From contig NMRA01000360.1 of NCBI GenBank assembly GCA_002633005.1, positions 1-64,000 of the forward strand: a stretch of 64,000 nt of DNA, in the 5' to 3' direction. The stretch comes from Phoronis australis. Lineage: Eukaryota; Animalia; Phoronida. Shown here in pieces: positions 1 through 64,000 of the stretch. The notes below the pieces were generated by a model that had not been told where the DNA came from, made no database searches, and saw only the letters and a program-made list of their open reading frames with translations. How positions within the stretch are numbered: position 1 is the stretch's first letter; each line of letters begins with the position of its first letter. The translations under genes and the position numbers were made by a program.

Positions 1-549
1 TACTTAGGTATATGTCTGATGTCAGGTCGAGCAAGTGATAAGTAGATTAGGGAGCTATGTTGGCCAGGATTGTCTCATGCCAGGGTCAATCGCCTGGTAG
101 AGATGGGTACATAACTGTGATAGCCCATTACCAATTAGGAAAATCTGTTATGGGGTCAGTTCTGAGATTATGTTCAGGTTGTTTAGAACATTTTGTTATC
201 TGAGTGGATTGCCTGAAACAGTAATATGAGAGATGAAGCAGGATATTGAAACTGATGTTATTGATTGGACTTTATTGAATGATGGGACTTTTCCTATGTA
301 GACTATTTTTGGATTTTTTAAGCTCTAGGTGTAATGAAAACTATTTAGTATTCTAACTGTTGTTTCATTTGGTGTTATTGTTTTTAAAGTTGTAAATGGG
401 GGTGTTGTTATAATTTGTTGTTATTGATATAACTGTTGATATTATTGTATTGACATGGTTTCTTGTGTTGTTTGTTTTGCTTGTTGCCATGGTGTTACAC
501 ATCTAGTTTTGTGCAGTGCTGTAATGTTCGTCAATTCTCGCTTTTTCAG

Positions 550-3500
550 AAGCTGATCATGGGTCGTGGGACTGCGGTCTGTCTTACGAGTGTCGCACAC
601 TGCTCTTTAAAGCTCTGCACAACCTAATAGAAAGGTATGGTATTGGACGAAATGCTAGTGGACTTCACGAAGTGGATAATTGTGTGATATCTTTTTTGCT
701 GCTCAGATTATTTAAGGCCACATGCAGTGCTAATTTGTGCTTGAATAAATCAAATTTGCACGAATCTCCACTTGGGCTGTAGGGATTGCTATTCTAGCTC
801 TTTTTTATAAAAATCTACTAGTGAGTTTTTGTGCACCAAAACGTTTTTAAAGATTATATAGCCTGCAATTTAGTGTTTTGTTGAAGATTGGGTCATTTCC
901 TTTTTATGCGCCCACTTGTACATAAGTTTGTGCATAATGCCATCATGCTCTTGACTCGTTTTCATCTTGCCTCTTTTTCAGATGTCTTCTCACCAAAAAC
1001 TTTGTTCGAATCGGCAAGTGGTTTGTCCAGCCGTTCGAGAAGAGTACGTCGTCATCGCGGGACAGAAGGTATGAATCTTTTTTATTTTTGTTTTTTATAT
1101 GTTTTATTTTTTTACGTAATTCATTTTTTATTTTTTTTACTCGGCAATCGATAAGTCGTGGAACAGTGAACAGCTGTCAGTCACTTACTGCTGTTTACCA
1201 TGTTGCATTAAAGAAGTTCCTATTTACTTTCAATATTATTGAGAATTCAATGTAGAGTTTACTCGCACTGTACATCAAGGCTAAAAACTGGGTTAGTAAT
1301 GAAGACAAAACAGCATCAGAAAGGATTAGTCAGTGCTTGTACAAGTCCAGAAATGTAGTGAAAAATTAAGGAACATAGTGGAGTCCCTGTTTAGTACTGA
1401 GTCGTGCAGCCGGGCACAGGCCTCAAGTCAGTAATCTCAACACCAGTACACAATGTATCAGTAAGGCTGACCTTCATGTGAACCGGAATGCCACGGTGCC
1501 CACAAACAAGGCTCTCTCACCTCATGAGTTTGTCTGGCTCTCTGTCAATGACTTCTACAGCATATCTAATGAGCATCTAAGACTCATTGTTTAGTTCTCA
1601 TGCAAAACAAATATTGTACTATGACCATGCATCATTTCAACTTGATAGTATGACATAAACCCAGAGTATCCGTTTTACTTGACAACTGAGCCATAGCTTT
1701 TCATCCTGTTCCTGTTGTAATGGGATACTGTCTTACATCTGGCTGTTGGGGGTATTCGTCTTATTGTGTCTTTCCTTCCTAGCCGAGTCGTCACTTTGTG
1801 CAATCGTTGGCTTCATTCTCATGCTGATTCCACAGATGTGCATTCTTTAGGCTTCAAATGTGTTCACTGGTGTGACTTTTTGTCGCATTTTCAAAATTGG
1901 TGCTGTTGAATTTGAGTCTGCATCTAGTCTGCTAGTAATAGGCGGTTCATTTTTAATATGCAATGGTTGAAGGTCATGAATTTGTGACACAATGTTATCA
2001 CGCTGTTGAGTGTCAATTGCGTGGTGATAAAGGTGTTATTAATGTGGAGTCAATTAGCCTTTTACCTTGGCACTATTCAATACACATGAAAAAAACTTTC
2101 AGACAAAATAAGTCTGAATTCTTCCAGCTCATCAACAAGTATTTGAGGATTTTGCCGTTACAGTTGCTGGAGTGACAGAGAACGTAATTCTGTACCGATT
2201 ATTTCTTCTATTTATTTCTTGTAATCAAATATAGGCATTCTGCTGCATTAGGTACTATAAATTATTATACATGTCAGGCATTTCAACAAATAAGTTGCGC
2301 TGATAATAGTTATAGTGATAACAACAACACGAAATAACAGTGAGGATAACGATTATAATAACAGTTACGAGTTGATGCCGCCTACGGTGGCCAAGAGCTG
2401 TTGGAATGTTTCCTCTTTCCTATTTCAACTCGTTGTGCTGCAGTAGTAAAATTCATTGGCATCCGATTGACTAATGGCAATCTAAACAGTGAACAGCCTG
2501 ACAGCAGTGTGTGTGTGCAACTGTGGGCCAAGTTCCCTTATGAACGTGTAGCATTGTAGGTAAATACTGCAGAAACTGGTGGGAGGCGTTGTGGTATTGA
2601 GAGAAGTGTCACTTCAATGTTTGTTTTTGTTTACACGATAAAAAGTCACCTTTAGGCATGGTTGGTATTCAGTCTTCACCGATGTCTGATGTAGTTATTT
2701 CCGAGCGACTTTATGATGCCAGCATCGTGCAGTGTCTGGGGAGCTTGCGAGGAAACGTTTGTCAGTGCGGTCAATTTGTAGACGTTTTACTATGTCGTAG
2801 AAGTGTCCCCGACAGTTTCCTTGGCGACGGAATCAGTAGCAGCCTCAGGCAACCAACACCCTAGTCTGAGCGATGACTTGGTACATACCTAGTCTTAAAG
2901 GGCAGTGCTCTGTTAAGAAGGAACGTGATTGAGACCAATTATAAAGTGGGTCAACGAGTTCAGAAAGTCATTTTCGCCAGAACATTGATCGATGATTGTT
3001 TCCTAGAACCTGATTCTTACCTGGACTTGATTTCATGTAGTCCTGGTTAGTGCTAGCTATTGAATTAAATAGAGAGCACGCATGTGACTTGGTGGTAAAA
3101 AAATTCCGCAAGTGTTTTAGACCACCGTATTTTGGTTTTACCCTTTGTAAATTGCTCGGACATCTTAAAATTGTTTGCTCAAAGCTGCAGGTTCGTCCAA
3201 TATAAGTGTCGCTAATGATCATGTTGGTGAAATCGTTGATCGACAAGTTGTAATGTCGTACCCCTTGTTGATCTTGTCCGTGTGCCTTTCAGGAAGCTCA
3301 GATTAACGTGCAATGCACGTGATGTTTCTAATGTAAGACAGATAATTTTTCTAGGAAAGATTGCATTAAGCGGAATCTCACTGTTCCATCATGTGTCCAT
3401 TTTACATTACATTATGAAGGAGAGATAGACGCTTATAGAGTAATTTAGAACGAAAGTTGTGTAATTATATTTCTGCTCTGTGTGTAGTTGATGCACTCCT

Positions 3501-6500
3501 CAGTTCATAACCAGTAAGTTGACCTATTTTCCGAATTACGAAAATACAGCGTTTTGTTACCCCCACTATTCTGTCAATCAGTATCAGTAGCGAAAAAGCA
3601 CATAACTGGATTTCACTTCTAGTTCTATTAAGATGTTGTAATTCTGAGTTCACTTAGAAATTGAATGTGTAGATATTAAAAATTAAAATCAGATGGGTTA
3701 AAATGTTCCCAATCTTTAGTATTTTAACTTCCTTGCTTGCTTTCAAGTTGAAATGAGAAATAGAAGCAAAATTCCGACTGAGTATGAGTGATGAGTTCTA
3801 AAACAGTGACAATTTCAGAAACTATATTTGAATTTCATGGTTTCGAATGGGAATTTATTGAAGTCAAAATTTCTGGCTTGTGAATTTTCTGTGTAGAGGG
3901 CTGCATATTTGAAGTTTTAGCTATACCGTATTCGTCCTAATAAGCGCCCATGCCCCTATAAGCCCCCACGCGTTTTCAGACTTAGCTAAAATAAGCCATG
4001 AACGTGTACATGCGAAAAATGCTTAACTTACAGTTCTTAAATTCTTCAGTACCATCTTCAATTTATCAATAAGATCAGACAGTCCTGAAAAAATTACTGT
4101 GCGTGGAATTTGTTGACCACGAGCTTCACTGCTTTGTTGGTATTCAGCCATGACTATACACTTCAAACTTCCGTGGTACTTCAAAAAGAACGCAAAACTT
4201 TTGCTGATATTGAGAGGAACGTGTCCCATTATGGTCTGGCCTTTCAGAGCAGTACTTGTCAAAGGGATTGTATTGTATAAGTTTCCCGTACAGATCTCCC
4301 TCAACAGGAATCCAAATTTCTTTGTATAGTGAAAAGCTGCGAATCGAGGACTACAAAAATTTGACCGATATTAAATGCACATGGCCTGGAAGCGCGCGCT
4401 ACATACCTGTCTTAATTGGTGTTTTTAAAGTCGAAGGAACCCACTGATAGTCAGCACATCCGCACCTTAAGATTTTACCCATTTCGGAGACGGGGTTTCA
4501 ATCGCCTTAGGCTATAATAAGCGCCTCCCTCCTGAAACGAATTTTTCTAAGTGTCCTGGGTGCTTGTTAGGGCGAATACAGTATTTGAAAACCTATGGGC
4601 CATGTTTGAATGATTCATGTTTGGAAACCTTGAACCATCTTTCAAACCATCTAAACAAGTGTTAGAGAAGTTCTGGGTCATGCTTGAATAACCCTCGAGA
4701 CATGTCATTGGGACTTTCAAACAGTACTGTGTTCTCTACATGTATTTACACATGGTGCTCAACATTCACGTTTCTCCGTTTCTTCTTCCAGCCAGCACCT
4801 GTCAATCTCGTTTTCGTTCTTTCTGCATGGAGAGAGCACTGTGTGCGCCAGTATTGATGTCCGTCAGCATCCGCCGCTGAGACGACTAATGCCACGTCAC
4901 TTACAGCTTGCGTCCAGCAACGGTTCCAGCCTTCCAGGTAGGTGGCACCACTAGTATGTGGCCGTGTCCTTTACCCGCGAGAAACTGGTGCGTCTTGGTA
5001 TAGACCATGGTGTGTGCTTGCCACGTACAACGTATTTAGCTAGCCTTGCAGTGGACAAATTTGAGTGACAGGACAACACTATTATCTCAGTCCTCAATCA
5101 GGGCCCGGTCTCCAATCTCCGTACTCAGACTCATACTCATACTCGAGATTCCATACTCAAAATCGTGCTTACTGGAGTCGTACTCAAAAAAGCGTATCTA
5201 ATGTCGTATTTCGAGTAGACTCCAAACGTACTCAAATCTGACACTCATACTCGAGTTGCTATGGAACTCTTTATGATGTGAAATGCAAAATCACGCAAAG
5301 CCGCGCTGATTCATCGCTCCCTATTGGAANNNNNNNNNNNNNNNNNNNNNNNNNNNNNNNNNNNNNNNNNNNNNNNNNNNNNNNNNNNNNNNNNNNNNNN
5401 NNNNNNNNNNNNNNNNNNNNNNNNNNNNNNNNNNNNNNNNNNNNNNNNNNNNNNNNNNNNNNNNNNNNNNNNNNNNNNNNNNNNNNNNNNNNNNNNNNNN
5501 NNNNNNAATTTTTACTCAAAATCGTACTCGAAATATAGATGAGATACACTTCAGTTCGAGTACACTCGAAAACTGAGTACGTGCTCGAAATTTCGAGTAC
5601 AGATTTTTCGAGTATGACATTGAATACACCAAAGCTGAGTCTGTACTCGAGTTGAGTACGAAGTGTGAGTTTGAGCATGATTCGAGTCTGAGTACGGAGA
5701 TTGGAGACCGGGCCCTGTCTACTTATGTGACGCAATGTGCCTGCTGACCGTGTTCGTTTTAACTACTAGCCTTGGGTTTTCAACTGCATCCTGGTGTTAC
5801 AAACCACAAAGCATTATCTCAGTATGAGCAGGGCTCAACATTAGGACAAGTGATTGAAATTTTTACTTGCCCAAACAACTTCACTTGCCCCAGGTACAAT
5901 CCCAAATAGCACCGTACATGTGCTCACCTAGGCAATGTGTTACCGTAGGGCTGCCTGTGCTGAGTGTCCTCTTGTGTCGTGCATGCTATATACAGGAGTT
6001 GCAATTTTTTAATGATTCTTCTTATAAAACATTTATTTATAAGGTGTGTCAAAACACTATAGAGACAAATTAGACGAGTAACTATGGTAAATGAACCATT
6101 GTTACACGTTCACAGACGCCGAAATGAGCTAGGAAATGAACTCTAGACACTTTTGTGTATTCATTAGTTTATATGCCCTCATGCATTAAACTTGAGTTGT
6201 TGCTTAACCTGAATTTGAATTTTTGCTATCCGTAAAAATCTTGCACAGTTTTGGTCATCGGTACATTGTATTAAATTAAAATCAAATTTTAACATATAAG
6301 AATGCCACATATAATTTTATTTTCAATAAATAATTACATTTTTGAAAAATTGTTTGCAAAAAAGTCACCCTTCAGAGCGGCAATCCCGAAGACTGTATTC
6401 CTCTTCTTTCGGGAGTCGCCACCGGGAGCCGGGAATTCATAAGAATTTCCTTTGGAATTCCCCCTGAATAAATACCAGGCCTTTAAAACTGCTATGTAGT

Positions 6501-9500
6501 GTAGAAAATATGTGGTCAATCATTCACTTTTTAGCTTTTGTGCTTATCTGTATGACTTACATCCGCCAACGAACGCGGTGCTTCCAGCTGTACATGGGTA
6601 AACGCTGACAAAAATCAAATGTCATCCCTAGTTCACTGTCTCACAGGCCAGGAAACCTAATTTCCCATGACGGAACCCATACCCGCACTCTTTTGGTTTC
6701 ATATTGTTGCTTTGATTCTTCCTGAACTCGTTTATAGCAACGTTTTGCCAGAGTGCAGACGATCAGTAGTATCACGTGACAACTTATTCTGAAACTGCAG
6801 GGCACGTTCAGAGAATCGAAAGGATTTGATCGCGGGTGTTATCTGTGCACGCTGCATCACACGTGTTCTGTTTTCCTTTCGGTGCTCATTCGAAGACGGG
6901 AGTTTCTTTGACGGCCACAGGGGCTTTTTCGACGGTTTTTAGGCTTGTGTCAGAGTTCGTTTCTTTGGAGCAAATGTCAAGCAGACAATTTTAGGATGTA
7001 CTTGCCTATGCGGCTAACTTTTTAACTTTCCCATCGGGCAAGTACTTTTCAAATTCCACTTGCCCGACGCAAAATCTTCATGCACACGGGCAATCGAGCC
7101 CTGATTAGCCATGTCGACTGATAGTTTTGCCTGCCTCGTCCCTAGTCGAGATCTTGAAGTGATTTCAGTGATCTTAATTTGCTAGGCTAATTAAATGTCC
7201 ATTTGTCTGGCTCTAATTCTGTGCCTGGACGATTAATAGTCGGCTTGCTTTCTAGTAATTAGTCGGTGGCAAAATTGTGTATTGATGCAGATTAACTGCC
7301 GTTCGGAATTATTAAGGTATTTGCCATCAAGGGACATGACCTTGATGCCTAGATTTTGTGGCCGAACATTGGCCATTCCCCTATAGTATAAAATATTTAA
7401 AAATAACGTGAAATTATCCTTTCCATTCCCAAAAGTTCCCCTCCAATGGTTAAAAAAATCCTCTCGAGGTTAGAATATTAGGTACTTGAGGCACTGCCAA
7501 TGGGGGTGGCAATTGGGGGGGTCTCTCCACAACTCAGAAATTGTCCTCTCAGAAGGCACAGGCACATTTCCCCTTTGGTGAGAGAGTGCCTTGTGCATGC
7601 CAAGAGAAGTCTGAATGCATTCTCTGCAAAGCTTGTAATGCCGGTGATTCTCAGTATGCGAAAGTAAAAAAATTTCAGGCAATACTACTAATCAAAATAC
7701 AAATGGAAATTTAGTCATATGTAGACAATAGCTCCTGCCACTCATTTTTATGGACCCACATATTTATAAATGGACGCATTATGCCGTCATCTCCTTCTGT
7801 CTGTCCGTCCTTATTTTCTGGTACTATTTTTCATCCAAGCTGGTAGCTTGTTTGTATAAAGTTGTGGGGCGGCATATAAAAGTATCTAATCCATTCCTCA
7901 TCCATCTCCAATGCCATTGGCCTCTGGTGTGGAGAGGCTCATCCACCTCCAATGCCATTTGCCTCTGGTGTGCTTGCTATCAAGTTTCATGGGGAGGCTC
8001 TACTTAGGTGGTATAAAGCTGTTGTTGAGCTAAAAAAAATAACAGAATTTTGTTATATTATCTCATTTGTGTAAAATGAGATGCTTCTAAATGCAACTCA
8101 TTCAATATCCGTCACAGGCTAGTGTCTTCTCCGGAGATGTTGGTTTATCTAATATTTTTGGTGAAAAAGCTTGGCGTCTGACCCAGTGTTCTGTTGACGA
8201 GAAAGCCATGTGTTAAGATCGACACACTTGTTGATCTTGTTGATTCAAGGCCAAGTGCTCTGCAGATGGGTGTCTGTGTGTTCAGTTTTAACTGAACTGA
8301 CAAAACAGATTTCTCAAGTTTCTCGCTTGTGTAGATTCGCTTGTGTAAATTCGCATTGCTGGTGGGTGGGATGTCATTCACAGCTGATGCAGGGTGATGA
8401 AAAGTGAAAAATCTTGATGGTGCTACCATTTGTGTTTGTTTTTGAGCTATGCATTGTCCTTTTCTATGAAATCATGTTGCAGAACAGAAAACATGAGTTT
8501 GGCTTCCTTTGTCAAATATTCACCCGACAGGTTACTGTGTGTTTCTATCGCTAAAATGATTACTGGGTTGAGATTATGTCTTCACTCATATATTGAGTCT
8601 TTGTCATTCTTAAATTGGAAATAAATAAACCTCCAGTTGGAAAGTATACATACATGGAGTTGTTTGCTTGACAAGAGCACTGTCAGTATTACTTTTGAAG
8701 AACTTAGTGTGATGCAAGTTATTCCCAGGTTGGTGAATAAAGTCTATATCTACTGTACATTTGAATATGACTGATTTTGACATTTCTAATTTTTTTCCTC
8801 CAACTTGTCCCTCTTTTCTGTAATGTTACGTCACGCATGACTTGTAGCGGTTAATATCCATTTGCATGGTTTTCAGTTGTGCTGGCGCCGTACGGGTTGG
8901 CTGGCGTGTTGACTGGGCAGACGTGTCAAGAGAACGATCCAGCTAGTCGACGAATCATGGAGGAGTGGAAGCAGTTTTATCCAATAGACTGTGATTACAA
9001 GCCGGGTGACGAATCACAAGTCCCTCCTTGTGTTGAAGTTATAGTCTGTAAGTGTGCTGTGTCTTCGCATTGTCTCTATCGGGGTTTTTTTATTTCTTCA
9101 AGCGGCGCTCCATCAAAGAAACTTTTGATTTAGACTACTTGCTGCTATCTCGGCCTATTCCAAACTCGGCCGAGAAGTGGTTTCTGAACTTGGATAAAGA
9201 TGGCTGTTCATTGTGTCTCGAGACCATGCTTGGGGCTTAAAATGACTCATGAGTCGCCGTGGTAACCAACTTGTAGAGCCTGTTGTCAAGCAATATTTGA
9301 ATTGTCAGGGTTTGTTCTGAGCCCAGAATTCATCTCTGTTCTGACTGAGGAACAATTTGAAACCAGTTTCATGTGGGTAAGTGGTTCATGTGGGTATGTG
9401 GTCTAACTAAGTGGTCTAACAACTTGAATTGTTGTGATCTAAGGCAGGTATTAAGTGGCTTTAAAGTGCAACTGGCACGCTAATCACTTATCTCTGTGAT

Positions 9501-12500
9501 TGCTTGGCCAAATTAGTTAGAAACAGCATATAGCAACAATGTGAATATCAAGTACCGTATGTTGAAAATTGCCAAATGTTTTTAGCGAGTTTTGCGGTAA
9601 AAATGATCCTCCGCAAATCACTGAACCGTGTCTAGTCAGTACTGTGACATGGTGCTGGGGAAAAACACTGCATGATGTGGGCTATGCGAGTCCGCGAGCT
9701 ACGTAATTAGTGCAAAGGTCACCTATTTACAAATTTTTTTGTTATCACTTTACAAATTATCACTGAATACAACTGGACTTCTTTCAGTATAGATTATGTT
9801 GAAATAGTACTGTCATTTAGTTCCTGTTACTCATTAGCAAAGTTCGGAGCATGCAAATACATCTTTAAGAAAACATCTTGTGGATCAGAAGTGTGATATG
9901 TGGATATCTACTGATGACTTGAGAGTTAGAAGAACTGAAGTGACGGAACATAAATAACTGTATACAAGCCTTAGCAAATTTATGCACTTTCCTTTGTTCT
10001 GCACAGGCATAGGTTGAGAGAGGGCAGAACTTTGTTTAAGGATGGCGTATTTTTGTCAGTTTTCAACCCCGATTTTTAAGAAAATGTGCAATGCTGTTGA
10101 CCTGTTTGTCTCTAAAGATATGAAGGTCATCGTGTCGACCGTTTATGGAAACCTGATACTCATAGGTGTACACACAAGAGGTGACTAGCAGCTCTTCTTG
10201 CAATTCGTCTCTTACTGCCAGCGCAGGGTTGTTCTGTTGCAAACCGTACTTAATCTTACATAGCAGTAACAGGTACCACCAGAACTAGGAGGTTATAAGG
10301 AATTCAAAAATGCACGACTTGTTGAGAGAACCATCAGTTCAGTTGCATGTAAAGTTGACGATGAAAACAATTAGCATGTTTTAATTCCACAAGGTCGTGA
10401 ACTGAGATTGATATGCGTATTGTGGAAGTAGAAATACTGAACCAATGACACTTTGATTGAGTGAAAAACTTCAAGGCCACTCAACTTCACAGTGGATCAA
10501 CAATTCCTTGCAATTCATTGACATTACTGTTTACTTTATGGGTTATTTGTTTGAAAATTAAAAGTGTGCTCTCATTAGCATATGCGGAATTTTGTGAGGT
10601 GGTGCTCAAAACTGGCTTATACGTCCTTAATCTGTTGCCTTGGGTGTGTCTGCGAAAAGCAAGTGCTTGAACAGACAAACACTGGTCACAATTGCTTTGT
10701 TTCAGCTGGTATGAAGATGCGCTACCCCAGCTGTTTCGTGCTGGTCTCCGACAGCGATCGTCCACCATCATCTGGCCTTGGCACCAACAATGGCAGTACC
10801 CCCGGTCTCAGCATGCAGCCAATTCCACTGACCCCGCCCACGTCTCCTGGTGATGCACACGTCTCAGGGGAGACGAGTATCAAAGTCGTGCCAAACGCTG
10901 CTTACGCGAGTGGGTTTTTAGATCTTAGCAACACCGACAGTGGTCACGTGCTGAGGCACAAAGTGGCAGAACGAGTGTGGCAGGATAGCTGTTTTACGAG
11001 CGCGTCAAGTAGACGGTATGACTTATTTTATTAACTGTGCCCAGAAGCTCAACTGTTTACTTATCAGTTGTCGGTGGTGCTCAAAATCAGAAATTAAATC
11101 AACATTATTATGCGCCCACATATATGTGGACGCATTATGCCGTCATCTCCGTCCGGCGTCCACTGCTCTATCTCCAAAACCCGTTGACATACGTTCATGA
11201 AATTTGGCACGTATGTTCCATTCAGGAATGGGACGGCATGAGCGAACTTTCGGACGGATCCGACTACCGGTGTGCCCCCTAGTGGCAATTTTAGATTCTT
11301 ACGCTTACCTTTGTATCTTCAAAAGTCCTTGACGGATTTTCATAAAATTTTAAATATTGACATCTATTGGTGTGATGACGCTATCTTCCTGTTTTTGGGT
11401 GGAATCGAGGTATTTTGCACCACCTAGTGGCCATTTTTGCTGGTTTCAAATCTTGTTTTTGGTGTCCACCCCTGTATCAACCAAATTATTTGAAAATTGG
11501 CATATATGTTCTCAGTGTGAAGACGACCTTTGATGATGGTGACTGACTACTTTGGCGCCTCCTAGTGGTAGTTTTGTTTTGCGCCCATAGTTGTCTCTCC
11601 TAAACCCAGTGCAGGATCTTTACTAAATTTAGTAAGTGTATTTATATGAAGATAACAACAGATGACGACTTTCAGGCAGATCCAGCGGACACTGTGCTTA
11701 CTAGTGTCAATTTCATTTTATTCTGTTTTCCTTTGTTTCTCTGAAGTTCCTTGACAGATTTTTATTAAATATGTTCCTGTTTTTGGATTGTATTGTATGT
11801 TTTTGCGCCATCTAGTGGCCATTTTTATGATACAAATAAATAACCCTAAAAGCACACCATTTGCAATGTTTTCGTGGGCGCATTTCAACGCTCCGTGTTG
11901 CTCTTGTAGAATGTGTTAATTAGTCGTACTAAGAGAAAACTAATGTAAAGTAGCTTGTTAGTAATGATAATGCAGTTGGCACGTCTATCGGTCTATGTAT
12001 TTTTTATGTCCTGGGCATTCACTGGTGGCCATGCTGCCAGATGTCAAATCAACGTGATGTGTTGTTTTTTATGCGCCCACATATTTATATGTGGTCGCAT
12101 ATTGCTGTCATCTCTGTCTGGGCGTCCGGTGTCCGGCATCTGCAGCTGTATCTCCTAAATCCCTCACAGGATCTTGATGAGATTTGGTACATGTGTTCCT
12201 ATGAAGCTGGCGACAGATGACAAAGAATTTCGGACCTATCCGACTACAAGTGTGCCCCCTGTTGGCAATTTTAGTTTTTTATGTTTACTCTGTATCTTCA
12301 GAGGTCCTCAACGGATTTTCATATAATTTGGAAATTAGGCATCAATTTGTGAGATGACGCCATCCTCCCGATTTGGAATGGATTCGAGGTATTTTATACT
12401 ACCTGGTGGCCATTTTTACCGTTTTACGACTTTGAATACTGTGGCACCTCCTAGTGGCATTTTTTTGCGTCCCAGGCTGTATCTCTTAAATGCTGAAAAG

Positions 12501-15500
12501 AATATTTATTAAATTTGAGGAAATGTATTTATATGAAGTTGATAACGGACAACAACGACGTTTGGACAGATCGGACTACCAGTGTGCCCCCTAGTGGCAA
12601 TTTTATTTTTTTACGTTTTTCCCTGCATCTTCAAAGGTACTCAACAAATTTGGCATATAGGTATCTATTTGTGAGAGGACGCCGTGCTCTCGTTTTCAGA
12701 GGGATTCGCCACCTAGTGGCCATTTTTTTGGTATTTTCGAGTCTGTTTTTTGGCGTCCACCCTTCTATCAACCAAACCGCTCTAAGGATGATTGTGTAAT
12801 TTGGCATGTATGTTCTTACTGTGAAGAGGACGGCTGACGATGATTTTCCGCCGAGTTCGACTAATGTGGCGCATCTTATTGGCAGTTTTGTTTTTCCTTG
12901 CGCCCATATGGCTGTATCTCCTGAACTGTTTACAGGATCTTTACTAAATTTAGCAAGTGTATTTGTATGATGTTGACAACAGATGATGACTTTCGAAATG
13001 ATCTGACTACCGGTGTACCCCCTAGTGGCAATTTTAGTTTTTTACGTTTACCCCTGTATATTCAAAAGTTCTCAACGGGCTTTCATAAAATTTGGAACAT
13101 AGGCAACTATGACGCTATCCTCCTGTTTTTTGGATGGAATCCTGGTATTTTGCACCACCTAGTGGCCATTTTTGCTGTTTTCGAGTCTGTCTTTGGCGTC
13201 CACTCCTTTATCAAGCAAATCATTCTAAGGATGATTTTGAAAATTGGCGTATGTTCTCAGGGTGAAGAGTACGGGTTGACAATGGTGACTTCCACTACTG
13301 TGGCACCTCCTAGTGGTAGTTTTGTTTTGTTTTGTTCTGCGCCCATATCTGTATCTCCTAAACCCACTCAATTGAGTAAGTGTATTTATATGAAACTAAC
13401 AACGACGACTTTCAAGCGGATCCAATGCTTGCTATGCACTTAGTGGCAATTTCATTTCTTCCATTTTCCTTTGTTTCTCTGAAGTTTCGTAACAGATTTT
13501 TATGAAATTTGGTGAATAGCTTTCTTTTAAAGAAGTGATGGTCTGTTCCCATTTTCGGATGAATTGGGCAGTTTTGTGTCGTCTAATGGCCATTTTTGAC
13601 ACAAAGAAACAACCCTAGAAGCACACCGTTTGCGTTGCATTCGTGGGCACATTTCAAAGCTCTACTCTGCTCTTGTTAGTATATGCGTCAGTAATGTAAC
13701 CGCAGTTGAAAATTATCTGTTTTTCTTATGTCCAGGGCAAATATGCCAGACACTCCCAACAGTGAAGATTTGGCAAACTTGGTTGGTACATGGGACTTTG
13801 CCGATGCTACTTCACGAAATGGCTGCCAGTGTTCAAAGTAAGTATCACTGACAGTGCATGTTCCAAACCACTTTGATGTTTCAATGCTCTTTGAAAATGG
13901 TTGTATTGTAATACTCATTGTTGATGATATTGTCTGTGGAAAATGTGGTTTAACAATAATATTGTTTTTTGGAATTAAGTCTTTGTTCAATTATTCATAC
14001 CAGGTTTGAAGTTTACCTGTCATCTCGTGAAAGATATTTCTTAATATATCCCCTAGACAACGTCTTGCAAATCTTGATTAGAATAATGACACCATTGTTA
14101 ATGGTAATAGCCACTGATTGAGGGATTGTGTTTGTTCTAGATCTAAGTCGGCCAAGTCACGGGTGCTGAGTGGCAAAGGTGGATTGGCTGGTGGTAAACA
14201 TGGCAAGAATGGTGAGAAGATGGAACGACAGCAGTCACGGCGCAACGTGGTGCCATTTCACCGCCGGACCAGTGAGGACGTTCCTGCGCAGGATGCTAGT
14301 GTTGTGATTCAGGGTAACCAAGGTAGCGCGGGTCTAGGCGGGTGCAGTGGCCGTGGGGCCGGTGACCCTGTACTCACTACCTCTGTGAATACACCAGATG
14401 CCCGGTTCAGCACGGGCGTTGGGACTCCACACTCGGCTGCCCCTTCACCTCTGGTGGGGTCACATGAGTCGAACTCTGGAGGTCAGACTGTGGATCCCAC
14501 CATGCCAACGTTGAGCCCGCACCCGCCAACCAGTTCTGGGAAGGATCTGACCCATGCTGGCGGTGGGACGCAAACAGAATCTCGTGATGGCACAAACCAG
14601 TCCACAACTGAACAGTATCCGAAAAATCCATCGTCTGTTTTGAAAATTGAGCCACTTAGCTCGCCATATGCGACTTTCGACCCAGTGAAAAGTGAGTCGG
14701 TGACGAACTGGTTGGATTCGCAAAGTAAACTTGCCACGATGGAGTCAAGACTGCCAAAACGACCCCTGTTGGCTGCTTCAGTCAACGAAAGCGAGGAATA
14801 TGGTGCCAGGGAGTCGCTGTATGATTTCAGTACTCTTCAGAACTGGTAGGTGATAACCTTCTCTTCTGCGCAGTATGCAGCGCTTCTACCATCGTTTTTG
14901 ACTGTCAACTTCTCAAGTTGAAAGACTTTCAGAAAGACACGTGACATAAATGTTTACATGTTTTACCCCATGTGGTTCCAGGCACCTCGCGTCCATATTG
15001 CTTGCGCTGCGAAGCTACAAACTGATATCAAGCATTCTGCTATCCTTATGTATATTAGCAGGCAAATCTCTTGCCAAACTGAGAATGTAGTAAGAACATA
15101 GTCAGTGAAAATGCACCCAAACACTTGTTTAGTTAACCAATTTTTACTATTCAAGTACTAATTATTACTATTATTTCATGATAACCACTTACTCGTTAAA
15201 CGGACGGTTTGGGGAATGTGAGTAAAATTTCCCTGCCCATGAACAATCTGCTTGAGCTATCAGCGTAAACTTGACACATAATGCTCCCTGATTAAACTGA
15301 AATTGCAAGCTTGAGGAAAATTTTCATGTTTGTTGTTGTTAGTATTGTCTTTGTAAAAAAAATTGCGCAATTTCTGAGAAATTGTAGTCGTTATTGTTGT
15401 CCACTTGAACCATTTTGTAGCCATGCCACGGATTTTAAATTTGTGTGGTTGGTTCCATGAGTTGAAAAACATATTTAGAAACTATTCGCACAAAGGTGAC

Positions 15501-18500
15501 CCTTCGTAGCAAGTGCTGGCATTTTAGACGAGGATTTGACTTCACTTTCCCTCGACAGGTTTGACCAGCCAGTAAAAAGATTTAAGCCAGATTCAGTGAA
15601 GCAGGAATCCAGTTTTAGCCAGCCTACCGCGGGGTCTGCTCCTTCTCCTCAGGTGGCCTTGGCGACCTTTCAGTCGTCTGTGTACCAGTCAGAAAGGCCA
15701 TCTGTTTACAGTGCTCTTAAGTCGCAGCAGTCGCCGGCAGCGCCGGCACCACCACCTGTTGACCCCTATGAATTCTCAGATGAGTCGTCAACGAACACGA
15801 CAGGCACGTTCTCGTTTCGTCGGAAAAGCAGGGAATCTTCGTCTAGACAGGTTTGTTGTAAAGTTATTTTTTTATGAAAAGTTTATATTTAATTTCATAT
15901 TTTTGGCTGTATTGTGCCTTAGGAATAACTGTGACTGAATTTTCATTTTCTTCCATTTTCAGGATGAAGAGAAAGATAGAATAGGTAAGCTCCTGCATTA
16001 CTTTTATGACAGGGTAATCTCAAACTTAGATTTGGGAGTTGTTTTATGTCGTCTCGCAGTATAGATTCGCGATAATTAAAGGGCTAAATGCTTTACAGGA
16101 AATGTTGTTATTCGTTTGGCCTCTGAATTACTTTAGCTGGCCAGTTATTTAGGTTTGAAGGTTGTGGCATTTTACAATTTGCTTTTTTTGTCTTGTGAAC
16201 GCCAATTGATCTAAATTTTGGCAGAAGTATGCAACATGTAATCAGAAGCGCCTGAAGGATCTATAAACATTTCCTCTTTTACTGCAGATGTCGGTACGAT
16301 TGGTTCACTTGAGCATTAAGATTGGATTTGGATTTGATCGTGCAACGTGTTAACAAATGCAATCGTGAAATCAAACATTTTTTTCTATGTGCTCAGATAC
16401 CAATGGCATTGGTTCGCCATTCACACCCAGCAGTATTCAACCCAGAGAGTCCTTCATGACTCGAGACAAGGACATTGTACCCAAGGTCAGTGACCTGGAG
16501 CATCTGTTTGACTCGGACGATGACAGTAACGATGACGATCCAGTAAGTGTCTGTAGCTTGTGCAGTTAGATGTACGGAGTAGATTACGACCTCTGTGTAA
16601 ATATGTGTTATTCGTGTTGTCTTAACACGAATGTCCATATCTGGTAAAGTCTCACCAATTTTGGACAAATATGATTGCTAAAAATTGATCTTTTTCATCT
16701 TTTCAATGCCTTCTAACAATATTGTGAATTTCCAAATAGAACTTTATAGAAATGATAAAGCATTTATTTGTTACTACTTTATGAGGAAAAAGAATATGAT
16801 TTCACTGGTCCACCATATTTTATCCGAAATTGGAGAATTTTTACCACATTCGGCTTTTATGCATGTGGGTGCATATTGCCTATCATCTTTGTGTGGGTGT
16901 CCGGTGTCCACTTCTGTATCTCCTTAACTCTTGTAGAATCTTCATGGGATTTGACGGCTGGTTCTGACTGCTGTAGTACCCCTTAGTGGCAATCCTTTTG
17001 CATCCACAGCTGTATCTCCTAAACCCCTTGCAGGATCTTGGTGTGCACCTATGTGAACATGGCAACAAATGACTTGTTTGGGACTGGTCCGACTACTGCT
17101 CTAACTGCTAGTGGCAGGTTTGGAAATTGGGCCAAATCACTGAATGAACGAATCACATGCATCTTTTAATATTTTAGAAAATCATAAACTTTCATTTCTT
17201 TTTACCTACAAGTGTGTGTTTAGCTCATACAATGAGGGCTTTTCTGTACACACTTATGCTATATTCTCTCTGACTAATCGTGTGTAACCTTTCAGTTTCA
17301 GCAACCCAATTCGCCAGGCTACAAGTTTAACGAGCCACGCAAAAGCAGCAGCCTAAATAATAGCAGTGAAGGTGCATTCACAGGTAAAGGTCAAAGATCG
17401 ACTTTTAATGTTTTGCTGTTGAATAAGTTCTGTAAAAGACGTGTGTTTAGCAGAAGTTAAGCAGTCTGTGTGATCTTGATGAGGGGTTTGTTAGGTGTTG
17501 CTGCTGTGATGAGCAATGAGCCATCACTGGCACTGACTGATTGTCCAGTACTCGTTTTTTCCCTAGCTATATTAGTGACTTGGAATTACCATCTATTATT
17601 GGTACTTGAAGCTGTATTTTGCCATGGTTAGCTGGCTAAAAACAAAAATCAAGTTGAGCGTTTTGCTCTCGTACAATCAGTCTAATTGTTCACTGTAGTA
17701 GGATTCTATTGAAGTAACATCAAAACCATGAGTGACTCGAGAAAATACTTCAGAGTTTATTGGGGTTAGCCAAAATGGTGCCACGTATGGTTAGCATGTG
17801 CTAACTGAAATAGAACCCTATCATGCTACACAATATTATGAGACCCATTTTATCAGAATGAAAGCCGTAATTAGTTTTTTGTTTTAGCCAGCTTAACGGT
17901 GAAGTGGTGCTTAAAAGGTAACTACAGACTTCAGCAATACTTATGTTTCCAGCCACATTCCACCCTATTCTCCCCGTCGACCGGTCTTATTTTTCTCTCA
18001 CCCTCCTGTGCAGGTCCCACGCCCACAGACCTGGCCACTATGTACCCCACTCCGCCATCTCTGGAGAACAACACGGCCACGTCACCCTGCTGCCCTACCA
18101 ACGAGGGCACCACCGACCTGATGGCGACAGCGGCAGTGACAGACGCGACAGGGTTTCTCCATCCCCTACATTCTCACCACCACAGGGTTGAACACGGTGT
18201 CCTGCGAAGTCCCACAGAGGAAAAGTCCGCTAAGGTTGGTAATGGTATGATTAAATAAACACACTATTTTGATCTGTCTGCTGATATTAATGTATGTCAT
18301 GAGTTCCTTTCATTCTTCATGAAATACCTTTTTAACTGTCGATTTTCATCTCATAAAGGTATATTCTAGTTTCTAAGTACCGATTGAAAACTCAATTCAT
18401 GTCTTAAAACGTTGCACAATCATTCATAATTATGTGATTTTCATTGACTGCTTTGAATTATATATTTTTAGTATGCAAGGAACTTTTTTAATTTACCCTT

Positions 18501-21500
18501 GCAAAACAGTATTAACAGCAAAGTCCTTTTTGAAAATACATCCCTCGGCCACAGACTATAAAATAAATACAGAACTCGATATTCCATGCCAATTCGACCC
18601 ATGCAATAGAAATTAATGCTCAAACTGTTAAGAGCATCGTTAATAAAAAGGCCTGTAAATTGCCGATAAAGGTTTGCTGAAAAATGCCAATTAAAGTCAT
18701 TCCTAATTATTTGCATAGATATAGCGTTTAAAGTAATGTTATGAGTGGCAATAAGTAGACTAAACTTCATAATGTCTATGAATGTTGAATTTTTGGACAA
18801 AATTCCATAAAGGTTGACAATGAAATGAAACGTTTCTGTTTGATCTCAGCTCTGACTGGTGAGAGAAATTTCCTTTTTGATATACGGTAGATGATCTGTG
18901 GCGAAGAATCTTTGTTTGGTTTATTTCTTTGCATACCAACCCTGTTCTTCAAATTTTGATTTAATTATTAGAAATGAGGATTATATACAAATTAGCGCTA
19001 TTTTGTTGCCTGTAGGAACCATGGCGCTGTCTTTGTTTCATTTCTGCTTCATTGTCAACCTTCTGCTTGTCAGGACTGGACGTTTGTGTTCCGACTTCCT
19101 GTGGAGGCTAAATTTGTCGATGCTAAGAAGTATGGGCCCATTGAGCTGCCCAGCTCGAAGCTGGCACCACTCAAGGTGCCCGCCGTGTGCTCATACAAAC
19201 CCTCCTGGCAGTATCCCATGGCTCACACGTTGCCTATAATGGACAAACTGCCTCAGCCACAGCATATAAACAGGTGAGCTATTAGCAGTTGTGGGTGTTT
19301 GTTGGTGTGAAACAATCATCCTTTAGTATCAGGTGAATGTTTGAACACACTCCTGAAGCGTTACCGTATGCCAGGGTATTGAAGTCTGTGCACCTATAGC
19401 TGAAATACCGCGTTGTTTCAAAGAAATTGTTTGCTCAACAGGTGCATTTGCCTAAGCTTTACTTCAGGGCACAGTTGGCTATCGCTGTATTTGTGCGTGT
19501 CTCTTTCATACTTTCATACATTTCTAGCATATACATTTATCGGTTTGGGCTGAATAAACATCAACATAAACAGTTTTGTAACAGAAAAGTTAATCAGTTT
19601 CACTCTCATAACAGTTTAAGAATTTACTCCTTTGGTTTTACTCGAGTGTTTCAGTGCTATAGGCTCGGGCCGCAGTACGTACATACACGGTAATTTTTAG
19701 TTGAATGGTTAGCCGTGTTTGCCACAGGACAATTTACTGAAGCGCTCAAAATCCTTCTAGCTTACGCTGTGAGCTCCATTCTGAACATGGTATAACCACA
19801 GAAACCGAGCAGTTTCGACTTGTTCCATTTCGCTGTATGATTTTTTTTTGTTATCGTTGCAAACATTAAATCAAAACATTCGATGGTCGCCATAGTGTAA
19901 AACAGAATGTCCCAGGGACATGGTCATATTACTTAAACAGTGCGCAGTATATTGCAAGTTTGTTTGCTTATTGGGGCTACCGCGAAAAGCAAAAAAATAA
20001 CTTTCCATCAAATAAGTTGGTTGTTACATGAAGTCAATGTTTTGCTCAACACTCAATAGGAGGCATGATATAGTGTGATTGATTTGGTGCTATTAAGCTT
20101 GAATCTTTTTGACTAGTGATTTCTGTCAGTTGCATTTATATAATTGATTAATGACACATTGGGTGTCTTTGAAGGTTATAACTAGAGAATTGAGGAATGA
20201 ATTACACGTTATTTGTTTACTTACAGTCACTACGTGAACATTCCATCAGTGGAGAACCTTGCGCGCACACCGCGGTCAGATCGCATGATTGACTCGTCGC
20301 CGGCGACGTTCCACGGCTCCACCCAGCAGCGAACACCCATGGGAGTGGATCTGCAGTCACCGGCATCCAATGCGTCGAGCTACCTCAACAAGACATTGAA
20401 TTCTGTAGACAACCAAGCTACCCACTGTCAGACACCTGAGTCGCATAGTCTGGTCGTCAACATTACACTGTCGGACAGTCTGTTGAACCTATTTAAGGTA
20501 ATTCTTACTCACCTTAGAAAACCTAGATACTTGTTTGTTGTGTGCGTGAAAAACATATGGAAATTAAAAAAGGTGGAAACTTGTGCCAAACTCGTGAAAG
20601 TAAGATAAGTAAGAAAAAATGTGGCAAACATCTATGATAGTAATTAGAACTGGGAGTTGATGATTGTTCAATCTGTAAAGCCACTAAGTTTCAATCAATC
20701 ACTCCCATCTAGTGTTTGGGCATGAAAGTGGTCTATTCCCATATACAGTTCACAGCCATGTTCCTCGTAGCGCATTACATTACAACTTGGAAATTCCGTG
20801 GTAACGATTTATGATTTCTCTTAAGCCCAGAAATCATTTCTAATCTTATAAAGATACAAATTGAGCCCAGTAGTCTCGTTGACCATTGAAAATCATCTAA
20901 TTGGGTGGATTAGGGCTCTAATACACCAAGTACACTTCTGTAGTGTTGCTGCATGATGTTTATTTTAGTTTATTGTTTATTCCAGGATCACAACTTTGAC
21001 AGCTGTAACATCTGTGTGTGCAACATGGACATCAAGGGTGGGGACGTGGGCGTGTACCTGCCCGACCCCCAGAGCGAGCCGCGCTACAAGTGCACATGTG
21101 GCTTCAGTGCTGTCACCAACCGCTACTACGGTTTTGGAGCTGGGCTCTTTTACGAAGACGAGGTCGAAGTCACGGGACGCCATCACGATCGCTTCGAGCG
21201 GCGAAAGTCGTCGCCACTGGCCATCGATTCGCAGAAGCTACCTTCCGAGCCAGTCTCCATGCGCCTGATGAGTCTGCTTCAGGACCAGTTCTCTAACCCA
21301 TTCAGCTCGCTGCTAGTCCGCCAGCGAATGCAGCTGGTGGGTGTGGCCAGTACCATGATGGCCCCGTGCTTGGATCACCCACTGCAGGTGCACGATGCAG
21401 TAGAAGTGTTACTCGCTGCTCTAGACCAAGGCAGGCAAGCTGTTGATAACCAGACCAACGTCAAGTTAGACGATTCGATGGTCAAGGCTTCCTGTATCCA

Positions 21501-24500
21501 CAAGTGGCCATATATACACAGTAAGTTTTGCATTACGCAGTTAGTCTGCTGCGTTGATGTACTGTTATTATTAATTATTCCGTCAATCAGTCATCTTAGA
21601 TCTAGGTGATGTGGGAATCCTTTGTCTTAGATGTAGACGGTACGTGAATCGATCACTTTAGATGTACATTCTGTTTGATGGAGATGTGTAGCCTCATCTG
21701 TTCTTCATTGGGAGTGTCTATTGCCATCAGTTAGAATTCTTGAATACTCGTTCGCTTTTGACATCATTCTAAAAATGGCACTAATGCTGATTTTTTGTTA
21801 GTCAAGGGTTAGCAGTGATCATGGATTTCCTTAAACTGTACAAAATGCAAAGCAGACAATCACGTTGATGAGAATTGTTGTCTGGTGCAAAACATTAAGC
21901 TGCCCTTAAAATACTGTTTCCTCTAGCCTTACCCTGACCAATCTGCGATGGGTAGGTTGGCACGTGAAATATTCTTTTCCCTGTTCCTTTTTTGCGTTAT
22001 GTTATTTTTGTTGCCATGAGTTTGTATTTACAACTGAGAAAAATGTTCAGATATGAAGTAAAATATTTCGCATATTTTCTGGCTAGTCACACTAGGGGGA
22101 ACAAACTTGATTTTAGTTTTGCTTCATTCTCATTTATTTTGCGTCCTGTAAAAGCTAGGTTGTTGCTGTAGTCACTGGCTGAGGATTTGAATGTATTATC
22201 AAGGCTCAATATTTGCTAATCCAGATGCCCCACGCCCGTCCAACTCCTCCGAGGTTGTGAGGCTGCTACGGTCCCTACAGCCTTGGCTTCAGGATGCCAT
22301 CCAGCGTAAGCGTACCAGCAAGCTATGGGAGAGAACGTACACCATTGCCGGACCGCTCTCCTGGAAAGACTTCCACAAGATGGCTGGCCGTGGCTCAGAT
22401 GAGGCGTGCGAGCCTCAACCTATACCCTCACTGCTGGTCAGCAGTGATAAGGACTGGCTGTCATTGTCTCCACATGCGCTCAAGTTTTGGGTATGTCAAG
22501 TTAAGTTTTGGAGTTATTCCTTTAAAAGGAAAAGCATCCAAGTTTATCCAGAGTTGCGCAAATTTTGCTGAGAACCATAACAAACTATTTCATTCTTAGT
22601 ATTTCTTTCATTTGTATAGATAATACAAAAGACGATATTACTTCCCAGAAATTAAATTAACAGTATTGAAACAAACTATTGTCTAATGTACATGTAAGGT
22701 AAAATGAACAAAGATACTTGCGCTTTTCAAGTTTGAAAAGTTCCTGGTAAGCCTCTGTAGTTAAAATGCTAGTTGTACATCACTTGGTCCTATCTTCGTC
22801 ATTACGTGTCTCACAGGAGAAGCTGTCGCTGAAACCTTATGGTCGACCACGTGATGTCGCCTATATGGTTGTAGCCCCTGACAACGACTACGTCCTCTCA
22901 CACGCCAAATCGTTCTTCGCTGAGCTCAGCACTGTTTACGAGTTGTGTCGCATGGGGCGCCACGTGCCCTTGGACAAATCCCTGCGTGATGGCATCCTCC
23001 GTGTGGGCAAGAATACTTACAGGAACTTGGAGGGCTCGGATATCGACAGTTGGTTTGGCCAGTTAGGTGAGCGTTTTTGACAGTGTATGGGGTTTGTTTT
23101 GGGTTAGTGTATGGGGTTTGTTTTGGGATAGTGCTGTGTTAACTTATAGAATGACTACAGTGTATGGGGTTTGATTTGGGTCAGTGCTGTGTTAACTTAT
23201 AGAATGACTGTACGGTCTAGTTTGTCATAGACACATTGAATTCAAATTTGTAAACTGGGCTCTTCAATGAAACCTGGGTTCTTGACAGGTTTCCAAATTT
23301 TTCAAAGCACTTGTTTAAGCGTCCATTGTTGACTGGTGAATGCATGTAGTCCAGGTTTGTACTGTCCTGTTGTAAGCCTAATTAGATGAACATATTGTGA
23401 TTTGCAATTTTCGCATCTCAATTCCCGTTCCTTTGTCCACAATTCAAGACACAAGACGAGCTTTGGCACTCATCAAAATCAATCCTATGTCTTAATAAAC
23501 TGGTAACTGTTAAAAAAAAGAAAATATAGTGACATGTTCATAAGCAACTGGAAGATAACGACTTATATTTCTAAAAATGCAATTAACCCAATCAAAATCA
23601 GTTTAATGGGCTAAGTACTTGTCTGGAGGGACTAACCAACAAAACATAAAGAAGTTTGGAAGTAAATAGCCTTTTTCTCCTCTGTATATTGCAGGTGAAA
23701 TGCCAGTAGCCTCCAAGCTGCGTCTGTATGCCAAGGCGTGCAAGCACCTTTTAGCACCGCTACTCAATCGCACCAAGCTGGACCGCAGCTTGTTCGAGAC
23801 CACCAGTAGCGCCAGCGGTGGCGGTAATAGTACCGCTGGTGCCGTCAAAAGTCAGTCAGTTCCGTACAAGTCTCAGCAGCCTGTCCCTTCTCCGGCCCAG
23901 CCTCACTCAGTGGAAAGCCAGCCACAGACACCGCAGTCAAACAGTTATGACGACAAGGGTACGTGTACACCGTACTCTTCCGTGTAAATGCCCACGGCAT
24001 GTTAGGATATGTGGGACCTTACTTCTAAATTTTTAAGTTTTTTGCAATACCTGTGTGGCTGAATCTTTTACCTCCATTTTTATTTAACTTTAAAATCGGC
24101 ATCTTGCATGTTTATGGTAGGAAAAAGATTTGCCGGACCCAGCTCAACTGCGTGGAAATTTTTTCACTGCTTATCAAAGTTCAAAGGTTACAGAGCTGTC
24201 ACTCAAATTAAATCTCCCATCAGGCACAGAGCACTTGTGTATGTTCCCACAGTCCTTTCGTTCACAATATTGCCATATTATTGAGTCACCGAGGTGTACC
24301 TAGGATAGAAAGATGCCCCAGACAGCGAAGACAAACCAAAATTTTGATCCTGAGGGAGTTGTGTGTCTGCTTGCATACGACCGTTGATAACGAATGCACC
24401 GAGTCGCGAGTGTCTTTGTGTTCATGAGCACAGCAAGTTGCGAAAAAAAATATAAATCTTCACACAAATTCATTTATTTCATCAGTAATTTTATGTTTCA

Positions 24501-27500
24501 CTATTTTGATCTCGTGCTGACGCTGTGCTTTAACCACCAATTTGATTTCTATGATCCATTTTGTAGTTAATTTCTTTATATCAGTCTCCCCAGTGCATGC
24601 TGTGTTTACAAGGAACCATTGCCCTACTTTTCTGTTGACCCTACCTTTTGACCCGGTTGACTTGAGGTACACGAAACCTCACATACAAAATTAAAATGTT
24701 TTAGTAATAATTAAGTTAATTACGTACGGCAAATTCAGTCGACATGGCGAGTGAATGTTGAAATAACGAACATGGTTAAGGCATGTGTAGTTATTGACCA
24801 AAAACACGTTTTCACCAAATAATTTAGCGAAAAGCCTAATGCGCCAAATGCCATCAGAAGGGTGTCATCCCAAAATGCTACTTGATAGATTGGCATTTAA
24901 ACTAGTGACTGCATGATATAGCTTTACAGGCAGACTGGAAACAATCAAAGTTATTCCTGTTGTAGCTGTCTTTGGTTTAACATAGTTATTGTTAAACATG
25001 GTTATTGTAAAACATAGTTATTGCTAAACACTTGAATCTAACTTGGTATCATTTGTTGGTAGACACCGACCAGCACAGCTGTAGTCAGAAGGAGTCGTCT
25101 TCGCACGACTCCGACACGGACAGCTGTGGCGAGCAGTTCACTCTTGTTATCTACGTAGTGGAGCCATTCGCGTACAACAATGACTGGGAGGACCTGCGAC
25201 GGCTGGCCACGGTCGGGCTTGAGCGCTGCTTCCTGGAGATGACCTCAGTCTTACAGGAGAGTCTGAGGGACGTCATCAGTCTGCAGGTAAATGGGCAGCA
25301 CTAGTTAATTGGTGCAAAATTGAATTTGACCAAGCTTAGTGGTATGTCGCCTTATTTAATATTTTCTCTGGGCTTGAATTTTCTGACTCCTTCACTAACC
25401 ATTGCTCAGTTAGTGTGAAAAAGACAAGTCTTGAAAAAGTTTGTCGGGCGAGTCCCTTTCACCAAGCAAAACCCGTTTTCTTATCGACAGGTGATCAAAA
25501 TAGATGTATGATAAAAATTCTTGAATTTGAGACAGTGATAAATTAGTTATTTTGGTCATGGTCAGAGCTTGTCCCAAATTAAAGAAATCAACATTGTTAG
25601 AGGTCCCAAATTCAAGAATCACAAGAAAGACGGCAAAATTACCCACTCAGTGGGTTGAAAACACATTGTCTGAAATTTGAGTAATTGGTGAACGCCAAAA
25701 TCACCCTTGTCCCTAATTCCAGAATCAAGAAAATTCAATTTTTTGGGGAGTTCCCGTGTCCCATATTCTAGAGACCCCAAATTGGAGAATGTGACATCGT
25801 AGCTTGTACTATGCACTCAAGTTTGCTAAGATAAAGATGCCTGCCACGTTTCTCTGAAAGTTGTGCAGGAAATAGTAATAAGGTAGCCCCAAAAAGATTG
25901 AATAATATCGGCCAAGCTTGAATGAGGTTGGGTACTTTTGAGCTTCAGTTATAATTTCAATAAGGGTTATTCAAACTTGAGGGGTTGAGTTAGTCGGTAA
26001 ATCAACCGCTCAGTGAAAGTGTAGAATCTAGTGGCATGCACATCACACTCGAATTGCGCGTCAAACATTAAGCTGCATGTGTTGAAATTGTGATCACTTG
26101 AATATATTTATCTTAAGGAATAAAACAGCGAATATAACTGCACGGAAATTAAGCCCTTCGAAAGAACTTATTCACTCGAAGATTCAACTTTTTACTTTTC
26201 GCTTGTGACTCATTTGCATTTTTTAACCTGAACTCGTAGTCTAAAGCATTCATTGGGCTTATTGGCTGGCATTCGGGTCACTACATGTCATCATTAGGTC
26301 AAAAGTAAGGGTAAAAGATGGCAGACGATTTGATTCGTTGTTGTTAGAGGAAGGTAAAAAGAGGTGAAATATAACCGGTAAGATCATGTGCGGTTTTCTA
26401 AACTTGTCAAGATAATTTGATTTGGTTAGTACTAACACACTGAACAAGAATTTTGCTCTCGATCTTTTGGTTTATATCCATTTCACCCTATGGACCTTCA
26501 GCTCTTAAACGGAGCTGAGTATTGGCTAGGGTGGAGTATGGTATACGGCCATCTTACATTGGTCCCGCAACTGTACAATATGGCGTGTGGTATACGGCCG
26601 TCTTACATTGGTCCTGCTGCTGTACAATACACTTGTGGAGCTGTGCAACAGTAACTAGTGTTGAGATTGCTACGCAGGGTGCATTATTTGGCGATTTGCT
26701 TGCACCATATTGTTAATTGGCTGTAATGTATTGCAAAATGAGAACCGTTGCTCATTCACCGACTGTGATTTATTGTAATTGTCCCCCCTGGTTCTGCAGA
26801 TTGTTCCCATTGGCACCATGGTTGACCCGGACAGCGATGGTCGACGCCTACAACTGCTCAAATCGCTGGCGTTCTCCGTCTATGCCCAGAACCGCCGCCT
26901 TCTCTCCCCCACGTCTGCGATCACTGGACGATCACTTACAGGCTTCGGTCCTGCTGCCATGGCTGACCTACATCTGAAGGTAGGGCTAGTACATGTGTTT
27001 CAGCTAGTCTGCTTGTGTTTAATGTTTCGTTTGCATTGGAGGTACTAAGGACAGTCAGCAGTGTTGCTGACATCTGACATTTCTTGTGATACGTTAACTT
27101 ATCTTAAGGAAGACTGATCAGAATGCTGCTTGACCGAGGTAAGAATAATGTTTAAGAAATAGCTGTCCTGAAACAGCAATAATTTTTTGTTCATGTATTT
27201 TCCAGGGCTCACATCGCGGTCTGCACAAAATTTTCTGCCCACCCTTCGTTCTCGCTAACAGTAAGGACAAACAGACACAGCTGGCAGAGTCCTGTGGCTC
27301 CGAGACGACGGACCGAGCGGCCATCTTGTTTTGCAGCTACTGTTTATCGGAGGATCAGCGCTGGCTCATCGCCACTGTAACTGACAGCATTGGCGAGCTT
27401 CTGGAGACATGTTCCATCAACATTGAGATCCCCAACAGGTGTGTAGATTAGTTTTGCTCATGTTCAAGGGCAGCATATTTACTGACTATATTACGTAGAC

Positions 27501-30500
27501 ATTTTAGTAGCAAATATCTGTATACCAGTGTTGGCTGGACTGATATATTAACTTCGCTTCCTTTGTCCATTCGGAACACTCCGAATATTTTCCTAGATTC
27601 AATTTTCCCCTCGCAGTTGAACGTTATTACACATATACAAGTTTCAGTAATGTGGTCAGTTGTTCTCCAGTCTGAGAGTCACGTGGCTCACAACTTTTGC
27701 CTCCGAGGGGAAGTTTGAGACTACGATAATACCCGAACTAGAACGAATGTTCGTTACTCTTGTGGTGCAGCTTCTATATAGGCTAATACACATGAGCATA
27801 CAAGGGAAATTCTGGAGGAATTGGAAAGACACTCATATGTCATGCTTGTGGTGAGAGGGGCGTCTTATCAGTCTGCGTTGCAGTGTTTTAGCTATGGCGA
27901 TGGATGCATGTGTATTTCGCGTCTTATCAAAAGGCCGATATGTACTCCTCCGTATTCCGGGTGTTCCATCTTCTTTGCTGTGTGTGAATTGGCATTGGCG
28001 CTCTGAGGAGACTTTTGGAGTGTCAGTTTGTCTTAGGGCAACACAGTGTCAGTCTGGTGCTTGAACTTTGACCTAACTTTTTGGCCACACTGTTAAGTTC
28101 TGGTTGTTCTAGTCTTTTTGCTCGCAACTTTGAGATCAGTGTATTGCAGTCTTGTTACTTCTTGCCTCAGAAACCGCCGCAAGAACGCATCTGCGCGAAA
28201 GAATGGTTTACAGAAAATGTGGGAGTTCATCTTGGGGGTCGTGACCACAAATGTGATGCCTGTCCGCTTGGTCATTGGTCGTTTGGGCCGTCTGGGGCAC
28301 GGAGAACTTAAAGGTGAGTAATAGTATTGTTTGTATTTTATGTTGCTGGTCCAAGAATTTCATTCATCACAGTTTAATTCACTACTTGCACACTTCAATG
28401 GCGCTGCAAAAACGATTGCTGTGCATTGTTGTTTAGGACACAATACCTCGTTTTAGCATCAATTTTAACAACGAAACGTGATAGCGCGTATTCCAAGCAT
28501 GTTGAACTATTTGTGGTTTAAGCGCACCACATCGTTCTCAGGTATGATGGCAAATTCGTGCAAGTAGTGGTGGCGAGTTGTAGTAAAATACACTTTATTA
28601 AGATGCACAGTACACATGAAAAGCGATGAGATGAAATTTCGTTTTACCGTCGCAACAGATGAATTACTCCTTATAGAGGGTCCTTCCAGCTATTGGGAAG
28701 GTGAATTCCACTTGCCGTTGGACAGCATTGCAGGGAGTTCTGCTGATGCTCACTTGCCGTGACAGGGAAATTCGGTGTCGTATTGTTCCATTATTTTTAG
28801 CATATACTGTATGCTAAAGAAGATAACCAATTGCCTTCCTCGCTACCGCGTACGGTAAATTCTCGTCAGTTTGGGACAAAAGTAATTGCCAGAATTGCTT
28901 CTTTTCCAAAGGCATCTTACATGGTCGTGGCTGCCCACAATTTCCCAGGGTGTTGTCGCATTGTTTCAATGCTAAGTTGAAGATGGTTAAGCATTTGTCA
29001 ATGTATGGTTCTATTTATAATTTTCGAAAAAAGTGAAAACAAAATTTCAATTGTCCGCCATGTTGTGTCCTAAATTTTGAGGTTTTACCATGGCTTACTG
29101 ATTAACAGCAAGTTTCCTACATCTTGAGGACAAAGTGTCCTTAGTTGTTTGCAAAGTAGTGTTTCTGAAGAGAGTAAAATTTTCGTTTCTAGTTTTTTGT
29201 CAATCTACCAATTTGTTTGTTGTCAAGAAGGGCTTAAAGTGGAACTTGCACGCTAATTCCTTATCTCTGTGATTGCTTGGTCAAATTAGTTAGAAACACG
29301 ACATATAGCGATGATGTAAATATGAAGTAGGTCGAAAATGATCCACTGTAAATCACTCAACCGTATCCAGTATCGTGACGTGGTGTTGGGGAATAACACT
29401 GCATGATGCGGGCTATGTGAGCCCCCAAGACACGTCATTAGTACAAAGGTCACCTATTAGCAGATTTTTTTGTTTTCACATTGACAAGTTGTCATTGAAT
29501 ACAATTGCACTTTGTTTAGCATAGATGATGTTCAAGTAGCATTGTCGTTTAGTTCCTGCTATACATTAGCATAGGAGCATGCAAATACATCTTTAATACA
29601 AATCCCTTATTTCTTTCTAGACTGTGTGTACTTTCATGTCTGGGGTTACAGTACCATGTTGGTTTGTCAGTGTTTCCCTTAACTAACCCCTTTTCTGGCT
29701 TCGTTTCAGGCTGGGCTGGCCTCTTGAGCCGTAAGTCACTACTCCTAGCTAGTCGAGAGATTCGTGGCATGTGCACCCAATGTGCCCTCCTTCCGCCCAG
29801 CGATATGCCATGTATTCTAAGTGCCTGCTTCGTCTCTGTCGAGGCTCAGAGCACGTTCCACGTTATGCCAGACTCGGTGAAGGCAGAGGAGCGGCCTGCT
29901 AGTAGCCTGGCTAGCAGTACCCCCCAGGACACCTCCTGCACCCACATACTGGTCTTCCCTACCTCATCCACTGCACAGGTGAGGAGCAGTCACCCCCAGG
30001 TGTCTGTTATAGTTTACTGTAGTTTGTTGTGAATGTATCAGAGCTGTTCTGTAAATTAAACTAGATAAACAAGGTGGTAAACTGTTGAAAAATGTACTGA
30101 GTTGATTAGTGAGAGCTATGCTGGAGTGTAGCATAGTTGAGGCGTTTCACGAAGTGAAATTGAACCTCTCAGCTGATCAAGGAACAAATTCTATCAATGC
30201 TCTTATTATGCACTGTTACTGTGGCAAAACAAAAAAATGCAAAGCAGAATTCCTCCTTGTGTGTTTGGTCTCTGCTTTCTCTTCATTATAGCTGTTCACC
30301 TTAGTTTATCCAAAATTTTCCCGACTCCATATTGCAGTTCTATAATGCAAATTTTCTGTCTCGTCTGCAGGCCAACATGCACAGCTACCAGTCAGAGCAC
30401 ACACTGGACATCTCTGTCCACATGGGCGCTGATATGGGTGAAGACGATCTTTTTGGGATCAAGGGCGACTTATCTGAGATGGACCCCGACCTCAACGATT

Positions 30501-31335
30501 TCTTTGCCTCAGCATCGCCACTCAACTCGCCTGTCGGTTCTCCTACGCACAACCAGGTGGCCCCAGGCTCGCCAGGTCTCGGGGGCACCGGGGGTGGCCG
30601 CCAGTCGCCATCCCAGTATAGCTCCACACAGAAGTTGCTCAACAGCGCCACGCTAACGGATCTTCAGGAAGAGGGTGGCAACTTGCTCCAGCAGCCACTG
30701 GCCATGGGTTACTACCTGTCAACAGCCAAGCCTGGTCCCCTTCCCAAGTGGTTTTGGTACAGCTGCCCACAGGCGGAGAATGCACCCACGACGTGCTTTA
30801 AGGTAATGCCCTAAACAGCATTGGCCTAATTAAATTTTCTGTGATTTAGGATTTCTTGAATATGGTCCATTGGCTTTTTCCAGGCTTTGCGTAAGTGCAG
30901 ATCAGATATTTCTCTCAAAGTGTAGCAAATATCATCAGCATGGTATAGCATTCTGTTGCACACTCTTACAAAGTTACAGATGGACAGTTGTGTATGCTCT
31001 GGTTACTAAGCAACAATTTGTCTTGTATCTGTTGGTACTTTGTCACTTTAATTACTTTTGTTTGACCTCTGACACCGTGTCATTTTCAGGCTGCCCTTCA
31101 CATTCACACGCCGGCAGCGCAGCAGAATCAAGACGAGTTGTTTCATGACGCTCAGAAGAAGACCCACCCACTAGACTCCAGCCAAACGTGCGACGTCCTG
31201 CGTCACGTGCTCGAGTCGTTCAATGCCCTCTCCTGGCTGACTATGGACCCGGTCACCAACGACCGCAGGTCTTGTCTGCCCATCCACTTCCTGGTGCTGA
31301 TTCAGCTCTATCACGCGCTCAACGCATTCGTGTGA
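550..31335 (+). CDS. MED13: Mediator of RNA polymerase II transcription subunit 13 (MED13/MED13L-like); 5'-partial, 25 coding exons in window
   Basis: Frame-consistent GT-AG exons: 550-634, 982-1068, 4792-4937, 8877-9047, 10706-11015, 13736-13837, 14141-14845, 15559-15850, 15963-15984, 16397-16542, 17296-17383, 18014-18234, 19074-19273, 20227-20497, 20986-21520, 22225-22490, 22817-23066, 23695-23958, 25063-25286, 26800-26979, 27206-27438, 28171-28313, 29710-29978, 30371-30802, 31090-31335 (TGA). Family motifs: [149 protein letters not shown]-like [18 protein letters not shown]. Confidence 0.95.
3926..4581. mobile_element. TA-flanked non-autonomous DNA transposon (Tc1/mariner-pogo-type ends) carrying a decayed ORF fragment
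   Basis: Imperfect ~25-bp TIRs (ccgtattcgtcctaataagcgccca; the other end reverse-complements to ctgtattcgccctaacaagcaccca), TA on both sides, and internal minus-strand fragment [25 protein letters not shown]...RGQQIP. Confidence 0.7.
5099..5717. mobile_element. MITE with long TIRs (CAGGG termini, hAT-like), internal assembly gap
   Basis: 34-bp perfect TIR cagggcccggtctccaatctccgtactcagactc / gagtctgagtacggagattggagaccgggccctg; subterminal repeated tactcga/tcgagta motifs; N-run in the centre; no clear TSD. Confidence 0.8.
5829..7103. mobile_element. Non-autonomous DNA element with CAGGGCTC...GAGCCCTG ends (hAT-like)
   Basis: 8-bp terminal inverted match and subterminal acttgccc/gggcaag motifs at both ends; no TSD seen. 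Confidence 0.5.
9465..9864. mobile_element. TTAA-flanked ~400-bp non-autonomous element (Kolobok-like), copy 1
   Basis: TTAA|AG...CT|TTAA ends; colinear similarity to 29238-29592 (cacgctaat..ttatctctgtgattgcttgg..aaattagttagaaac...caaaggtcacctatt...gagcatgcaaatacatct). Confidence 0.7.
11108..11907 (+). mobile_element. Helentron-associated interspersed element (HINE/DINE-1-like) with internal tandem subunits, copy 1
   Basis: 5' ttatgcgcccac + palindrome gcgcccacata-tatgtggacgc + GTCC-type microsatellite; internal repeats with cc(c)tagtggc; 3' gtgggcgcat subTIR + caacgc-tcc-gtgttg hairpin + ctcttgt. Confidence 0.7.
12069..13677 (+). mobile_element. HINE/DINE-1-like element, copy 2, with an expanded internal array
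   Basis: Same 5' (tttatgcgcccacata) and 3' (gtgggcacatttca...ctcttgtt) ends as copy 1; the gactac..gtgccccctagtggcaatttt / cacctagtggccatttt / gcgcc.cctagtgg higher-order unit occurs about three times. Confidence 0.7.
16855..17120 (+). mobile_element. Truncated copy of the same HINE-like family (another 5' fragment at ~7748-7810)
   Basis: gtgtccggtgtccac..tgtatctcctaaac..ggatctt..ccgactac..ctagtggca motifs shared with 11108-13677. Confidence 0.55.
23081..23210. repeat. Short intronic tandem repeats
   Basis: agtgtatggggtttg(t/a)ttt(t)ggg x3 and agtgctgtgttaacttatagaatgact x2. Confidence 0.8.
29238..29592. mobile_element. TTAA-flanked non-autonomous element (Kolobok-like), copy 2
   Basis: Same ends and body as 9465-9864, with an internal deletion. 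Confidence 0.7.
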
Positions 31336-33780
31336 TTATAACCCACTGTTGGCTCTGACACGTGGTAGCGTTCATGTATCCATCATAATCCCTAGCCAGT
31401 GTATTGGACTGCACAATAGTATTGCACTTTCTGCGTGGTTTTTAATACAACACAACTGGTTGTGTGTTGGATCTCATAGGTGACGGCTTGCAAACTGTGT
31501 GGTCTCATCTTAGGGACTAAACCCACTCGACGCATCAACGTGTGTGCCGGTGTCCTCTTCGCTGGTATGACAATGGTACGCTCAGTCATCTTGGTTGTAG
31601 GTCATTAAATGTTGCTGAAATAATCATGTAAAGAAGGTGATTCAGGGGTGCATACTGCAGACCAAGTTTCTTGTGAGGAAAGCGAAATCACTCGATGTCA
31701 TGCAAAATCACGAGAGTGGAGAGCGAGTGTTTCGCGAGTTTGCTCGAGACGTAACCCAGCAGTGGTCGTTGATGTTGGAATGTTGAATTGCAGGATAGAA
31801 TTTACTGCTAACGTTCCAGAAGTGAAGATGTCGCAAGTGCATGGCTAATGTGTTAGGTCTATGGGAGGCAACCGGATTTGATGGATTTTGGTCGATTCAA
31901 AAGTGTTGAACCGTAACTGGAATTAGGAATGTAGTAGAACAAAGTGAAAATAAAGTCCGGTTGTTAAACCTTGTTGTATCTCTGGACTTGATCAATTTTT
32001 GTGAGTTTTGCTGCACACAAACAATAGCACTGTTTCCAAATTGGAAGTCTTTCTACACCTACACTCTTGTTAAAGAAACTTCCATTTGGTTAATTTTGTG
32101 TCCGTTTCAGATAAAAATTTAAACCTTTCCTGGAAGAGCAGACCAAGTTTTATATTGCATCAGAATTTTTACAAGCGAGACCTGAAATTGTGTTGAGTTC
32201 AAAGAATCTTAGAATTAACGCCCGAGTGATGGGCTGTTATGTATTAACATGTGCCATGTGTAAGCTACCTCTGGTCTCTTGGAAAAAATGTCTCCTACCA
32301 TGTGTATTAGGAGTAGTTTATGTGCAGTTGTTGCTCAGTTTGTCTTGCAATTTCCGTGCAATTTCTCTGTTCCTTGTTCGGAGTTCATTTCACCCAGGCA
32401 ACACCCAGTCAAAGCACCGTGGGTAGTAGTTTGTTGAGGAGTCTGTCATATGATTTCTAGAGCACTACCCAGTCTTATGCTTCCTCGGTAAATTTTTGAT
32501 TTGTTGTCTTTTCTCCATGTATGTCTGTTCCGTTTGAACTGCAAATTTAGGTACGTAATCTTTTGCTGTTATTAGTAGAATTCAGTATCAACTCCTGGTT
32601 GCTGAGGCTAGTTGCATTGAAATTGGTTGTTTCACCTGTTATGGTGCCTGCAGCCATGTTCATTTCTATGTGCAATTCATTTACGGGTGCTCGGTTTGGG
32701 GTTGAGATGTTAACTGTTGGGTTTTTAAGTTGGTAATTGTAAATGCCTAACTTTCCCTAACAGTTATAGGTCACCATTGACATTGATGTGCTGCTGTGAA
32801 ATGATGTAAATAAAAATAGCTGTCTAGTGACCATTGTAAAAGAAAAGACTTAACTGAACTCGGCGTCAGGACGACTTGTGGAGCACGCGGGTATTCACTC
32901 AATAATGGGCCAGTAATGTTGGCTTTAAAAGGTATGCAGGTAGGATACTGAGCTGCCATAGTCACTCTCCTCCTACACTAACACTCCACCTATTGGTAGC
33001 TAACAACAGTAAAGGCCTCTGGATCGTTATAACTGGCCGTCCAGTCTTTTTGATTTGTTTGTTTTATTTGCGACTTCCTATTTATTATTTAGAGTATCTC
33101 GGTTGATCTGATATGTGCAATTGTAGTCTACTGTCTAGTCTTGTAGCGTATTAGGGAAGTGCGCAAACTCTCGCAAAGGACAAACTCGGACATAACTTGA
33201 TTCGCACATGGTGGTGCTACCGTGCCTCATTTGGAGAGGGTTCGTTTGGCTTTCATGCGTTTAGAGACGCCGTCAAGGAAGACGGTTGCTCCAAACACTT
33301 TACAGGAGTTGCAGTTTCATGGTATAAGCCCAGGCGAACTGGCCACTGGATGGGTGCATTGTAATTTTGTTGCGATTCAAATCCTCCTTGTAGAGTGACT
33401 GAAATTGTGATTAAATTTATAATTTGTGGCACACATGTCCTCTTGTAAATAAGACGATATTTATTTTCTATGATTAAAACGTCTAATAAAGACAATGTAT
33501 AAAGCTAGGTGTTTGTATAATAAGCCTACCAGATCTTAAATTATAGTCAATTGATGGAGTATAGTCATTTTATGTAATTTCTTGTAGATTTGTAGTTTGT
33601 AATTAAGGAAATGCTAGACTTTTTTGTATGATGTATCCATCAAATCTGTATATTAACATATACATACTAATGCAACCTTTAGGTTTATGTATTGACAGGA
33701 ATGCGATGCCGTGGCCCTGTTGTAAACTGTTACAGAAACTGAGTAGTGGCATATGTGACTTCTGTAATTGATGAAACTGA

Positions 33781-33786
33781 AATAAA
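33781..33786 (+). terminator. Probable polyadenylation signal of MED13 (alternative AATAAA at 33485-33490)
   Basis: AATAAA followed by GT/T-rich sequence, about 2.4 kb after the MED13 stop and before repeat-rich intergenic DNA. Confidence 0.45.
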
Positions 33787-34259
33787 ATTATTCTCTTTGA
33801 CTCCAGTGTTTGTTCAAGTTCGGGTCACCATGTGAAAACTGACCCTAGTCCATAGTGAACGTAGACGCGTTCGGTCTTTGCCGTGAAACCAATATTGAAT
33901 TCACACAAGTTTTGATTGAGAGTTTTCGGGCTGGGTTACCTGACCAGTTTTTTTGTTTTGGTGAAATTCATGACGAAACATCTGTATCGTGGCCAAATTT
34001 GAAGATTAAGTATCTAGAACTTTGTTAAAGGTTGCCAAATTATCGTATCGTTTCATGCAACTTTCGAGTTTTTTCATAACTGTCAGTATAGTCCTTATAC
34101 TGATGTAATGCACTACTAAAACATTTTTAATAGCCAGGGCCTGTTATACCCTTTCCTGATCGTGTAACAGTCAAGCCGCCAGCATGAACCAGTGGGGGGT
34201 CAAGTGGGCCATGCCCCCTTAAAATTTTCCAGATTGCATGTGACAGTTCGCGGATGCGA

Positions 34260-35748
34260 ATGTCTGATGGGCATAATCCTGGCTAATACCTTGCCCCCTC
34301 CCCCCTACTCAAAATCCGGGGGCCGCCCCTGTGAACAAACAACCCAGTAGACTAAATCGCATATCCTCCACTGATAGCGTTTAGGAGAACGGTTTCGTTA
34401 CATTCCTGTAGCCATTTGTAAGACGTGACGTTCAAATCTTTGACATTTTACTTGGTCATAATCCGAAGAAAGCCTCGTGCAGCTCCTTTGAAAGTCGTTG
34501 TTTTGGCTCATGTTTTAATTTCGTTTGTAATTCGAGTTTGTGTTGCTAATTACACTAATCGAACAGAGAACATCGATTGTTTCAACAGTAAAGTTACCGC
34601 CGCCAACTAAATTTATTCCAGTTTGAAGTTGGCGATTTTGGCTTCACCTGTTTAGCGTTACATGAGTATTAAAACAGCTTCAATACAGATATATACGGCT
34701 ACCAAGGGACGGAACAATTTATATAGTGTCCCAACAAACTTTCGCCCAAAACTTTGATAAAGAAAATAATTTTATTAACTTATTCCCTGTTTCAGGAACA
34801 CAAAGTTGCTTTTCAGAGACACACAAGTTAGAATAAAGGGCCGTGATTGACTGTAATTGTGGAGACGAATGTATTTGTCAGGTTCTGCACATATATCTGA
34901 CTGTTATACAACCTTGCCACTGGTCTACAGAGCGAACGCTTCTCCTCCATATACTGCTGCATTATTTGTTGAATTTTAATACATTCTAGAAAACGGAGAG
35001 ATNATGTCTGACGGGCATAATCCTGGCTAATACCTTGCCCCCCTCCCCCCTACTCAAAATCCGGGGTCCGCCCCTGTGAACAAACAACCCAGTAGACTAA
35101 ATCGCATATCCTCTACTGATAGCGTTTAGGAGAACGGTTTCGTTACATTCCTGCAGCCATTTGTAAGACGTGACGTTCAAATCTTTGACATTTTACTTGG
35201 TCATAACCCGAAGAAAGCCTCGTGCAGCTCCTTTGAAAGTCGTTGTTTTGGCTCATGTTTTAATTTCGTTTGTAATTCGAGTCTGTGTTGCTAATTACAC
35301 TAATCGAACAGAGAACATCGATTGTTTCAACAGGAAAGTTACCGCCGCCAACTAAATTTATTCCAGTTTGAAGTTTGCGATTTTGGCTTCACCTGTTTAG
35401 CGTTACATGAGTATTAAAAACAGCTTCAATACAGATATATACGGCTACCAAGGGACGGAACAATTTATATAGTGTCCCAACAAACTTTCGCCCAAAACTT
35501 TGATAAAGAAAATAATTTTATTAACTTATTCCCTGTTTCAGGAACACAAAGTTGCTTTTCAGAGACACACAAGTTAGAATAAAGGGCCGTGATTGACTGT
35601 AATTGTGGAGACGAATGTATTTGTCAGGTTCTGCACATATATCTGACTGTTATACAACCTTGCCACTGGTCTACAGAGCGAACGCTTCTCCTCCATATAC
35701 TGCTGCATTATTTGTTGAATTTTAATACATTCTAGAAAACGGAGAGAT
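34260..35748. repeat. Near-identical ~745-bp tandem duplication separated by a single N
   Basis: 34260-35002 is repeated at 35004-35748 with a few substitutions and a 1-bp indel; N at 35003. Confidence 0.9.
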
Positions 35749-36614
35749 ACTTCTGCTAAGGTTATGTGAGAGCCTAGAAAAATGCCAACTTTGGAACATC
35801 ACATCACAGAAATGGCTGATCGGATTTACATGAAACTTCCAGGTGCTATGTTTTATACACTGTTTTCTAAAACGCTGATGGGAATTGTTTTTAAAACCTT
35901 CAACTTTTGCACGAGAGAGTATCAAAAATAGAACATTTTTCAAAAAATCTTGTTAATATTTTAAATGTTTACATTATCATGATCTTGGAGTATAAAACTG
36001 GGTTGAATTTCTTTCATTTTGGCATTAAATTTGGGATGCCTAAGCAGGAAATATCAAGTCAGAAGACAGCATTTTCACTTCAAGACCACAATTAATTCGT
36101 CAAGAATTAAATTCTTTCCAATATTTTTCGAAAATCTTGCAATATTGTACCTTTAAAATCTTGCCAATAATTTCTTGAACTGTTTTTGTTGAGATTTTCT
36201 AAATTCTTGTCATTATTTCTTTAAAAAAAATCTTGGCAGTGTGCATGGATTTATCGTGGTCTTGAAATTAAATACAGTCTTGATTTTTCGCCGCTTTGGC
36301 CTTACATCCATATCGGTTTTATGAATGTAAGCGGATTAATTGAGAGTTGCTTTGGCAGAGGCGTGTGTTTATCGCACGTCATTTCTGAGAGCACAATTCC
36401 ATTCTGTAAGAAACTCAAACTGATCCGTGTGTCTAGAGGTTTGTCATCATGGACTGGCTCAAAACATTGCAGAGGAGGGCCGTTTGTGAGACAACTTTCG
36501 TTTAAATGTTCACGGATTCAATGAGATATGGTCGATTTTGCACTGAGTGAAATTATTGGGCGAAATTATTTGGGTGAAAATGGTACCAAAACTAAAGCGA
36601 ATAGGAATCTACCT

Positions 36615-36651
36615 TTTATTGCAACATGGATTTCAATATTACTACTTTATT
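36615..36651 (-). terminator. Distal polyadenylation signals of SELENON
   Basis: Two AATAAA hexamers on the minus strand (36646-36651, 36615-36620), 65-100 nt downstream of the SECIS. Confidence 0.55.
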
Positions 36652-36715
36652 TCCAATCATTGAAACGACATCACCTCTAATAAAAGTCGAGTTTTTCATA
36701 AGCAATATCCCACTC

Positions 36716-36780
36716 TCCGACTCCTTCAATTTCTACCCTGTCTCCTTCTGGAATTTAAGGTGGAAGCGTCATCTGTCGGA
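36716..36780 (-). promoter_or_regulatory. SECIS element (form 2) in SELENON 3'UTR
   Basis: UCCGAC ag AUGAC GCUUCCACCUU AAA UUCC-agaa-GGAG ac AGGGUAGAAAU UGAA gga GUCGGA: helix I (UCCGAC/GUCGGA), AUGA...GA kink-turn core, 11-bp helix II with 2 mismatches, apical AAA and mini-stem. Confidence 0.88.
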
Positions 36781-37778
36781 TTCTGAATAAAGCTGTTGAA
36801 AAACTACCTCACGAGAGATGCCTAGTTGCGGCGTACTACATCCAACTGGCCCACGTCGAAGTATGTACGACAGCAACTTTCTTGTTGAACTCCTTGTTGT
36901 AAAAGTACAAGAACTACTGTTCGATAAAAATATATACATAATGACTGAATGCATAGCATGGCTGGGAATTTTGGCTGAAACTATAGGTCATGCTGGACAA
37001 GTGCTTAAAAAATCAACACAACGTTTTCGAAAACTTTTTATCTACCAGTGTAAGGCTATATTTGGCATCTCGAAAAGAATGCGGAATATTGCCGGTTGTT
37101 TCAAGAACTGAGATGGAGCCCTTTATTAATGAGTGCGAACTCGACTGGTTGATACTGAATTTTTAATAGTCATCGTTACCGTATTTAATCGCGGACTCGG
37201 AGTAATTTCATGCCAAGAATTGTACGATGACACTTGGCCTACCTCAAAATACAAGGCCCCCTGCTAGTTGCACACACCACCGAATAACGAGACACATAAT
37301 ACTGGCTGGACTAAGCGCGAGCTCTGGGCAACAGGCTAATAAAAGTCACATTTCTTGTCCGATTTTAAAAATTCAAAAGCCAAACGAAGTCTACTTTTCA
37401 TGAACGATTCAAATGTGCCATTTAAAAAACTTTCAAATCGAAAATTAAAAAGAATCGTCGCCCCCACTGTGTTTATGGTGGGCCCGATTATCTAAGAACG
37501 ATAGCATCAGCAGCTTGAGGCAATTTAACTAACCACAACAGCGTGAGATCTTTGATCCGAACCGGCAATTCCTGAGGTAGGCAAACCCGGCGGTCGACTT
37601 GTCCAATCTCGACCGGCTTGGGTGTCAACGTAGGATTCTTGTCATGTTCCTGTGTTCTTCCCACGCGAATGTGCAATCGCAATTTGTTTTAACTTTGGTA
37701 TTTGCTATCTTTCAGGTTTCAGTTTCTTTTCAACTCTTGTTCAATGGTTCAGTCACAGAAAATTCGTCGAGCAGCAAT

Positions 37779-40700
37779 CTACTGTATTTTCCTCGCTGCT
37801 AGCTTTACGCCGTCTTCTAGAACTTGCATGTATCTATACGTCAGCGCGTCTCCGTACCTGAACATAACAAAGTGGGTATAACATGAATCAGGCTGGGGTC
37901 CGGGAATTTTAATACTTTGTAGTTTTACAATCTTTGGTGATGAAGGAATCTGAGTGTTATCAAAGATTCACGGGTAAGTGGGTAGGTAAAATATTTGTTT
38001 TTCACTGTTGGGAGTATTTATTTTCTGTTGCAAAATAAGGATTACATCGCTGAGGAATTCTAAATCATACACGAATTCACAATAGTTTCTCAAAAGGACA
38101 CCCAGAAAAACAACAACGAATGTACGAGTATTTGAAAATCAATACTTACAGACTGGCTTCCTCCATCAACTGTTCGTCAGTAACGCCCTCTTTGAAGAGA
38201 ACTTCGTTTAAATTGCGATGTGTCACAATGCTACCATCAGCTCGTTGAATGAGTATTTGAACGGGGAATCTATGGAAAAGCAAAAAATGCAAGTAGCGTG
38301 TTGTCGTGACGATGTAGGCCTCTGTCGGACTGCTTTTATTTCATTTGCTATCGACGTCATCGTTCGTCGACGGCTCTTCGGAAATGGAAACAAAAACTCA
38401 ATACCAAAGTTACATCTATGAGGCCATGATGTAATTTTCTTACGTGTACGCCTCCAACGTGATGTTAGCTAGTCTAGAGCCTTCTTTGTTCTTTTGGTAG
38501 TCTTTTTGCAGAAGTTCCAGGTCGTAGACAAAAGTCCAAGTACTGATGTACTTGTCTTCCAGCAACGAAAGAATGGGCAGACTCGCGAGTGGGCCATCGC
38601 GCAGAGTCCGCCCCGAACCTACAATAGAATGTCCAAAATATTGAAATTGGCTGTTATCAAACAATTCGTAACACTTTGAGTTAAAAGCTTTATGACACAT
38701 TTACGTGACTCATGTAAAGCATTTCTGTACGTATGAGAGAGACTGGAGGCAGAGAGAGGGAGGGAGGGGGAGAGAGGGAGGGAGGGAGNNNNNNNNNNNN
38801 NNNNNNNNNNNNNNNNNNNNNNNNNNNGGAGAGAGAGAGAGAGGGGGGGGGGGTAATTTAATTACCTCCGTTATAATAACTTTAAGAATCACCTTTTTGA
38901 ATGTACGAAAGAATTAACCTTAGCCAGGAAATTCATCTATTGCTGACAATTTTACAGTCGTCATTTCAGAAGTAATACGATGGCGATAATTGTAGTTGTG
39001 GTGTTGGTGGAAGTGACGTTGCTTATTTAAAACCGAGAAGTAAACACAAGTCTAACCTCAGCAGGACTGGTCGTCTAGCGCTCCCCAAATGGCAATGGAG
39101 TGCACGAGCTTATCTTCAGCCGCAGCTTGAGAAAATGCTTCTTCGAACGGATAATATTTTACCTGCAACAAAAAACGTATCATAGGCACAATCCAATGAA
39201 CTATAAGTCGCATGAAAGTGTGGCGCTTGTTTGTGTACAAATATGTCTACGTTGTGACGAAGTTGATCCGATGACTTTACACTGCCAGAAGCCACTGTAG
39301 AATTCATTTCACAAAATGCCAAACAATTTCGTCAAAGGTGCTCTTCATGGTTATCATGACCATTATAAGCTGATTTTATTCAAGTCCTTACAGTAGTGTA
39401 GTTCATTCAAATTCCTGGTGTTTGTTTAGGTAAAAATAAAGTTGAGCGGTTTAAATTTGAACGTTGAAAAAGACAAGACTATTTCACATCTACTTCCACC
39501 AACGACAAAAAAATTCAAAAACTAAATCTTCATAATTTCGACGAAAGCATTTCGCCAAGAAAATAGAAGATTTGTGTAACTTGCCTTCTTAAAGGGATAG
39601 AACGCTAACTCGAGCTCTGCTTGAGCCTCTTCCTCGGTGATTTGCTTTTGCCAGCGCTCGTGACCGGGTGAGGTTCCCGATGTAACGACCGACATTAGTG
39701 GAAGATGACCAATGTCTACTTCCATACCTTCGTCCTTTGTACTGGTCATCCATTCCATATCTAAAAGGAATCGAGTTTGTTGTAACAAAAAGCGAATGCC
39801 AAGACAAAGTTACATCGTACAGAGGTTGTAGGCAACAAGATAGAAAAAAGCTTGAAGAGGTGTAATCGATAAAAAAGACTTCATCCCCAGCAAACAAAAC
39901 ATATCTGCAGTTTCTAGAAAACTAAGTGACCGCAAAACCTGCGGTTTCGTTACGTCTACATTCTAGTGATACCGGGCTGGCTACCACGCCAATAAATGCT
40001 ATTAATGCATTGGAAAGCACTACAACGTGGGCCAATACTTACCTACATTGAGTAATCTATTATGAGGAACTTCCATTTTAAAGTGTTTGATACGCAGACC
40101 CGTCTTGGCTATGATGAGACTACCGTTGAACTGCGCAGGAGTAAACCAAAATGGCGGGGCTGGTGGCTCGTTCAGTTGAAACTCTGCATGAAAGCTGATA
40201 AGAAAGAATCAGACCACCTTCGCTTTTGATATAACATTGCTAAAAAACCATTCGTTTTAGGGTCCAAACACACTATGCCTAAAACTGCGTTGTGGCTGAG
40301 AATGAGATATCCTCACGGTCGTCGACCATTGAGGGCACAACTCAGCGATGCCCAACTCAAAGAGCTGTGTACACGGTCAAATAATCGTGCATTCCTGCTG
40401 TCAACTTTTTTACACCTACGAGTTCGTATGCGCGGAATATTTGATACGAGGCTCAATGAAACTGTGCTCCGTGTGTCACAATTAAAACGTAATAGCAGAG
40501 GCGCACCGTGAATGCTACCGTTCAGCAACGTCTTAGCTATACCGAAATAGTGCTAGCCCTCAAGAAATTGTGTACGACAATCCGATTGTCTCATATGACA
40601 GTCGTATACAAAAATCAGATCGAACAGATAGGGCTTTACAACAACGTGTGACAGATCGTCAATTTAATTCGGACATTGACCTTTGACTTAAATCGGCCTG

Positions 40701-43392
40701 TATATTATAAACAAACGTTTGGCACGTTAAATAAAGCATTTCTCACGCAAAATATTTTACCGGAAGCGGATATCGTAATATTCTTGGTTTACAGCTCTCA
40801 GTATTGCGTATCCACCCTTTGGTCCGAAACGCGGGGTGACAAAGGCATTTTTGTGCAGTAGTCTAAGCAGACGATACAGTGTGGCTTCTGCGCCTTTCAC
40901 TATTGGTGGGTAGTATCTGTTGCTTGGTAAATAATCATTAAAATCTGGAATTAAAGTACACGTAAGATTACCAAAACTGGCTAAAAAATGATCAAAACTG
41001 ACATACAGAACTAAAAATTACCTGCTTGACATTTTTGTTTAGGTAGTTTTGTCAGTGTACAAGTCGAAAAATGAGGACATTGCAACAGACACCAAGAGAG
41101 TGGTTATCACAGAGAAGATGGCGACGAAGGAAACTCCGGCAAGGGTCTTGTGAGCAACAGCTCGCGAGACCACCGGATCATCTAGAGTTCGACTTAGGAA
41201 TCTGGGCATAAAGAGCACTGGATCATACAGGATATCACGGAAGGCCCCGACAACAATGTTAAAATAGAAAATGGTAAATTTAATTTTTTATTCTAGCCGG
41301 AGGTGGGCAGCCTGGCACCCTGACCCCCTAAATTTGCCTATGAATAGTGTGGTATACCTGAATAAAGAGACCACGTCGATCCAACACCAACATCGCGAGT
41401 ACTTGGTAGAAATGTTTTAAATTCTGATGAATCTATCTCTCCTTTCTTCTCCCTTGCAGTTTCCCAGCCTTTCAGACCCACTAAGAAGGGACCAGCATCC
41501 TAAAATTATTTAGTGACTTATCACGTGACTTAGGTCTATACACTGCCGTATGCCGACGCTTTTGTGTGTTTTGCCCATTCTGCTTTGAGGTGGTGATGTA
41601 ACAACATGTCTAAAATCTATTGGTCTATTTATGCCAACCTTTAGCCTATTTACAATGGCACGACGTTTCGGTCGGTCATTTCTCCGGACATTTTCAGGTG
41701 TTATGGCGTTTTTAGAAGAACGAGCACGGGTTTCTCACATATTTATGGTGGGCACAGGAAAAACATAATCTAAGTGCCCACCAAGATTATATCTGATACC
41801 CGTCCTCGTTCTTTTAATAAAGATATAACATCTGAAGGTAACCGGAGAAATGATCAACCGAAACGTCGTGCCAATGTAAAAAGGTAGAGACGTAAATAGA
41901 ACAAGAGCTTTCAGACATGATCTTGGCTACAATTGTGCAACAGATGTATCAAGTTTCACGGACTTAATAATTCGTGTCTCATTCTGGACACAGGAGCATT
42001 TTCACATACAGTCACACGGGCATAAATACGGCCATAGACAGGTGTGAATTAATTTATATTTGAATCTAGACAAATTGCACATGCAAAGCTGAATCTCGTA
42101 TGCCACAGGTATTCAAGGAAAGGCCTACACCACTTTTAAACGCTAAAACAAAACTCTATATAATATACAATGTAAGTAATGCGATTACATACTGTATGTG
42201 ATGCTTTAAGAAACTTTTATCAGCCTGATCGTTTAAAACAGCGCAGAGAAAATTAAACAGCAAAAACTAAAATATATGGATAGAGATATTGAATTTGCCG
42301 TTTCAGAACACAAATCGACGAAAATTGTACCTTCTGCGCTTATAATCAGGAATTTTTTTCTTATTATAAGCTCATCAAGAGTTTATTGTTTTCTAGCATG
42401 ACATTCAAAATGCAACATTTTCTAGGAGGTTCTAGGATGGCAGGAGAGGTCCCCCGGCTTCAATTTCTGAAGGACGAATGTTTACAACAGCCCAGAAGCA
42501 CCGCATCCCTGCACTGCTTTTTGGTCATGTCCGAAAGGGGGGTCCCTGAACTCGCCAAACCCGCTTGTGATGTTAATTATATCAATATAGGCCACATAGT
42601 TCTGTGTCTATTATTAGATGCTCCTGTATTGACCCGTTCTGCAGATACCTATGCAGTCTACATTTGTCAAAAAGAAATCACTTATTACCATAAACGACGC
42701 AACGTCTTTAGATATCCTCATGGTGTTTATTTCGAGCGGCTTGAAGGACGTTTCTAAAGTGATCGCCTTGCCGTCACCTTTTGATCTCTGTGAGGGCGGA
42801 ACCTAAAATATTCGTATGTCGGAATTTTTGCCAACAAGCATATATTTTAAATGCAAACATGAAAGTTGCTACATGAACGCGGTATCTGCACCTTTAAATT
42901 ATTGCTTTTAGCAGGAAGAGATAACCAGGATATCTCTTCCTGCTTTTAGTCAGTTCTCGGCACTTTGAAGACAACTTGCGCAAACTTTCTAAAGGTGAAA
43001 TACAGCTCAAGCGTTATCCTCAACATCAAGGTCTATTAGCGTGCTTGCTTAAGAAACAAACCTTTATGACAACAAATGCCAGACATTTAAAACAATCTTA
43101 CCACACCCGTTAGCCTTTCAACCAACGGAGCGAACTCTTCAACGCTTAGCTGCCTGTCTTCATTTAAATCAACAGCATTGAACAGGAACTTTCCTTTCTC
43201 CCCTAAAACCATGTACAAGTCGTCTTCATATGGCGTACGTCTATTTATCACGTAGACACCTGCAGCCACAATGACGCTTACTAAGGATAAACATATTATT
43301 ACTTGTGACGAGTATATACTAATTTCAATTTCTTTCCTTTCTGACGGTTCTTTTTTCTTGACGGACGTTCCAGCAGCGTCACCTTCAGCCAT
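37779..43392 (-). CDS. SELENON: Selenoprotein N; 10 exons, 512 aa, in-frame UGA = Sec
   Basis: Exons (minus): 43392-43102, 42802-42689, 41499-41358, 40944-40761, 40194-40043, 39760-39585, 39162-39057, 38618-38444, 38269-38150, 37857-37779 (TAG); 1539 nt, in frame. N-terminal TM segment, EF-hand [95 protein letters not shown] all match the SelN family. Confidence 0.95.
38575..38613 (-). promoter_or_regulatory. Selenocysteine redefinition element (SRE)-like stem-loop in coding sequence
   Basis: GGGCGGACUC pairs with GAGUCUGCCC (10 bp, one G-U), plus an inner GCG/CGC pairing. It starts 6 nt after the UGA in the spliced mRNA, as the vertebrate SELENON SRE does. Confidence 0.8.
38750..38853. repeat. 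(GA)/(GGGA) purine microsatellite with assembly gap, in the intron after the Sec codon
   Basis: gagagagggagggagggg...N-run...gagagagaga gggggggg. Confidence 0.85.
39058..39060 (-). other. SELENON: Selenocysteine UGA codon of SELENON
   Basis: TGC TGA G|gttag...ag|GT TCG GGG CGG ACT gives C-U-G-S-G-R-T, the SelN SCUG redox motif; homology continues in frame for three more exons. Confidence 0.93.
41605..41919. mobile_element. Fold-back (inverted) repeat with a degenerate hammerhead-like motif in each arm; probable inverted Penelope pLTR remnant
   Basis: Arms of ~150 bp around an 18-nt loop (41756-41773): tggcacgacgtttcggtcggtcatttctccgg versus ccggagaaatgatcaaccgaaacgtcgtgcca; ctgaag/ctgaaa...cgaaacgtc motif in each arm. 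Confidence 0.6.
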
Positions 43393-44366
43393 GGCGACTA
43401 CTAACGCGTCGAATGCTGCGGCGGTGTAGCAGTAGCCAGCCTCTTTATAAATATTCTTCAAACAAAGACAAGTGAAAAATACGTGACGATTCGAACGTTG
43501 TAGCCTGTGGGAATGTCGTGCATGTGTAATCGTGTTATCTGCGCTGGTTTTCAAAACTGATATGTAGACCTACCATCTAATACAGTGTCATGCGCAATGG
43601 CTCGATTACATCGACGCCAGACTATTTTGGGCACTTACGAGCTCGAAGGCTAAAAGATACGAAATATGGCACTTTGGCAGCTCTCTTATTTCCGTAATAA
43701 ATGCACCGGGCATTTATTGACACTCCCAAGGTGAAACATGAAAAATCATTAAGACAATTATTAGTGTTTCTTGGTTTACGCCAACAGTTAAGAAGTTGTC
43801 AGTTTGTAGCGACCTTGGTATTAGTAGACGCCAAATGCTGGTTCTCAATGAATGACACACCTCGCAATGATAACACCGCTCGAATGTCGTCTGCGCACAA
43901 CATTTGTTGTTTTTACGGCAATTGCCGGGGTTCACCATTTGGTGTATCCGTGAGTAAGTTCTTTGGTTCAGTATCGAAGTCCCTAATTACTAACTCAGCC
44001 GAAACAAGAAAAACGCTAAAAGCACACAAAGTAAGACGTATCATCATTTCACAAATAATGTGCAGTTTAAGCAGTTCAAAGCGTTTCCCTGAGTTATCAA
44101 TTAGCAATTGGATTATCTCTTTATTGGATACAAATACCTTTTCCTCAGATCCTGCTTCACTCGGCAAATAAAACACGTGAAAACAATTGTGTCATGAATG
44201 TCGCGATTGTACATTTCTAAATGAATATCGTATTTTAATCTATTTTGTTTGGAGATATACCCCCCCCCCCCCACCCATCGATCTACGTCACAGTCTTATG
44301 AGAGCTATCTTGCTCCATTTTCACTATATCGTCTTAACATTCCACTCTAGCTCCCCTTCAATCAAC

Positions 44367-46283
44367 ATGAAGGTACTTTTGTGCTTAGCGCTTGTTGTCG
44401 TCTGCGTGTATGCTGCGCCTAAATTCACTACTGAGGACCTAAAGGCTCTCGCCAACTTGAGATGGTCTGATCTTCCCGTGCAACTCCGGCAGCACATCTT
44501 GGCTGGGAGAAAACACCGTGCAGGAGACAACAGGTAACAAACTAATTAACCTGTTTCTCATGGAACAGACGCTCTCATATTAACGTCCCGATATTTAGCT
44601 TCAAACCAATTTTCGCTAGATTTCTTCAAAATGTATTGAAGAGTATTATTGTAATCCCATGCATTTAGAAAATTTACAATTCCGTTCGCGATCCTATTCA
44701 CCCACTTGTTTATCCTACCGTACAGCTACCGTTACTTGTCACGATATCCCGCTTTCTAATTTACACCATGCCGAAGCCTACTTCTCATTCCCCCAACCAA
44801 CAACTTTCCCAGCACCACGACTCAAAAAAACCTCCCGGAACATGAGATCGAGGAAAACTTACAATTACTAGGTAATGCTTTCTTTAAACATGTCTTCAAT
44901 TAATTCCCTTCCAGTCATTGGTGTTGCGCTAACGACCAGCCCATACAGTCAATACAGAGGACGAAGATTAACGTAGAATACAGTCTCGTCCACACTAAAA
45001 TCAAGATCGGCTACACCAAATGCGGTTTCCTCAGTACCGGAAGTTGTTCTCTTTACGAAGTGCGCTACAGGTATCGTGTCGTTCTCAGATGCTACTGACT
45101 AGAACATTTTTAGTATAACGCTTATTTTGCATAATTCAAAAAATGACCCACAAAGAACGAGGGTGAATTGAAAAACTAATTTGCGTGAAACAAATGAGAA
45201 AACTTGTGCTCTTCGCTATGCGTAGCCACTGGTAGATTCTACTTCATTCGCGGTGTATCAGATATGATCACAAGCAAAGCAAGTGATCTCATTAGCGTTT
45301 AGTCACGAGTATCCCGCGCTACGGCACGTGTGAGCCAATCTTTGCACCCTTACAAACTGGCTTCTATATTTACTTTTCATCAATTTAGGTCGGAGCCCAA
45401 GTATAGTATCGGTGTTTATGAAGTACCCAACAAGAATGCTTGTCCCGATCAACATGTAAAATGCTGTAAAGGTTACGTACTTATTGCGAAAGAAAACTGT
45501 ATTGGTAAGTTAGGTAGTGGGTGGAGGCATATTAAACCATATTTGGTGATTTCAACTAAAATTTTTGCTCCGTTTGATATTGTATCTTCCTTAAAAGAAC
45601 ATTTCAACTAAAACACGTCATCACTGTGTTACCTGTGAAAATTATGTTTCGAGGTGGGCGGTCTCTTCCCAGATTGTTGATTAACTCACCCAAAACCCTT
45701 GTCGGTCGATTTTGCAGATTTCTTACAGAGATTTAACCTGGTTCCAAACTTAACGTACATGACTTGTTTCAAGTCTTCGTTAGTATCTTTAAAAGGTTTA
45801 GTGTCCCTTTAAGAGAGGATGCATTTTATTCTACATCATGCCTTTCCACAATCTTTTTCTTGATTAGTGTTTTTGGATGTGTAAGCACATCGTAAATTGT
45901 ATGTTATTATAGTTTTGTTAAAGAGATGACGCGACAGTGGGATGAAATCGCAGCCTACAACTGACAGTGGCTGTATTTGATTGGCGTCGCCGATTCTGCC
46001 GGGTAAACCGGATAAGGCATCTGATTGGTCTGTAAGCTGGAAGTCAGATGCCTCAGCCGGTTGTTCCGTCAATCAAGTACAACCATTCTCAGTTACAATA
46101 GCCAGTATCAAAACACTTAGGCCTACGTAAGAGGTCCTTATAAAGCGTGAATGCCCGCTAAGTTATAATGGAATGATTATTCCCTATTCACTTAGTATTC
46201 TCTTTTCAGATGTTGCAACTGCTGGAGAACATTTTGAAACACTGAAGAAGTTGATTGATGCTGGACTCATCGGTCGCATTTGA
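44367..46283 (+). CDS. Secreted cysteine-rich EMI-like-domain protein, paralog A (170 aa, 4 exons)
   Basis: Exons 44367-44533, 44915-45070, 45389-45504, 46210-46283; intron phases 2,2,1. MKVLLCLALVVVCVYA-APKF...GRKHRAGDNSHWCCANDQP...GYTKCGFLSTGSCSLYEVRYRSEPKY...NACPDQHVKCCKGYVLIAKENCIDVATAGEHFETLKKLIDAGLIGRI*. AATAAA at ~46319. Confidence 0.85.
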
Positions 46284-46408
46284 ATCAGCATTATATAATG
46301 TAATAACGTTTACGTGAAAATAAAATTCTTTGTTCGGTAAACATACGTATTAGAGCACTTATTGCTTTTGGAAAAAGGCACACCTCTTGAAATATCCATG
46401 GACATTAT

Positions 46409-46565
46409 CAGTGGCGGATTTAGAGGGGGGCCAAGGGGACCATGCCCCCCCTAAAACTCTCCCAGATTCCATTTGGCAATTGGGGGGTGCGTATGTCTGA
46501 CGAGCAAAATCCTGGCTAATACTATGCCCTGGCCCCCCTAACTAAAAATCCTGGATCCGCCCCTG
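46409..46565. mobile_element. Short GC-rich MITE (cagtggcggat...atccgcccctg); related copies at ~34189-34331 and fragments near 41300 and 52070-52190
   Basis: Terminal inverted match, ATTAT on both flanks, internal tgtctga.g.gca.aatcctggctaatac shared with 34260-34331. Confidence 0.65.
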
Positions 46566-48317
46566 ATTATGTCCCTTACATTTCCCACTGGGAACTGCGA
46601 TCCCAGCCGACGCCAAAAAGCTAAAGTAAATGAATAAATTTAACCTCAGTAATCAAAGGAAGGGGTTGACAGTAGGATTTATTCCCCTACTTTAAAATTG
46701 ATGAACCACCATGTAGTGATGAATTTCTGTTCACCAAATGTGAATTAGGGACAAGTGGAGGTCGCTTTCTCGCTTTCCTGGCATTACCCTAGAGAGCGCC
46801 AATACGAAAAGTCAGCTATGGTCACTCGAATTAACTCAATTCAGAAGTTGTGTCAACTTAAGCCAGTCAAATTGTGCCTGTGTAGAGAAAAGAAAATGTT
46901 TCTGTTGCTGGCGGTCCTTATAAAGACCAACTCAACAAACAAAGAAATTTTATGTAAGAACACATGCATTCATCAAGTGGTTTTCGCTATTGAATCTGCA
47001 CCCAGTTACTGAAGATGATATACTTCCGAATGTATTTTTCCATTCTTGTTTTGAAGAATTATTATTAAGATGAAATATACCTTAAGCGATTTTTAATAAA
47101 AGATTGGAAACAGGACATCTTTTAAACAAGAGAAATCACGGTGACTATGAAGTCTTTGCTTTCAGCAATATGAAGCTGAGAATTTAAAAGAATTTACGAT
47201 AAAACTTTTTTATGGAGTGTTAACTAGGTCAAGCCAAAGTTGAAAATTGGAGGTTCGAGTAAAACAAGTAAGTGGAGGTGAATCTTCCCGATAAAGCAAT
47301 CAGTGAATGTCATTCGGTTCATGGCGATAGATCCAAAGCACGGGACTTTCTCCCAAAGATGTCGCTGCATTGGACTTCATTCGTTGCAGTTCATCAATAC
47401 TATACGCCAAACTTTCTTCCACTTTCTCCTACCGGGGCAGCACCGCATCGGGCTCTCCTGAAGAGAAAGTGCTCGAGTTCTTTTTAGCCACACAATTGGT
47501 TAATTCCTCATTGCTCATCTTCATTTACATAACGAGAACTGCTTATGCAAAATAACACGAAAAAACTAATTTCACTAGATGGCAGCACTTCCATCGCTCT
47601 TTCAGCGTACGCCGCGTAAGCCTGATCAATAATGGCATTTGATTGTTTCGTGAAATGGATCTTGCCTTTGAAAAGCCAGTCAAACGTATTTGTTGGTTGA
47701 CCCGGCAAGCGTATCCGAACTGAGTTCCATAGAGCAATTTCTCACGGGAAAAGCAAGATCACATAAATCTTCGTGAAACATCGCCGTGCATTACCATGAG
47801 CGAATCACGTGGTTACGCTAGCTTTACTTCGCGAGTGCCTTGCGTCCACAGAACCCAACCATGCATGCTTTGCAGAATAGCGCATCGTAGTGGCATGCAA
47901 ATGGTGGGTTTTAGGAGTGAAAAATATTTTTGTGTGTAATTTTCGTAGTCATTTTTCGTTCCAATAATGATAAAATGTGAAACAATCCTGTTTGGGATCA
48001 CTTTTATTGGACTTCGAGCAAGATTTCATTAAGTCTTAACCCAGCTTTAGATTTTGTACATCCTTTGGAAAAGAGAGTAGGGTCAAATGAAATTTGATTT
48101 ACTGTTGAAAATAACGAACTGTTGCCGAAGGCTCAATTAAAACCAGGGATGTGAGGGCCACTATTGACGAGACGTTAATTGCAGGCTCACATTTGTCATT
48201 TTCTGCTGCTGGCGAAAGTGCTGGCGCAAACACCAGCATTTTAACAGACAGACCAGTCATATCACATTTCATAATTTACTTTTTAGACGTAGGATTACTT
48301 TTAAGCACAAAACGTGA

Positions 48318-48810
48318 AAACCCCTTCGGAAACTTTCCAATATGCTGTGTAAACTGAAGTCACCCATCCCTTTATTGAACAAGAGCAATGTTGTGTATAA
48401 GGTTGAATGTGACAACTGTAAGGAATTCTATATGTGACTCACACAGAGACGCCTCTGTGACAGGTTGAAAGAACATCACACCTCAGAGAAAAGTAACATA
48501 TATAGGCATTGTATTAGCTACAATCACCAAGCCAACTCTGTTAGCATTATCTGCAGAGAACCTAATAAGGAGTTACTGTACATTAAAGAGTCATTGGCCA
48601 TTCAGAACCAGCATGCCACTGATTCTCTGAATAACATGCAGAGCTCTGTGACCCTGCAACTATGGTGATGACCAGCTACTGACATATTCTATGTATCTCT
48701 CACTTCACTCTATGGATGTTACCTGAGCTGTATGTTGGCACTTGTTGTCCTAAATTGTTGTAAATATGATCCTGATGATGTCTAATGAAAAGACGAAACG
48801 TTGAATTGAA
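48318..48810 (+). mobile_element. Penelope-like retroelement 3' remnant: GIY-YIG endonuclease pseudogene plus hammerhead-like motif
   Basis: KPLRKLSNMLCKLKSPIPLLNKSNVVYKVECDNCKEFYM*LTQRRLCDRLKEH...YRH...IKESLAI...LN (VVY...YIG-type with the Gly codon changed to TGA); downstream ctgatga-tgtct-aatgaaa-agac-gaaacgtt at 48772-48803. Confidence 0.8.
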
Positions 48811-49707
48811 CATGAACGTTTTTATTTGTGCGGCGATCGTCCGGTTTTTGATCTTATTGTGGCCAAAAACTGATTTAAAAAACGTGAAATATACCTGATC
48901 ATGCCTTTTAGACAACACAGAAACGTTTCACTGTCGAAGTCACGACATCTTAACAGAGAGGCCAAGTGTTTTGTTTACAAAATAGCTAAATAAAATGTCA
49001 ACGAGCGTTCCTCACTCCATAAATCGCAGACTTCAGAATATTAATTAAGATATCCCGATCGCCAGTTTTTGCTTATTGTTATTGGTTTTGGCAAGGCTGT
49101 CCGATGACATGACAAGTTTTCGGCTGTCGTCTTTCGACGGAATTTGTGATCTTTCAATATTTTTGTGAAAAATTAGCAACCCCAGCATTTCAACAACAAC
49201 AGCGACGACGACGACGACAACAACAACGGACAACAAAAAGAACACCAGTAGTATCCAGATAAGCCTATTTGTTTAAAAGCCGGTCATCGGACTCGGTGTC
49301 ATTTCTTCATACTAACATCTGATTTTATGTAAAACATTGGCCACTATATTCAATTTTTACTACCCAGTGATATAAAAGATTGTAAAGACGGTATTGATAA
49401 AATAGCTACCAACCTATGATAATGTCCGATAAATATTTAAGGGAAATCAAGCAGGATAAGTGTACCTCTGAAATTCTAGGAACTTATCAAGAGATGTTCA
49501 TACCCATGGCCTCAAGTTAACGACCATTTCAGTTGTCCATTCAGAATTGCCAGCGTCAATCACACCTTTATGTGATTAGCTCATAAACTAACAAACAACA
49601 CGTGCGCTACCTATCGCTGTGAAAAGACATTTGTTTCACCCCTGATCATTTCGATATCAGTTCAACATTCCTTTCCACGTCTCTTCATTTCCAAAACGAT
49701 AAACAAA

Positions 49708-52688
49708 ATGGCTGCCACCAGAGTGATAGCATTTTTACTTTTTGTCGCTCTAGCTTGTGCGTACGACGAAGTTCTGAGAAAAGTTCGCAACGCAGAAACT
49801 TTGAGTGATGGCGAAAGGGAAGAACTTGCCAAAACCAACGAGGCAGAGCTCCCAGAACCAGTGCAAAGAGTTGCCAGGCTTGCAAAGAGAAGGTAAAATC
49901 TGTGAAAGGTTTTAGCAGTAGGCTAAGTAGGCTAGATGTCTCTTTAAGCTTTTCTATAAATGTATTTTACTTTGTGATCCATAGCACGTTGAAGCTTATA
50001 AATGGCTGCAATCTACTCGCGTTCACATTGTCAGGTGTGAATATTGTTCTTTGATCTCCTTTTTTATGTCAAAGGCGCCTGATCAAATTCTCAGAAATGT
50101 TTCCGCAGAGAAAAATGGCTCCAAAATTTTGAAATTTTGGTAATCATTTATTGCCTACTACTTAACTGACAATGAGTGAGTGAAAAAGAAACCAAGAGAT
50201 TTGGTAGTTCTGTGTCATTTTGCAGATACATGCTAAATGAACAGGTGTCTTCTAGTTTGCTCGTAAAACCGACATTTTGTATGATTTCAGCGCTAATTTC
50301 TGCTGCAAAAACATCCCTATCGATATTGTCACAAAGACCAGATCAGCCAAGAGAATTGAAGTCGTGAAGTCTCGTTATAAGACCGGAAATGCCAATTGTG
50401 GAACGTTCGGGCTGGGTCGATGCACCACATACAGCTACCGATACAGGTAGATAATACCGTACGCAAAGGCAGCAACGCTATGATAGATCTAAAACTATTT
50501 CTCTAATAAGATACTGAAGAGAACTTAAATTGAGCAAAATTCGTGGCCTTGGTAAATTTTTATGCATGTTGACGCTGTAACTATTCCAGTCATACGCCCC
50601 GTGTGCAATCTGTTAGATATCAAAGCCAGGCTTGAGGTGTTGTTTGTCCCAGTTTGAGTAAAATTCATGTGGCATCTTATAGATACTGTTTTTAATAAAT
50701 TTACCTATTTTCCTACATTATGAAACATACACACACACGAAGTACGTTCCACTGGCAACAGGGTGTGGAAACTAATTCTTTCCGGATTTTCTGTAGATAA
50801 ACCCATGGGCGCGTATTCGGAAAATAAAAAGATTCTGGCCAAATAAACGCCAGGGTGTTTATTTTGTTAATAAATGCATAGTTCGCCAACTCCTTGTTCG
50901 TTTTCATGAATGATAAGTGCTCTACAAAACTGAATTTGTGACTAAAGGTTGACGCTGAGTGGGTTTTTAGAGTAGAAATTTTCCGAATAAACGCCCCACA
51001 ATCTGGACACTTGACATCAAAAGTTGTAACACCAAATAAACACCCATGATTGTTTATTTGGCACAACTTTCCAAATAAATGCGTTTCATCGGATGAGCTA
51101 ATATACAGCAAAATCCCTCTACCACAAACTGCAAAAATATTTACTACACACAAAAGTACCAACGATTCTGTACCAGGTTGCATAGAACAGTCCCGGGTAG
51201 ACTCAGACTCAACTAAGTTCTGTAAATTATCTGCGTATTTTTGTATTTGTTTACTCAGAAATATTCGATTTTTTTACCATTATGTTTGACTAACCACACT
51301 TTCTAATGTTACATCTAGAGAGACCTTATTTCAACCAAAATTAACCTCAGTTGTCACTTATTCCTTGAATTAGGTTTGTTGCATGAAAAAATCCCTGTTT
51401 ATTTTCAGTAATATTGAAAATTCAGCGTTGAGTTCACTCACGGTGCTTATCAAAGCCAAACATTGACTTAGTAATGAGAATAAAACAGCACCGGAAAGTG
51501 CAATCAGTGTGTTTACAAGTTGACAGATAGTAGAGTGCTATTTGGGACTGTTCAATGGAACTGACCACAGAACTCCAAAAACACTAAGGTACTTTTACCA
51601 CGATTCGGTTTCTATTTGTTGTGATTCAGTCATTTGCACCAAAAAGTGTCCGTGGTAAGAGCGCATGATGTGGTCGGAGTTCAGATTCCTGGTGGTAAGG
51701 GCTTGTCTGCGCGTGGCTAGAGAAGGTTCTTCATGAACAAAGCACTACACGAGCAATGGTATTATTGGTATTTACGTTTGAATGGATGGATGCTTTCAGA
51801 CAAGTAGTGAAGTACGTGACTGAATCTTTCCAAGTGGACGTTCGAGGAAAATGCGCTTCAGCTGACATTACTTGCTGTAATTACTACATCTTGGTGGCTG
51901 GAAAGTGTGTTCGTAAGTGTTGGAATAGTTTCGCGTCATAGAGCTGCCTGAAAGCGGTATAAACCCGTACTTTCTGTCAAAAACAAGTTTTTGTCTCGAC
52001 TATTTACCGTTACAAAAGTGGTCTCAAATTCTTAAACCAAGATGAGGAATCATGGATGGCGCAGCACTGAAAAAAGTGGGGATATAGCCCCCAACCTCCC
52101 TGTGGTTCACCGTCCATAGAGTCGGTGGGCAGCCAAGCACTGAATTAAAAGGGGGCTATAGCCCCCCCCCAGCCTCCTATGGTGAGCCGCTGGGAATGAT
52201 TTCCGGGTTACGGAAAAACTGACAGTGACATTTATTTTTATGGGACTGGTCCGAAGAAATAACCAAATGCCAGTTCCTCCTAAGTGCCAAGACCCTTTCT
52301 AAACTGAATAAGGAAAAAAATTAGACCAATTTTGTATGTGATCTGAATCAAAACTTGTTTTTGACCGAAAGGATGAGTTTAATGCATAATGCAACTTTCA
52401 CAACTGTTCATAAAAGCAGCGTAGATGGATCTTACAAGTGCGTTGAAGCATGCGTTTAAATATCTTGTAGTGTTTTCAGAATCATTCCATAGACTTTTTA
52501 GGGATAACTCTTGGAGCGATTTGTGGGAAATCGACACTCACTTGTCAAATGTTCAGACGCCACGTGTCACTCGTACTCAGCGCCATCTGCGTTGTCGCTG
52601 GTCCTCCATCGGGAGCACTGTTGATGGTTAACAATTTTCCATTTCAGATTTAGACGATCTCAAGTCCGTGATCGACAAGATTGGTTAA
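49708..52688 (+). CDS. Secreted cysteine-rich EMI-like-domain protein, paralog B (164 aa, 4 exons)
   Basis: Exons 49708-49892, 50291-50446, 51800-51912, 52648-52688; phases 2,2,1. MAATRVIAFLLFVALACA-(acidic pro)-RVARLAKR-SANFCCKNIP...GNANCGTFGLGRCTTYSYRYRQVVKY...GKCASADITCCNYYILVAGKCVHLDDLKSVIDKIG*. AATAAA at 52744-52749. Confidence 0.85.
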
Positions 52689-53212
52689 GAAGAACTAAAC
52701 TGCAAAAACTATGATGAAATTCTATGTAAACAATCCTGACGTGAATAAAAAAGTTGCATTATTCAGTCATTGTAGCTCCATTTATGATTGCATTTTTCAA
52801 CTCCCTCAAGGTAACGCAACTTCAAGATGCCCTTCGTTTAAGTGACTAATTGGCAAATAAATTTATGTCCGATTGTTGACTTTTATGAGATAAGAGTTTT
52901 GGATATTTTTACTAGAGTCATTGTTTTCGCTCTCATTACTTTTATTCATATCATATTGAAATAGCATTTCTTCAAATATTTTGAAATACAAAACAATTGT
53001 TCTTTACTCGGAACGACAACTGATTTTAGGTCTTGAAAAAGAAGTGCTAGTAGCATTATAAAATGACTTGTTTGATGTGTCATCTAGTGGAACCTTGTCT
53101 GTTAACGAATAATATAACAACTTTGTTTAAGTGTTAATATTTTTTAATACATCTCAATATTTCACCCATAAGCAATTTGATGACATTGACAAACGATATC
53201 TCATCATTCCTG

Positions 53213-56006
53213 TTACTTTCCAACTTTATCAATCAAGCCTGCGTCAATCAGCTTCTGAATTAGTGCAGCTTGATCTTTTGCTGAAAATGCCAAAGGGTAT
53301 TGTATAAACAGAGTGTTACTTTGTTTTCAGAACTATACTACAGCTAGAGCTAATAGTGTATTGTTTAAACTGTCGTCTGCTGCAGAAAAATAAGTTTTAG
53401 TTTAGACCACGCATGGTTGTGAATTGATTTCAAGTTAGCCATACTCAAATCAGGCGAATCCCACTGTTGAGAAGAACTGTGATAGATCAGTATTACTGAG
53501 AGCAGATTAGTAACACAATACTTGATCTAAATCATATTTCCAGGTGATCAGTGCAATGGGCCCACATGCGAGGCCTGCGCACGTCTGATACAACGTGTAT
53601 CAGACCACCTGCAATTATTTTTTTATAAATCATTGTTTTATTATTTTTTGACGGATGAAAGTTTATATCAGTGTTTAGGTTACTCCACCATCAACAACTT
53701 GATGATGCTGTGAAAGCACTGACATAAACTGCTTTGTACAATTTCTCGCCGTCCAAAATTGATCTCATTCTGAGAATGAACTACCCTATGCGAATACGTC
53801 ATAAAGCGCCACCTTACTGTACGTTTGGAAAGAGACGGAATACAAGTAGTGTCGATTACAATGCTAATTGATTAGCATGTTTTCACAATTCGGAGGATTT
53901 CATCTGTGGCGCTGCTGTCGTTTTCCAAATAGAGTGCGGAACTTTTCTCGGCTCATAAACATACATGCATTTTAAAAATGACATCAAAGCCTAAGATGAA
54001 ATCTACTGAACTGTATAACAGGTGAAAATATTAACCGCTAGATATTTACATAATGTTATTATTCTCCGGCCATATAAAACACGAAAAGAAGTTAAATTTT
54101 CAGTCAGTTGGTCGATCGATCGATCGGTTGGTCGGTCGGTCGGTCGGTCAGTCGGTCGGTAGGTGATAAGTGAAAATGGGAACAAGCCTAAGCGTTTCAG
54201 ATGCGCAACGGTAGTGATTAAAACGATGCGGTCACGATGTGCCAAGACGGTCTAGCACACCCTGTAAGTCAATGGTTCTGATATGAAGAAGCACACCATT
54301 AAAGCTTATAAGTAACTTTCATTTCTTATTTTTGTGTGTAATTGCAAATTTCCCTCCATTTGTTCTCTGTACCTGAAAGACGGTCCCATTTTAATTCTTC
54401 TAAACAGAAATATGCAAAGCTATCACAAACAGCCTGCGAAAAGCAAACCATTTCAATGTTTTTGTTGAAGCGGGACCGGCAAACACAATGTGCCGGATGA
54501 TTCTTACGCGGCAGTGGTGCCACACCACATGATTGCCGAGCTTGAACTTGGCCGGAACAACTATTACGTACCCCATCGCGGCATGGTAGGTAACACAGCA
54601 TTGGTCACGTGATATTCGGCATGGCATCTAAATACTCATTGGCTACGTTTCATAAGTTCGCTAATTAACGAAATTTTTAAACATGTGAAATGTTGTGTTC
54701 CATGACAAGTAAAATAAAAACCCAAAATAGACAGAAAATAGGTTGACTGAAGGCACCGATAATATTTAAATGATCGTATTACCCAGTTGTTGGTTAAGAC
54801 AAAGGGTAATTCCTTTATTGTGTCGCAGTGGCATTAGAACAGTTAGAATAGTAGTGTAACAACATAAGAAAATGTAGACCGTAGGTATTTGTATAGCTCC
54901 CTCTTTCGTGCATGATACTTACTAACACAATTGCCCTGCATCAACACGAAACCTTTGCAACAGATCACTTTGTCATCCGGGCACCTTGGCGTTTCAACAA
55001 CTGTGTCCGTCACCGTAACCACGCGATAGACGGGGACCATGCTAAAAAGATACGTGTATGTATATATATATACATACATATGTACGTATGTATACATGAA
55101 TATGTATTTGTATATGGATACATAGACACACACGCGCACACGTACACGCAAACGCATACGCACACACACATTCATACAACGACAATCTACAGTTTGAGCA
55201 GTTTCAGTTTTCTTGAAACTCGTACAAGGCAATCGAAAGACGGACGATGTTTTGAGGAAATATTTAAACATGGAAATTTTTAAATTTTGACAACTTAAAA
55301 TATTAATTTTCGATTTTTAGCATCAAAATGCTTGTGTCAAATAAGATCACGTGAGGTGAGCGTGGTAAAACTTACTGAGTTACAGACTTGTAGATGGGGC
55401 AGTGCGACAGTTCCGGAAATCGACCTTCGTACGTCCAACAAGGCTCATATCCGCTGGTGATGTTGGTACGGACAATTTCGTTGAATCTTTTCACCTTTGT
55501 TTTGGTCACGTATTTGTGAACTGGCGTGATATCAACTGCGCAGCACCAATGAGAACTAAGAATAGATAAATTATGCTCATTGAGATCATTCAATATGGTT
55601 GTAGTAAATGTTATCGTTGCTGCTGGTCTTGTTCTAATCGTCGCTGACGTTTGTCGTAAATTGTCACCTTTACTGCGAGTGTTAAGTTTTGGTATTTTCT
55701 AAAAGTAATTGTTAAAACGTTTGAAGTACGTGATGTAATGAATTACTCGTTACATCAAATGAAACGTTGGAAATAAATGCACAAATGCGGAGCTTAAACC
55801 ATTCCTTCACGCATATCTTTTTACAGTAAATGCACTACTGAAATAGCACGTTTTGGTAGATATTACAAGACGACAGGAGACGACAAAACTTACAGAAGGC
55901 TTTCTTGTATGAAAACTTACTTGTCACCTTTTGGAATGGTGCCAGTGTCACTGCTTACAATCGCAACAAGAACCAAAACGCCCAGAGTGGAAACCAAGAT
56001 CTTCAT
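53213..56006 (-). CDS. Secreted cysteine-rich EMI-like-domain protein, paralog C (150 aa, 4 exons)
   Basis: Exons (minus) 56006-55921, 55555-55376, 55041-54923, 53280-53213; phases 2,2,1. MKILVSTLGVLVLVAIVSS-DTGTIPKGDNSHWCCAVD...GYEPCWTYEGRFPELSHCPIYKSVTHMVPVYRVVTV...RCPDDKVICCKGFVLMQGNCVTKDQAALIQKLIDAGLIDKVGK*. Confidence 0.85.
54108..54160. repeat. (GGTC)/(GATC) tetranucleotide microsatellite
   Basis: gtcgatcgatcgatcggttggtcggtcggtcggtcggtcagtcggtcggt. Confidence 0.85.
55050..55175. repeat. Compound (TA)/(TGTA)/(CA) microsatellite
   Basis: tatatatata tacatacata...cacacacgcgcacacgtacacgca, next to the acceptor of paralog C exon 3. Confidence 0.85.
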
Positions 56007-57003
56007 TTTTTTGTTGATAACTTTCAAGCAGTACCAGAAAAGAGTGTGTTCAGTATGCAACAAAGAAATATCCAAAACCAAAATGGCGCCGAGTACGGCA
56101 AACAGAGGTCACGTGCTAATAATAATTATCAAACACAGTGACATCATACTCAAGCAGAACACACTTTTCGCACGGTGATATGAAACTTGCCGGCTCATCG
56201 TCCAGATGTAGGTTCACTTTGATTCCTAAGTGGTGTCGCCTGCCTCGCACACTTAGGTCAAATGTCTGTCGAAGGATGTGTTTATACGAGGAGTGACCTT
56301 GATACCAAGAACAAGCACAACCCTAGGAAAATAACCGTTCTGTTTCTCGTGTAGACACCCTGGTGATTAATTTAATTAGGTAGAGAACTTTCCGGCAAGT
56401 TAATAAGAATAAGTTGGGTATTTTCGAAGTATATGTGACAGAAGTATGTTATGACTACGTCCCAAACATTGACCTTTTACTTTTACTAAGTTATGAGACC
56501 CACAGGAACAAAGAACCCTCACCCAATTGGAAGCTGATTAATTCAATAATTAGTCAACTGATAAACTTTTAATATCAATTAATTTAATGCGTTATAGTGA
56601 CATAAAAAGGAAATGAATCGGAAAGGTTGTATAAATGATTAATTAGGGATGTAATTTCAATTATTCTGAAGATTGCAACTGGATAAAGACATTCAAATAT
56701 TGACCCCTAACTGTTTTTGTGAAGAAATTAGTCAGGCATTCATCCACAAGTACACATCTGTTTATAATAACTGGACTTTTGGTGCCGTTCTCAAGTAAAA
56801 ACCTAGGAAGTAGTGACATTTAGTAAAATGTGATAAACTCCAAATACCTATACGAAATTTGCAGATAAGTGTTTTCTGATAGATAAAAAACGGGCGATCA
56901 TCTATTGTGTAGGTTTGAAATATACTCATTACATTGGTTTCAGTGTAGGACTTTGCATAGATATTTAGAAATAATAGCATTTCTTCGAAAAGTGAACATT
57001 ATA

Positions 57004-57290
57004 TATTTATATTTGTAGCATGTGTTACCGTAAACAAGAGACATTGTAACACATTTATATTTGTAGCATGTGTTACCGTAAACAAGAGACATTGGAAAAC
57101 ATTTCTACGATTATTACTTTACGGAGCTTCTGAAGGGATGCCAAAAATAAATTTCCAAATTTTTGCGTTCATTTGCAAAATTTCTACGTTCCCTCGCAAA
57201 TATTTTTGCGTTTCCTCGCAAAATCTTTGCGTTCCTTCGAAAACCATTGCATTCCCTAGCAAATATTTTGCGCACTCTCTCAAACTTTGT
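57004..57290. repeat. 48-bp direct duplication (57004-57095) followed by a degenerate ~21-bp minisatellite (57155-57290)
   Basis: atttatatttgtagcatgtgttaccgtaaacaagagacattg x2; aaa.tttt(t)gcgttccctcgca-like units about 6 times. Confidence 0.75.
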
Positions 57291-59749
57291 GTACATGCGT
57301 GAGAGGTTGTTTTATAGTTGAAATTGCTTCCTGAAAAATGGCTGACACCAAAAGCGACAGAGACGATTTGATAAGAGTTTACTTTGATTTGGGATTGATA
57401 TGTAATTACATCCCTCATGTATTAACTGTTTACAATGGTAGTGTCAATAGAAGCATTTGAAAAGAATTCTTAAAGTCCTGGTCTCACACGTTGTTAACCC
57501 TTATTACATGGTTAGAGGATGTTATAAGGATCCAAGAAGTACCTACCCCATAACTAATACACGATCCGTACTCGAAAAAAGTTTAAATGAACGCGCCACT
57601 CACGATTCGCACCCGAAGAACCACCGCCATCTTGAACTTGCCGCGAACCCGGAAGTACAATTCATTCAGGAACTAGCCTGCAAACGGGGATAAAATAATG
57701 GACACCGCGCCTTAATTTTAATAAAATCAAAATACGCACAATTTTATCGAATTTGCTGAAGAAATGTGCGCTCGCTCAAACGAGGTTTATTTATAGACTA
57801 TTAGAAATTGGGTACTTCTGGCGAACTGTGCAAAGTTGTTTTCTTTCAACAGAGATTTTCCCAGATTTTGCTTGGTGCAGCTTAAAAAAATGGGGGCTGG
57901 AATTTTTGTGAATGTCTATCTTTTACTATAAGATTCACTGGGTATGTTCAAAGTTATGAATTGCAGACACTAAATTTTGGTACCTCCTGTCTTCTAGAGG
58001 AATATCGTCTCGTTTTCTACTTTTTTCGGAGTTCGTGCTTCTCTGACTGAGGCAGACCTTTTTCCAATTCTCCAATAGGGGGCTCGTTCGAGCACATAAG
58101 TATAAGTCAATACAAAATGTTATCATTTTTTATTCATTAAGCCAAATGATTCAACCTTTTAACATAATAAGTAACTCAAAATGCACAATACTTTACAACA
58201 TTTAGTATTACAAACACTAATCAACAGCAAAAGTTTCCACGATATGAAAGTGGACATACATGTAACTATTACCATGGAGACCGAATAGTGTTTCCTTACA
58301 CCAGAATTCGACAAGCATGATTAAAAAAATATGAAGTTGCAAGGAACAAGAATTAGAGGCTTGAAGCTTCACAATCCAACATAGCTTATTTCTCAAATTA
58401 AGATTATTCATATTGATGTCTTGATAACCTGAATTAAGAAGCAATAAGTTACAAAACATGACTTGAAAGCAATTGAGACTTAAAATTTAGGAAAATATGA
58501 ATCATTTTGTGACACCTAATCAAGATTTGAACAGCAGTTGAAAGTCAAACAAAAAACCATTTCAAAATTATTTCAACTATTTTTTTAGCTTTGTGTAATA
58601 TCGCCTGAATGGGAAATTGACAGTAAAATAATTCGAATTATCTCATATTTTTGCACAAAAACACACACGAAAATTAAAGAAAGTTCCATTTTTGTAGCAA
58701 CGTTTTTCAGAATGTATCAACGTTAAATCTTCACAAATTACAAAGTAACAGGTTGAATATGCCTTCCAGTTCAGCAAAAGTCGCCATGTTGTCGGTGCCG
58801 CCAGAAATGAGACGAGGTCCAACGGGAATTGTGAGCACATTTATCACTTAATGAGTAACAACTGGGAGGGTGAAATTTGGTGAACACTGTTGAATCGTGC
58901 AGAATAGTAAGTAAAGACATGTCTCACTAAATTTCACCGTAAATTGTAGGCGAAAACAATTTGCACAAAGTTTTAAGCTCGTAACTTATGCCGCTGTCCT
59001 CCAATATGGCCGACGCTATCCAAACAAAGTGACCCAAATTTCGCCACAAAAATTGCAATAACTTTACAGTGCTTGCCCCGATTTTGATACTTTTTCGATT
59101 TTTACTGAGTAAAGTGCACTACCTTTCCGATGATAGCAAAGCACTTTTTCAAAACAAGAAAAAAATCAAAACGGAAAAAATTGGTTCGACTCATATTGGT
59201 TCCTAGGTTCGACCGCCCAACGTAAGGAACTAAACACCAGTGCTATTTTAACATAATAAGTACGCGTAACATTCTAAAAAAATTCAACGACCACTAACTA
59301 CAAACTATAAAGAAACTACACACACAACTGATAAAACAAAATAATGAAAACCTTTCGAGCAAGCGATAGCACGTTCAGTTACAAGGAAAAAATGGCGGCG
59401 TTCAGGACAAGTTCCTGAACTGATGAGCCGGAAATGTGGGTACGGAAATAACCGATGACGGCCGGTAATTATACGCTCACAGAGAAGGGTCAAATACTGT
59501 TAAAAATCGCTTTTGGAAAGACAGGCGAAAAGAATATAAAGAAAGGGTGTCGAAAATAAGAATTTATGTAGTAAGTATTTTCGGATACTGGAACCACATG
59601 GGCAGTTTGAGACCACGACTTTAAGTCTTTCGGGCTATCTCGGAGACGTGATCTCTCTAGCATCACCGACGTCGTTAACTTTGTTGAAATCAGTTTGGCG
59701 GATTTGGCCGGTAACATGGGTATTCATGGATGACGTATGACGACGAAAT

Positions 59750-59995
59750 GTGATAAAATACACGCAACAGCAAGTGTGTGTTATTTTGCGCGCATTAGAT
59801 CCTGAAGGTGTTGACTTACGAAGAGCGATAAAACTTACTAGGCGATCGTATATTTCAATGGTGCTTCATCGAATTACGATGTGTCTCAACTGCTACGCCA
59901 CTAGTAATAATCCTAGAGTCATTCGAGGTTAATATGTACACGCAGTATGGTGGAACCCCGTGTTAGTGAGATGCAGCAATGGGACAAAGAATAAA
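59750..59995 (+). mobile_element. Decayed integrase-core transposase fragment (IS3EU-like)
   Basis: LRALDPEGVDLRRAIKLTRRSY then, after a deletion, SNNPRVIRG*Y...G.P.LVR...GT.N; these resemble motifs flanking the DDE core of this family. Confidence 0.55.
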
Positions 59996-60029
59996 TTGAT
60001 CAGGAAATTAAGTATGGAAGCGTAAAGAT

Positions 60030-60275
60030 GACACAACACCTCACAAGCAACACAACACAATACAAACTTCACAACACCCTACGTAGTTCACAACACCCTC
60101 CCCCACAATGACTACAACACTCTAAAACTCTCCACAACATCCTCCCCAACCGCTACAACACCTCAGAATCCACACAACACGTCCGACATGTAGGCCTATC
60201 TCAAAACACTTTCCCCAGATTGTGACCAACACTACCCCTACAGGATACACAACACTGCGAAATCCACAACGCAAC
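60030..60275. repeat. Degenerate ACAACAC-core tandem repeat
   Basis: More than 10 acaacac cores at irregular 15-25 bp spacing. Confidence 0.7.
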
Positions 60276-61229
60276 GGAAACAGATGTCGCTGACGTTAAT
60301 TTCTATCTCAACAGGTGTCATTACGAGGATCACTGCAAAACTCGATCAAAAGTCAGTCCAGCAGACAACAGGAAATTCATGGTGCAAACTCTCGCGTGCA
60401 GTCCCGAGAAACCTTGGGGTGGCAAGCTAACATTAAAATGTCTGGATCATGCGCCAGAGTTGGCAGTCCTAGAGCTATATGGTTTAAGTACTTGTAGGGA
60501 GTGGCTTTCCCTTCGATGACAAAGCGTCGCACTGTAATTGAGTTCTTGAGCTCTTTGGGGCTAAAAAATATGTTTCCCACCTGTGTGTCACGTTAATACA
60601 AAAACTTATGTTACGAAATAACTTTTTCAATGGTCAGTGAGTATAGGTTTTAAATCATATCAATCAATTCAATACCTGTCAATGATTATACGTTCCTATG
60701 TTTAAAAAAAATCTACAAGCAGGAATTTGCCGACTAATTGCAAGCCTACATTTACTCAGTTTGGTTTGGATTAGTATAAATTGAAATCTATAGTATGAAG
60801 TTAACGTCATACTGAGTCTAAGGTGAAACCTTTGCACTCAAACCTAAACTGGAAAATTAACCAACCGCATGACACATTTAGGGTAAATTTACAAATTTGT
60901 TTGGGTAAATTTCGAATCTGAATTAAAATGCTACTCAAAACCATTTTTGAGTATAAAATGAGACTTGGGATCGCCAACTTAAACCATGACAAAATGCACG
61001 CGCTAATTGTTCCCTCCTGTAAACATATTCTGCTGTCTGTGCTCAACATTTTCGCGTTATTTTAACAAATTTTTGCTAGGTGAGGCGATGTGTTTGTGGT
61101 AGATGCGACAACACCGCGTTCCACGCTGTGCTACTTTTTTGTCTTTCCACATGAGAAGGCCTTTCTCCAGGAACTTTGTGAGTATGAGACAAGTCAGTCA
61201 CATACGTCATACTTGCAAGTTCCTAGGTT

Positions 61230-62190
61230 TGCAACGACCACAAGTGAGCAAGTACAAACATACTGGTAACATGGGTTTCAACAGTTACAGTAAATGTTTT
61301 TGTCGGTAGCTTCAATTTTAGAATATGGAATTTGGGGAAACTCTCAGTACTCCAAATGCGAAATGATCAGAACGAGAACGCTACGTATATTTTTAGGGGT
61401 CCACAAGAACGCTGCCAACGCATTACTTTATGGCGACTCGAGATGGCCAAATTCACACTACAAACAACATGAAAATATACTAAGGCTCTGGAATCGTTTA
61501 GTTCAAACGCATGAAAGCAGAACTGCAAAAAGTCTTTTTATGGGACCTTAAACATTGGAACTACTGCAATTGGAAAAATGTGATTTTTTAGAAAATTCCA
61601 GAAACAAACAAATTGTGTCTTTCGAAAGCTTCAAGGCATTCAGGTTCCAGTTAGAAGAGTTAAACTGGTTAAAAATAATCATTGAGAAACCAAAGCTGTG
61701 CTTATACAGATCGGTTTAGAATGACTGTTGTATTTATATCTGCCGGTGTCTCAGAGGTCCGTCATAGCTCGATTGAGAGCAGGTGTTTTACCATTAGAGG
61801 TTGAGGTGGGGCGGTACCTCGGAATTCCTGTGAATGAACGGATTTGACGTGTTTGTAAAAACGGAATTGAAGATAAAGTTCATTTCATTTTTTATTGCGA
61901 AAAATACATCCATATCCGACCATTTTTATACAAGATTCTGCCCTACCTCAAATATTCCAAAATAACTTGAAATGTCTAGCGAAATTCATTCAAGACGCTT
62001 TGCAGGTTAGAAGTAATTATGCGTTTGTAAACAAGTCAAAGTGGTCATATTTGAGTGTGTGCAATATGTTATGTCATGGTTTAATTGTTATTAGGTGACT
62101 GACTAAGCCCATTGAGGCTGGGGGTGTGGTGAATATTGTGTCTTTGAGATTGTATTTACTGGCACCCTTTTGTCACTATAATAAATAAGT
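61230..62190 (+). mobile_element. 5'-truncated non-LTR retrotransposon (LINE) 3' end, degenerate
   Basis: SILEYGIWG...RTLRIFLGVHKNAANALLYGD..W...LRLWNRL; later QRSVIARLRAGVLPLEVEVGRYLGIPVNERI*RVCKNGIEDKVHFIFYC (post-RT CCHC zinc region); ends in aataaataa. Confidence 0.75.
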
Positions 62191-64000
62191 AGGAATAAAA
62201 ATCACTTCGACGACTCTCGTTTTGACGAGAGCACTTTGCGCTGCTTTGAGTTTCGCCTTTAGAAAATATAAGTTTAACATTACTAGTAAAATATTATTTA
62301 TATACATTTAATGAGATCATGAGTTTATTTTCAGTCTTAGTTTGGCCTCGGGTAACGTTTCGAATTTGCTTACCGAGTTCCCCGGCCCAGTGTGACTATT
62401 TTCTCAATTTGTGTCTGGCAGTTTGAAAGTAAGACGTGTTTATGTCGAGTTACTATCTATAAAAGTTAATTTTAAATTTTTAAATACATTTGAATAATTG
62501 GGGATGTTGATGTGCTAGCAGTGAAAGGCATTCCGTTCGGTTAGGAACGTTGAATGCGCGATGTAGTGCGAGAACGCGGTCCACGGATAATACTAGTCTG
62601 ATGGAGGATAATATAGTTTTATTACACAATCTTCTACTGATACTACTGAGTCTGTTACAATCCATGCGATCATACACTTATATAGTGACACATATGAATC
62701 ATGACAGGATATACTGTACAAACAAGTTTACTACAATTCCTCATGTTGGGGGTGTACTTACATGAAGGAGATTATTGTACCGTAACCTATATTCGGGGCA
62801 AATAGGTCACAATTTTAGCATTCTGTCTTGACTCTCGCAGATCAGAATTAAAAGTAATTTCGACTTGCAAAGCACAAATATCTTTATTTTTCTGTTTAAA
62901 ACATTATATAGAGGTATTAAGCTAACATGTTGAAAGTATGCACGTGGAGGTTTGTAACACTTTAAAAGATTAGATCTTACGCCATGACTGGCTTTTTTAG
63001 AATAAATTTCCAATTTTTCTCGACTCCTGGCTGTTTCCGATATCACCGAGAACCCAAATGTACATTCATGAGAAAATTATTCATTCAACTTACTACTGCA
63101 GTAGAACATCAGTGCTTTCACTTAACTTAGTTGTCCTGTGCTATAGTTTCGTGCTTTACCAACTGATGATGGTTTTAAAAATAAAGCGAAACGTTTTGGA
63201 GTTTTTGATTATAGCCTTTGTTCTTTGATTTCTCATTACAATACGGCAAAAGACTAGACAGGTGTAATTCGAACAAAAATCGTTCTTCAGAAAAAACAAT
63301 CAAAGCAAGGTGTGACATGCTTATGGGTCTTCTATCTTTTTCCAATTCTATTTTTTTGTGGTGGCATTTTTCACAAAATGTGACTTCCTCTCCCTACTTT
63401 ACGCAAAATTTGATCAGCTGATATGCTGTTGTGTTGAAATCTGAATGCATGGCTGCCAATCTATTTGGGGTTGGCACGTAATATTTAGTTTTCATGTTAA
63501 AAGTCCGTATTTTTCATGTTCATATGCAACATTTTCTGAAAGTTTAACTTTCAGTCAAAAGTTGATGTGAAACCCCCAAAACTACAAATTTTTATATTTT
63601 GCTAAGAAGACCAAGCGAAAAACGCAGATGACGTTGTTGTTTTATGGCAGACTCCGTTGAATTCGTCCCACCGGACCACGGGGCCTCTTCAAATTGCCAA
63701 TGATTGCAAAGGTATTTTTATTTTCAGCTGGTTTTTAAGAGAAATAAATGATCAAAATCCGTAATAGTACAAAGTCCATACGTAGCGAATGTAGGTTCTA
63801 CACGTACGTAAAATACGGGCAAATCCGAACAGTCGGCAGCCCGGGGAAAGCAAGACAAAAAGCCGACACAATGCGCCAATTGGCCAACATTAAGAAAGCA
63901 CAATTTGTCAATGAAAAACTTTATGCACCAATGTCCCTGCCAGTGAGATTGGGATAAAATGTAATTGTTTTTCTTATGCTGTTTGAGAATCATTACTAAG

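What the first reader, a model, noticed from the sequence alone, without database searches (positions are those of the whole stretch)
44367..56006. Cluster of three secreted stand-alone EMI-like proproteins with an 8-Cys framework
Seen: three genes, not assembled by the ORF track, share four coding exons with intron phases 2,2,1, a signal peptide, and one domain with pattern (W/F)CC-x30-34-C-x7-12-C..Y-x-C-x6-CC-x-(G)Y/F-x-C, followed by a short tail. Known: HWC...C...C..Y...Y(R)..P.Y.V...CC.GY...C is the signature of the EMI domain of EMILIN/multimerin/CED-1-Draper-Nimrod proteins, where it is normally the N-terminal cap of a large collagen/EGF/gC1q protein. Inference: here it is the whole mature protein (150-170 aa), with an extra Cys next to the first Cys and another 7 residues before the CC, likely forming an added disulfide. 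Sequence between cysteines is highly diverged. This pattern fits a lineage-specific secreted effector family (defence, toxin, mucus/adhesive or matrix) that I do not recognise as described.
Basis: partly seen in the sequence, partly recalled or inferred. Interest (0 to 1): 0.8.

Follow-up and report, generated by a model that had tools for sequence, protein, structure and literature searches.

The report
Undescribed spiralian stand-alone EMI-like secreted family
Three real, spliced and expressed genes belong to an old, so far unnamed family of small, likely secreted proteins found in ribbon worms, molluscs, an annelid and rotifers, each predicted to fold into one long disulfide-braced hairpin whose greasy, positively charged tip would likely bind membranes.

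Summary
All nine junctions of the three four-exon genes are RNA-supported, phases are 2,2,1, and the stop falls 14-25 residues after the eighth cysteine (precursors 170, 164, 150 aa). The interpretation needs correcting. This is not a narrow, fast-diverging family: G1 is 67% identical to a nemertean protein and 46-48% to rotifer proteins over the domain, and G2 sits in a supported clade with nemertean, chiton, scallop and annelid genes. All 39 relatives with a species name are Spiralia and all are labelled uncharacterised or hypothetical; 55 of 58 complete relatives also end within 42 residues of the domain. EMI kinship is likely but below threshold (Pfam 9.7-11.6 bits against a cut-off of 25). 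AlphaFold models of two homologues give a disulfide-knotted base, short helices and a 23-27-residue two-stranded hairpin ending in a conserved C-G-F/W-L-G-x-x-R-C loop. Best reading (0.4): a secreted pre-pro-protein whose hairpin tip binds anionic membranes, a soluble counterpart of the CED-1/Draper head. Function, tissue and processing are untested. Literature searches found no description.

The parts
44367..44533 (+). G1 exon 1 (coding): hydrophobic signal stretch, predicted two-helix pro-segment, basic R-x-x-R site
   Evidence: 5' ends at 44356 and junction reads 435/419/5 in X2/X3/X4
44915..45070 (+). G1 exon 2: HWCC (C1, C2), first hairpin strand, tip loop C3-C4
   Evidence: junction reads 363/366/3
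45389..45504 (+). G1 exon 3: return strand, C5, C6-C7, C8
   Evidence: junction reads 268/274/1
46210..46283 (+). G1 exon 4 (coding to stop): amphipathic tail helix; AATAAA near 46319, transcript end near 46336
49708..49892 (+). G2 exon 1 (coding): signal stretch, pro-segment ending in K-R
   Evidence: junction reads 159/191/0
50291..50446 (+). G2 exon 2: FCC, first strand, tip loop
   Evidence: junction reads 174/171/0
51800..51912 (+). G2 exon 3: return strand, C5-C8
   Evidence: junction reads 123/87/0
52648..52688 (+). G2 exon 4 (coding to stop): short amphipathic tail; coverage ends near 52740
55921..56006 (-). G3 exon 1 (coding): signal stretch, no pro-helices
   Evidence: 5' ends at 56065; junction reads 213/160/0
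55376..55555 (-). G3 exon 2: HWCC, first strand, lengthened 12-residue tip loop
   Evidence: X1 contig record 6 spans the junction to 55041
54923..55041 (-). G3 exon 3: return strand, C5-C8
   Evidence: junction reads 115/99/0
53213..53280 (-). G3 exon 4 (coding to stop): amphipathic tail sharing an 8-residue stretch with G1; coverage ends near 53150

Best explanation
The three genes are spliced, expressed members of an ancient spiralian family of small, likely secreted proteins that likely descend from an EMI domain and are predicted to present a long two-stranded hairpin whose hydrophobic, basic tip would likely bind anionic membranes such as microbes or dying cells. Steps: (1) shown: transcription, splicing, early stop, family membership, conserved cysteines and tip loop; (2) predicted from two homologue models: a compact base with C1-C7, C2-C5 and C6-C8 bonds (pairing inferred), a 23-27-residue beta-ribbon closed by C3-C4, and a C-terminal amphipathic helix; (3) inferred: the signal peptide is removed and, in G1 and G2, a helical pro-segment is cut at a basic site, leaving about 110 residues; (4) inferred by analogy: the tip inserts into phosphatidylserine- or bacterial-lipid-rich surfaces, so the protein acts as a soluble recognition, opsonising or antimicrobial factor in a secretion, with the ancient paralogues differing in target.
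For: Tip loop is the most conserved non-cysteine stretch: 7 residues in 48 of 51 aligned members, G at position 1 in 45 of 48, F/W/L at position 2 in 39 of 48, G at position 4 in 37 of 48, R/K before C4 in 34 of 48; two or more large hydrophobic residues in 49 of 51 loops; the distal hairpin is net positive in 42 of 51 (G1 +3, G2 +6, G3 0). Models: pLDDT 91.8 and 93.2, strands 65-88/96-118 in P0005 and 78-104/110-135 in P0049. Three rotifer-type rows (one clade) carry an extra cysteine pair on either side of the tip, as a hairpin would allow; one row loses C1 and C7 together. EMI is the only Pfam family that recurs (4 of 72 at E<=1; 7 of 48 proteins listed singly, covering model positions 1-3 to 67 of 69 in four of them), and Atlas neighbours by feature and by structure are MEGF10/11, PEAR1, Draper and collagen XXVI clusters. 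Draper is ligated by phosphatidylserine and lipoteichoic acid (PMC8092387 passages). The perforin-2 P2 hairpin, disulfide-braced, basic, with a hydrophobic tip, is sufficient and necessary for binding anionic lipids (PMC6989145 passages): a precedent for the shape, not a relative.
Against: No binding, tissue or induction data exist here. EMI kinship is under every threshold: Pfam 9.7-11.6 bits against 25, Atlas feature score 0.77 (lead only) and TM 0.27-0.36. The perforin-2 P2 match is not significant (E 0.15, TM 0.13). The passages read do not assign Draper's lipid binding to the EMI domain itself, and in NimA and PEAR1 the EMI domain mediates cell adhesion (PMC13076899 passages), which points to protein partners. 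G3 has a 12-residue loop and no net charge there. G1-type sequence conservation along the whole hairpin (67% to a nemertean) fits a protein partner as well as a lipid. A dibasic or R-x-x-R site precedes the domain in only 31 of 49 members (no chance rate computed) and G3 has none, so processing is not universal. pTM is only 0.67 and 0.64, the models are of homologues and not of G1-G3, and no coordinates were available to read disulfides.
Confidence: 0.4

Rival explanations
1. The proteins are structural components of a secreted matrix (mucus, cuticle, tube, adhesive): after loss of the pro-segment the bare beta-ribbons pair edge to edge, several paralogues co-assembling.
For: All three genes are high in X2 and X3 and nearly absent in X4; the ribbon has no core of its own in the models and is rich in T, Y, V, K, R on both faces; EMI domains are reported to self-interact and to support multimerisation (PMC3342094 and PMC11949838 passages); two unnamed relatives fuse the domain to Link modules.
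Against: No repeats or low-complexity segments typical of structural secretions; the best-conserved part is the tip and not the ribbon edges; the named hosts make very different coverings.
Confidence: 0.25
2. The proteins are signalling ligands or ligand modulators: pre-pro-proteins whose hairpin tip binds a conserved receptor or growth factor.
For: Signal plus pro-segment plus basic site in G1 and G2; strong cross-phylum conservation of the G1 type and a cross-phylum G2 clade; the EMILIN1 EMI domain interacts with proTGF-beta and NimA/PEAR1 EMI domains act in adhesion.
Against: Expression looks high for a hormone (about 450-fold depth on G1 against 7-12 on the neighbouring gene's first exon in X2/X3); family size varies, with at least 9 genes in Tubulanus.
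Confidence: 0.2
3. The proteins are digestive-tract secretions that bind dietary membranes or lipids, as cofactors for breaking down ingested microbes.
For: Same tip anatomy as in the best explanation; sample-restricted high expression; many named hosts feed on microbes or particles (own knowledge).
Against: Tissue of the runs is unknown; predatory nemerteans have the largest sets found.
Confidence: 0.1
4. The proteins are toxins or venom components.
For: Small, disulfide-rich, likely secreted, clustered and expanded in nemerteans.
Against: Present in rotifers, bivalves, chiton and Owenia; orthologues are conserved, not fast-evolving; family motifs were absent from the readable supplements of two nemertean toxin papers (these files may not hold all sequences); the hairpin lacks a clear alternating transmembrane pattern (judged by eye).
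Confidence: 0.05

Closest known systems
EMI domain of CED-1/Draper/MEGF10/MEGF11/PEAR1/NimA (Pfam PF07546)
   Same: Aromatic-Cys start, C-x7-C loop followed by Y-x3-Y, CC-x-G-Y/F near the end, single copy behind a signal peptide; nearest named neighbours in the Atlas; weak full-length Pfam alignments.
   Different: Below the Pfam cut-off; two additional cysteines; longer ribbon (about 80 residues align to 65 model positions); no EGF/NIM repeats, membrane anchor or cytoplasmic tail; has a pro-segment and a C-terminal amphipathic helix; no long MEGF-type protein among 78 profile hits.
EMILIN/Multimerin/EMID1/collagen XXVI (EDEN superfamily)
   Same: Secreted, N-terminal cysteine-rich domain encoded by exons 2 and 3 (EMILIN1 per PMC3342094), followed by a helical segment.
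   Different: Seven cysteines and consensus WRCCPG(Y/F)xGxxC there; eight cysteines and 9-10 residues before the last Cys here; no coiled coil, collagen or gC1q; the C1-x4-S/T fucosylation motif is absent from G1 and G2.
Perforin-2 (MPEG1) P2 beta-hairpin
   Same: Long disulfide-braced basic hairpin with a hydrophobic tip (PMC6989145).
   Different: Analogy only: Foldseek E 0.15, TM 0.13; no MACPF domain; different base.
Secreted engulfment bridging molecules (NimB4, TTR-52, Orion)
   Same: Small or medium secreted proteins that work beside CED-1/Draper-type receptors (listing and passages); a possible functional parallel.
   Different: No sequence similarity was found or tested; different domain make-up.
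Spiralian-specific genes lophotrochin and trochin (PMC7441323)
   Same: Conserved protein motif found across spiralian phyla including rotifers.
   Different: Not this family: no mention of EMI, secretion or cysteines in the main text and none of six motif or name terms in 4 readable supplements.

Membership tests
EMI domain (Pfam PF07546) | Score at or above the curated cut-off of 25 bits | tested here: not met
   Best 9.7-11.6 bits in 7 of 48 homologues scanned singly; best E 0.15 among 72; single exons of G1-G3 gave no EMI hit. The spliced G1-G3 proteins themselves were not scanned.
EMI domain (EDEN definition, PMC3342094) | Seven cysteines at regular positions (six in MMRN1) | tested here: not met
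   Eight in G1-G3 and exactly these eight in 46 of 51 aligned members.
EMI domain (EDEN definition, PMC3342094) | C-terminal consensus WRCCPG(Y/F)xGxxC | tested here: not met
   CC-x-G-Y/F is kept in G1 and G3, G2 has N for G; no WR, no P; 9-10 residues between CC and last C against 7. The same review says the CED-1-type domains also conform poorly.
EMI domain (EDEN definition, PMC3342094) | Single copy at the N-terminus of a secreted protein | tested here: met
   One copy after signal and pro-segment; signal judged by hydropathy only.
EMI domain (EDEN definition, PMC3342094) | Encoded by exons 2 and 3 | tested here: met
   Exons 2 and 3 in all three genes; exact intron positions were not compared with EMILIN genes.
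EMI domain | Fold with two long antiparallel strands braced by disulfides | tested here: inconclusive
   Models show it; all 10 Atlas structure rows are MEGF/PEAR1/Draper/collagen XXVI-type clusters but TM 0.27-0.36, under the bar; no significant PDB match.
EMI domain | POFUT3/4 motif C1-x4-S/T (PMC11949838) | tested here: not met
   Absent in G1 and G2; in G3 only if counted from the second Cys; 12 of 51 members counted from the first Cys, 10 of 51 from the second.
EMILIN/Multimerin and CED-1/Draper/MEGF10 proteins | Long downstream region (coiled coil, collagen, gC1q, or EGF repeats with a membrane anchor) | tested here: not met
   Stop 14-25 residues after C8 with RNA coverage ending shortly after; 55 of 58 complete relatives end within 42 residues.
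Nimrod superfamily | CCxGY/W motif followed directly by a NIM repeat (definition recalled, from no call) | tested here: not met
   CCxGY/F present in G1 and G3, but followed by one Cys and a helix; no EGF/NIM Pfam hit in 72 members.
MACPF/perforin-2 | MACPF domain with P2 domain | tested here: not met
   No such domain in 150-170 aa precursors; only a non-significant hairpin overlap.
Lipid-binding recognition proteins (works-like claim) | Binding to anionic lipids through the hairpin tip | not testable with these tools
   Needs a liposome assay.

The most novel reading that the evidence does not exclude
The ligand-binding EMI head of the CED-1/Draper engulfment receptors was set free as a soluble pro-protein in the last common ancestor of Spiralia, gained a fourth disulfide and a tail helix, split into several subfamilies before nemerteans, molluscs and annelids parted, and forms an unrecognised clade-wide system for marking microbial or dying-cell membranes: a molecular synapomorphy of Spiralia including Gnathifera.
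Probability: 0.25. Interest if true: 0.78.

Novelty: new variant of a known kind. Interest (0 to 1): 0.58.

Why it matters
Papers read here describe the EMI domain as an N-terminal cap of large proteins; a family in which it is the whole mature protein gives a small, expressible handle on what this domain binds, and no solved structure matched it in the PDB searches. Few protein families are known that are shared by rotifers and lophotrochozoans yet not found outside; this one has clustered, ancient subfamilies, is highly expressed in at least one sample type, and includes genes in farmed oysters, mussels and scallops, where a soluble membrane-recognition factor would bear on immunity. The gene models already exist in public annotations as uncharacterised proteins, so the novelty is the family and its anatomy, not the individual genes.

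Tried and rejected
No genome is held for the window, so family size and synteny in this species are unknown. Pfam on single exons: nothing useful. PDB sequence searches: profiles A7 and A8 gave 0 hits at E<=10; the septin hits with A5 (E 0.004) are rejected as an artefact of a fragment profile that had lost the C4 columns. Fold searches: PDB Foldseek none at E<=0.001, VIA best Z 3.1, rmsd 8.7, 76 aligned, viral library none at E<=0.001; pore-forming toxin stems and class II fusion proteins were considered because of the hairpin and the tip loop and rejected for want of any significant match. Homotrimer prediction of P0005 residues 50-165: 'no answer', score 0.00, alignment not used; it counts neither way. 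Metagenome scan: 2 loci from 30 stretches; L001 is an intron-less partial family sequence joined to unrelated sequence, L002 a chance match with stops. The look-up of sequencing runs listed no RNA holder by index; the evidence comes from the lays. Rfam on 31500-57500: none. Among 78 profile hits P0091 (repeat protein) is judged false, and P0092 (DDE fusion) and P0090 (low-complexity tail) look like gene-model fusions. Earlier findings of this scan: none in 3 look-ups. Literature: 'EMI domain'+'rotifer' 0 papers; six locus or UniProt ids 0 papers; 'EMI domain'+'mollus' 5 papers, none on this family by title and abstract start; six motifs 1 unrelated paper; two searches with loose term counts returned nothing with 'EMI domain' in the listed rows and were uninformative. 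The supplement of PMC11768458 could not be read and may hold family members; subscription papers are not searched.


Full report
1. What is in the sequence. The window is animal DNA of about 40% GC with no genome held. Three four-exon genes lie between 44367 and 56006: G1 and G2 on the plus strand, G3 on the minus strand with its last exon at 53280-53213. All introns are GT-AG with phases 2,2,1. The precursors are 170, 164 and 150 aa with eight cysteines in the framework CC-C-C-C-CC-C and tails of 25, 14 and 23 residues. Each has one hydrophobic stretch at the N-terminus and none elsewhere. A family profile over the six-frame translation finds these exons and no fourth paralogue.

2. The genes are transcribed and spliced as modelled. 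Four runs labelled organism A were laid on 42800-57500 and 52400-56300. Eight of nine junctions appear as joints with 87-435 reads in X2 and X3, on the expected strands; the ninth is spanned by an X1 contig. In X4 the G1 junctions have 1-5 reads and G2 and G3 junctions none. Caveats: X2 and X3 share heterozygous sites and may be one animal or pool; the tissue is unknown; the only unrelated exon on the stretch also drops in X4 (depth 2-3 to about 0), so the contrast is not normalised.

3. The family. An exon-2 profile found 1 relative among 107 candidates. Profiles reaching both domain exons found 11 of 219 candidates, then 20 of 1649, and 78 clusters at E<=0.001 among 1.84 billion representatives, 73 of them 210 aa or shorter, many being single-exon gene calls. 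Species names came with 14 proteins and with 25 of the 30 proteins looked up: nemerteans (Tubulanus 9, Lineus 4), chiton (3), bivalves (Pinctada, Mytilus, Pecten, Ylistrum, Mizuhopecten, Crassostrea virginica), Owenia (2) and rotifers (bdelloids, Brachionus, Seison). All 39 are Spiralia and all are called uncharacterised, hypothetical or unnamed. The remaining hits have no taxon, so absence outside Spiralia is not shown. Seven Tubulanus, four Lineus, three chiton and two oyster genes each share a contig of the same length, which suggests clustering elsewhere; adjacency was not tested. Of 58 stored proteins with the full eight-cysteine pattern, 55 end within 42 residues of C8; the exceptions are two Link-module fusions (P0080, P0082) and one low-complexity extension. 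Among 36 partial sequences many start or stop at the positions of the window's introns (profile positions 2-5, 55-63 and 94-96), which suggests conserved intron positions. The Atlas holds the family as an unnamed 51-member cluster 'Secreted protein' with no Pfam family.

4. The paralogues are old. Over the cysteine domain G1, G2 and G3 are 29-37% identical to each other, whereas G1 is 67% identical to Tubulanus P0005 and 46-48% to three Adineta proteins. In a tree of 51 rows (48 homologues chosen as full-length or named, plus G1-G3; fragments and redundant rotifer rows left out; bootstrap not fully settled) G2 falls in a clade with nemertean, chiton, scallop and Owenia genes at 96/90 support; G1's position is unresolved and G3 is a long branch. 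The cluster is therefore a set of ancient subfamilies and not a recent burst. The host is probably a lophotrochozoan; I did not place it further.

5. Predicted structure. Models of P0005 (72 sequences, pLDDT 91.8, pTM 0.67) and of the G2-type P0049 (52 sequences, pLDDT 93.2, pTM 0.64) agree: signal helix, two short pro-segment helices, a short strand at the first CC, a two-stranded hairpin of 23-27 residues per strand (roughly 75-85 angstrom by my estimate, not measured), three short strands around the second CC and last C, and a tail helix. The tail is amphipathic in all three genes. One rotifer-type clade adds a cysteine pair at C3-5 and C4+4, in keeping with the hairpin register. The tip loop is strongly conserved, hydrophobic and flanked by basic residues.

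6. Relation to EMI. Kinship is likely but unproven. EMI is the only Pfam family that recurs, with near full-length but sub-threshold alignments, and the nearest named Atlas clusters carry EMI or PEAR1-type EGF domains (the tool rates such scores as leads). The family fails the Pfam cut-off, the seven-cysteine count and strict consensus of PMC3342094 (passages), and G1 and G2 lack the fucosylation motif of PMC11949838 (passages and Discussion). It is best called EMI-like. No solved structure matches.

7. Mechanism. I commit to tip-mediated binding of anionic membranes by a secreted, often pro-processed protein (0.4). This rests on anatomy, on Draper's ligands (PMC8092387 passages) and on the perforin-2 P2 hairpin as a precedent (PMC6989145 passages); the perforin-2 fold match itself is not significant. 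Against it, EMI domains of NimA and PEAR1 act in adhesion (PMC13076899 passages), G3's tip is atypical, and nothing here measures binding. Structural polymer (0.25), signalling ligand (0.2), digestive cofactor (0.1) and toxin (0.05) are the rivals.

8. Novelty. Ten paper searches, of which some were aimed at this family, found no description. Seen besides those cited: PMC12669781, PMC7441323, PMC10381214 and PMC11768458 as passages; supplements of PMC7460313, PMC10674772 and PMC7441323 by term search; other papers as listings only. Subscription literature and one unreadable supplement could hold a description. Verdict: a real, expressed cluster of an apparently undescribed, broadly spiralian family; a new variant of the EMI kind; interest 0.58.

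Noticed in passing
window 14000-31000, + strand: Multi-exon gene for Mediator subunit 13; Pfam Med13_C at 29553-30029 (E 3e-15) and 30305-30811.
   Followed up: partly
window about 32500-43480, - strand: Gene with a hydrophobic segment and weak EF-hand in exon 1 and an in-frame TGA after D-Q-S-C just before a splice donor near 39060; it looks like selenoprotein N (name recalled, from no call). It starts about 900 bases from G1, head to head. Rfam found no SECIS at gathering score.
   Followed up: partly
window 48300-48830: Broken fragment resembling the endonuclease end of a Penelope-like retroelement (label recalled; translation), covered by reads on both strands in all runs with many differences.
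   Followed up: no
window 49708-50446 (G2 exons 1-2): G2 looks more variable than its neighbours: 8 of 11 listed coding differences change a residue, mostly in signal and pro-segment, one in the tip loop, against 1 of 5 in G3 and 0 of 1 in G1. The list for G1 and G2 was truncated and mixes individuals.
   Followed up: partly
proteins P0080 and P0082 (unnamed source): The whole family unit, tail helix included, is fused to one or two Link (Xlink) modules, and in P0082 to a further cysteine-rich repeat region without a Pfam hit; host taxon unknown.
   Followed up: partly
protein P0058 and clade P0036/P0039/P0059: Natural cysteine variants: joint loss of C1 and C7 in P0058; an added pair flanking the tip loop in the rotifer-type clade.
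   Followed up: yes
window 46400-46570, 50810-51050, 52050-52170, 53530-53630: Short dispersed repeats with inverted or palindromic character, covered by many divergent reads in all runs; probably small transposable elements.
   Followed up: no
PMC12669781 (passage): In the annelid Platynereis the EMI-modifying enzyme fut10/pofut3 is enriched in eye support cells; whether a member of this family is a substrate there was not examined.
   Followed up: no
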